Positions 1 to 64,000 of a stretch of 64,000 bases of DNA are shown here, one piece after another (within the stretch, counting starts at the first letter, position 1; each line of letters opens with the position of its first letter). A program made the translations under genes and the position numbers. The notes under the pieces were generated by a model. The model was given only the letters and a program-made list of their open reading frames with translations, was not told where the DNA came from and ran no database searches. Source of the DNA: Phoronis australis (taxonomy: Eukaryota; Animalia; Phoronida); contig NMRA01000386.1 of the NCBI GenBank assembly GCA_002633005.1, forward strand, positions 1 to 64,000. The letters are read 5' to 3'.

Positions 1-71
1 ACGTGGTTCTTGTCATCATGTTGCTCAACATGCTCATCGCCATGTTATCGTCTTCCTATCAACACACAGAG
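1..71 (+). CDS. TRPC-like channel, exon encoding end of S6 (5'-partial)
   Basis: Frame from nt 3 reads VVLVIMLLNMLIAMLSSSYQHTE, matching the TRP S6 signature LLNMLIAM; followed by donor GTAGGA at 72 (phase 0). Confidence 0.9.
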
Positions 72-1330
72 GTAGGACCTTAGTTTTCGAACCACTGAGA
101 CTATTAGCATAAGAGTCTGATAAACATCTCAAAAACGAGGGCGTACACATTTTTGCATGCTAAGCTCCGATCTGATGTGTCTGCTTATTTCAAATCGTCT
201 CATATTTCTCTCATTTTCTGTAGTTTTAATATGATTAATGTTTATTCATTGAATTGCTGATCCGTGATTTCAGTTGCGTTCTCTTTCTTTTTTGGATAAC
301 TTTCTCGACGTACGAAAATAGAAGCATAATCGTGCTGTAAACTCAAACAAAATGTTCTGCTCAGGTAACATTGTGAGCAATGTAGCCTAATGGCAATAAA
401 CACAACCTGCGTTTATCATGTGGATCATGACCCAAGTAACCTCTGCTAATGTTGTATAAAGCTTGATGAGCCGACTTAAATACACCGCTCATCCCTAATT
501 CACCGATGAAGGACCACATGTGAGAAATGTACATTAAACTCTAATGCCAACAGTCTTCGTTCGAGACTAGGAAGGCCACATCGTAACGCATGTTTTGCGC
601 ATTTTTCTCGCGGTCTAAATTGCCAAACGTTATATAAATCACAAATCAGATACCTTGTAAAGCCCCACAGTGCCACCTTGTTTAGCTTCATGTTTTGGGA
701 TGGGACAGCTCTGCGTGAACTTGGCCTGCTTAATCTCAAGATCGCGTATGCGTAGACTTAAAATCGAATATTCATTTAGGCAATCAGATGAAATTTTTGT
801 TCAGTGTCAAGAATTTTTGTAATTACTAGCCACATGATCATCCATTTTTCTCCTTTATACTTACTTGTGTCAAAGAATCGGAGGAACACGTGAATGGCAA
901 ATCAATCATTGTTTGATGAAGATGATCACCAATAGTTGGAAAAATATCTGTTAAAATTTAAGTTATTTTATTAACACGTAAATTGTTTAAGTGCAGTGCA
1001 AATTGTTATCAACATGAACGTGATTAGTTGAGCGAACTTTTCAAAATTCCTCGTGTATTCAAAGTTCACGCATGCGCCATCTTGAAATTAAGAAGCAAGA
1101 TTGAAAATACACACACAGCAGGACCGCTCTGTTTTTTGATACGATGAGTTTTCATACAATTACTTGTTTCGCGTGAGATAACCCGCATGGACCGACTGGA
1201 ATTCAGTTGAAATTGCTCCCGGCCAACGTGATTCACCGATACGAAGCGAAGGTGATAATGTATGCGACATTTCGTGTGCATTTAGATGATATAACATCCG
1301 GGGACTTCTTTATATTTATTAGAGTGTGGN

Positions 1331-1432
1331 CACATCATCATCACATCATCATCACCAATCATCATCACATCATCATCACCAATCATCATCATCGTTGTCG
1401 TCGTCCTCGTCGCCACCACCACCACCATCATC
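1331..1432. repeat. (CAT)n/(CGT)n/(CAC)n microsatellite
   Basis: Trinucleotide runs directly after an N at 1330. Confidence 0.9.
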
Positions 1433-1725
1433 TTATTTTTCCGAAGCAAAACTTCTGCAAGGCTAAATTTAGACCCGACAATTGTGGTGCTGTTATACCC
1501 TCTCACTATGGCTAACACAAGCAAAACTATACCTACACAAAAAATTAGTCACCAGGGAGGGAATCGGTCAGAACTTAATTTCATTGCATAATTAATTCAG
1601 CAATCACGTAAGTTTTATTTGGCCAATTAACGCGCTTTCCCCGGCATAAATTCAAGTGAGTTAGAACTTTGGTAATTTTATGTTTCTAGCGTTATATCCA
1701 GTTGTACTTACATTTTATTTGTCAG

Positions 1726-1884
1726 ACTTGGAAAGATATGGAGTGGAAATTCGCTAGATCTGCATTATTTATGGAGTTCATTACGGTCAAGGAGACGTTA
1801 CCCGTTCCGTTCAACATCATACCAACAGTTAAGGGGATCTTCAACAAAATTGTCAACGTGTTCAAGCCCTGCCTCATGAGACGG
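1726..1884 (+). CDS. TRPC-like channel, TRP-domain exon
   Basis: ttttatttgtcAG acceptor; TWKDMEWKFARSALFMEFITVKETLPVPFNIIPT contains TRP box EWKFAR and box 2 LPxPFNIIP; GTGAGT donor; 159 nt, phase 0/0. Confidence 0.93.
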
Positions 1885-2924
1885 GTGAGTTCGTTTGATT
1901 GTCGTATTGTGTTTTAAAGCTCTACTTGCAAACTATTCTCTGATTGCGAGTCCAGTGAGTGTAAACAAGAACACACAAACGTTGTTCCAAGGCACACAAA
2001 CATTTGCACACACACAATCAGTTGTAGGCGAGTGCACAAACCTAAGCCCTGACTCTTATACAAACGTAACCTTACCTAGTGAAAAGGGGCCTACCGAAAT
2101 AATTGATCGGTGAGTTTGGTATATTCGATTGTGAGAAAGAATTTGGAATGGATGGAATAGGGCCGTCCCGGATTACAACGCGGCACTCGATCTCGCTGTA
2201 TTTACCCACAATGCCGTTAACATCCGCCAAGCACATTTGCTGATTCCTTTTCATGCCACTGGAGATTTATATGTTATTTGCTGTTGTCTTATTCTTAACA
2301 AGGTTTTCTCAGTTGCATTACTCTATTTGTCCTTCCAATGCCAACGAAGTATTATTGCAGCTCTGCTTTGGGCTGTAACTCCGACGTGGAAAAGCTTGTT
2401 AAACTGAACAAATACCCGTGGATGCGTGATCTGAAATTTTTGGCTTTCCCGACATCAATCAAAACACCCAAAAGTGTGCCTGAGTTCCAAAACGAGGTCA
2501 CGAGCTTTCTTATCTGAGATGGGAGAAAGAAGAGTTCTGTCGCCGTGTAATCCGGGACGCCCCTATTCATTGCTTCCTTTCCATAAACAAAGACTTTTTA
2601 CCGTAAGTACATGTTAGTGTCTTGGGTCTTCGGGACGCAATGATGGACCACAAACCACAAAGCTTGCACTCTCTGGATTGTGTTCATACTCAAAGGTCAT
2701 GTGCTGCCTTTTCGTTGTACTCAATTCAAAAAGATCGAAATGCTGAGGTAAAAAACAAAGAAAAACCGTGCACAAGTAAATTTATTCTAACGAAACACTT
2801 CTGTTCAAACTTGTGTTGCTGAAAATCAGAAAGGACACAAATTAACATTACTCTAAAATCTATTGGTTTATTTCAATGAGCCGCCGGCCTATTAATAATG
2901 GCACGACGTTTCGCGCAAAATGGT

Positions 2925-2982
2925 ATTTGAAATAGGGACCTTTAGATTCCTAGTCCAGTACTCTAACAACTACACCATCGAG
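2925..2982 (-). repeat. tRNA-derived SINE-head-like relic
   Basis: Minus strand gatggtgtagttgttagagtactggact...ctatttcaaatac resembles degenerate Pol III A and B boxes; no full cloverleaf. Confidence 0.3.
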
Positions 2983-3494
2983 TCAACCTTGAGGAAAATT
3001 AGTTATACTTATGTCTGCCTAAGAATTGGAAGTATCAAAGTCATATTTAGGAAGACAGGATACTGTACAAATTGTGTACAATCTTGAGCTCGTGGCGTGT
3101 GAGTAAACGGTATGAAACCTTAAGATCGGGGTTTAATCCACTAAGCGACTGAACAATGTTAGACATAGACACCTGTAAAATGAAAAGAGTCAACGTGGAA
3201 GTAATTCCGGATCTTTGAACGAACATTTGTTCCTTGTCAAGGACAAAATTATTTCGTAAAATCGCGCAAAAACTCCAATGCGCAAGGAACTATTAAGTAA
3301 CATCTCAGAGACGCAAGATAGGGCAACATGTGGCAGCAATTAAATAGGTATTCTCTTTGTACATAAAATCGCCATCAAAAGTATGTTTGACATTTTGTGT
3401 TCAACGGTGTGATAAGCGAAGATAAGCGTGAGCTAAATCTATGATTTTCTCAGATTAGTTTGTAGTCCCAAGTTTTCACTTTCTTTCTCTACAG

Positions 3495-3833
3495 CAAAGG
3501 AAGATGAAAATCGAAAGAACCAAAGAATACCAAGATTTATACAAGCACTTGATGAACAGACTCAAGAATAGGTACATGGCTAGAGTGGAGAAATGTGCAG
3601 ACTGCCACCAACTCCGTTCGTCGAAGACGGGTAAATGGAGACTTTTTAAAAGGATGTTATTCCCAGCAGTGTTAACAATTTCACCTCTCATTGTGTTACC
3701 TACAACTGCACAACGAGAAATTAGCCTGATAGAAGAAACCAATACTCGACTAAAACTGTTGGGCTCCGAGCGCAGCGTCACAAAGCTGAACGTGGTTCGC
3801 TGTGGGTGTTCCGTCTCCACAGACGACAGTTAA
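3495..3833 (+). CDS. TRPC-like channel, probable last coding exon
   Basis: ttctttctctacAG acceptor, phase 0; QRKMKIERTKEYQDLYKHLMNRLKNRYMAR resembles the TRPC C-terminal YQ..M..L..RY helix; TAA at 3831-3833. Confidence 0.75.
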   Translation, partial: QRKMKIERTKEYQDLYKHLMNRLKNRYMARVEKCADCHQLRSSKTGKWRLFKRMLFPAVLTISPLIVLPTTAQREISLIEETNTRLKLLGSERSVTKLNVVRCGCSVSTDDS

Positions 3834-4580
3834 TTCTTCCAAAGCGTTGGTGAAGATTGTCGATTTAGGTGACTTGTAAAAGTTTTCAAACTGGTTTCAA
3901 ATTTAAGTTGACGGGTTGCAGAGCATCATTGCGGATTAAAGGGTCTAGCCCTGATTAGTATCGACTGATAGCACAAAGGAGGTTTAATAATCCTCTAAAG
4001 AGAAACGACTTTGAAGAGACCGATTTCCACTGCCGTCTCACTTTCTTCCAGGCAAAGGAGTTGACGCGGAGTTGAAGTGAAACAATATCATAAAATAGTT
4101 ATGGCCTTCATCTAAAAAGATTTTCATGTACACAAAAAAGAAAATACTTATGTCCTCCAAAATGATGAATCGGACCGTTTTTGTGCCAAAGTTTAGGTTG
4201 TACAAACAACGGAACAAACAGTTGCACAGCAAAATCTGACAACATTTTTGATGAACATATACTTCTGCCATAGGTCCAGATGTAAACACAGATCTTAGCG
4301 TCAATATTTTCTTGCTTTGTTGGTGACCATAACCTTTCTGTTTTAAGGCGTGTAATTCAGATATTGTGTAGCAACTCAGAATGGTTGGTTCTGAAAGAGT
4401 TTTATATAACTTACAAGTCCACTCACTTTAGTTGGAGATTGTGATTTACTTGATAAAAGTGAAACATAACCAAAATGCGAGTACTGTGTGCAAACAAGAC
4501 TCAGAATAACAGCAAACTCTACGAATGTGTCATCTCTCCTACGATCACTCAATCATGGAATATGCGATATAATGATCACT

Positions 4581-4990
4581 CCAGGGCCCGGTCTCCAATC
4601 TTTTTATTCGAAATGGAACTCGAAATTAGGTTTGGCATTTTCTACTCTACTTTTGGGCGAACTCAAGATAAGTGTCTATTATTCTATGCTCGAGTACACA
4701 ATAACTTAAGTAGATAATTTATTGCCCTTAGTTCACAGTTTGTAAACCCAATATTAAAGCAATAAGTTCGAGTTTGAACTCGAAATTTCGAGTTTTTACT
4801 CGAGTTTGGAGCACGAATATAAGGGTCTTCAAGGGCAAACTTGAACTAGAAACTCCTATGCATAAACTATAATGTATTCGAGCACAGTCTGATAACCAAT
4901 TATCTTAAGTTCGCACAAAAGGAGCAGAGAAATTGCCAAAAATAGTTTCGAGTTCGTTTCGAGTACAAAGATTAAAGACCGGGCCCAGGA
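4581..4990. mobile_element. Palindromic MITE
   Basis: Imperfect inverted arms of about 140 bp: cagggcccggtctccaatcttt... and ...aaagattaaagaccgggcccag. Confidence 0.75.
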
Positions 4991-5106
4991 TACTGCAAGA
5001 ACTGGTGGATCTAGGATTACGTGCAGGGTACTCACTATTTTTGACAAAATATATCCCCGTAGCCCCTTAAAACAGCCTGCTGGGTTGGGGAGTCGTGTTC
5101 CCCTTT

Positions 5107-5537
5107 GGTCGGTTGCATGAAACAATCCCAAATAGGGACTCAACCAAGGTCCCTAAGTCTTTGTGCATGTTTGTATCTTTATAGACTCACAGATGCAATA
5201 TTTGCTATCATTTCATTTTTATTATGAGCTCCTCTTTGATTAATGACATTTTCTAATAATTGAACTAAAAACTGAGCCTAGAGTTCATTGAAAATAAATA
5301 GGGACTCAGTCCTTAAATTGGGGTTGTTGCATGAAAAGATCCCTTAATATTTTCGATAATATTGACAAATCAACGTATAATTCACTCTCGACTTCTATCA
5401 AAGTCAGAAGTTGACTTGGTAATCAAACTAAAACAATTCAAGAAAGGGCAATCGATGTTTTCACAAGTCCAAAAATACGCAGTAGATTTAGGGAACTTAG
5501 TTGAGTCCCTATTTGGGACTGTTTCACGCAACCGGGC
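5107..5537. mobile_element. MITE with about 45-bp TIRs
   Basis: cggttgcatgaaacaatcccaaatagggactcaac vs gttgagtccctatttgggactgtttcacgcaaccg; a related end occurs at about 22554. Confidence 0.75.
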
Positions 5538-6185
5538 ACTTAACTCGCCCTATGGCAAATGGTGCTATAATTTTGTTTTAGGGGACAAACCAGACACGGA
5601 AACTGTGGAGGATGCCAGCGATATAAAGACCTTGATCAGCTCTTACTTCGAGTTACGTCTCCCGGACCATTATCATCCAAGTCAGATCTACTCGGCAATC
5701 AGGCAAGCCCGGGGGCGCGAAGTGGATAATCCAGACAAAGAGCTGGATAACTTATTTAACGTTACCTCCCAGGCGTAATTTGCTCATAGGTACATGTATA
5801 CACTAAGAGTGCATGATCAGATTTCCAGGTTTACACTTACAGACCAATTACTTGCTCCGCTCCATCAAACTTGATTTAAACAAGTTTCATCACGTTTTAC
5901 ATAAACCGGCATCATTTTCTTTCTTTTTTGATTACCATGGCTATAAGCCCGCCTGTGACTAATTTAGCTTTACTATTTTATAAAGTTACCGACCTCGATT
6001 GCAGCAATACTACCGAATCTCAGGCAATCAACATAGGGAATTGTCAACGTCTAATGAAATCATAAAAACCACCTAGGCTTTCACAGTTGGTAACGCCTGT
6101 CAAACCTAATACCTTTAAGAAACCTATACCGTCTAATAATCTCCAAATTCGTTTCAATCCCTAAACCAACTGTTTTCCTTCATGT

Positions 6186-6365
6186 TCAAAGGGCAACGCT
6201 GCAGGGAATCCTTTCCGGAAGCAGATAAAGGTATTCAAACTCTTTTTTCTCGTTCCTCGCGTGGATGGTCTTCGATATCCGGGCAAGATTTTGTCGAAAT
6301 TTCTCCTGAGCAAGTTTTGCTTCCTCTTCAGCGAACAACTCTTCTGGGAAACTCCCCAGTAATAC
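6186..6365 (-). CDS. Lipoxygenase last coding exon
   Basis: tgcAG acceptor; VLLGSFPEELFAEEEAK...YLYLLPERIPCSVAL followed by TGA. Confidence 0.92.
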   Translation of the reverse strand, partial: VLLGSFPEELFAEEEAKLAQEKFRQNLARISKTIHARNEKKEFEYLYLLPERIPCSVAL

Positions 6366-9300
6366 CTGCAGTAGATGACATATTGGTGCAGACATTTTTC
6401 GACCTGGTATATTTCATCCAATAGTATATTGGTGACATTTGATGCATGCATTACGTTTACCACGTCAGTTGTTTTTTATGTGTTACTATATAATAATATC
6501 TAGTCAAATATGGACCGAGGGAGACCAATATTGACCGAGGCCGTGAGCCAAGGGCAATACTGTTATGCTCGAGGGATCGCTCTACATATGTTTCACCATA
6601 CGATCGTTGATGCTTCATTCATCTGAACTTTGGTCTACTATTAGATAGCCAGATTCTTACTTGCTTTGATGTTCTGACTTCGTGTTCTCGCTTTGTTTAC
6701 TGTTTTCAGTTTTGTTGCCGCATCTAATTTGTCAGATCAAGAATAGCGAGATCTGGCGGCCGAGCGGCATGAATGAAAAGTGTATTCTACAGCGAGGCAG
6801 TCAACTTCATCTCTTAAGGAAGTAATCATAAGACATTGTAGCTAATCAGAGGACAGACGCATCAGTGCTCGTGTAATAATATTTGTTATTTTAGTATGTC
6901 ATATTACATAACATCAATTAGGTTTATTAAATTTTAAATTTTGCATGCAATATGTAGTAGTATGCCATTATAATATATACATGTAGAAGTATACATACTA
7001 TACACAGTGTTACCTTATGGGCATAAACGGCAAGTAGGTTATTGTACTGACATAGAGAATGGAGATTTTCACGAAGGTGTCACACAAGTGTGAACAAGTA
7101 AGGGCAAAGATAACTCGGTCCAAACATGAACTCTGAAGAAGCAACCTACCTCTGTATCTATGAACCTTGTTAAGGCATGGGTAATTGTAACTGCCGCTGC
7201 TGTCAAGATGTGGCCCGGAAGTGTCGCCATAATGTCTTCCATTTGTACTTCACGCTTTCGCTAAAAGATGACAAAACGTTGACCTGTTTGAAGATAGTTT
7301 CTTGTTCAGGAATTTGTGGAACATGTTAATTTTTTTTGCTATTCATGATGGAGCACGATTTGATTTGTAAAATACTTTAAGCGGACCAGGAAGCCCCAAA
7401 TAGAAAACACTGTCTTTCCAAAAGTGAAATTTTATGATATCAAAATGATTGCCATTAACGTTGTTTGAATTATTGGTGTGAAAACATATTATAGATCTGC
7501 ATCTCTATTAGAAGATAAGTAACTAATTTCCAAGGTTTTTGTCTTCTACATCACGTTTTTCGGGTTAAAATTGATATTGGAAAGACTTAAGGACGAAGTT
7601 TCAGACCACATTTCACCTCATTAGTGAACAGGCGTAGAAACACCAACGTCTGAGGCACTTTGGTTCTAGTATCCTTGCATTGTCACGTAAAATTTCTCCC
7701 AACTATTATCTTAGTTTCAAACATTAACTCAGCCTTTTCTCAACTCGTCTGCACAATTCGAAAAGCAAACCTACGTCTGGCGGTGGTTTACGAAGAGCCA
7801 TCGGATAGGCTGGAGGAAAAGCCATGTGGTGAAACTGGCCAAAGTTAACCGCCGCATGCTGGCAAGAACAATTGAAGATGATCATAGCCATTGTAGTGCT
7901 TAGCTCATCCACAGTTCTCATACTGTCCGGGCACTGTTTGTCAATTCCACCCTCAACAAACGGGAAACCATACGTGTGGAGCTGAAACAAAGATGTCGAG
8001 GACTACACAAAATATCGTACAGAAATTGAAAGCCAATGACAGTAACTAATTGAAAGTTATTTTGCTCTGTTGTATCTGGGTTTGGCAACGCAGATCTTGA
8101 TAATAGAAAATTGATACCACGTTTGTAGACAAAATCTAAAATGCACAACAGTCAGTAAACCTTCAAACCATGACAGGATACATGAGGCAGATCTGTCTGA
8201 ATACGACGGCGGGCGAGTCGAAGATAAAAATTTTGCTCCTTGTTTTAGTTTAAGCGCTGTATACATTTGACGTCACCGGTATTTTGCTGTTAAGCAGTAA
8301 TGATCAGTGAAGTGGAAAATCGGTTAAAGCGAATAAATAAAAAAATCAAACCACACTGAAACTGATTTGGTGAGCTTCAACTGGCCCTATACAACACGGG
8401 ATGGTTTTCCTGATTATCAATGCTTGGCACACAGACAGATCACAGGTCCGTTGGAAGCTATTGAGACAGGAAAGTACAAAATTGTGATTAATAAACGTTC
8501 ATCATTGTCACCCGACTTACACTAGCTTTCCGATTCCCAACCCTGGACTTTAGTGTCACTAATAGAGCTCTCCCTTGTCCGGAGGTAAGAAACCGCATTG
8601 TTTTCACTAGCCTCGTTTTGGAACGCCAAGCACATTTCTTGGGAGTTTGATGACAGAGACCATCATCAGACTTGGTACATTGCTGATAACATCAGCAGAC
8701 TTGGGGCATTTATGACAACGCGCATCAGCTGACTTGGGACATTGGTGATAACGCTCATCAACTGATTTGGGAGATTGATTACTACGCTCACCAACAGACT
8801 TGGGACATTGCTAATAACGCTCATCAACAGACTTGGGACATAGATGGCAACGCTCATCAGACCTTGGACATTACTGATAACGCTCATCAACAAACTTGGG
8901 AAGCCTAGATATGCTGTTTTCTAGTGCTTTCTGTGCTTAACTACTATTGTATGTTGATTTTTTTTGTAATTAACATTAAAAAACAAACTTGGGACATTGA
9001 TGATGACGCTCATCAGTATACTTGGGACATCCATGATAACGCTCATCATCTGACCAGGGTCGCTGCTTTGAAAAGTGATATTGTTAAAACAATGCCACTA
9101 CAATTTTAGAAGTTTTGCCTTATTCGTAAAAGAAGTTTGAAAACTCAAAATCGGCTGCAGTTTATTTGAAATCAAAACTGGCGGTCAGGTAGGTCACAAC
9201 AAACCAATGTTTGACTTTTTACTGTATAAATTCAGATTTTCTCGGAAAGGATTCACACATGAAACATGAACTTTAATGGGGATAAGCAATTGACGTATGA

Positions 9301-12300
9301 ATATTTATTTGATGAAACATCATTGGACTTCGGTAGGGGTTGACTTACCTAAACTGGCAAAAACGGACCTCAATGAACAGTGGGGTGGTACTTGCGCACC
9401 AGTTACTCCCCGTGGCATGAAGCCTACAGCACCAACCATGTTATCAATGTATCAAACTATGTGTCGTTCCGACACTAGACACAGGCTAGACGTTCTTACC
9501 TCCATCATGAAGTTTTGTAGCTCTTCGTCTGCTGCGACGTCACTGTCAGTGGTATAAAAGATGCTGACCATGTCCTTGGAATACTGCAATATGGCACTCC
9601 ACAGCAGTAGTGCGTCGTCTCTGTAGTGGTAGTTCGGCAGCAAGTCTGCGTCATCTACGCCACGATTGGCAAATTCTTGAGGAATGTTAAGACTGGTCCA
9701 TTGGAAACGCTTGCGGTAACGTGTCTTCATGACCTCTAAGTGATGACCGTCTGTAAACGTGAAATAAATTCGTTCCACTTACAGCTGTGGTGCTTGCATG
9801 GCGCTTTTAATTTAAACCTAAATGAAGGTCCTTTGTCCTGACCTGGAGCTAGATTGCTCTTCGAACTCCATCAATTCCGTTTTGTCACGTAATTCTACGC
9901 TGGTGGATGGCACTCATTTAAGGAGTAATTACCTTTTCATGAAGTGATTATTATGTAAAATGTGTTGCCCGACCACACTTGTCTAACTTTTTGCTAAATG
10001 TGACCGTGTCATAAGTTTTAGTACCAAAACACTCTGAACCTGTGTAATAATGCTAGGGACCGTCTCTTTTTCTGAATGTAAGTCTCTTTTTACGGAACAT
10101 CAACATGAGAAGCAACGGCGTCATCTGCTCTATTTGAATGGTGCAAAGAATAGGCGACCCCTTGTAGCCTGGCCTAAAGATCAAGAGTTAAAATAAAAAA
10201 CAAGAAGTTTCAAAACCTACTTTAATTACAATTATTTTAACCTGCATGAAAAACATTGACATTTAATTTCAGAAACCCAACTTCACGCTGAAGTGAGAGC
10301 GATGATTGCATGTGAATTTGAAAAACTTATGTTGAGAGATGCAGATTAATTCACCACTTGCACACATTGGTGGCACAGCAAAAATGATTGTTGTGCAATG
10401 TTGATAAGGACACAATGCCTCGTTTTATTCAGCAACGCAAAGTGAAAGCACTTGTGATCTAAATATGCAGAACAATTTGTAACTTGGATACAACACCTCA
10501 AGCATAATGGAGAATTTGTCCAGGTATTGGGTCTTACAGATTGACCATACAAAGAAAACAATGTCTTTTGGCCACTCAGACCGCATTACCGTCTTAGGTG
10601 TCGAAACGCATTTAAAGATTCGAAGAAGTGCTTTCTGCTTATACGCAAAGACGTGGGAAAGAAAACGAAATATGGCGTTAGAAAATGCGATCACATGATC
10701 ATAGTCTGAGCAGTCCATGGTTACACCCCATTCCGGTGGCACTTTCACGCATTCACTTGTTGAACTCGCGAATAATACTCGGGAACGTGTCACAAGCTTT
10801 CCGTGTCAAAATACGTACCGGAAATTGATAACGTCTTGTCGACTATGCCTCCCGGCTGAATGAGTTTCTCCCGGGCAACTGCATTTATGGCCAGAGTGTG
10901 ACGAGTATGCGGAAGAATAAGCTTATACAGCGGATGAACACTAGGAAGGTTCCGCAGCATTGCCATGGCGACTGGTTCCCCCACAAAATGAGTTCCCAAT
11001 AAGTGTGATCCCACTTGGTGAATCTGCACGTCCGCGTTCTTCGCGAAGAGTTTCGCCAACGTCCAGCCGAGGCCGTCGTCAGGTGTCCAGATAGGTCCAT
11101 CTTCCTGATCCAGCTTAATTGCGATCGGCACCAGATTACCACATGTTCGCACGTAGAAAAGGGCCATTGCATCGGCACTGAAGCGGGTATCCTCGTCTTT
11201 GCTGAATCGCCCAATGCCCACCAAATCTTCGCAATTCAATATATACATATGACCTCCCTGTAAATAATAAGAAAAATTCTCTGATGGTTATGTTGCCTCG
11301 CATAACGCAGAGTAAGCGTCCACTGAAGCTTCAGAAACTAAAAGATAGAAAACGTGAAAAAAATCCTACGTTGACACCGTCACCGGTAGAGATTAGACAA
11401 TTCGACCATTTCACCCGCCACGAAATCAGCCGACCAACTTCAAAGAATTCCGTTCACTTACGGGCAATTGCATGGCTGTGCACGCAGCAGAATTCTGGTG
11501 TTATCGTTCTAGTTTGGCTAATTACAGTCTACAATCCACACTGGAGCCAGCATTAGATAGTAAATACCCTGTCTCTCATTCTCGACGGTATACAATCTGG
11601 CAATTATCAAGGCTCATAAATCAGTAGGGTGCAGTTTTCAATTGAGGTGAGCCGCATTCTTGGCATGTAAGTTTACACAACTAAAAATGTTGCATATGGG
11701 AGCGTTTAACAAAAATCATTTATCATCGCCAACTTTCCAATGGCAGCCATTTCGCTAATATATGCTGAACAGGTATCTAAACTGACGTGATCGTAGGTTG
11801 TCTTGCTACTCACAAAAACGTCTTGGTGACGGCTTCACTACCACAGCCTGATCAAAGTAACTTGTATTCACTCTAGTCTTCACAAAACCTATCAGAAATA
11901 CAGTCTAGATACAAGACTGGGTTTTCTTGATCTAGAAGGCAACCCAAGCAGCATGCTCAGTGCATGACTTTACTCTCTGGGTCACTAATGGTATGCCATA
12001 CCTTCATTTCATCCTCCAGTGAGAGACCTCGTTGTAGGAACTTTCCAACCATCTCGTCCGTCACAGGAAAATTATCAGGGAGTTTACTGCATCTCTCTAT
12101 CGTAATCGGATTAGGTCCGTTAAGGACCAAGTTACCAAACACGGTATCTTCGTCCCAGTTGTCTATATACCATTTTATATAATTCATGTCTTCCCCAGAA
12201 CCAAGAAACCTACAAAAAACAAGTTCAAGCAGCTAATTAATCAAGAATCGGTACTTGCTTTTCTAAAAACTACATACATGTACATTTGACTGCCTTGTAT

Positions 12301-15300
12301 GTTCGTGTACAGACCTGTGTCTGAAATACGTGTTTTTCAAAGTATTTTGTCCAAGTGTTTTGCACATAGTAAGGTGAAAAGGCAGATAGGGTCAGATAAA
12401 AAGAGGGATCATCTGCTTAAAGTTGTGCAGGACCTTATCAGCAAGACTGCAGGGGCGGATCCAAGATTTTGAATGGGGGGGTGCAGAACAGAGTATTAGC
12501 CAGGATTTTGCCCGTCAGACATTCGCACTCCCGAACTGCCAAACTTGAAATGGAATCTGGGATAATTTTAGGGGGCTATGGCCCCTCGGCCCCTCTAGGT
12601 CCGCCACTACAACTGAAATCATAGAATTTAATCAGCAAAAATATATGTTTCCCGAAACTAGAAATTACGAAGAATTTGATTTTTGACATTATAACAATTT
12701 GTCATTAATGGAGTCACGTCACCATCCTTTTAGTAACATTAATTGAAAAAGAAAAGTACACATTCAAAGCAAAACCACAGGATCAATAACATGAATCAAT
12801 TTGGTATGATACAAAACTTCAAAATAAAATCCCAAACACGCCGTTACTCTTTTGGAAATGATCGTTTCGTTTTCGTTTTATTCATCTTTAATTTTTTTTC
12901 ATAAAAAAGAACCTCAAAATTTCTGTTGTATCCGACCAGCCATTTCTGAGATATAATGTTCCACAGACGGCCAAACTGTAATTTTTCTATGGTCCTACGT
13001 CCAAAAGCGTACTGTCTGCGTCTTCTGATTAATATTACCATACTACTCATGTGGAAAATGCTGAAGTTCTAAACAATTACGTGCAATAAACAAATAAACA
13101 CAGTCGCGTCATTGGAATGCAGCCTTTTCATCGTCAGAAGGCAGATCTGCCGCCTGATTTGTGAACAACGGCAAGGAGGTAAATCAGGCGTCTAACGAGG
13201 TTTGACACTTGATTTTTAAACGGCAGAACAATGGTCTAACGAGGTTTTGCACGTGATTTTTATACGGCCGATCACATGTTCGATTTGGCTTCTGTTTGCA
13301 ATGAGACTTATCATCGCTGAATAAGCGTCACTTAAAGGCGCAGTCGTGTGTTCCCTGTATACGCATATTCGCACGTCTCAAACTGGTTGTTTTTGTGTGT
13401 CTTTTGTCCATCCTTACACTATTTGCCAGTACTACGAGAGCTAGAATGGAAAGCATCATGTGATATGGCTTCTTATTGAACAGGAGAAATATTCGGACAT
13501 TCAGAATAATTGGAGAAATCTCCAGACATTCCAATTGATTGATGTTGAGAAACGTAGAATATTACTTCATCTGTGAAGAAGTGTCTTTGCGGTGTACGTG
13601 CGCAAGTCATAACAGCAAGAACAGACTAAATCGATGCATTTTATACACATAGATTATTACATGGCGAAGTCGTTATCCCCCCGTTATCTAGAGCCCGAGT
13701 GAATTTTGGAGAATTATCACCCGAGGGGCGATAGCATGCTTTGCTACAATAAAAAGTAGATGACATTTTAGAAGAATGCTCCATCACAAAAGTAATTAGG
13801 AAACAGAACTATAATCTGGAACATTTTATAGACTTTTTATTTTTACAGAAATCCGCAAAGTTCCAGAATGTGTCTTTTAATTGTTAAAGTTTTCCAGCAC
13901 ATCGTAAGAAACTATAGATACCAAGGTACGGGTTAGTATAAGGCAATGCAGCTGAAGGAGAGTTGATGTGTAAGCTTAGATGAGTTAGAGCTGAGTTGTA
14001 TAGCAGTTACAGAAAAACAGTTACGATAAACATAGAGTCAGCTATGAAGGGATCTGGTTATTGAATCAACGAGTGTAACTGTCCATAGAAGTGTCTCAGA
14101 AGTTCATCACTAGTCAAATCTTTGCAGCACTGGCTAGAGCAGAAAACAGAAGTTTCGTGGGACGTTTTGTTTGAGTAGGTTTATGAACGTACGGTCTTGA
14201 TTAATAAAGTGATTAACTCGAACCAGTCTTCAGTATATTATCGCACTCCGAAAACTAGTAGCACAGGTCAGTGACAACCAGCGTCCGCCCATTCACGGGG
14301 GAAAACGTAACAGCGTGCCAATGAGTTGGAGGGGAAAGTCGTTGTTAAAGGGTCAATATCGGTGAAAAACATCTTTTTCTGAGATCAGAAACAGGACGTA
14401 GTCTATCTGAAACTCTCGGGTTTCAGCAGAGCGCTTTGCTTGCCTGAGCAGCATCACTCTCAGTATGCATAGATTAAGCGTAGTTATCTGGTAGGCTAAC
14501 GTCACCGGCCTTGATGTTAATGAATGTGTGGCAAACAACGGCTAGAATTGGCAATTCGTACCTTAAAACTGTATACAAAATATTTTCACTCAAGAGGTCC
14601 GCAAATTGGTTCATGCGCCTAAGTTCGGTGTGGTGTCAATGGAATTAACTCTGGTCAAGTAAAAAAGATAAAGTAAGTTTCGAAGCCTTTAGCCTTGATC
14701 GCCGATAAAATAACACTTGGTTTCAAGTCAAATGTCCAGCATGTAGGCGCATGCGCCTAAGTTTGGCAATTAGGGTCAGCTTTATATTTAGGCACATACG
14801 CTCAATAGCAGAATTAAACGGTTGTAAACAAAAACACAACATTTTTATTCTTCTACAGCTCTAGCTAATAACTTCAAAAAGTCTAACCTACTTAACAATT
14901 CCAAAATTGAGTTTCAGTTGGCCTTGAAAAGAATAATGTCCTTTTAATATTTGTTAGTGGGCCAAAATCGACTTAGTATGCATTTAAATAGAACGTCTAC
15001 GCTTACCTTCGGAGAAAACACCAAAAATTCATTGTTTAGTCACTTGACCCCTTGACCCTTCCTGGTAATGTCCTCCAGCTACAACTACCGGTACTCACTT
15101 TTTTGCAATGTTTGCCAATTGTTCCGGTCTGTCCCAAGTATGCATCTTTTCCAACAACGTGCTAATTCCAAATTTCCTCTTTGCTTCATCGACGTTGTCC
15201 TACAAAAATTTGAAACAAATCCAAACAACGTTGCTGAAATTGGCGTTGCTGATACTATTATGCCAATATACACATTTTATATTGCAATGTGGAAGACTGT

Positions 15301-18300
15301 ATACTGCCGAGATGCACTCTGGAACACTGTAAGAGTAGAAAGACTACCGGGAATTTCCAAAAATAGGAAAACTTAAAATGATATAGAATTTACGCTCGTG
15401 CGTATTTTCGGAGGGGGGGGGGGCGAATTTTCTGATATTGTTTGACATAAATGCGTCTGCAGTCGTATCTCACCACTAAAAGTTTTAGTTGTCAATTGGC
15501 ATTCAACAAACACAGTGCATTAAACCTGCCCTTCATGCTGTGCTAATGCGGTTAGTTGCCAACCAAATCGCACAAAATCTCGTCATTTAAGTGCAATACA
15601 TTCACAAAAACAACGGACGTCAACAATAAATGCGATATTAAGGATAACGATTGACAACCAAGTGTATGTTAGTGTCAATAACATAATGATTATCATTCAC
15701 CAAATACATGTTCATGTCAATATCATCATGATTATCATTCACCAAGTATATGTTCATGTCAATAGCATCATGGTTATCATTAATCATAACAGTGAACTAG
15801 AACAGCGACCAATAATTGCATTTCCCCATCCACGCAGTACATTTTTAAACTACCGTTCAACCTCTTAAACTGATTAAAAGCGAAAATCTGTCTCACAATA
15901 GTCCTTACCCTGTTAAAATTTTATTTCCGTTACCAACAAGAACATCGAAACCTTCAGCGACTCATGAAAATGATTCAGAGTTTATCGGGTTTGTCAAATC
16001 CTAACATTGCAAATTGGAAAATGGCGTATGTACGCAGTGTTTATGACGAGTTGTCGGATCATTCGGCAACAATTCAAGATCAGATGCACGTGGTAATGTT
16101 TTTCAACCCCATAAGCGATTCGGTTACGAATTCAACGTTGACAGTTAAGCAACGGCGAATTGCCCCAGCCTTTAAATTGGGGCACAAGTTTTTAGTAACT
16201 GGTCTCAGTTGATCGGTTGCCTTAATTGATAGATGACGCTGTACACACAATATGCTGTTGTAGACCAGACTGAATAGAGCTATTGGGTTTAAAGAATTTA
16301 CAGCTATAAATCTCCATATTTACCTTAAAATCGTGTTTTTTCACATCGTGAAACTGAACAAATCGTGGCAAATTATCGTGCCCTTCAATTCCAATAAAAC
16401 CCGGCTGCAAACCGTATGATTTTCCATACGGGTACATCTCTCGTCGGTTGCTCGTTTCTTCTCTGCGGGCTTTCTTCATGTCTTCACTTTTTTCTTGGAA
16501 TATCAGCAATGCCTGAGCTGGTCTTAGTTTCACTACACCCTCCACCCAATCATAAAAAGGGAAACACGTTCTCGTATTGCTGGCAGTGTGAACGATAATG
16601 ACCTGAAATACATTAATATCGTAAATTCAAAACATCGGTTGAAATCGTTTTGCAGACACTTGACCTAAAGACATTTTAATTTCATTAAAACTCCCATGAA
16701 CACCATCTTTCATTTAACAATTCCTCCATAACTGAGCATCTTTAAACGTGTTTCTCGTATTCCTCGCTGTTTGGCTGTGTGCAGATACAATCCGATGCAC
16801 AGTTTTGAGGTTTTGAGAGCAAACAAGAGTAGCCAATCACGACATTCAGATCCGTGAAGCTAATACAAGTACAGTGATAAGGAGAACCCCCTTTTCTCTA
16901 TTTTTCCTTTTGAGAAACTGCATTTTACTCTGGTTAGCTGCCTAAACCAAAAATTCTAAATAGTCCTTTTAACGTCATAAAACCGATCTCATTATTGTTC
17001 TTAACGCGATAGGAGTCTATTTCCTTTACCAACACGAACATCGAACCCATCAAAGAATCAAGAAAATAGTTACGAGTTTAATGAGCTTGGCCATTCTTAA
17101 AATTGCAAACTCGAACATGGTGCATGCACGCAATGCCTGCAATTTGGTCATGGTAACCGAAACAGAATCAGATCGCCGTAAGGAATATTATGAGACCTTT
17201 TTTTGCGTGCAAAAGACCAAATTAGATGTTCGTATTTTAGCCAGCTAAACAAAGCGAATCGCATATTTAATTAAGGATTACGATAACCATTGTTATTAGT
17301 AAGACTTTGAGGACGATAACAAAATAAAGTAGCACTCTGGCTATCAGCACAGATACGAACAAGTTCCGTTATTAACGTTTCGTTTTTAATCTAAAATCAT
17401 CATCAGAAAACAAAAATTCATCACGTGTCACGAGCAACGAGCAAATACAGTCGAAATAACATTCACATGAACAGATTACCACAGGTGCAAGGGCAAACTA
17501 CTACCTTGACAACTGACCTATCGCAAGTTCTGCCTACATGCGAAAAGTAGATAAACAAACGATATGTTTTACCTGACAACGTTTTCTTTGTCGGGTAAAA
17601 TGGGGGCTTGGAAACGAAGGTGTGTCAAAAATGCTGCGTTGTTATCGGTCAGTTAAGCTGTCACTCAAAATCCTGGCGATAGGTCAACAAGACGGAGGCC
17701 TGCTGACCCCTATTGTACATAAACTCAATGACATATACTAACTTTTTGCTTCCTCAACTAGCCAAAATTTAAGTCAGTTGCTAGCTTTTGTTTGAAAAAG
17801 TTCACCCTGGAATAACACAGTACCACACCCATCATTATTCACCCAAGGTGCTTCACACGTGTCAAGCACATGTCGCCTGCAAATGTACCAGAAACTATCT
17901 CAAATCCTAGTTATTATGTAATTTTATTTCATGCGGGCAAACTTGTGTTATTGCAATTTTGAGTTACAAAGCTGACACAATGAAGTTGGCAAAAAGGCAA
18001 AATTTTTGTTTGGATGCGAATGTATTGCTCTTCCCATCAACCCAGGAGTGCCTAGAATTTTGTAAAGTATATAAGCCATGCAATGCATTTCATTGTAGAT
18101 ATTAAAACGAGGGATGAACAGCGGGCATAACCAATATCAGTGACTGCAAAACAAAAGATTGTATTGGGGAAAAATGCAAATACAAGACTGAGGTCAAAGG
18201 TCAACATAACAATCCACATTAACTACCTCCACCAATAGAGGGGAGTTCATTTCAGGATGGACAAATTGCAGGTCAAAGTTAGCAATGTGTCACTACACCT

Positions 18301-21300
18301 TAAGTGATCTGTTCATGTACAAACTGCTTGTGACTGTACTTGCTCAGTGTTTTCTCGACTGTTGGTGACATATGACGTATTTCTGATTATTTATGACTAT
18401 GGTTTTGGATTTAAAGCGAAACATTGATCATGAACTTGCGCCAACGAGGCCAAAAAACCTTAGTTGATTCTGGTCTACACCTCAGTTCATTTTGAAACTT
18501 GCCCTCATTACCTTTTAAAACAGGAAAAAAATGCCCGCCTGCATCAATTTTATACAAGGTGCCGAACTTTTGGGAAAGTCCTTACAAATGCTCACAAAAA
18601 AGCTTTTAAACGCCATTGGTCGTCAAGTGAGACATAGGTATCCACAAAGGATGCACGAATACCTGCAGTTGCGTGCCTGTAGCGTTGAAATTGGATTGAA
18701 ACTGGTTTGAGTTGAGTAGAAAACTCATAATGTTTGCTCGTCTTAGGTAGATTACATTTTAAAAAATTGGAAACCTATAATATACCGCCCCATTGCATGA
18801 ATTTTCAGAACAATCAAAGACCAGACTCAACTGTGTATTATCGACATAATCATTTGCCACTGGCTATGCGGCCACGAACTGATGATACTAATAACAAAAA
18901 ATGTGATTACATTTTCACAAATGAGAATCTACCTTATCAAGATGCCAGGTGTCTTTCCCGTACCTCTCCAAGGTTAAGTACTGGAGCTCTCCAATATCGC
19001 TACCTTCAATTTCGTAGACATCACGTGATCCTGCTTCTAAATCGTCGTACCACCTCTTGTCTAGTAAAATGCGTCTTGTCGCGCCGTTAGTGCCTTTTCA
19101 AACACAACTGAATCAGTTTTAAGTTGTATGAGAATCCAATATTGGGCTAACCGCTTGCTTTCAAAATGTTTCAAATCATTGTTTACTGAAAGCTCACGCT
19201 TGCTCGTAGTGGAGCCCGTAATTGTGGCCGAGTCGCTTAGTTCACGGTATAGCAGGGTTGGTATTCGAACGCTCTATTATATGAACGAGATGAAGAAAAT
19301 TTAGAACGGAGCAGATCCTTACCACAAATGCGGAACCCGTAAAACTCTCTGAAAACACCTCTAAGAACTTTAACTACACTCAAAGAACCCTTACCCTGAA
19401 TCTGAACTACTATCACACCCAGGCCCAGTTAAAATGTACCACGCACTAGAAGGTCGCAATAAAATCGTTCGTGATAAGAGCTGTGGTAAGACTTTGTGAA
19501 AAGTAGCAAGGTCCCAGTTTCATGGTAATGGTCCTTCTGAGTACGAACTTTAAAATCAGCGCATATTAATCGACGTTTCGGTTCATTGTCTCTAAACCAT
19601 TCTCAAGACAAAAGACAAAAGTATTCCAATCAGGTGACAAAGGTGGAGAACAGGCTGTACAGGTACACGTCAAAATGTATTGTGAAGGGACAGACCAGAA
19701 ATCAAAACAGTTGGAGCTCAAATGAACCAATACTTCTATTCAGATAGCGATCAGTAAAATTGACTCAACCGTATATGCATAGCCTCCTTTATAAGGAGCC
19801 TGAGGGTGGCATTATCCATGTCATAATCTGAACACCAGAGTAATCTATAGTTTGACCGGGTTTCAATGAATGGTTAAGAACAGCACTGCGTGTAAGCGTC
19901 TTTACATTGTTGATTTTAAAGTTCGCACTCATATTTTGGTCCAAAATAAATGTGATCAAAGCTGGTTCTACGTGGGAACTGTTCTGCAGCTCGTCGTATA
20001 GATTGCTCGATTGCCTTCATCATATAAAAAAACAATTTGAAAATGCCGACGGGCAATGAATTAATTGCTAGCTAATTCTGCTACGACACACAACATTGCG
20101 CCAGACAAATCTGACCAAGCTCAAGCTGCATTGCTTAGAAGGGTCGTAACGATTTTGAAAAACCGAAGTCAAATTGTGCCGGCCAGTGTAGTTGAACACG
20201 CAACATGACTGCAAATGGCGATTTAGCGGTAGTAAGAACGCGTCGGACTTAGTTTTCAACTTGCGTGTAAATGAATACCAAAACACAGAGCAGAGTTCAG
20301 TAACGTTAGGACCTCGCTAAAATACAAGACTGCGCGAGATTACTTGAGATATTGCTGTTTATTTTAAAAAAGAACAAGTGATTTTGACTAGGTCTTAGCG
20401 TAAGTCCTGGTGTTACTGAACTCTACCTGGTCTGTTATTCAGGTAATGCCCGTATATGCTCGGACGCTCAGTTCAGAAATATGCTAGCCGGACAGTGAAT
20501 CGTTTCACACCATTTCCAGGCGTCAGTTGTGCCAGGTTGAATTGTTCAGGGGCAACTTGTATCTGGGCAGCGTTCTGAAGATCACGCACGCAAGACCTCT
20601 CGTCAAATCACGTCTGAACTCCTACTGTTTCTCGAGTCCTCAAAACCGAAACGTTGCAAAATGGCGGCTGACAGGTCGGTAAGGAAACAATACTGTAGTT
20701 CCACCGGTGAAGCTACAGTATTGTTAGGTAAGGTGGGAATCATGAATTATGAGACAGTTAACAGTTCCTGTACCAAAAGAATCGATCTAAAGCCACGGCA
20801 CGCACCAGTGCAGCTCTTTCTAAAGTGAAAGCAATGGGGCCAGTTTTAATGGCAATTGTGAGAACCAAATGTGTATTCAGTACATGTTTGAGGTTATTTT
20901 GACTAAACTGTAAACCCATCTATCTTCTGCTCTGCTTTTACCGGAGCTGGTTATCCCGCCATTTTGAATGAACTGCCTTTTCAGACCGAAATTTTTGCTG
21001 CAAGTTAAGGTACCCTAATGCAGAATCAAAATCGGAAAAATCAGGTTGGTAATAACATATTTTAGCCTAAATTTATAGAATCTAGAGGTCAAGAATGCTT
21101 GGAATCTTGTTTCCACTCTAGGACCAAAACAATCCTGAATATATAATTGTGGTAAAATAAAATGACAAATTCACATGGCTTCGTTGATATTTTTCTCCGC
21201 GAATTCGGTTGAGTTTACTTTCTGCACGTTATGCAGTTGGCAAGTGTCCTGAGGCAGAGAATTAGCAAGGGTTTTGTTGAACCAGTTTTTGATTTCGACT

Positions 21301-21496
21301 AGATCAGCCATTTGAGCTTGGACAAGGCGAAATTTAATTGCAGCATGTGTATATGACCCATGTCTTGGGCCAACGGAAAGCAGGCCGGGCGAACAATGAT
21401 AGAAAAGTACCTTGAAGGGTCAGGTAAACGTCATCGTCTGTTCCGGTTCTCCTCCAGTAGGAATTGTCACTTGTGAATACTTCCGCTGAGTACGCA
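6186..21496 (-). CDS. Lipoxygenase (PLAT + catalytic domain), 10 exons located, start exon not located
   Basis: Exons 21496-21411, 19093-18933, 16602-16324, 15199-15099, 12209-12002, 11257-10819, 9750-9500, 7981-7775, 7260-7150 and 6365-6186 are all GT-AG with matching phases, total 2023 nt. Motifs: GTDDDVYLTLQG and FPFYDWV (PLAT), [43 protein letters not shown], C-terminus YLLPERIPCSVAL. Confidence 0.95.
7150..7260 (-). CDS. Lipoxygenase exon
   Basis: RKREVQMEDIMATLPGHILTAAAVTITHALTRFIDTE; ttttAG acceptor and GTAGGT donor; 111 nt. Confidence 0.88.
7775..7981 (-). CDS. Lipoxygenase exon with His/Asn iron ligands
   Basis: LHTYGF...[17 protein letters not shown]...LRKPPPD; 207 nt, phase 0/0. 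Confidence 0.93.
8684..9055. repeat. 33-bp minisatellite in a lipoxygenase intron
   Basis: About 6.5 copies of acttgggacattgctgataacgctcatcaacag at 8684-8900, plus 2 copies at about 8985-9055. Confidence 0.9.
9500..9750 (-). CDS. Lipoxygenase exon
   Basis: GHHLEVM...NRGVDDADLLPNYHYRDDALLLW...DVAADEELQNFMME; tacAG acceptor and GTAAGA donor. Confidence 0.93.
10819..11257 (-). CDS. Lipoxygenase exon with His cluster
   Basis: LVPIAIKL...[30 protein letters not shown]...[26 protein letters not shown]; 439 nt. Confidence 0.95.
12002..12209 (-). CDS. Lipoxygenase exon
   Basis: [37 protein letters not shown]...LEDEMK; ttttgtAG acceptor and GTATGG donor. Confidence 0.93.
12450..12610. mobile_element. 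Short MITE (CAGGGGCGGATCC type)
   Basis: caggggcggatcc...ggtccgccactac; a relative at about 58525-58621 shares tagccaggattttgcc..tcagacatt; absent from the inverted duplicate at about 28460. Confidence 0.7.
13742..14312 (+). mobile_element. Probable solo LTR
   Basis: TG(C)TAC...GTAACA termini, TATA-like and AATAAA motifs; similar to 52972-53494 (aactcgaaccagtcttcagt, ggggaaaacgt.aca). No target-site duplication seen. Confidence 0.6.
15099..15199 (-). CDS. Lipoxygenase exon
   Basis: DNVDEAKRKFGISTLLEKMHTWDRPEQLANIAK; ttttgtAG acceptor and GTGAGT donor; phase 0/2 fits both neighbours. Confidence 0.8.
15662..15790. repeat. 39-bp tandem repeat, about 3 copies
   Basis: atgttcatgtcaatatcatcatgattatcattcaccaa repeated. 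Confidence 0.85.
16324..16602 (-). CDS. Lipoxygenase exon (end of PLAT and linker)
   Basis: VIIVHTASNTRTCFPFYDWVEG...RREETSNRREMYPY...NLPRFVQFHDVKKHDFK; 279 nt. Confidence 0.9.
18933..19093 (-). CDS. Lipoxygenase PLAT-domain exon
   Basis: GTNGATRRILLDKRWYDDLEAGSRDVYEIEGSDIGELQYLTLERYGKDTWHLDK; GTAGAT donor. Confidence 0.88.
19560..19910 (-). mobile_element. Penelope-like element 3' remnant (GIY-YIG C-terminus)
   Basis: Broken frame SAVLNHSLKPGQTIDYSGVQIM / LRLLIKEAMHIR / LNRSIGSFELQLF*, followed by cttgagaatgg...ccgaaacgtcg, typical of Penelope 3' ends. Confidence 0.65.
20292..20425. mobile_element. Small MITE-like inverted repeat
   Basis: agagttcagtaac.ttaggac vs gtcct.gtgttactgaactct. 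Confidence 0.5.
21411..21496 (-). CDS. Lipoxygenase first PLAT exon
   Basis: AYSAEVFTSDNSYWRRTGTDDDVYLTLQG; phase-1 donor GTACTT fits the next exon; tgttgtAG acceptor (phase 2). Confidence 0.82.
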
Positions 21497-24400
21497 CTAC
21501 AACAGTTGTAGGTTGCAAAGTAACAGTATTTTACATAGTAAAGACCATGAGTGAGGTAAAGGCCAAACTTTACAATGGGACATTTGAAATATTTAATTAA
21601 GCTGTTAATTCGTTACGGAGATTTTTTTGCAGGCAGTGTTAAAAGCCAGGAACAGCAAACGTTTTTGATTTGGCAATTTGAAAAACGAGAAAAAGTCACG
21701 TTTACAAATGCATTGAAATTATGTTAGCACAACATGGGCACAAAGTTAAAGGAATCCGCTTATCGTCTGCTTTTGGAGAGTTCATTTGCTTTACCAACGT
21801 TGAAGTAAGGACATAACTGGATTACATTGCACAAGGCTGGCCAAATCACACGTCTTCATGAGACGGTAGGCATGCATTGCAACCGAAGGCACGCTATGTT
21901 ACTCGCGCAGCATATTCAGCCTCGTCCCCAAGCCTCAAAATATCTCTGATTGGCTCAGCCAAATGTCTGGCAGCATATTTTGCTTCACGCGCGCTGGTTA
22001 CCGACATGAACGCTAGACGCGTGGCAGCTTGCTGTTTACGCAAAGATTCCTTTGTAAGCCAACAAGAGTATGGCGTTGCGTTGCTTACAGTCGATACCTA
22101 CTATGCTTGCTGTCCTTTTTTAGCGTTGGTGACCTTCGTTGATTTTCTCGAAACGCCAATACCTGTACAGAAATATAATTTAGAATGGAAAGTTATTTTA
22201 TCTCACATGTTCTTTCAGTTCGAGGGGCATTTCCATCATGCCCAGTAGTCAAATGTAAATGTTAACTCAGCCCCGCAAAGTGTCACAAACCTTTCCACAC
22301 GTTGTTAGGAAATGAGTTGCAACGCCAATCAGATCTTTTAGCGCATCGACAAGGAAAGGTGTCAAAATGTCATCACTTTTAACAGGATTGACAAAATCTT
22401 AGAAAATTTGACTGCTTCATATCAATCGTTGATGATCTCTTAAATTTCTTGTGAACAGATTGTCGTCTTGCAACAATTTGTATCTAGACTATTGAGGTTA
22501 ATCAGCCTGTTTGGTGTTTTTTTGCTTAGACCGTGAGTAGCGTAGACTCTTGTGGTCGGTTGCATGAAGCAATCACATTGAGTCCCAATTATGTTCCTTA
22601 AAGTGCTTAAAAATCACCATCTACGAAAATGTGTCGCCACCATAGTAAATTGCTGGGATATGAATGTTTGCCTGATACTAGTTTTGGACTTAAAAGTGAT
22701 TAAAATAATCACCTCACAAAAATACATCCTCACCAATCAATCAGCTGACCAATTAAAACATCCGCACACGCTATCTGACGATATGTTAATTAACTGATCT
22801 CGAGATACGAGCATTTATCGGTCTATGCATAATACGTAAAATCGGGAGAACCAATGTCAGCACTGGTCATCATCCAAACGTGTTTAATGTGAAAAGTTGT
22901 CAGATATTGCTGCTCGTTTTCCCGTGCTTTATGGTATAGAAATAATAATAATAATTGGACAATGTTGTCGGAATTTTGCAAAATAATGTATAGCAAGGAG
23001 TGGTGAGGCGTTGCGTTTGTTTCTCGTTGTTTGTGTATTTTCTCTTTCAGCTTTATCGGTCGAGAGAAAAACAAAATCTGGAATATGAAACTTTACACAA
23101 GTGAATGGAAAACACAATTCCATCCAAGTTCCTCCCTGATCTGAAAATTTTCATTCACTGCGTTGAGGAACAGGCGAAATGGAGTAAATGCCCAAAACGT
23201 ACCGAGAGTGACGTAGAAGAAGTAATATCCCAGGGGACATTATTCCGCATAACGACCGAATGGAGTGAAAAACGCTCGACTTAACCGTCGTATTTCACTA
23301 CAATTTTTTTTTTACCATGGTAGTTAACGGAAAGTATAATACAAACACAAAGACAGGGATTGTAAATGTCACAAAAATGAGCGTCATGCTGTAGTTCACA
23401 CGAGCTAAAGAGTCACTATGAACGACACTTCACGATTTTTGCCCATTTTCCCCTTAATTTTCCATTTATTTATATTGTAAAAGGATCAGAGGGCCGTACT
23501 ACAATAATCGGGACATCGGAAAATCGCGGATACTGCGCATGATTGTACACTGTACAAGAAATTCTCGTGTTGCTGGACATGTCACACTGGCGCTGGACAG
23601 GTTCGTACGTCACACTCGTGACTGTGGAGCTAATAGACGTTCATTTGACGTCGTTTTCACCTATTTTCTCATGTATATCCACCGAGTATATCGTTTATCT
23701 TCAATTGCCAAATGCCTACCACTCTCACCTAATAAATTGTGGTTTCAACAACGAAATTTCGAGATAGTGTGGATGAATACTCGTGGCAAACTAAATTTCA
23801 TATATGGTTCTACAGCAAATGATGCAATTTTCAGTTAATTTGAAAATCTAAATACCAACCGTCATTATTAAAACGGTTTCTTAGCAAAGCTGTTTTAACT
23901 GACGATACCTAGATCTGACACAACCATCTAACATAAAAAGCATGTCACATTTCAGAATTGGTTTGCACAAAATGTATTGCCCGTGACGACAATGGAACTC
24001 TATCGCTGTAAGGAATATTATGAGACCGAGTAAAATTCTTGATTCGTTTTGTAGCTAAACAGGGCAAATTGCAACTTTAAATTTTAGTTCTCTTGCACTA
24101 GATGAGCATTTACAGGTAAAACTAATCAAGAAAAAAAGCAAGTAAATTATTACGAACCCATCTTGTCCTGACTAGTGATGACCTTGGATCAGTCAATCCC
24201 ACATCTTCAGTGTTCAATCACCTGCAGTTAGCAAAACATTTGACGTATCCTGAGCAAGAGTAGGCCGCTGAACTACACTGTTATGTCATTGGGATAAATT
24301 TGTATAGCTGCATTGAATAGGTATGCCTAGTTAGTTGATATGTAAGGCTTGACCTGGGCTTGTACAATCATGTTCTGAACCAGTTCTTGTATGCATTCCA

Positions 24401-26712
24401 ACACCAATAAATCGTGTCATTGTTACATATCCCCTGACAAGCAAATTTCAACTATTGACAATGTTTACGCTTCATCAATCCTCCCGCAAAGGTCTAAATC
24501 CACAGGCAATTACCAGGACTGTGTTCAGTATTCGCTTGTACCTGCTGGTGAGGTAGAATTTCAGTACTGCTGGTGATGGTTAAAGTGGGAATAGTATGAG
24601 CCAATTGCATTTGTGTCATATTAAGTACACGCACTTTTGGGGAGCATATCTTTTTGCGTTATATTCCACGCAGTCATTAATTATTTACCACACATGTTAT
24701 GTCCCCCGTATTATGCGCCCCCTATAATGCACCCCCGTATTATGTTCCCCTATATTGGAAACCCCCCTCATCTTCTTGACCAATCAGGGTCGACTAGTAT
24801 ATTGACATATTCCTTGTGAACAGCTGATCGCACGTTGCAAGGTACGTGTTCCATCGAAATTGAAACCCCCGCGTGAAACAGATATCGCGGAGTAGAAAAC
24901 AGACTCCCGCATCTTCAAAACAGCTAACCAACCCGACCTTTAGAACAGGAGCCCCGGGGATCGGTCAAGATACCGGGGGACTGAAACACCACTTCTGCAC
25001 TTTCTTTCAGCCAGAGGGAATGCGTTGAGTTCTGAAATTCCGAATCCAAATTTCGTTTTAATGATCTAAGAAGAGTCGAAGTACACTTTTTGAGGTGGAA
25101 GAACGGTGAAATTGGTGACAGTGCAGGTCTTTTGAGTGAATAATTCTCCATTTCAAAATCCTGAAATTGATTGTGCCGGAAAAATGCTCTCGACAAGTAA
25201 ATCGACCAACCCTAAAATGCGGCCAATTGAAAAGACATTTAAAGGAATCAATCAACAGTGACACTTGACAGTCGAAATAATATTTTTGTTATTAATTTTT
25301 AAAATATTTTTTGGAGAAACTATTCAATAATCTGAAATCAACTACAAATGATTACTGAAGTAACAGCGTTTTGAGATTATAGATTAATGTTGAAATTAGC
25401 CCGGCACAGACAAGTTGCACGAGTTTTACCGCTAAAATTCAAATAACAAAATCAATATAATATAAATTACGTTTTATTAGGACAATTTTTAACAAACAAA
25501 TGTAGAAAACATTTGGACAGTATACTTACAATATGGGACTACAGCACTGGTCGGTCCCATTGATTTCCGCACGGGCCTGACAGACAATGGTTACTTAGAA
25601 TTGTAGTACAGTATCGGCCTGTGTGCATCTCGTTATACCAAGATCATCAAATATCAATAATAAAATAAATAAATGTTGTGTGGTATAGAAATTGCACTCC
25701 GCCACAATTCTAAAATCGTTTCTTAAAAGACCGTAGAAGATTCTAGTGAAATTGGCTGAGTTTGTATGATTATCCATCTTCTAAGCAATCTCAGCCAATC
25801 CCTTTTTTTATAAGTTTTCCTTTCTAATTCAAATCAACAGCTGGTTTGATTTTGCAATCATCCAAACGAGCGCCAGCAACGAGTGAGAAAAATTGTCGAT
25901 GGAAATAAAGGCATTCTTTCGTAAACAAGTTACTTTTTAAATGCTAGGCATAACTGAAAGCCATCTGCAAAATGTAACTATAATATTCCATTAACTTTGA
26001 AAATACGTTTTGTCATTCCACAGCAATTGGCATTTACAATGACATTTTTTAATCAACATAGCATTTTTATCGTCATAAACGCAAATTTATAATTCATTCT
26101 AAACGTTCATTTTACTGGGTAAACACTCGGAATTGAGTTTACAGTCCCACTTCATCAGTAGTTTTTTTAAAAGTCACAAAACATTTTCTAAAATCTGGTG
26201 AACGCAAATTTCTTGTTCTGAATAAGCACTCTTTCGGGGAATCTCTTTTAGTGCTGCAATTTTAGGAAATTTCCAATAGATTTCAACATAAGCCTGCAAT
26301 TTTCACCAGCAAAGCAAACGTAAGTGCTTAATTTGGACGTAAACGAATGAGGAAGCACGTGCACATGAGTGCACACGCACTGCAGGTCAAACGCATTGAG
26401 CGAGCACTGACACAAATATTCCCTGCATTCCGCGTGCTAAACAACATTGGGTATTATTTTTGTAAATGTTGGGATGCGCCAGAGCATCAATTTCAAGGAT
26501 GGTTTTACTCAGTTGGATCGCCTATTGGAGCAAGCACTTGATTCCGAGTATACTTGTAGACCTAGCTACGAATGTATAGCCGGCGCATAAATACAGGCAT
26601 CGAACGTAAAAATATAACGTTGTTCTTATCAATGATAGAACTTTGTAAGAAGTAGTGACAATTAAAAAGTCTTAGGATTCACATTTTTCATACTTCTGTC
26701 ACTTTGATTTTT

Positions 26713-26820
26713 CTAGTAAAACTAAAATGACGAGCGTACTAAAATATATTAAAATATCCCCTACGTATCGAGCGATGCGCTCTTTCTCAAGGGTGTGCTC
26801 GTCATTTTAGTTTTACTAGT
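26713..26820. mobile_element. Mini-MITE / hairpin
   Basis: ctagtaaaactaaaatgacgagc ... gctcgtcattttagttttactag, a perfect 23-bp inverted repeat. Confidence 0.75.
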
Positions 26821-27899
26821 TTTTCTATTTTATATTTTTATTCGTCGGTAACTGCACGGAATTGCAATATCTATTTGATTCCATTTTTCTGAAAGACTAG
26901 TTAAATATCTTCATTCACTTTTTAATTAGCAACCTTCAATACGTTGCCATTCAATAAATTCACGTGTGACAAGGTAAACAATGTGAGCCAAAGAGTCGTC
27001 ACTTTCTGGAATATCGGCCCTTTGGACTATCCAACCATTTTTTTTTTGCTTTTTGTGTACGCTAAATGGCACGCTTCGATCTTGAAGAAATGTTTTGAGC
27101 CCCAGAAAATCGAATAAATTTAGCTTTTTCAATAACCGTTGTCTGCCAGTACGCTATTCCCACAGTGAACTCCTAAACACTACCCATACTTATTTGCGTG
27201 GCCGGTGGCGCAATCTTAGCGAATGATTCATAAACTTCTATCAGCTATAGAATACATTGGTCACGTGCAGTAGTTGGTATTACAAGGCTAGAGTTCTATG
27301 ATGTCGTGTATTGCAGCGCCTCAATGAGGGAACTTACGCAAGCACACCACTCCCAAGCCATACGACAAAAGAGAACGGCGACAGCCCTAAATAAATCACG
27401 TTTTTTTTTGGCTCGATTATGCACCTGGTTGTTGCTTAGCTACTCAAATGCATGTTTCGTGCAAAGAGCGCTGATTCAAATTTCGCGTTGGCAACTAGCC
27501 TTGCAACACATTCTTCGAACTCAAAATCGCGAACGGGTATAACTACAAACCCCTGAACGTCGGGTACAACACCGTTTTGGACACAGGAGGCACGCACTGG
27601 CACTAATGCAGCCAGCATTTCGATAAGTCGTGCTACCATGGGAACGCCGTTAGAGTGAAGTATTTCCCTGACTTCAAACCATATAACCCCCTGCGTAATT
27701 TGCCTTTCACTTCATACGATGAACAATAGTTTTTAACATGACGACCTACTCGTTGCGCTAGCTTCATTTGTCCTTATGAGATATTACTTTCCTGCGGGTC
27801 TCATTGATCAGTGGGCTGTTAGTTGGGGCGGTCACGACAGGCATTTTGTCTTGCGTGGATGGTTACATTCTATTGTTCTATGGATAATAAATACACGGC

Positions 27900-30200
27900 A
27901 GGGGAACACTAATTAATACAGATAATGTATTTCCAAGGTACCAAGGTGTCTGTATCCTTTTCTGAACGTAAAAAATGTCCAATTTTTGCCAGTTTTGGAA
28001 CATCGTATATCAGAAATGACTAATAAGCATACGTGCTTACATAAAACTCTGAGATATTATGGTTTATCCACTGTTATACAAAGCACTGTTAGGGATTGCT
28101 TTTAGAGTGTTTGCGTGAGGAGCTATCAAAATATAAGATGAAGAGGATTTTTGTGAAAACAAATTGAAGTTGCATAAAATGAAACCGAAACGATAATTTA
28201 GAAAAGCGTAACAAGGTTTTGGAAATTTGATATTGAACATTTACAGTAAATCGTACAAAATTTTGTCATGTTATTGATCTCATTGTTTTGCTATGAATGC
28301 CTCTATCTTTTTTACTTAATGTTATTAAAACATGGTCACGTGACCTAATTAACGACATATCGATATGAAGCCAAAAGTCAACTTCAATGTAATTTCTATT
28401 TTCAAAAACATACTACTTTTGCTGAGTTAATATCTATGCTTTTGTATATATTTGACTAAATGTACAGTCTTGTCGATAAGGTCTTACGTAACCTTCAGTG
28501 GCTGATCTGCCCAGGATCTGTCGTTTTATCAGACTTCTATCTGCCATATTTCATCTTCCTATGTGCACAACACTTGGACAAAATATTTAAAAAAACACGT
28601 ATTTCAGATAATGGCGCATGGATCTATACACGAGTACGAAAGGCAGTAAAACGTATGTACTTTTTAGAAAAGCGAGGTCCGATTATTGACTAACTAACCG
28701 CTTGAAGTTGGTTTTTGTAGGTTTCTAGGTTCTGGAGATGACACGAACGTTGGGCGACGCACCTGATAGGGGGCGGAGAGCTATAGCCCCACCTATTTCA
28801 GTGCTGCGCCGCCCATGATGAATTATATAAAATGGGACGGAGACATTACGTTCGGTAACTTGGTCCTTAACAGACCTAATGAGGAAGATCCAATAAACCC
28901 TCCGTCAACTTCACCATGACAGACCAGATGGTCGGGAAGTTCCTACAACGAGGTCTCTTATTGGAGGACGAATTGGAGGTATGACATACCATTAGTGACC
29001 CAGGGAGTGAATTCATGCACCGCGCATACTGCAACGTGTCGTCGGATGATATTGCATTCTAGAACGAAAAAAACCTAGTCTCGCACCCAGGCTGTACATG
29101 TGCTTCTGTTTAGAGCCTGGTACAGACTAGAGTCTATACGACTATTACTTTGAACGAGGTGAATGTGAGATAAGGAGACCATGAAAAACAAAATATCCAC
29201 CAGCAATTATTTCACTACATGTTTTCATTCTCAATAGAAACTCTGGAAGACGGTCTTTTTGCTTTTGATTGGATATCATTCGGTGTTGCTTACAATGACC
29301 GCTAAACAACGGCGAGTTAAATGGTAACTGCAGGGATAGACCGATCCTCCCCTCGACCATGTGTTCACTGTAGAACATGATGGAATGGGGAGGGTTTTAG
29401 TTGAAAAACTCTCTCCGTTTAGACACGTGGGTGCCTGGAAGAGGTTTTGGATAGCCTACTAAACAGACATGGGGATTTTGGAAATATTTCAATTCTCCAA
29501 TGGTTTGCCTTAAATTGACTCTTGGAAACACAAACGGAGCCAGGGTCGTGATATTTATTCAAGATTTCGACAAGCTAAATGAGTTTTGACCATCTTACTG
29601 ACAGCTGAACGCCAAGAACACCAAATGAAATCTCACGGCTGATTTTCCAGTCTTTCACGGCCGTCTGCTTCTTAGAACACAAGCAATTTAAACCCTTAAC
29701 TAACACGTTTATTGTGCGTAGTGAGATCATCTAGGTTCACATTAATCTAAGTACTTTTCAGTATACTAAACGAAATGGCTGCCACAGTCTGGAAGGTTGA
29801 CGATGTTATACGTTTTCTGTTAAACGCTTTTGAGTTGCGTAAATTACTTGCCAAGAATTCTATGACACGTGGCCCACCTCAATCGACAGCTGCTGCCAGT
29901 GCTGCATGAGCCTTGGTAACTGCCAATTAAGCTATACCCAGGCGAAAATCAGAAACAGAATACTACCTAACGTTGGCGTAGCTCGCACGACAATACAAAC
30001 AGTCTGCTGCGTCCAAGGCAATGTCATGGCTGCCTACAGCATGAACTATTTAAAGACACCGATAGATTTCAAGGTTAGCCAAACGGTCGAGTTGCATAAT
30101 TTTTACCGGTGTGGGTATCAACGTATGGTTTTCATGTGAAAATGGGCGTTTCTGACTCTAATGGCTATCTGACTGGCCTTACCAAAGACTTAATTACCGA
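27900..30200 (+). pseudogene. Decayed inverted partial duplicate of the lipoxygenase gene (one exon plus flanking introns)
   Basis: About 28721-28978 aligns to exon 12209-12002 (gtttttgtAG gtttctaggttctgg ... atgaattatataaaatgg ... ttcggtaacttggtccttaac ... gagGTATGA) with deletions and an insertion; flanks align to the reverse complement of about 11350-13050. Confidence 0.85.
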
Positions 30201-32282
30201 AGGTAGGTTAAATTGGTAAGAAACCAAAAACTTTCATTTTTGCTGCCATGACCCATTATACGGTATGCCAGCCGGGCTGCGTTTCGTAGAAGCCAGTGTG
30301 GTTACATGCTACGCTTGCTATACATGGAAATTTCTGACAAAAATCTTCGTGATGTTGTGTTTTCGCGACATTCTTGCCTCTATGGAACGCAGACCAGTTC
30401 ACCCTGGCCTACATTTGCTCTGTAATCCAACACTAGGGCATTATCAGGACAGGTTGTCTCCACATACAATCGTGATAAGTACAGTATTTTCAGACGCGAA
30501 AAAAACATGACATCTTTCATTATTGGACATCAAAAGCAATGTTAAACGGCCGTTTCCGCTTTTGATAACCTTTTCTGTTTCTCTTCTTCGTTAACAGTCC
30601 CTTTTCCGACCTACTTCGAACGGACTCATAAAATCTCAATTTCCACGACGATGGAAGTTCATAATGAGCCGACACGTAGGCTACATGGACAAGACGGTGT
30701 CGCCACTTAGCGACTGTCTAAGTGCGTGAAAACTTCGCGAAAACGAAAGATGTTGCCAGGCTTCCTTCGCTGCAGCTGTCTGATCGTTGCACACTCTGAG
30801 AACATCATTGGCCTCATCTTTTCAAATTGGTAACACGGCACCTCGAAAGTTGTTGTGGCCGGGGAAAGAAAGCGTTGTGACGATTCTGAGGGCACCCTAA
30901 CTTCTTATAGCTTAGGAGTACCGAGGAAACTTAAACTGCCACTGGGTATAAATCAAGCCTTAGTTTCTTTGACGAAGGCGGTATATAGTAGATGGTGCCA
31001 AGTGCTCCACATATTGTGAAAGTGTCAATGAACAACATTTGGTACTTTCCCATAATGCTATGCTGTCACTTTCGTCACCTTTACATTTCGAAAACCAATT
31101 TACCAACACGAGGTACTAGAATTTACAAGTTAAAACTCCGTTTCACGGACGCGTGACCCAGGCATGAAAGTTTAGACTGTCAGTGACAGTGGTATCCTTG
31201 GGGTTTTTCTTCTGCACACCACACATGGGCAACACTAAGTGAGCTTTTGCCGTGGGGCCATTTGCAAATTGGTTTTGGACCTCCTTCACCGTAGAGTCTT
31301 GTGTCAGTTAACCAGTATGAAAATTACGTAGCCTAACGTTCATCCGGCTTGTGCCCGTCCGGAGTCCATTCCTTAGTGCAAGTTTCTTCGTGAAAAGTGA
31401 GACCATAAAAGTTTTTCCGAGTAGTGTATTAGTACTGGATCACCCTAGAAACTTTTGATCACACGCTTCTGGAATGTGAGCATGTCACCATACAAACATG
31501 GCTTTCAAATGTAGTAGAAACTAACCTTTTATTAGCTGAGAAAATGTAATGTTCTATAGCTGTTCCCGCCCTGGTTGTAACAGAAATATGCAAGCGAGCA
31601 CATCGATATTTATATAGATGTACGCACTCCGGCGGATACATGTAATTGTATAAACATACAGATGAACCTATTGACGGGGCGCAACTACATTTGTACAAGT
31701 TTACTCAATCCGATGTAATCTATCCACAACATCTCCCTATACAACGTAATGTTTGTGCAGGAAAATTCAAATTTTAAAATAGGTGTGCCCTTTTCCACAA
31801 ATCAAGTTATTCAACAGATGATTAAATGTAGCTTAAATAAGGAGCTGTTAGTAATTAGTCAAACAATGATACTTATTTTACATCTCCGTCCTTCCCATTT
31901 ATGGATCGGCCCTTCCCATCAGGACGTTTGATATGCGCATCGAAAGTCCAAGCTTCAAATTGGATGATAAGGTGTGAATGGGAATACAAACCAAAAATGA
32001 CAGGGACGAAGATGTATATGCAGCTTCCTAAGCCAACCAAATTCGTTTTCGGAAGGTTCGAGCATATTTCGTTGTCTTGACGAAACGGGCTGAGGATGGG
32101 TGATAATTCATTGATGCTTTAAGGATTCGTTTATTAGATTAACGTGACATACAGGCTCACAGTGATATCACCTGTGTCGCAAAATATTCGGACAATTAAG
32201 GACGACATAGACCTTAAGAAAATTAGCATGAATCGTTTCGTATGACGTAGCATCTTCCACATTTGATTGGTAAGGCGATTCA

Positions 32283-32369
32283 CTAGCAAGCAGACGCAGC
32301 ATACATCTGTATCAAGTCGAAAGAAATGTCAGATCCGCCACTATATCCCATCCTGGCTTCGAATACCAC
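32283..32369 (-). CDS. MAM terminal exon, cassette B (duplicate)
   Basis: tttcattgcAG acceptor, then VVFEARMGYSGGSDISFDLIQMYAASAC and TAG; 87 nt, as in cassette A. Confidence 0.82.
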   Translation of the reverse strand: MVFEARMGYSGGSDISFDLIQMYAASAC

Positions 32370-34794
32370 CTGCAATGAAAAGTTTACGTAGCAGAACGTG
32401 ACAGTAGCACAGCCTACAAAGCCACATTCCATCAGATTACTTTTGACTTAGATTGCTTACCCTTATAACACTGACTTTAAGGTTTTTTGTTAGATTAGAT
32501 CCGCTTTCGTTTGTCTGGAAGAACCGACATTTCTGTTCTGCATGGGAACAGACCAAATACCCTAAGTTTGCAAGTCTTTGCGGGCTATGCCTTGTGCCGG
32601 ATATGGTCCTTAACAAACAACAAACCAGAAATGAGGAAAAATTAATAAAATTTATTTCTATGTCTTTTGGCTAACATCATCATCGCTGATTTTGAGTTTT
32701 CCTGCCACGTAGCGTGGAAAATAACGCAGCCATTGTATATTGCACAAACACAGGGATTACCCTCATCTCTAATAAAAAATAAGCTGAAAGAGCACCTTCA
32801 ACTTTTCAACACGCAGAGTAACCACGTTTTTGGCCCGAGTAAAAACAGCTGGATGCAAAGTAGTGCGATAACGGACACAACAGGGAGGAAATTTACTCAG
32901 CATTTGATGTTAATTCCAGTCACTTCAGCATGCATAGAACAGCATGTGGACGACGTAACAGTTTTGTCGTTTGATGTGACTTCTACAGGCACCATTGGTA
33001 TTAGGCTTTTTCATGAAACTGCATCAGCCTTTGCCAAACCATAGAGTCCTCTCCGTGTATGTTATATCCAGACAATTTTCAAAACCAAAAGTTGTTACCA
33101 TGGCAGCTTTTACGGAATACACATTACCATGAACAATACCGTCAGCAAATGCAAGGTGACAACACTTCGCTTACTTCAGAAAAATCAATTTCACAAACAG
33201 TTTTATTTAATTTTTGTTTACTGTTAAAACACAAGAACATCGAAATTGAACACAACAAGCAATTTACAGGTACAAATTAAAACTCCAATGATCTGGTAAA
33301 TGTTGATCAATATTCAATTTTTGACCGCTTGCATGTCTCAATGAACATGGAATAACACAACTATGTGCTTCATATTACTTAGATTTTCCCGGAGCTCACC
33401 CAAATTGTTTAAAAATGTTACTGTTGATTGTAAATGGCATTCTGCTTCTATGTGAAAAAGGGCTGTCGGAAGCCAGGGTGGAAAATTGTAGATACGGCTA
33501 GGAGACTACAAGTTGGCGAAGCTGAATTCGTCTGCTCTTTTGGTAACATTTTTGGGCTTGATTGTGATATGGGGTCAGTATATCAGGAAAAAAATGAGTG
33601 CCGCTGTTGACGTACCTATTTCCATTATTTGCCTCATAATTCTTAACCAATATATAAAGATCAAGATGATCCAGGTATTTGATATTGAAGGTAGCTTCAT
33701 ATTCTACCATTAGGTGGTGATGTGGTTTCAAATAAAGCTTGTTTTACTGCTATTTTGACCTACTTGTTTAATGTGAGTTTAAATGCAGAGACAATAATAT
33801 TTATCAACAATGACACATTGAACACGAACTCTAAATTTCAACGATTTACCATTTTCACCAATTTTATTGACAAATTATAAGGAAATGTGAAGGAATTAGA
33901 GCAAAAATGTCCACATAAAGTTACCAGTTTACAATAAGCACGAACTTTCTGCATACCAGGGTTCATTGACTAGGAAGGTTGGGCCTTGTTGCGAGCAAAC
34001 GCACACTCTTGGACATACACTGAACAATAAACATTTATGCTCAGGTGTATCAATAACCTACTGTAGCGGTCACATAACCGAAAAACTTATCGCACATTTT
34101 CCTCACTACAACTGCTTGTTAATAAATATTCACGTACAAGCTCGGGAACAAGTATATTTTGTATCTATTTCTTGCGAAACTGGGTCAGATTTTTGGATCC
34201 CACCATACGGTCAGTCGTCCTAATGGGAGGATCTTACTGTTGAAAATTTACTATACTTCTAATTTTGATGTGCATTTCCAATGAAACAAGGAAACATTTT
34301 ATTATTTTATCATGTGTGTTTTCCCAAATTTACGTCTATATTATCTGCAGAAAAAATCTTCACATAAGACCATCGGGCGTATCTGAATGTAGACCTGTCT
34401 GCACAAAAGCCAACACCTTAAGCTTTGGAGGGAGCATCAGGCAAACATACGTATTCTTGCAGTAACTGCGGTGGTGACAAACCTTCAGAGACTACGTGTG
34501 ATAACTACTGTTAGCGGGCTATTGAAATCTACAACTTTTCTACGAGGGTACGTTTGTTCCTCCGGGAATTGGAACCTTTGTTATGGTTCCAGAAAAGCAT
34601 TGCGCATGGCTACAGGTATTTTCACAATCAGCAATAATGCCATTTGATGAATTTTCTAAGGCCCTTGATTTTTAGAATGACGTTTTTTAAGGGGATACTG
34701 ACCCATGTTTAGACGAAGCTGTTATTCACATAGTGGCAGTTGTGTCGTCTGCTGCTATATAATTTGTCCGTCCACTGATAAAGGAAATATTTAC

Positions 34795-36610
34795 TACAAG
34801 AGCAACGGGGATTGTTGAAACGTGCCCACGAATACATCGCAAACGGTGTGCTTTTAGGGTTTTTTATTTGTCAGTGTCATAAAAATGGCCACTAGATGGC
34901 GCAAAAACGCACAATCCATCTGAAAATGGGTACATGTCATAGCTTCTTTAATAGAAAGCTATTCACCAAATTTTAAAGAAATCTGTCACAGAACTTCAGA
35001 GAAACAAAGGAAACAGAATAAAATGAAATTGCCACTAGGGAGCACAGTGTTCATTGGAACCGCCTGAAAGTCGTCATTGTCTGTTTTTAACTTCATATAA
35101 ATAAACTTACTAAATTTAATTAAGTTCCAGCAGTGGGTTTAGAAGATACAGCTATGGGCGCAAAACTACCATTTGAGACGCCACTGTAGTCAAAGTCGTC
35201 ATCGTCAACCAGCCTCTTCATCCTGATAACATATACGCAAATTTTCAAACCATCCTTAGAATGATTTGGTTGATAGAGGGGTTGACGCCAAAAAAAAAAC
35301 AGACTCGAAAACAGGAAAAATGACCATTAGGTGGCGCAAAGTATCCAAATTCCATCCGAAAACGGGAGGGTAGCGTCATCTCACCAATAGATGCCTGTAT
35401 TCAAAATTTTATGAAAATCCGTTGAGGAACTTTGAACATACAGAGGTAAACGTAAAATGCACAATTGCCACCAGGGGGTGCACCAGAAGTCAGATCCGTC
35501 AGAAAGTCGTTCTTTGTCAACATCATGTACATAACACTTGTTAAATTTAGTAGATCCTGCAAACGATTTAAGAGATACAGCCATAGGCGCAAAAAAAACG
35601 AAACTGCCGGTAGGGGACACCACAGTAGTTGAAGTCTTTAGGAAAATCATCGTCAGCCGTCCACTTCATAATAGAAACATACATGCTAATTTTCAAAATT
35701 ATCCTGAAAGTGGTTTGGTTGATAGAGGGGTGGACACCAAAAACAGACTCTAAAACGGTAAAAATGGCCACTATGTGGCGCAAACGAGGTCGAATATATA
35801 TGAAAACGGTATGATAACGCGTCACCGCACTAACAGAAACCTGTACGCCAAACTTAATGAAATTTGTTGAGGAACTTTGTATATACAGAGGCTAACGTCA
35901 AAAAAATAAAATTGCCACCAGGGGGCACACCAGTAATCAAATCCGTCCGAAAGACGTCGTCGTCCTTTGTCAACATCATTTAAATGCACTTACTAAATTT
36001 AGTAAAGATTTTGCAAACGGTTTAGGAGATACAGCCAAAAAAGCAAAACTGCCACTAGGAGGCACCACAGTACTCGAAGTTGTCGGAAAATCATCAACAC
36101 TCCTCTTTATAGTAAGAACGTACATGTCAATTTTCACAATCATACTTTGAGCGGTTTGGTTGACAGAAGAGTGGACGCTAGAAACAGACTAGAAAACTGT
36201 AAAAAATGACCACCAGGTGGCGCAAACTACGTCGAATCCATCTGAAAACGAGAGGATACCGTTGTCTCACCAATAAGTGCCTATATGCCAAATTTTATGA
36301 CAATATGCTGAGGACCTTTGAAGATACAGAGGTAAACGTAAAAAAACTAAAATTGTCACTAGGGGGCATATGAGTAGTCGGATCCATCCGAAAGTTCGCT
36401 CACGCCGTCCCATTTATGAAAGAAACACATCTGCAAATTTTCATGAACACACGTCAAATGGTTTTGGAGGCAAAGCAGCAGACGCTGGACGCCGGACGAA
36501 AGCCACCCTCCCAGACGGACGGACGGACGGACGGACAGACGGACGGACAGACGGACGAACGGAGATGACGGCATAATGGGTCCACATATAAATTTGTGAG
36601 CGCATAAAAA
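34795..36610 (+). mobile_element. Non-autonomous Helentron/DINE-1-like element with internal tandem array
   Basis: Absent from the paralogous intron (contiguous at about 47525). Starts with ACAAGAG, has about 3.7 units of about 440 bp (each three about 145-bp subunits), a (GACG)n microsatellite at about 36514-36560, and a 3' imperfect hairpin ending gcataaaaa. Family assignment is inferred from architecture. Confidence 0.7.
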
Positions 36611-36724
36611 TGCACTCACAACACTGTGTCACAAGATCATCATTGGGCGGACTGTGAACTCTTTATGAATCATCAAACTCCTATGACTGAGCACGCGCTT
36701 CGCGGCATATTTATTCAGCCCTAC

Positions 36725-36900
36725 CTGAAAGATGTCATTTCGGTTCACATGGACACTAGCCTGGTACCATTGGTCTTTTTGGTATCCGGATTTGTGCCAG
36801 ATATTCCCCTTGTTTCCGTTGGTGTCCACTACGAGAACATTCAACGTCCCCACGCTGAAGCCGTCCATGTGGTACCACCACTTCAGGCAGAATGGCTTTG
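36725..36900 (-). CDS. MAM penultimate exon, cassette B (duplicate)
   Basis: (P)KPFCLKWWYHMDGFSVGTLNVLVVDTNGNKGNIWHKSGYQKDQWYQASVHVNRNDIFQ; ttgcAG acceptor and GTAGGG donor; 176 nt, same length and phase as cassette A. Confidence 0.85.
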
Positions 36901-38415
36901 CTGCAACAGTGATACTTGTAGTGATTATACACAAACGCAGGAGTGGAAGGGCCCGGAGGTAAGTACCCCACAATAATTTGAAGGCGTCAGGGAGTATGGC
37001 TGGGAACAGGAAGCAGTCGAGAAAAAAACGAAACACGCATTTGCCAACTACCGGTGCAGACAAAGATGACAGCAATATACGTATATCGGCGCATAAAAAT
37101 GACGAAACGAAAATGAAACAATGAAATGAGGTTTGATTTTATAAACCTCAGAACACTCAGCTGAGCCTAAAGACCGATGAAATCTCGGGGTCGCAAGCTC
37201 TCTAAATTTGCGGCGTTCGCATTTCAGTTCCTCTACTCATATTCTTTGACTTTCAAAAAACGTTTACTTGATTGATTTCTGACTATCAGCATACGCCTAT
37301 GATTTTAGACCGGCGGGCAATTTGGCGCTTTATGATTTCGTAAGTTTTCGTCCTAATTAAACAGAACGAGTTCCTCGATGAAGGCATTTGGTCAATGTGA
37401 CATATTTTACTCACTCTAAGGAGTGTTTACGTAAACGAAATGAACAATTTATTAAACCGAAAGTTTGATGATGTGAAAAAGTAGAACAGTACAAGCGCTT
37501 TATGTCTGAGTAGTGTGCTACAGCTGAAAGACTGAAAAGTTGTCATATAAATCCTATTGGCTGTTTCCAGCATCATTGCAAATTGTTTCTCGTGTACCAA
37601 ACGGTGATTGAAGACCGCACCACAAATCGACCATTGAGCAAATAGAGAAGCAGCTCAGCTCCCACGGGCTGGGATTCTTGGACTTTGTAGTCACGGTAAT
37701 ATAAACAAAGACAACCACTTTCCAATTATTCTGATTAAAATTAACATCTACTTACATATGTACAAACATGTTGTCAAGTGACACGAAATTTGGGACTAAG
37801 ACAGGGTCGAGCGTCAGCTCCGACAGTCCAACACTTGAAACTTGCGGCATCTTCAGTCTTCATCACCAAGCCGTCCTCACGCGTTCTACAGGCTCCACCA
37901 AATAATACAGTGAAGTTCTACTGTACTGTATGTACTAGACGTTTCTGTCCACACCGTTGCAAAGGCTCGCCACATAAACAAATAACACTAAATACTTCGA
38001 GAGTATTTGAACAAAATATAAGAAAGTCCAGCCTCAGTGTTCAGATAATTCATCACAAACCCCTGCTCACCATCGCCGACAAACTAGAACTTTCGGATAA
38101 ATTCAAAACTGCCCCCTAGAGGGGAGTACCTAACACTTGCTCACTGCACTGTATTTCCGATATTGTGACCTGAAGTATGAAGATAAAATCTATAACCACA
38201 CGGCAATGGGGTAGTTGAATAAAAATTTCATGTTTTAATACAGTGTACAGCTTACTTCGACTTTAGATTAGATTTATTTAATGGATTAAATATCAATTTT
38301 ACACCTTAAAATGGTAATATTTGTGATTTTAGTGGTTTCTAACGTGTCGGGAAAGACACTGATTCTGCTTTTTATCATGTGTAAGTACTTTTGAAAAGAG
38401 ACATAAATAAAGTTT

Positions 38416-38630
38416 CTCCCTCCTTCCCTCCCTCCCTCCCTCCCTCCCTCCCTTCATCCGTCTGTCCGTCCGTCCGTCCCTCCGTCCGTCAGTCTGTCCG
38501 TCCGTCCGTCCGTCCGTCCGTCTTTCCTTCCTTCCGACCATCCTACCCACCTTCCCTACCTCCCACCCTCCCACTCCCCCCATCTCTCTCCCTGTCTCTC
38601 CCTCTCTCTCTTTCCCTCTGTGTCTTTCTC
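38416..38630. repeat. Compound (CCCT)n(GTCC)n(CT)n microsatellite / polypyrimidine tract
   Basis: Seen directly in the sequence. Confidence 0.9.
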
Positions 38631-38754
38631 AGGTTTTGAATTGATATTTTCATTCATTCCATTTGTAATGGAAATTGATTGAGCTTTAAAATGATCTAGA
38701 GAGTTAACTAGGTAGGCATTCAATTAGATAGATGTCCACCTTTAAGATTTTTTT

Positions 38755-41700
38755 AATAATGTTTATTGCGAAATCTTCGATACAATGAATATACATAACC
38801 CAGAAAGCGCCAAGAGGCATTATATCTAGGTTAATAAAGTACAAAGAAATCTATATATAATTATTTTAAACAAATACATGAAAAAGAAATCTGTATACAA
38901 TTATTTTACACAAATACATAAATTAAAAAAAAACTGTTGTTAAGATTACAATGACATATGATTTCCGAAATTAAATAAATCATTTTCATTCACATTTATA
39001 CAATTCTATCCACTCACACAAAGAGATTTAATATTATAAAGAAATTTTGATACTATTTCGAATAAAACCTTATTTTCATTTTGGTTGAGTTCTTGACTTT
39101 CATATAGAAAAAAATAATTTTGTTGTACACTTGCGGAATTTCAAAATATCTTTATAAATATTGGGGTATTGTTCGAGTGTCTGGAAAAGCTGTACCCTCT
39201 GCTCCTTGCATACCTCACAAGCAAAGAAAACATAAGCATTTGTCTGTGCGTCTCCACAGCAACACCGATGCGAAATATTATTAAAATTATGTCTAAATTT
39301 CTCGTTGTTTAGGAATAGACCGCATCTTGATCTGTAATGGATTATTTCGTGGTTGCGAGAAAGTTGAAACGATGTCAACTCTTGAGTAGTAGTATGCATT
39401 TTAAAGTTATTTCTTAGAATGACGATTGAAGTGCTTTCTTTTGTTTTGGATGGAAAGGAATTCCAGTTGTCCATACAAGTTAATACGGTAGATTTCCTGA
39501 AGGCTTGGCTGAGAGAAGATTTAATAGTGTGCATATTACTTTGGCGCAGTCCTGGTCTCGTGTTAGGTCTTTTGTAGGAGTCAAAGAGGAGTAATTGTTT
39601 GTGTTGGTTAAGACTTTGAATGTAAACATGGACAGTTGGAGTTTACGACGGGTTGCTTGTTTACTCTAGTTGAGACTGTTTAGAACCTTGATTGTGTTGG
39701 ATCCTTTGTATGCCCCTGTTATGGCTAAAGCTGCTTGGTATTGTAGTCTTTCTAATTGGAGAAGTATGCCAGCGTTTGCCGATTGGTAGATTATGTCACA
39801 GTAATCTAGATGTGGAAGTACAAAAGACTTGAACAGAGTTTCAATGTGAATGGAGTTGAGATGACGAGAGACAATTCTAATTGAATTGATTAATTTTTGT
39901 ACTCTGTGAACGAGTTCGCGACACTGAGGAGTAAAAGTAAGCTTATGGCCTGGTAGCAATCCAAGGTGTTTGTGTGTGAACTTATTGGGAATAACTTCCC
40001 CATTGCGTGATAATTCCAGCATTGGATTTGCTTGGAAATGAGTATTATTAGACTTAGAAAATATAAGATCAACACTTTTTTCTGGTTTAAATTTCATCTT
40101 CAATTTGAAAGACCAGTCATAGAGTTTGTTTAGGTCAGTTTGCAATTGTAAGGAGTCATGGGGATGCGCTTTTGAGAACGGGTGGAAAATTGCAGTGTCA
40201 TCAGCATATAAGTATGGTTTAGAGCTTATCGTGTCTGGATGATCATTGATGTACAGTAAACAGAGTAAGGGTCCTAGTACGCAACCCTGTGGTACTCCAG
40301 CATTTACAAAGCCTGGCGTTGATGAAGGTGATAAGACACCCTCAATTCGGACACTGTAAGTTCAATTTTCCAGATACGATTTTAAAAGTAAGAGGAGAGT
40401 GCCTGAGAAACCGTAAGATTGTAATTTATGTAGAAGTAGGTCTTCGGGAGCGACATCAGAAGCTGACGCAATGTCTAAAAATACGGATCTCACGTTGTAC
40501 CCTTGCTGGAGGTGAATGTCATGTACAATTTCTGTAAGTTGGGAAACAGTGCTGTTACCAGGCATGCATCCAAATTGGCAACGATATATGAGGTTTTGTG
40601 AAGAGAGGTGATCAAACATGTGGTGAGAAATGATTTTTTCCAAAATTTGGAATAAGGTAGTAAGTAGAGTTATGGGGCAATAGTTGGCAATGTCTGTTTT
40701 GGAGTACTTTTTGTGTATTAGTATCATAACGCCTAGCTTCCAGTTCGAAGGAAGTTTTCCAGATTGTAGTATTTTGTTGTATAATGTTGTCATAGGAAGT
40801 GTAAGCTCTCTTGCCATTATCTTGATCATGTTATTGGTTATGAGATTGGTACCGTCGTTTTTGTTTTTGTCAATGTTTTCTAATAGTTTTGTGACTTCAG
40901 ATGGTTGGGCTTCTATGTAAAAGAGGTGTTCTAATGTTCTGTTTGGGGATTCAGGAAAGTTTATTGTTGGTGCAATGTGACTCTTGGCGGTGAAGCAGTC
41001 TAGAAATAACTTACTTTTATCAGCTTTGGATGACGTCTGTGAGTTGGAATCCTTTGAGTGGATGGTTGAGTGTGATGATTGTTTTACCTATCCTCGAATT
41101 TTGTTTACTATATCCCAATATTCCTTAGAATTTTTGGAGACATTTTTGATATTGGAGATAACCTTTATCTTATAGTATTGTTTTGTCTTTTTAATTAGTT
41201 CTTCCACACTCTTGCACTGTTCTTTGTAGCACTTGAACGTGCATGGGTTATTTGATCTTCTGAACGATCTGTACAGTTTATTTCTCTTATTTATTTCATA
41301 CTTAATGTTATTGTTAAACCACGGTTTGTTCTTGTTTTTTATTGTTTTCATGGTTGATGGGATATTATTATCTAATATTTTGTAGAGTGATTGTGTGAAT
41401 AGTGAGACTGCATCATTTATGTCGCTTTTGTTAATTATTTCAGTCCAGTTGAATGTGGTTATGTCAGAGCGCAGTTTGTCCATGTTAGTGAGGTTGTAAT
41501 TCCAGATCTTCTTCATAATGTCCGGTTCTTTAGATGTGCAGTTGAGTGTGAATGTTGTTTCTATAACGTGGTGGTCTGAGTTACCAATGGGAGGCCTTAC
41601 AAAAGTGGATTCAATTAATCCGAGATTGTTTGTAATACATAAATCAATGCAAGAATCTGAATACTCTGTTAAGCGTGTCGGCTCGTTTATTAGTTGTATA

Positions 41701-42600
41701 CAGTCATTTGTGAGGAGAATATTGAATAACCGGCTTGGTTGTCATTGTCTTCTGAGTACCAAGTACTGTTTCTTGCGTTGAAATCCCCGTTGATAACAAT
41801 TGTTTCATTAGTTTGTGAGAGTTCTGGCAATTGTTCTGAAAAGGTTTTGAAATATGTTTTCCTTTCGTGGGACGTCTGTGAGGGTGAGCGATTGAAAAAA
41901 CCGTAATATATCTTTTTGTGGTTGACATAAAGTTTAATTCAACAGTTATTCATTGATTGTATAATTTTATCATCAATTGTTTTGTAATTTACGGAGTTGG
42001 TGACAAACAAGATCAACCCCCTCCCGGCGTTAATGTGGTGGACAATGTTGTATTCTGGAATAATAAGTGCGCTGATGTTGTCTTCGGACAGTGTTCCGGA
42101 TTCACATATGGCAATGACCATGTAATTGTTGTCTGTAATAAATTGCTTGAGAAGATCAAATCTTGAAAGATTGTTCGCCTTGATACTGTTGATAGTAGTG
42201 AATAAGACCTTGAAGCTGGCCAAACCCTGAGTCCCTGGTCCTGGATTGACCTCTATGTCACCAGCAGTCAAAAGGCTTTGCTCAATGATAACTCCGATAT
42301 CACAACGTGAGTTCCTCATTGTGTTGTAAACATTACGTTAGTACGCAGTTCGGGTTCTATTTCGTAGGCGAAAAGCAGTACGTGGGGTATTTTTGTTTTC
42401 CAGACACCCGGACAATTATAATTATTATGTCTGTAATTAAATACTGATAAATTCATACAGTTCATACTTAACATGCTTATCTTACAAGAGAAAAAGAAGT
42501 ATATACAAGTGGGTGAATAGGCTAAAAGTAATGAAGTAAGGACAAAAGCTATGAACACTAGGGTAGGCATGAAAATTCCCACCATCACTAATTCAATTAC
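38755..42600 (-). mobile_element. CR1/L2-group non-LTR retrotransposon, near full ORF2, frameshifted
   Basis: APE endonuclease remnants (TINSIK, VIAICES, PTR..E.S.SCIDL, SDHH); RT motifs NYCPITLL, GVPQGCVLGPLL, YADDTAIF; C-terminal HLDYCDIIY; AT-rich 3' UTR with a stem-loop near 38797-38835. Confidence 0.93.
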
Positions 42601-45129
42601 ATTGAGTTAGGCTAAATCTTGCATATAGAAAACTGATGGAATAGTGAAATGGATTGGCTTACTACGGATGTGATATTAATTCAATTAGATGAGATTCAAC
42701 GGGGTAGACAATTTCTACATATTTAGAACATTAATACTGTACTTTAGGATGAAAATATATTGCCAATTACATTGTCTTATTACGCATGACGGTGCCCGAG
42801 TCAAATAGAGCTCTGAGTCAATCTACTCGTTTGGTCGCTTTTAGCTTGAACGTCAATGGTGATTAAAATTGGAACAACCTAAAAAGCAAAGGTAACTCAT
42901 GAATTGACTCACACTTGATGGAAGTCTTGATCTGTAGATGAAAATGAGTCACTGAGGTAACATACATGTACATGTACATGTATCTGAATGACACAACTAC
43001 AGTTGTCAAGTTCAGTGTAGTTTCATAATCATGACACATATGAGACGTGAAATTCTTTAAAAAATATGCATTACTAAGATAAAAGATGTTCTGATTTCAC
43101 TCCTCGTTGTTTCATTGTTATTAGGAAGTCATGCGTGTAGGCTGTAGCTAATTTACCCAGAATTGCATTTGAAGTACTTTATCACTTGCAAAATCAAAAT
43201 TCAAGGGAGTTGTACTTTTTGCTGCACCGAGTTTACCCGTGGGCCGAAAGCTGTAATGCCAATATCAAAATCAAAATTTATCGGCAAGAGCTCACTCGTT
43301 TTGACTTTGTTTGAGCACATAATTATGTTATTGGGTCACAGGTTTTTTCACAGAACGACTTGTAAGCATACGTCGGCACGTTGTCACTTCTACTAGGCTC
43401 TAAATTTATATTAACAGAGTATGCAGTGGCCTTTTGGTAACCACAATTTATGGCACTCTGACATAAATCCTATTTTTGGGCAAATAACATTCTACAGCCC
43501 TTCATCCTTCGTATCCAACTCCTAGTTAGTTCCTACCATATCCGATGGTAGCGCTGTTTGTTCTTTTTCTCCAGCTTCCTGTTGGCCCAGCCTCAAGCAA
43601 CAGTACATTTACCCGTAAGTTTTCCCAATTAGACAATTTGACACCTCTCCGCACAAACTGAGCCACAACTCTACGTTCCTTACAATATTTTTTATCACTC
43701 CGGCTGGTCTGCTCACTCAGCTTGTCCGGAACCTGCTTTGCAGGTTGTTATAGCCCAGTTGGCTGTTTGATGTACCCACTTGGTATTTATTATATGATAT
43801 TTGCCCATTTGGCAGTTGTACCCATTTGGTACTTGTCATTGAATTTGCCTTTTTGCTCGACTCACTTGGTAGGCAATCAGTCAATACCCAGTTGGTATTA
43901 TGTACCCATTTGGTACTATGCTAACCTGTGTCACTAAGTTTCCGATACTCAATTACACATTGGGTATCGTAAATGTGTGTGTTATCTCTTGTAATTAAGG
44001 AACCCATCTGGTTCCTTCTGTGAAATATTCATTTGTAGAGCTGTGACCCTGAAATTCCCAATACAACCTAAAATATATATTATTGTTGTTGTTTTATTTG
44101 TCCCCAATAACGAAAAGTGTGCGCGAACTTGCTGGTTTCTCTTGAAAATATATCGCTTTCAGCCGTACAGGCCACTTGGGTATCTGCCACTGGTTGCAAT
44201 CCTCTATTAGTTTGATGTTTTCCATATCGACTGATTAATTGTAAAAAAAATCATGTAAGTGCTACATTACATGTTTCATGTTTTTGAAAATAGTCACATT
44301 TTTTCGCTTCTTTATATATTAGTCATCGCATTTAGAAAAGTGCAATTTGCTCCGTTTGTTTACACGGCGAGCACCGTGTCACGTGACTAGAAACACTTTC
44401 CAATATGGCGTCAAGTTGTCATCTGGAGTAGCGCGTGTGCGCCGAATCTATGCGATGTCTATCATAACAATAGTTATATAGGTGAACCCACTGTGGTGGA
44501 TAGATTTAAATGTATAATTATACGGGAGCAGATACTGTAGCGGCTGCAACTATACTTGTACAAGTTAACACTCTCCGATGCACCCTCTCTGGAACAACTT
44601 CCTCTGCAAATTTATATTTGTCACCGGACATCGACAGTAAATTGTTGTGCACATTTTCACGTATCAAACTGTTTAACGGATGATAAAAGTGCAATTTAAG
44701 TAAGAAGGTGTTAGTAATTAATCAAACAATGATACTTTTTTACAACCCTTTGCTTCCCATTTCTGGTTCGGCCCTTCCCTGATCAAAAGTTTCAAAGTAT
44801 TCGCAGCAGATATCCAAGCTTCAAACTGGATGATAAGGTCAATTGCAGCTGACATGTATATGACACCCAACTACAAAGTGACAGGGGCGAAGATATATGT
44901 GTTGCTTCCCACAGAGAACCAAAATCGAGTGAACATTCGAACCTATTTTGCCATCTTGACAAAACGGGCTGAGGACGGGTGGTCTAAGGATCTGTTTACT
45001 TGATTCAAGTGATACACAAGCTCTCAATGACATCAACATATTATTCGTGAAATTGGACAATTGTATTTAGTAGTATGAATCGTTTATTCTGACATGACAT
45101 CTTCTACATTCGATTGGTAAGGTCATTCA

Positions 45130-45216
45130 CTAGCAAGCAGACCCAGCCTTCATCCGTATCAAGTCGAGAGCAGTGTCAAATCCATACGGTAGCTTCATGC
45201 TGGCCTGGAACACCAC
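45130..45216 (-). CDS. MAM terminal exon, cassette A
   Basis: tttcattgcAG acceptor, then [28 protein letters not shown] and TAG. Confidence 0.82.
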   Translation of the reverse strand: MVFQASMKLPYGFDTALDLIRMKAGSAC

Positions 45217-48200
45217 CTGCAATGAAATGCTTACATAGTAACACAGCCTATAAAGCCGACTTCCACCAAAACAATTATCGTTGTCATTTTCACTGTTGCT
45301 GTATTCCGCGATAAAAGACAGACGCACATTTCCAAGTTACGGTCGTCTGCCGGGACTATTTGCACGCTAACAACGGAACCGACCAGTGCCGCGATACCAT
45401 GGATTTTGTCGTAGATATTTGATAGTAAGGACAATATTTTTTTCCACCACAAAGTTTGTTAAGTTGATCGTCTAAGAATTAGTAGAAACATCGCTGTTTT
45501 GTGACGTTCTATGATTAGTTATGCAGTGGTCCGAAACTTTCTTCCGCACAGCCGGAAATTTGTAAAAGTAGCCGAAAATATTAGCCAATGAAACTCGTAA
45601 AAGATCGATTCTGCATTATCCCATGTTCGTGCGACATGCTTACAAACTGGGGAGGGTCTGTTCTGGGATAGCGTTCTTTTGAACTTGATTTGGCAACAAC
45701 CAACTAACGGTTGGATTCACACGAGTTGCGACATATTTTCCAGGTTTCTTCCGAGAAGTGTAAAAACTCAGCTCGTAAACGCTGGAAATTCTGGGTACTA
45801 TTTTGCAACTTGATACGAGCTGGCAAAAAACTCAGCTTGCATTTCCAAATTTCAGGTGGCAAATGCGACCTGCAGCTCGTTATATCGAGCCCTGATCATG
45901 GTATTTGTCAAACGGAGGAAAGCGGTTCACACACTTAACGCCTTATTTCTCGGATTTTTTAATGAAATTCTATCAAATGTTTCAGCTCGAATTTATTGAT
46001 ATGTCCCTATGTGCTTTCCATTGTTTTTTTAACATGGGTAATTTCTTGGTACAGTCGACTCCCGGCAAAAGGAGTTCCTGGAATCAGGTAATAAGTTTCT
46101 TTATTGTTGAAGTGTTCTTGCGATGTTTTGTTGGCGCGCACAGGTCACAAGCCAATTGCGTATCTGGCATTATAGTATACAAACGACCCTTGGTAACCAC
46201 AACAGAAAAAGGTATTTGGCTTATATTTATCATGTCTTCCGGGAGCAAACGACATTAACAAAAATTTCCACGGAGAATCCAATTCTGGAAGCCAGTTTGA
46301 TAGAAAAACACCTGTTTTTGTCCACGATAGTTTAGTTCATTCCAACCAGTGTTTTATTGCCATGGACATTTCGTTAATGCAATGTAATTGTCCTGCCCCA
46401 CGCAAAAGGAGCAAGACCCAAGATTCTGATGCTGGCGGGTTTTGTTTGCCACCTTATGGAGCCCACCGAAGGTGGGGGGGGGGGGCTAAACAGGTGCAAA
46501 GAGGTGCTCACTACGCCACTGGATTGCCTACTGTCATTTCATCTCCATTACACACTACGATCATCTACCGTCGATAAAACATGCAATACATGTTTATGGC
46601 AAATACTAGGAAAGCACTGCTAGGTCATTTAACTCCAACAGGGACACTTGATCTTGTGGTTTTTGAATCGAAGATGCCGGGAGGCACCAATTCGGCCTGT
46701 CTAAATTGAGCCAATTAGTATCCACCGTGAAATGTTGAAGTCAATATCTCGTTCAGATTTTTTTCTCGGAGGTCTTGGGTGCTCAGGGTAGAGACACTTT
46801 TTGCTCGAGTCAAAACCGGGATCGAATTATCTTTGGTGCATATAAGATATGATTTGACACCAGTATGAAGGGTCCTGGTCAGTCACAGATTTACCTATCC
46901 TGGCTATTACGAGCTCATCCTCTGCCACTGCCCTTGATTTATGAGGTACATTGCAGCATCTCAAATGTTCTTATCATAACTGACCAAAGCCACAAAGCTT
47001 TTGTTATCGAACTTGTTTGATGAAAACTTTCAAAACGAACACTTTATTTTGCCTTTAAGAATTTAATAGTCTCTTACACATTCAAACTCCAAGGATTTAT
47101 TTCCATTAAATTTACCTGCAATTGTCAAATAAATGATGATGGAAGAAAACAAAAGGGTTACCTAAGCAAATTTTATATATACTCAAACTTAATGTCAACT
47201 GACTCACTGGCAAAGGTCATCGGGTTTTCTTTTGATACTGATCACGTAATATATCCAGAAAACAACTTGTTTTCAATTGAAAACCTGACTTGCCTTTTAA
47301 AACAATTTGAAGCAGATTTCTCATTCAAAATTTCGCTCACTTTGTCTGCAAACTATGCTCATTATCTCAGCTTAGCTGCGGTATTTGCACAGCGACAACG
47401 CCAATGGCCGAGTCATAGTGCCATTGTTTTTAGAATGACGTGGTCCATGTTTACGCTGCCGAGTCAGTGACAGTAGTGTCGTCTTCTACTGTATAATTTG
47501 TCCTTCCCGTGATAGAGGCATTATTTCATAATGCACTTTCCCTCACTGTTTCACAGGTTGTCCGGGTGGATTGCAAACGCATTACTACTCATACAGTGTA
47601 TGGCCGTTCTCGAACATTTGAACCAATATTTATTCAGCCCTACCTGAATGATGTCCTTTCGCTTCACTCGGACTCTGGCCTGGTGCCATTGGTGTTGCTG
47701 CCTTCCGTAATTGTCCCAGACGATCCGCTTCCTTCCTTTGTTGTCCACTACGAGAACCTCCAAAATTCCGAAAGTGGAGCCATGCATATAGTACCACCAA
47801 CTCAGGCAGAACCGCTGTGCTGTAACAGTTTTGATCGTAGTGATTATTACACACAAATGTAGGAGTCGAGGGACAGGAGGCAACTGCCCCCCAATAATTT
47901 TTAGGCGTCAGAGAGCGTGGCTGGGGTCAGGGAGCAGTCAAGGAAAAACAGCAAACATGTATTCAACTTCTGGTGCTGGAATTGTTGTGCAGATTCTAAA
48001 AAGCAATTTTTAATGTTTATTACGAAATATTCAATAAAATGAATGTACATAACCCAGAAAGCCCCAAGAGGCATTATATCTGGGTTAAACATATACAAAG
48101 AAATCTATATAAAATTATTTTACACAAATACATAAATTAAAAAAAAGATGTTAAAATTATAATGACATATGATTACTAATGTAAATAAATCAAATCCATA

Positions 48201-51200
48201 CACATACATACTGTTCTATCCACTCACACAAAGGGATTTGATATTATAAAGACATTTTGATACTATTTCGAATAAAACCTTATTTTCATTTGGGTTGAGT
48301 TCTTGACATTCAGATAGAAAAAAAATTGTTGTACACTTGTGAAATTTCTGTATATTTTTGTAAACATTGGGGTATTGTGTACGGAAAAGCTGTACCCTCA
48401 ACTCTAGCATTTGTCTGGGTGTCTTCACAGCAGCACAGAGGCTAAATATTATTAAAATTATGTCTAAATTTCTCGTTGTTTAGGCCGCATCTTATATGTA
48501 TAGGATTATTTCATGGTTGCGAGGAAGTTGGAACGATGTCAATGGTATTAGAAACTCTTGAGTAGTGGTATTTTTGAGAGTGACGATTGAAGTGCATTCT
48601 TTTATTATGGATGGTCAGGAATTCCAGTTGTCAATACAAGTTAATATCGTAGATCTCCTGAAGGCTTGGCTGAGGGAAGATGGAATAGTGTGCATATTAC
48701 TTTGCCGTAGTGCTGGTCTCGTGTTTGCTCTTTTGTATGAGTCAAAGAGGATTTGTTTGAGTAATTGTTTATGTTGGTTAAGACTTTGAATGTATACATG
48801 AACAGGTGGAGTTTACGACAGGTTGCTAGTTTGCTCCAGTTGAGACTATTTAGAACCTTGATTGTGTTGGACCCTTTGTATGCTCCTGTTATGGCTAAAG
48901 CTGCTTGGTATTGTAGTTTGCCGAGTGGTATATTATGTCACAGTAATCTAGATGTGGAAGTACTGTACAAAAGACTTGGACAGAGTTTCAAGATGCATGG
49001 AGTAGAGATAACGAGAGACAATTCTAATTGGATTGATTAATTTTTGTACTTTATGAACGAGTTCGCGACAGTGAGGAGTAAATGTAAGCTTATGGTGAAG
49101 TAGCAAGCCAAGATGTTTGTGTGTGAACTTATTGGGGATAACTTCCCCACTGAGTGATAATTCCAGTGTTGGATTTGTTTGGAAATGAGAGTATTATTAA
49201 ACTAAGGAAATATGAGATCAACACTTTTTTCATGTTTAAATTTCATCTTTCATTTGCAAGACCAGTCATAGAGTTTGTTTAGGTCAGTTTGCAATTGTAA
49301 AGAGTCATGGGGATGCTCTTTTGAGAATGGGTAGAAAATTGCAGTGTCATCCCCATATAAGAATGTTTTAGAGTTTATTGTGTCTGGAAGATCATTGATG
49401 TACAATAAAAAGAGTAAGGAGCCTAGTACACTACCCTGTGGTACTCCAGCATTTAGGAAGCCTGGCGTTGATGAAGGTGATAAGACACCCTCAATTCGGA
49501 CATTGTAAGTTCACTTTTCCAGATATGATTTTAAAAGTAAGAGGAGAGTGCCTGACTAACCGTAAGATTGTAATTTATGTCGAAGCAGATCATGGGGAAC
49601 GACATCAAAAGCTGACGCAATGTCTAAGAATATGAATCTCACGTTGTACCCTTGCTCAAACTGGAGGTGGATTTCGTGTACAATTTCAGTAAGTTGGGAC
49701 ACAGTCATGTTACCAGGCATGGATCCAAATTGGCGACAAAATATGAGGTTTTGTGAAGAGAGGTGGTCAAAAACGAGTTGAGAAATTATTTTTTTTTTAA
49801 ATTTTGGATAGGGTGTTAAATAAAATTATGGGACGATAGTTGGCAATGTCTGTTTTGGAGTTCTTTTTGTGAATTGGTATCGTAATACCCAGTTTCCAGC
49901 TCAAAGGAATTTTTCCAGATTGTAGTATTCTGTTATAAATGTTGTCAAAGGAACTGTAAGCTCTCGTGCTATTATCTTGATCATTCTAGTTTTTATGAGC
50001 AAATTCTACCACGTTTTTAAATTCAGAACTTCACGGCAGTTCCCCAGGGACTCCATTTGTCACATTTTCCGGTGTTTTTGAGCAGGCTCCCAATCTTGGA
50101 CTAAATTGTCTAAATGTTAATAATTTTATGGAATTGGATAACTTTTTATGTTAAAGATGGCCTCCTCCTGAAATACTTTAAGGAGTGGTAGTGGGCAACC
50201 CTGGTTACCATAGCAACCCAAAAGACGACACTTTGCTCCTAAAGACCAAAAAGCTCCAAGAGCTGGAGCCCATCATGAATTATCAGAGGACAGGCTATTC
50301 CTACCAACGTTCAAGAAGGAGTTGGACCCAAAGTACAACTGACCTGTGTGTTGTCTAATTTTGATGAGAATCACTGATACCATTACCAACAAAATGACAA
50401 AATTGAAATAAACAATGAAACAAGGTTTGATATAATAACACTTAATTAAAACTCAACAAGGCGGACAATGCGCTAAAATCTCGGACTCGCGAACTCTTAA
50501 ACTTTTGAAGTTCTCATTTCAGTTATTCCATTCCTATTTTTTGTTGTACTTCCGTTGACGTTACACCAAGCGATTACTTGACATGTTTTGTTTTATATTT
50601 TTTCTCACAAAGATTATCAGCATACTCCTAAAAGGAAGATTTAAGACCGGCGGGCAATTTTGCGCTTGTATAACTTCACAATTTCCTGTGCTGTTTTGTT
50701 CCAGTCGGCATATTTTATTTGCTCTAAGGTACTTTCGTGTAAACGAAATTAACTTTAGATATTGAGGGACACACGGCAACCGCTAGCCCAGACTCCGAGC
50801 GCTCGGACACCCGTACAAATTGACGACAACATGCGATCACGTGAAAAGTGCAAGCGCATGAAAATCAACTTTTGATTGAGACCACTTACTTTTATGACGT
50901 TGGTCTGTTATTAGAGACTATTGCAGGGCTTCGAAAGAACTAGCAGTTGGTTGCAACTATGCTTTAAATGTTGGCTTGTCAATCAACATTTGATACGTCG
51001 AGCAGAGTGTCAAACCTGCATGTAATATGTCATTTGTGCGAGGAACAAGTTGATACTCACTTCGCAAACATACCTATGACTAACTTAAAACTTCGTTTCT
51101 TGGACACAGCGATGATTTGCAGACGTTTAAACTACAGAGGCTACTTAGCACTGTTGACGCAGATGGAAGATCAAGACATTCTAATATTCATTTAACTCTG

Positions 51201-54200
51201 ATATTCGTTGCAAAAACGTGAAGTGACGTATTTATTGGTACAGATTTTTGTTCCCTTAACACCTACGGAAGGCAATGGGAGACGACATCACCAGTCTTGC
51301 CTCTTTGTAATGGTAACCGCTAAGTCCGTTTGCCTCTGCAAGGAGGTAAACGCTTCCACTTTTCGCAGGGACGGGAAAAGAATGTGAACTTGCTGTACGT
51401 GTCTACAAAAGAAAGTGTCTAGAAATGAGATTTGTTGCTTAAGTCAACAAAATGAAGAATTTAACAATTTTATACTAAAAAGAAGACTAATTAGACTGGT
51501 GAATAATTACAACAATGACCCTCATATTGGCACCTAAAAATTGAATTTGCTATTCTTGTTTTTCAGAGAAATGTGCATATTCTTGTTGTTGATTCCACAC
51601 GGATTGCATCCCAAAACTCTAATTATCTGTCGTTATTAACCCTCCAAGGCAGGCCTTGTTGTCACGAGGCTCCAGCATGATATCATGAATACGCAATAAT
51701 TTATAGAAACAGCATAGCAGCTTTGGCGTTTCGATTTTGTTAGAATCAATGGTGTTCGTTCCGTTTGAATCCAGCATGCCTATTCACCACTTGTTATTTG
51801 GTAAAATGAATTCACCCCAATTACGTTGCTTTGTCGTGAAGCTTGTTTTCGTCGTTTTTACTTGGGGAAATGCCATTTCTGAAGGTATATTGGTGTGTTG
51901 TGAAGTGAAACATTGGAAGTCGCCCTCATTGTTGTTGTCAACGTCGTTGGCGAGTTTTTTGTCGAAAAATTTCAGTTGCCGTGTATCAAGGGCGATGTCG
52001 TGGTGTTCGATGAAGTCCTTAGTATCACAGGTTGTGTTCAAGCAGGAAAGACATCATCTTCAGCAACCGTGATCGTCCTTGTTACTATTGCCTTCATGAT
52101 ATATGTTATCTTATGCAACCAGTTTCGCTAGGAGGTGTTGCTCCTTATTTAAGCAGTATCCATCATTAATGCAGTCATGTTCATGATCAACACCGTCAGC
52201 ACTTGTTGACCCAGTGTCCAGGCATCATCTTTTTGACGATATCATCAATGCTTTTTCAGTGCAGTCGTCATCAGCGATGTCTTGGTCATTGTCGATAATG
52301 CGACAAATGATTTTTTTACTCCAAGCCCGTTGCTTTATCATCAAGTTTTTCTTATACGCACGCTACAGATTTTTGCATGTCTTTTTTAATCAGGGAGAAA
52401 TTCTCACACCAAATTTTCAGAATATGGACTGACACCAAGGTACCTAAAGTACAAGGTTCACGGACTCATAAACACGGTCACGGACTGATGAACACGATTC
52501 ACAGACCTGCAAACACCGTCCACTGACTTAAGAGCACGGGAACAGACCCACAAAACACGATCCATTCACCCAATTATCAGGGGACATGGACTCATATTCA
52601 CGAGGAAACACGGTTAACGGACCGCCAAACACGGGTCACGGACTCATCGGCTTCCTGGGTCAGCTGATATCTACATTTTGTCCGTAAACCGTGGTTGGCG
52701 GTCCATTAACCGCGTTTCTTCGTGGATGTAAGTCCGTGTCCGTGTATTTTGGTAAATGGATCATATTTCGTGAGTTCGTTTCCGTGTTTGTTAGTCAGTG
52801 GACGGTGTTTGCAGGTCCGTGGGTGGTGTTAATGTGTTCGTGACCGTGTTTAGGACGCGGTTAATCCTGCAGTTTAGGTGCCTTGGACACTGTTTTAATT
52901 GTATTGTTTTGTTTCGTTGTTCTGTTTAATTGGCATGACCCCTGAGAAGTACAGTGGTGATGTAATTTGCTTATTACAATATAGTGTGGAACTTTCTAGA
53001 AGACTCTAGTAATTAATGCAGTCTAGCATATTTCAGAGACTAGTTCATGTTTGTAGAATGATTGGGTAGATTCTGGAAAGTTCTGGCATGTGCTTGAATT
53101 GATGAAAAGTTCTAGAACGAAAAGCACGTAAGCAGTTAAAGAGTTGCAGTGAAGAGAACCAGCAGTTACAAAGAGAGTCAATAGAGAAAGAGTTGCAGTG
53201 AAGAGAACCAGCAGTTACAAAGAGAGTCAATAGAAAACGGCAGGTTTTTTGAATCAGCGAGTGTAGCAGTTGTTGAAGTGTCCCAGAAATTCATCACAAA
53301 TCAAGGCTTCGCAACACTGGCTGCAGCATAAACAGACACCACGTCCCACGTTTTGCTTGAGTGGGCTTGTGAATGTACGACCGAGATTAATAAAAGATAA
53401 ACTCGAACCAGTCTTCAGTCTATCGTCGCACCGAAAGCTATGAGCACCAGTCTGTAACAACCTACGCCCACCCGCACACGGGGAAAACGTGACAAATATG
53501 CGTTTTGTAAATCGTTCAACGCCATTGAATTCCACATGAAGAATTTGGCATACCAAACCAGTGCAAGTGTAAACTTGTCGCTCCGTTGGCCAATGTTATT
53601 TAAGTGGGAGGATACATGACTCTTTGGCTACTCCGTGGCGTGTCTGTTTGCCGTGTCACAAATGCGTTGTTGCCAGTCGACCAAATCTCAGCTGCTCAAT
53701 TGTCAAAGGTTGATGTGGATGGAAACACTGCACCCACCACAACGTGCAAAATTGACGCAAACTCACGCAATATGGAAGGCATTCTATACACGACAGAAAT
53801 ATTCTGACAACACTCAGAGTGTTCACAGGCAAAATGGCAGCCCCTGAAGTGAAAAAATGAGTCGGATGCTGAATCGAAAAAATAAAAACCGTATATTTCC
53901 ATTCATCTTCAAGGATTTTACGATGTATGAGCTGGCGTGTTACTAGCAATAAATTGGTTAAAAACTTACATCCATTAGTTTCCAGTTGAAATCCGCATTT
54001 GGATCGTTATTGAATATGCACCATGTGACATCTTCGAAATCACATGTCAAAGGCAGCTTGGGGCAAGGCAGCGGTCTCATCACAAAACTGTCCAGTGCTA
54101 TGTCGCCTTCGGCCGATATACCTTTAGTTCCAGTGATGACAAGCTACAAAACATCAATGATCGTAACTGAACGTTCTAAAATAAACTAACTGATCCTTGA

Positions 54201-57200
54201 TAAAATAACCTCTTAACAAGCATTTATGTGTACGATACCAGCCTTGCATGTCTGCAGTCCGAAGGCTCTAGTGTCCGTACGTAATATAGAACCTCCGGAT
54301 TACAGAACCTTTGGACCAGAGAGCCTTCGGACTATCCTACCCGAGAACATCCTTTGGACTGTAGAACCTGTTAATGCATTTACACTGGTAGTTCTTCCTT
54401 TTTCATTTATTTTACACAGTTCGTGTTATTTTGGTGCTCATTTCAGCCCACCATAATTTCTTTGTGTAACGTGACCTCTCCCCCATGCTCGCTGTAGGAC
54501 AGTTTTTTATAACAGCAAGTCATTGGGCTACAAGATGTGTAGTACTGAGATATTCAATCAGAGTTTTCGAGAGACACCACACCATCATCTCCGTATCCCA
54601 CCATGTATAAATCGGACTTGTATCATCACTGTTACCTCTCTGAGACATTTGCTGGAGGTATTAGTTTATCGTTGATTTTTTGTGAGCTCAATATTCGGTA
54701 TTTAGATTGAAGGTTGTGCGCTTCTTAAAGCCCAGAGTATGTCTGACCTGCTCTCGGAATATCTTCTAGATTGTGTATCTCTTCACTGCGTCTCCAGTTG
54801 ACATAATTTATGATTTTGTATACTAGCCATTTGTGCTGATAGTTCAAATTAAAGAATATTGTACAAGTGAAAAAGTCGCAGGTGAATATTGGACAGTTTA
54901 TATTATTGTTTGAATAGCTAACAATCTTTCTTTCGTGTATTATCATTCGTGCCGTAGTTTGTAAAGCATGAATTGAAGTCAAAAGGCTAGCATTTGTTTT
55001 GTTACAGAAGACTGACTGAGAATTAAACACCACAAAGATACATGGTTGTGCAATCATCAGCTGAGCGCCGTGCTTCCCATTTCGGTCCATTAATCCCAGG
55101 ATCTCTCTACACGGTGGGCACGCAACAGCTGGTAGATGCAGTTGCGTTGCAATTGGCCATTAATTCCTGGATCCATTTTAATAAACTATCGACCGTACGA
55201 TTTTCTACAATACAACGACTGTTATTAATCAAAAAAGCAACTCACTAAACGAAGTCAAACTATAGCGGCCTTATTTTTGATTCGATTTGCATGACAGCTC
55301 TGTAACCCTTGAACTTTGATACACGAAAGTAGTAAACAAACTTCCTTGCGGTTGAGGTGGGTTTGCGAAATCGTTTTTTGTATAGTAAAAATGAAAAATT
55401 TCTAATTTAAATATCTCTAGAAATGAAGATTAAAAATTCATCCAGACAGGCATTCAATAAGCTCCAACAATTACTATTTAGAAGTAAAGTGCTACATGTC
55501 TTTACGAGCTGTAATGAAATGGGACAGTGTATGGCATTTCCGCCATCTTTAGGATTTTAACGACGGTAGCTGCACTGTAGTCAGTCCGTGCCCAGAGCAG
55601 AACGTGCATTTATCTAGGTGAGTTACGCATTACAGTTAGAGCTCACCTATTGTACATGTAGCTGAAAAAGTTATCATTCTCAGGTATCTAAAGCACATAC
55701 ATACACATTTCAGTATGTTTGCACAAACTATTTCACATTGAAGATTTGTTTTATCATTGCTATCACGTCTTTCCTACACTGCAATATTTACGCTTCGGCA
55801 AATGCACAATTATTGCGCAAACTGAGGTGTGTCATGATATAACTGTCAGAATAAATATTGATTAAGTAATAAGTAAGAATAGATCCATTTAAGTGGCCCA
55901 AAATTTGTGCATATGTACTTTTAAATCATGGGGTCAATTTGTTGGCAGGTATTTTAACGTCAAACTCTATTTTTTGATGGTGCTTACTACTTTGGTTCTT
56001 GAGTCAAATAACTCTAGAGACTAGAAATTTCTGACAGCAAATTGTAACAACCAATGATATGAATAGATATTATCACGTGTTTTTTATAAGCCAATCGCTA
56101 TAATATGTGCTGAGGTTAAGAGGATATTCAGATGAACTATAGTAGTTGAATATAAAAGACTCGCTTTAGTGTACAGAGGAAAATGGTACAACAGTGCCAT
56201 CTCGTGGAAGATTCTAAAGAGGATCTTGGTAAGGGCGAGGGTTGAGGAACAGGAAATTAACTAAGAGCTTGTCACTTGCATCGAGGGTAGTAGTAACTCT
56301 ACCCGTAATGTTGGTAATTCGTAGACTCTCTTCAAGAGTATGGCTATGTTAAGACATTTTGTGGTCTTCGGCGTCCCATTTTCGTTAAAGACTATTTAGA
56401 AGTCATAAAGTTAGACTATTTTTTAGTCTTTTAATTGTTTATGTTACTTCGTATTATAAATGCATTTATGCAACTCTTTGCAGGTTTTTGTTCAGAATTT
56501 CTCTATGAAACACGTTTTATTGAGTTTTTCGATTTATGTGTGAGTGTTCTTAAGTTTATGGTATACTGACACTTGTTATTTTTCTCTTTTCTCGGGTTTC
56601 TTATCCTATACGGTACTTTTGACATTTGAATATACTCAGAATTTACTGTTGCTGTACTCTAAGTGTCAAATGACTGCTATTTGGGTAAGGTTTTGGATTT
56701 TTTGTTGCTTCGGAGTGGTAAACATTTTTGCCACATTTGTAGTAGAAAATCTCAATTTCAATGCTGTGACCTTCGCATCCGTTATTGGAGAACATTATAT
56801 TTTTCTCAAAATTACATGTTGATAAAATTGCTTAAAAATAACTTTGCTAATATTGAAATAACATACATAGTGGCTCTTGAAAATTTTATTTTTCGATTCA
56901 TTCTTTATTGAAGGAGACAATCCTTGGTGCGTTTAATACATGCAAGCTCAACACGTTACATTTGTACCTACCTTAGTTTTTTCGTTCGTCGACAGGTTTA
57001 TTTCAGAGAATTGCCATGACGTGCTCTGGTGACCTGACTTTTGGAACAAATTGGTCTCGATTCCACTCTTCGTCACCATATTCAACAGAAGGCTCCCCAT
57101 ACGTCTAGAACCCTTCATATGCCATTTGAAGGAAAAACAATAATCACCAGCTGAAACAAAATCATTCAAGTAGCTAGTAGTTTATCCAGAAAGCGAAGAA

Positions 57201-60200
57201 CATTTCACACACAAGGACCAAGCTTTACAATTGACAAGCTTCAAGCATGTAATATGACTGTAAGACGTACTAAACCTTTCGTAAACTGAGTCAAAACTTA
57301 GTAAATCGCTGAAGTGTTTCGCCTATTGTTGCAGAATCGTCTGCCTACTACAGCAAATTGAAGACTGACCTGCACCACCGTACATGTACGCTATCTTTGA
57401 TTCAATAATGTCTATTCAAGAAAGGTGGTTCACACACTGCACTGAAAATATAATCTCTTTCCGTTTTAGTGCGTCGTTGGTCAGTACGGAGAAAGAAAAT
57501 GTGTCTGATCAGAATGTCCGTTGTCTCCGTAATTCTCACAGCTAAGTGATCTCAGTCAATTAAAATCTTGAATATCAGCATGTGGATGGTCAAATCTTGA
57601 TTTACGAAGTAGCCGGGTTTTCCGAGTAAATTCACTTGCAACGAGTCTTCATTTAGTGTCTTCAAAGTCTCACCCACTGTTAAAAGTGAAGTTTACTATA
57701 ATCAATTCATTGTTTGAGACCTATTTTATTGCAAACGTGACAAGAACTAAAGCGAAAACTTAGTCTAAATTATATTATTGTTAAATGTTTCTAGATAGAG
57801 AGTCTTTGAAACATTAACTAAAGCTTGGTTTCTGTTTACGTCTTAAGTTAAAAATTTGTATGTAGACTCGCTTTAGCAAACCATACTGACTCGACTAATA
57901 GATATGCGTTGTTTAGAAATTGCAAAAGTGTTTTTTTAAGTGATATACATTGTGAACTAGCACGCGTAAGGTACTTTTACCTACTGAAACCTTGAGTCAA
58001 CTTTATACAAAACCTCCCTGGTTGCCTAGTTGCCTTTCACAGCTATCATGTTAGTTTTGAGCAACAAACGGCCCTAAACCACGGGCGACATTATTGTGCT
58101 GAATAAGGTCTTCAGTCTATGAAAGCAACTACTTTTGAAATATGTGATGCTACAGAGGCAGACGTAAAAAAGCAAATTGCCGTTGGAAGGCACACCTGTA
58201 GTCGAATCCGCGCATCTGACGTCAGGTTAAAAGGAATAGACTTGACAAATTGTGATCTCGCATGGGTTTTTTTGGATACAGCTGCAGATGCGAAAAAATC
58301 ACTACGGGGCGGTTTCCGTAGGATCTTCTTCAAATCCACGGCAGTCATGTTCATCCCAGTAAGTTCAAATCATAATGGCCTTCTAAACAGTTTAGCAGAT
58401 GCAATAGCAGATGGCAAAAGGGGACTCAAAAATAATTGACATGGCCACTAGGTGGCGCGGAATACGTCGAATCCATTACCGTCTATTTCCGTGTCATTTT
58501 ACTTTTTTGCGGCCAAAGGGGGCACAGGGGCGGATCCTGGATTTCGAGTCAGAGGGCGAGGGCAGACTAGTAGCCAGGATTTTGCCAATCAGACATTAGC
58601 TCTCCTCTAAATCCGCTACTGTGGCAGAACCCTTGCCTGTAACCTTATATAGGGGGCCAATTGAGATGGAACTCGGCCAGAATAATCATTAGATGGCTTT
58701 TTAGTCATACGCGTAGCGCTTGCGACGATGAAACTGTTCGAACCGTCATATTCTGAGAAAATACAAAGGACACCTTCAGAACGTACTGGTCTATGCATAG
58801 GCTGATCCAGGGGTTTAAGGGTCCGGACCCCCTCTTCCTGTGGGAATGTTAGTGATATCAAATCTATAATTTTCAAATTGTTGACCCAGGCCCTCCATTT
58901 AAATATCGTTGATCCGAACCTCCCTTTAAAAATTCTAGTTTCCCCCTGTTACGCTTGATCTTGTGTCGTCTTAAAACTGAGTACTGAAAATGATCTGTTC
59001 CCGCTCTAAAACTGCACACCACAGCGTCATATCGTACAAGTCTGCCATATTTTATAGTATTAAACCTGGATCCGACCAAGTCCAAAGTTAAACCTGGTTT
59101 AAGATCTTAATAAAGGTCTAAGTAATATATACCTAGTTTGTGAAATGAAAACTGACTTAGACCAGTTCTAAACTAGAGCTAAACCAGATTTTACTAAACC
59201 ACTGTTCTAAAAGTTAAACCACCTTTATGAAATGTACATTATCTTTAAACCTGGTCTAAGTCCACTTTAAACCAGATTTAACTTTAAACCACCTTTATGA
59301 AATCGCCTGCTGTAGTTGGATTGTTTTGAAACTCGTCGGTATCAGTTATAATCTCTGCAGAAACATATCTGCCAAATTCGACAAAGATTCTCTAAAAAGC
59401 GAGGAAGATACAGTTGCAAACGCAAAAAACTTGCTTGTCAACAGGGGTCGCCAGAGTAGTCGAACACCTTTGAAAATCAGTGGCAGCCGCGGTCATGAGA
59501 AACGCATCTGCATTGAGTGGTCTGGCAGATAGGAAAGTGAACGCGAAAAACGTTATCAAAATCAATTTAAAGTGCCACCAGCTGGCGCAAAATGCGTCAA
59601 ATCCAAGACAGTATTCGAACTCGTTCAAAAAAATTATGTTCGCCGCTGTCTTCTCATCAACAAAACATCCGCCAACTTTCATAATCATCCTTTATGTGGT
59701 TTGGCGGAGAGGAAGGAGGACGTCATAAACCTACCCAGTTTTTTTAAACTGTCACCACGTGCCGCAGAATACGCAAAATTCTTCCCAAAACGGGAATGCG
59801 TCACCGTTTCCTGCAGAGAAGCATATGTGCTAAATTTCGAAATCTATCAAGCAGCTCTAAAGGTAAACGAAAGAAATAAAATTGTTATAAGGGGACAGAA
59901 TGGTAGTTTTCAGCTTCACAGAAACAAATCTGCCAAATCTCATAGATTGTGATTGTGCAAGGAATGTGGGGGATACTGCCGCGGAGCACAGACGCCGGAC
60001 TCCCGGAAGCCAGGGCGCCCAGAGAGGGATAACTACAATATGTACCTGCATAGAAATCAGCGTAGCGTTATAAATGGAGTGGAGCAAGCACGTGCATTAA
60101 ATATTGTGGGACAGTGTAGAATGTGATGACTCAACACAGGCATGAAGCACATGTCTCAGAATTGCAATCTGAATTATACTAGCTGAAAACATTGTTAGGA

Positions 60201-60361
60201 CAATGGAAAACTGTCCAATATGGAACATCATACGTACCCGGAAAGTGGCTGGTGGAAATTGTGGCTTTGGCGAAGTTTGAAACTGAGGACACTTCCGTGT
60301 AGATGTAACGCGTATTCTGGTCTCCGGCGTCAGGACCTGTGCCTCCGGTTGGAGTGCTACC
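45130..60361 (-). CDS. Multi-MAM-domain protein, 3' part (5' end outside window or not located), with proximal terminal cassette A
   Basis: Exons 60361-60238, 57150-56972, 54143-53970, 51402-51267, 47819-47644 and 45216-45130 are all phase-compatible. MAM motifs: [41 protein letters not shown]...[28 protein letters not shown]. Confidence 0.88.
47644..47819 (-). CDS. MAM penultimate exon, cassette A
   Basis: (P)[58 protein letters not shown]; ttacAG acceptor and GTAGGG donor; 176 nt. Confidence 0.88.
48010..50000 (-). mobile_element. 5'-truncated copy of the same LINE family
   Basis: Colinear with about 38755-40845, including the 3' UTR stem taacccaga...tctgggtta; GVPQGSVLG retained, and the catalytic motif reads YGDD; several deletions. 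Confidence 0.92.
51267..51402 (-). CDS. MAM-domain exon (single copy, upstream of both terminal cassettes)
   Basis: [45 protein letters not shown]; ttttgtAG acceptor and GTAGGT donor; phase 0/1. Confidence 0.8.
52431..52890. mobile_element. Foldback-like palindromic element
   Basis: Imperfect inverted arms of about 210 bp (ccaaggtacctaaa... / ...tttaggtgccttgg) built of aaacacggt.acggac subrepeats. Confidence 0.8.
52972..53494 (+). mobile_element. Probable solo LTR, same family as 13742-14312
   Basis: Colinear 3' half, ends GTGACA; internal direct duplication of about 49 bp (aaagagttgcagtgaagagaaccagcagttacaaagagagtcaataga) at about 53138-53235. Confidence 0.6.
53970..54143 (-). CDS. Exon spanning end of one MAM domain and start of the next
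   Basis: [58 protein letters not shown]; ttttgtAG acceptor and GTAAGT donor. Confidence 0.9.
56972..57150 (-). CDS. MAM-domain exon
   Basis: (A)[59 protein letters not shown]; phase 1/0. Confidence 0.88.
58090..60050 (+). mobile_element. Degenerate relative of the 34795-36610 element, interrupted by MITEs
   Basis: Shared subunit words (atggccactaggtggcgc 58441, gtgccaccagctggcgcaaaa about 59572, gaagatacag) and a similar 3' tail cagacgccggac at about 59990. Confidence 0.55.
59060..59305. repeat. Repeat-rich MITE-like segment
   Basis: Multiple taaacctggt / taaaccag words and a duplicated aaaccacctttatgaaat. Confidence 0.5.
60238..60361 (-). CDS. MAM-domain exon
   Basis: [41 protein letters not shown]; tttccAG acceptor and GTACGT donor; phase 0/1. 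Confidence 0.88.
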
Positions 60362-63300
60362 CTGGAAATAGAACTAGTTGCTCATAGCGCTTGGATTGGC
60401 ATGCTTAGGCTCAATACTCGATTTATGAACCAAATAACTTTTATACAAATTTTAACTTTTGAAATTACTTACGATTTCATGTTATTCATGTAAATGTATA
60501 ACCATACTAGTTATACATGTGTATAACAAATTTCAAGACCGGTAGTACATAAAGTAATACTTTAAGTGAGAGTAACAGTAGAACAGCGTCCGAGAGAACA
60601 GTTGAAATTGCCGTCTGCGTTCACTGATATCGGTCATGTCCCAAACTAACGTATTCAGTGTTATAAGAATTTGCTTTGCTTTTTTAATATTGTGGTATAC
60701 CACGGTTTTATCAATCATCAAAACCGTCCCGCTCCTAATGGACACGGTTTGACGGAACGACACTCAGCGAAATAAACTAGACGTATGAGCACAGAAATGA
60801 CGACGAAGACAAGTGCGATCTCATAGACCACGACATCGCCACCCAACATGTCAAAAACACCAAAAGTGTAGCCAGCCAGACCGGAAGTGTTTGGTGGCCA
60901 TACTTATGCACCCACACCCGCGACAACGTTGTTGACGAGAAACCACGGTAGAAAACATAAATGATTTCGGCCTGATGAACTTTTGTTGTCATCATCATCA
61001 AACACTGAAGACGAACTTAAGAAAGAAACAGAGGCTTGTAGCAAAATTTCAATCGGCAAAGTAACCGATAAACTTTAGAGGACTCAGTTGAAGAGGCAAT
61101 CTAATCGCGTAGCGCTGGGGAGATCAATCATTATTTCAATTTTTATAAAGATCTGACAAATGACACCGGAGTTACGATTCTGAAAAGTGGAATTTTAAAA
61201 CAGTTGTCGTTGCAGAGCCACGTTACATATGAGTCAATATTTAATTTAACAATTGTCGAAACAAGTCGTTTATGTCAGGTCAGCTCAACTGAAAATGTTG
61301 TACTTGTCCTGCAAAAGAAAGTATGGTCTAGAACCCCTAATGTTTTTATGCCGGAAGCAGATGCTGCATGCATGCAAGCGTGCCATCGTACAATCCTAGT
61401 CATCAGCTCCTCACGACCATTTGGGTAACGGTGTAAGTCGTACCGACAAATGAAAGACACATTCCAGAAAGCACTTGATGAGATCATACACCACATCTGA
61501 GAAATCTTTAAAGGAACGCGGACTTAGAGCTCCACAAATGAAAAAAAATAAAAAAGGGATGTAAAAGCGACATCTAATAGTCCATTTGGAGCAAATTTCT
61601 GATGAATAGTGTGTAAATTTTAGGATATACTAACAAAAGAAAAGCGAAGAGTCGGTCATCAAGTGAACACCCGTAAAATCAGAAATCTCGAGCAACTTGA
61701 GAACAGAAAGTTAGATCGAGCAACGGGTGATAGCCCGCGATGAGAAATGTCCACTTACAAAGTAACCAAGAAATCTTTCAAGGGAAGCTGGGTGTGCGAC
61801 ACGCGATACCAATAAATGAAATAGAAGTCCACAAAAACTTGGGACAAAAAGTAATTTAGATTCATGGATTTCTTGACAAGATGTATTCACATGTCAACTT
61901 TTAAAAAGATTCCTGAAAGGACCTCCGACATAGATCCCCGCGAGGCCAAATTTTGAAAATGGCCACCGAAGCGCACTCTTTTATCGAATTCCGAAGATTG
62001 ATATCGCATCAAAATTTCGTTGCCGCTTAACGAGATATGTGACCTGTAACGTGCATTCACCAGATCAACAACTTGGAGAATTTGATTTCATTTTGAAATG
62101 TAAAAACTTGAGAAAGCAAGCAACCTCACCTCGCGATAGAGGAACATACTTGACAAATTTCATTTTGTATGTAATGATAAGTGATATTTACACCTCCACT
62201 TGCAAGGAAACCTTCCTATCGCGTAGAGTCCAAGGCATATACCGTTTGCACAGACGACCACAAGCATAATCATTGATCTATCTACTCAAATATAGCGAAT
62301 GGTTGTCTGATAACATTTGACACACGTACATGTATGTTAAGACCCAAGCGTTTCAGAAACTTAAAACCCCATTTAACGGTAGTCTGACACTTGTATTCTT
62401 ACACATGGCAATAGAAAAACCCAAATAAAACCACTTAGAAGTATTTAATATTCGGAGAGTTGATATGCACCCAAAATGTGCATTGCATACATCACAGATA
62501 CTAGGGGTTAAAAGGAAATTTGCAAAAAAAACTTGCCAACAGGAACGTAATTGTCACCTTGTGATTCTTCAGCCAGTTTGCAGGAAGAGCCAAATGCTTT
62601 TAAAAGGAGGCAGATGCTTTCAGTCCCGTGATGATAACTTATATAATGAACGTTCATCAAGGAACTTTGAAGAAATCAGATGCGAAGGAAAATGCAACAT
62701 TAATGCAAGATGTACTCTCTGCCATAGAAGCACATGCAAAATTCCACGGAAATCCACCCAGATATATTTTATATCAATTAGCTGAAACCTGGTTGGTATT
62801 GAGACACAGGCAAAAACGCAATTGCCACCAGGAGTGCCATAGCGGTCATGCCCGGTCAGTCTTGCTGTTTACAAAAGTGGTATGCATGCCATTTTCTATG
62901 AAATATTCCAGTCATTCTAGGGCTCTAGACGGCCCAACCTAGAAAGAATTGCAACAGATTTTTTTTTAACATTCCTTCGAGCCCGGAAAAAAGTCAACCG
63001 AAATCGGAAGTTTGCTTTTTAAGATGGCGAAACCGGTGTTTACTGCCTTCTAGCATGTTACTCTGATGCAACAGCTGAAAATAAAACATTTAAGTTTGTT
63101 TTTGATTATATACTTTTCATAAAAGGCATACCAATCAAAAGAGTCTAATTTTCCGTAAAATAAAACCAATATGACTGACAAATTGGTGGCTGACATGGCA
63201 TTTTTTACAATTTGCCAGATTTCTCTTTATATTTTGCCCTGAAGATTACAAAATTTCTATGATTTTTTAAGTTAGACAATTGAAAATATTTGGACCTTAC

Positions 63301-64000
63301 AGTTGGTCTCTAGTTGGAGAGAAAAAATCAAGATGGCTGACAAAATAGCGGCAAACTTACAAAACCCCAATTTACAACATGTACACGACGTACGTTCTGC
63401 AAGTTCATTTGTAACCTGAAAGGGTTTATACAAAAACGTTTTACAATCTATAGTCAGGCTTAATGAGTTGATTGTTTATATAATTTGTTTTTAAGATTTA
63501 GGTAATGAATGTGGAATTTTAATCACATAATGAGCTGTAGGAATTCTTTCTCAGTTGAAGGAGATTAGTTGCTTAAATACTGATCGATTGATCAGACTGA
63601 GAATTACTAATTCGGACAGACTTGTAACATCACTAAAGAGAAGCCTAGTGGGATCTGTAAAAGCCCTTATAAACTGATTATATTGCTACACATACCTTGA
63701 TAAACCTTTCTCCTGTATCAACTGTTGCTGTATTCACTAGCATTTACAACTAACTGGAGGTGACACAGACGGTCAACTGGTGTGAATAGTAGATCGCATT
63801 TCTCAGGAGGAAACTGACCGTTTAGTCCACGCGAACCTGATATTTTTTAACCACAGAAGTTATTATTCGTTAAACAATCTTGAAAATTGTAGTCGTAATC
63901 ATTAGAGCCAGACAAAAATTATTGTGAGGGTCGTGCTGACCTAAAAAACTCAGGAAATGAAATATGTAACGATGACGTGTCTGTGGAATCTGAAATTCTT

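Follow-up and report, generated by a model that had tools for sequence, protein, structure and literature searches.

Introduction

The x, y and a units of Drosophila PGRP-LC are tandem-duplicated 3′ terminal exon cassettes (PMC6191721), and C-terminal swaps are the enriched class among human tandem duplicated exon substitutions (77 of 236 events; PMC9741552). Paralogous exons of Dscam have an omega (dN/dS) of 0.26, and positive selection between the paralogues was not demonstrated there (PMC3236188). Zonadhesin carries MAM, then mucin, then VWD domains (PMC9275260), and a positively evolving region in its MAM2 is named in a title in the reference list of the same article.

Here we analyzed a 64,000-nucleotide window of Phoronis australis DNA, that is, the whole stretch from position 1 to 64,000 of contig NMRA01000386.1 (assembly GCA_002633005.1). 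It contains a gene with repeated MAM (adhesion-type) domains, at least two in number, whose last two exons are present as two tandem copies (hereafter designated cassettes A and B). The arrangement is of a known kind, its surface changes fast, and diversifying selection is not demonstrated.

Terminal cassettes behind shared MAM exons

The gene lies on the minus strand, with the following features.

60238..60361, minus strand: upstream exon of 124 nt (phase 0 to 1, AG/GT), coding for the N-terminal part of the penultimate MAM
56972..57150, minus strand: upstream exon, penultimate MAM core, 179 nt, phase 1 to 0
53970..54143, minus strand: upstream exon, end of the penultimate MAM, short linker and start of the last MAM, 174 nt, phase 0 to 0
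51267..51402, minus strand: last shared exon, 136 nt (phase 0 to 1), coding for the N-terminal half of the last MAM, local profile E = 0.027
50391..50753, minus strand: 5′ limit of the duplication in A, within an intron, matching 37096-37445 in B
47644..47819, minus strand: cassette A exon 1 (A1), MAM profile positions 73-130, 176 nt, AG acceptor, GT donor
45130..45216, minus strand: cassette A exon 2 (A2), 87 nt including TAG, ending Cys-TAG, local profile E = 0.42
44470..45129, minus strand: cassette A 3′ flank, homologous to the B 3′ flank, 158 differences in 637 columns
37096..37445, minus strand: 5′ limit of the duplication in B, within an intron, matching 50391-50753 in A
36725..36900, minus strand: cassette B exon 1 (B1), 176 nt, AG acceptor, GT donor
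32283..32369, minus strand: cassette B exon 2 (B2), 87 nt including TAG, ending Cys-TAG, local profile E = 0.0063
31606..32282, minus strand: cassette B 3′ flank, homologous to the A 3′ flank

The MAM identity proposed in the initial annotation is borne out by the Pfam scores (PF00629) of A1 (39.8 bits) and B1 (41.9 bits) against a gathering cut-off of 26.4; exon 56972..57150, encoding the same portion of the domain, scored 31.8 bits (E = 1.5e-7). Taken alone, exon 2 of either cassette had no Pfam match, nor had exon 60238..60361, which matched the local MAM profile at E = 4.5e-5; exon 53970..54143 did so at E = 3.4e-8 and fell under the Pfam cut-off (E = 0.0065). The spliced model covers the whole length (158 positions) of a profile derived from external MAM domains, with the conserved Cys, Trp and hydrophobic core of a full-length MAM. 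At the DD motif, the second Asp is Leu in both A and B.

The duplication of the terminal exons is supported, with its limits, the exon structure and the phases established from the sequence; the earlier description had overlooked the shared upstream exons from which both cassettes hang. The coordinates, equal lengths, intact splice sites (AG acceptors, with GT donors after exon 1) and lack of internal stops that it reported were all confirmed. A/B homology begins within the intron below 51267, and above the 5′ edge of B no exon homologous to 51402-51267 was found; the eight segments detected with the MAM profile at E<0.5 in the six frames of the window included no N-half exon for B. The tandem homologous terminal exons both stand in phase with the donor of exon 51267..51402, every phase in the model being compatible, and the four upstream exons joined to either A or B encode 291 residues with a single terminal stop. 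An A1-B2 combination is likewise in frame. Because the four upstream MAM exons fit either cassette in frame and none belongs to B alone, the two cassettes are likely, judging from exon phase and homology, to be alternative 3′ ends by which the last MAM domain exchanges its C-terminal half. Each has its own TAG stop, placed right after the last MAM Cys, and a putative polyadenylation signal (AATAAA at 45088 in A and 32135 in B).

Strand-specific RNA in unique DNA was observed for the upstream exons, with X6 depths per exon bin of 1.79/0 (60238..60361), 3.31/0 (56972..57150) and 2.93/0 (53970..54143), and was weaker and less stranded for exon 51267..51402 (0.81/0.43); the neighbouring intron bins 54155-54811 and 57440-58096 had no RNA. 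The bins containing A1 and A2 are dominated by repeats, as are the allele tables, and the 15 of 141 junctions listed included none from this gene and hence none into A1 or B1. No RNA data set was listed as containing 44400-48000, a result that carries no weight either way. The RNA evidence for the gene is that of its upstream exons, and use of the cassettes is predicted.

Docking/selector pairing of the PGRP-LC/Dscam type was sought between 51266-50760 and the 170 nt upstream of each acceptor. The duplexes beat 40 of 40 shuffles, and the best of them (−31.0 and −29.1 kcal/mol) were equalled or beaten by 7/62 and 11/62 real tiles; such pairing was rejected as no better than the real-sequence controls.

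Replacement and silent changes between the cassettes

The initial annotation had claimed a strong excess of replacements over silent changes. Its counts were reproduced, with residue differences at 28 of 58 positions in exon 1 and 13 of 28 in exon 2 (41 of 86) and a silent change in 4 of the 45 conserved codons; at the nucleotide level, A and B differ at 68/263 positions. The excess itself did not hold: pairwise dN/dS with correction for multiple hits, the check the annotation had proposed, did not exceed 1 over the whole region, an outcome that the annotation had itself named as refuting its interpretation, being 0.86 by Nei-Gojobori counting (Fisher p = 0.72) and 0.88–1.04 by likelihood under four codon-frequency models (p for omega = 1, 0.73–0.99; CI about 0.5–2), with 0.82–0.95 for exon 1 alone. 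Seven of the 45 conserved codons encode Trp or Met, and another 14 have two-fold degeneracy; at the flank distance d = 0.30 the 45 codons should carry 7.8 silent changes, and the probability of four or fewer is 0.08 (0.33 at d = 0.2 and 0.016 at d = 0.4). In neutral simulation at d = 0.30, 40.7±4.6 residues differed, compared with the 41 observed. The headline signal arose largely because silent changes had been counted only in conserved codons and because of one clustered mutation, located as follows.

45184..45195 (A) and 32337-32348 (B), minus strand: 12-nt block, codons 66-69, 12/12 mismatches

Such a run was reached in 0/5000 shuffles (the next-longest run being 3), and a one-base shift restores 5/12 matches; for these reasons, the block is likely a single event, which from its sequence would be one complex mutation or a compensated +1/−1 frameshift. 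Accordingly, the reported absence of indels stands for the net length and is doubtful at these codons. No sign of a gene conversion tract was seen, the longest identical A/B run being 16 nt (P = 0.37).

A comparison with the duplicated introns and 3′ flanks, also proposed at the outset, gave about 25% divergence in exons and flanks alike (pooled flank p-distance, 0.246, 277/1125 columns; exon 1, 0.25). Alignment bias of this yardstick was small in simulation (true d of 0.30 giving p of 0.243). Two more intron stretches (p of 0.39 and 0.33), whose windows passed clear homology, were excluded, and their inclusion would raise the neutral distance and lower omega; moreover, flanks that can be aligned are a selected subset and perhaps under constraint, in which case the true neutral distance may be higher. 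The flanks contain 32 gaps per 1125 columns, from which 7.5 would be expected in 263 nt; the probability of none is 6e-4, or 0.024 if one copy alone were free, and that of no stop is 0.04 with both copies free and 0.20 with one free.

Constraint on the core and change on the predicted surface

The retention of core residues was supported by higher profile conservation at A/B-identical positions (Mann-Whitney p = 0.003). With core and surface positions defined as profile proxies and not by measured burial, the core omega was about 0.3–0.6 (0.28–0.63), significantly under 1 (p<0.05) in all but one of the 12 flank-anchored fits, and the omega of profile-variable positions was 1.30–1.95 across all 24 partition fits. 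The latter exceeded 1 significantly in 6/24 fits, all flank-anchored with the 12-nt block kept (p = 0.003–0.013), and in none of the 12 codon-only fits (p = 0.15–0.49) or the 12 block-dropped fits (anchored p = 0.05–0.16). At a neutral distance of 0.30 with all codons it was 1.6 [1.15–2.20]; with the block dropped, its CI was 0.95–1.85 at d = 0.30 and 0.80–1.55 at d = 0.35. Hence, of the diversifying selection proposed earlier for the surface, what survives is an omega of 1.3–1.9 at variable positions, significant under some assumptions, and not a whole-region omega above 1; the immune, gamete or self/non-self role suggested along with it is conjectural. The site-class signal of M2a over M1a (p = 0.03–0.04 with all codons) was rejected, as it vanished on removal of the block (p = 0.93).

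Over the swapped half, the net charge is +8 in A (basic) and 0 in B (neutral). Among 1085 external MAM half-domains, whose charge averages −3.1, 0.3% attain +8, and neutral drift starting from B gets there with P = 0.066.

These data bear on a possible reading, held tentatively, in which the alternative-ending layout is the same and the exposed face of the last MAM was under positive selection, for recognition of a changing partner, which averages with purifying selection on the core to give an omega near 1. A core omega below 1 with a mean of 1 implies a remainder above 1, only 3 of 20 four-fold sites differ, and the rare charge of A and the consistently raised variable-position omega point the same way, zonadhesin MAM2 being a precedent by title (PMC9275260). 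Against it stand the codon-only fits, never significant, the weakened block-dropped fits, the loss of the M2a signal, the perhaps underestimated neutral distance and the drift by which +8 can be reached. Slightly less probable is a switchable half-domain recognition module, in which a constant N-half would join either of two C-halves, one neutral and the other unusually basic, whose faces were parted by positive selection, the isoforms then having different partners.

It is improbable that one cassette (A more likely, or B if never spliced) is redundant or decaying and rarely or never used, in which case the high omega would average one constrained and one freely evolving copy. The core omega of about 0.4 is near the 0.5 expected with one free copy, and core changes and consensus loss fall mostly on A, the profile's top residue being matched at 11 differing sites by B and 4 by A (p = 0.12); local profile scores are lower for A (55.0 versus 64.8 bits, and 7.8 versus 13.7 bits), the 12-nt block comes nearer to B when A is shifted by one base, and expression evidence is confined to the upstream exons. 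However, the frame of a free copy would still be open and unshifted in only about 0.005 of cases (0.20 × 0.024), splice sites and AATAAA are intact in both cassettes, A is the one closest to the shared donor, and the expected omega of about 0.65 lies below the CI of 0.70–1.30 (d = 0.30, block dropped), falling inside it at d≥0.35. That B is a separate gene or an assembly artefact (uncollapsed haplotype) is highly unlikely: although the read data lie outside cassette B, A and B are 25% diverged against 0.1–0.7% other letters in the contigs of the DNA run, their introns hold different repeat insertions, no N-half or first exon for B was found between 36900 and 44470, and half a MAM sandwich would probably not fold by itself.

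Proposed origin and products of the cassettes

The preferred reading, in which we place about even confidence, is that of duplicated alternative terminal cassettes of a multi-MAM gene whose predicted surface changed roughly as fast as neutral DNA or a little faster. A tandem duplication would have copied the last two exons and the 3′ end of the gene. Exon 51402-51267 would then be joined to A1 and A2, ending at the stop and a polyA site probably near 45088, or skip about 14 kb to B1 and B2, with the stop and a polyA site probably near 32135. Presumably, an extracellular multi-MAM protein would result in two or three versions, with a Cys end and no membrane anchor, the term extracellular following from MAM family membership, as the N-terminus of the gene and any signal peptide lie beyond the window. 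The frame and the fold-core residues are intact in both copies, while variable, predicted surface positions have moved apart, and the basic A and neutral B halves may differ in what they bind. The fast change is most probably due to a loss of constraint that followed the duplication and affected chiefly A; some positive selection may have contributed. Against this reading stand the overall omega near 1, far above the Dscam value (PMC3236188), the variable-position omega of 1.6, not predicted by relaxation alone, the lack of cassette junctions among those listed and the rejected docking/selector pairing.

If both cassettes are used, one gene would give MAM proteins with two different binding surfaces at the terminus, and binding by a MAM face could be mapped with this compact natural pair. 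The layout is common, and the locus is of interest chiefly as a candidate for tests with alleles and orthologues.

Comparison with known systems

Word-indexed protein searches gave no match for A1 or B1; in the same type of search, lipoxygenase exon 5 gave distant matches. A profile search of 1.84 billion representatives gave 1771 matches at E≤0.001; the best 150 were examined, and no alignment in the top 15 listed for each spliced model exceeded 33% identity. The best matches (28–33%) are invertebrate multi-MAM proteins annotated as 'MAM and LDL-receptor class A domain-containing protein 1-like', for example P0082 (scallop, astacin-CUB-3xMAM) and P0007 (hemichordate). ESM Atlas matches were MAM clusters only. 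Two metagenome loci from 208 pattern matches were dismissed as chance (17-residue matches, no MAM profile match better than E = 0.16), and no orthologue was found in the protein, profile and metagenome searches. In the literature searched, no report of a duplicated or alternatively spliced variable MAM terminus was found.

Like the invertebrate multi-MAM proteins, several of which finish in a MAM and final Cys with no anchor, the gene has tandem MAMs; unlike them, it has no LDLa module between the last two. MALRD1 and meprin have LDLa between MAMs or MATH/EGF after MAM, plus a C-terminal membrane anchor. In contrast, the linker between the two MAMs is short here, and in the spliced model with either cassette neither another domain nor a hydrophobic stretch precedes the stop.

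Zonadhesin likewise has MAM domains within a fast-evolving protein, whereas the present gene stops at MAM with no mucin or VWD after it (PMC9275260). Dscam also has duplicated exons coding half a recognition domain, but dozens of internal ones with an omega of 0.26, in contrast to two terminal cassettes near 1 (PMC3236188). As in the human duplicated exon substitutions, the core is conserved and differing residues are surface-biased, with surface being a profile proxy here; those events are mostly ancient and conservative, unlike cassettes with about 25% DNA divergence and an omega near 1 (PMC9741552). In PGRP-LC, as at this locus, shared exons lie upstream of homologous terminal cassettes arranged in tandem, all of which have a separate stop and 3′ end and alter an extracellular binding module (PMC6191721); the MAM locus differs in the rejected docking/selector pairing and in having two cassettes, isoforms predicted from sequence and a swap of just the C-terminal half of one domain.

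Structure and transcription of the MAM gene

The duplication of the terminal exons of this multi-MAM gene is real: cassettes A and B are tandem copies of its last two exons (A1 and A2; B1 and B2), lying on the same strand as four upstream MAM exons that the initial annotation had not noticed and that encode most of one MAM domain and the N-terminal half of the last.

Exons of the MAM gene
60361-60238, minus strand, upstream MAM exon
57150-56972, minus strand, upstream MAM exon
54143-53970, minus strand, upstream MAM exon
51402-51267, minus strand, upstream MAM exon
47819-47644, minus strand, A1
45216-45130, minus strand, A2
36900-36725, minus strand, B1
32369-32283, minus strand, B2

The positions first assigned to the four cassette exons matched exactly, and their canonical splice sites and equal A and B lengths (176 and 87 nt) were borne out. 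A1 and B1 each pass the Pfam MAM cut-off and resemble MAM structures solved for MDGA1, neuropilin-1, and enteropeptidase. Both cassettes end in the final Cys followed by TAG, each has a separate AATAAA, and either one, joined to the four upstream exons, gives a 291-residue open frame. The joins A1-A2, B1-B2, and A1-B2 are in frame, and A1-B1 is out of frame. A/B homology begins within the intron below 51267 (50391-50753 versus 37096-37445) and ends about 660 nt beyond the stop codons; within the window, neither an N-half exon for B nor a third cassette was found. On the simplest reading of the sequence, A and B are likely alternative 3' ends of one gene.

Three raw RNA runs with the same species label (X5, X6, and X7) revealed one-directional depth in the upstream-exon bins, in unique DNA (about 4-12 reads in X6), and none in two adjoining intron bins, consistent with transcription from the minus strand provided that the libraries keep to the usual convention.

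RNA depth in the four upstream-exon bins
X6: 1.79/0, 3.31/0, 2.93/0, 0.81/0.43
X5: 0.03/0, 0.91/0, 0.98/0, 0.04/0.21
X7: 0/0, 0.32/0, 0/0, 0/0.54

RNA signal in the A1 and A2 bins was mostly repeats, and none of the RNA joints listed (15 of 141) belonged to this gene. In the DNA run X1, possibly made from the same sample as the window, contigs cover A1 and A2, with two other letters each.

Other elements in the window

B's intron holds an array of an about 441-bp repeat (34880-36395). Related pieces lie at 58.1-59.7 kb and draw >1000 RNA reads per run, marking the repeat family as highly transcribed. One LINE family is present in two minus-strand copies (38757-42337 and 48011-49999; endonuclease and RT, with stops), which are about 11% diverged and stand at different positions relative to B and A, and are therefore likely independent post-duplication insertions. 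A lipoxygenase gene (PLAT and LOX; 6189-19094, minus strand) gave at least 7 exon matches, the largest exon being 46-51% identical to coral allene oxide synthase-lipoxygenase-like proteins. A partial inverted copy of its region 11569-12907 (28148-29958, plus strand, 68-77% identity) contains a frameshifted exon copy and is a dead fragment similar in age to the MAM duplication. A 157-bp direct repeat (73%; 15883-16039 and 16979-17135) flanks the lipoxygenase exon at 16.3-16.6 kb, and a lipoxygenase intron holds, on the opposite strand, about 8 copies of a 33-bp tandem repeat (8638-9067) whose open frames give an 11-residue repeat containing Trp-Asp-Ile. Imperfect palindromes at 4580-5549 and 52435-52886 (69-75% self-complementary) are probably MITE-like.

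Divergence between the cassettes

The initial annotation had proposed diversifying selection from a strong replacement excess. Its counts were reproduced (41/86 residues differing, with silent changes in 4/45 conserved codons), and 68/263 nucleotides differ, but the excess is unsupported. The silent count is a biased statistic because 7 of the 45 codons have no synonym and 14 are two-fold degenerate; flank divergence predicts 7.8 silent changes (P(≤4) = 0.08). The Nei-Gojobori method gave a dN/dS of 0.86 (pN 0.257, pS 0.290), and pairwise codon likelihood an omega of 0.88-1.04 under four frequency models (profile intervals from 0.5-1.6 to 0.6-2; exon 1 alone, 0.82-0.95). In the three alignable non-coding flanks used as the yardstick, 277 of 1125 columns differ (p = 0.246, d about 0.30), equal to exon 1 (p = 0.25); two further intron windows (p = 0.39 and 0.33) were excluded because they extend past clear homology. 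Simulating neutral change at d = 0.30 yielded 40.7±4.6 residue differences against the 41 seen. Thus, there is no replacement excess over the region.

Codons 66-69 (A, 45195-45184; B, 32348-32337) mismatch at 12/12 bases, the next-longest run being 3 and no shuffle in 5000 attaining 12. A one-base shift matches 5/12 bases, and a free aligner places two compensating gaps there; from the alignment, this block probably reflects a single complex event. The signal of M2a versus M1a comes entirely from it (with the block, p 0.03-0.04 and omega at the bound of 60; without it, p 0.93).

Nevertheless, the cassette exons do not change in the manner of dead DNA. At the indel density of the flanks, 7.5 gaps would be expected in the 263 exon nt (P of none, 6e-4; 0.024 if one copy is free), and both frames stay stop-free in only 4% of neutral copies. 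The positions identical in A and B are those conserved in a profile built from external MAM domains (p = 0.003). At differing sites, the consensus residue is in B at 11 and in A at 4 (p = 0.12), and A looks the more derived copy. Its net charge is +8 versus 0 in B, a value reached by 0.3% of 1085 external MAM half-domains and attained by drift from B with P = 0.066.

Modest surface selection appears a rather unlikely cause of the divergence. Under three core/variable partitions of the codons, omega was 0.28-0.63 at core and 1.30-1.95 at variable positions; of 24 fits, 6 put the variable value above 1 at p < 0.05, and every one of these was anchored on the flanks and retained the block. Without the block, it was 1.30 (0.95-1.85) at a neutral distance of 0.30 and 1.10 (0.80-1.55) at 0.35. 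Two sequences cannot separate relaxed constraint from mild positive selection.

Comparison with known systems

Among the matches listed, the closest proteins are invertebrate multi-MAM proteins (28-33% identity), including a scallop astacin-CUB-3xMAM protein and a hemichordate MALRD1-like protein; the coral skeletal matrix also contains MAM-LDLr proteins, according to part of PMC4890752. Identity with zonadhesin was rejected, the domain order differing from that in the relevant part of PMC9275260. The literature search found no duplicated MAM terminal cassette. The A/B omega near 1 is high beside the 0.26 of paralogous Dscam exons, as given in a portion of PMC3236188. Human tandem-exon events, in passages of PMC9741552, include C-terminal swaps in 77/236 and have conserved cores with differences biased to the surface. 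Docking/selector pairing of the PGRP-LC type at the MAM locus did not go beyond real-sequence controls. The cassette architecture is of a known kind, its tandem 3' layout being as in PGRP-LC in the excerpted text of PMC6191721.
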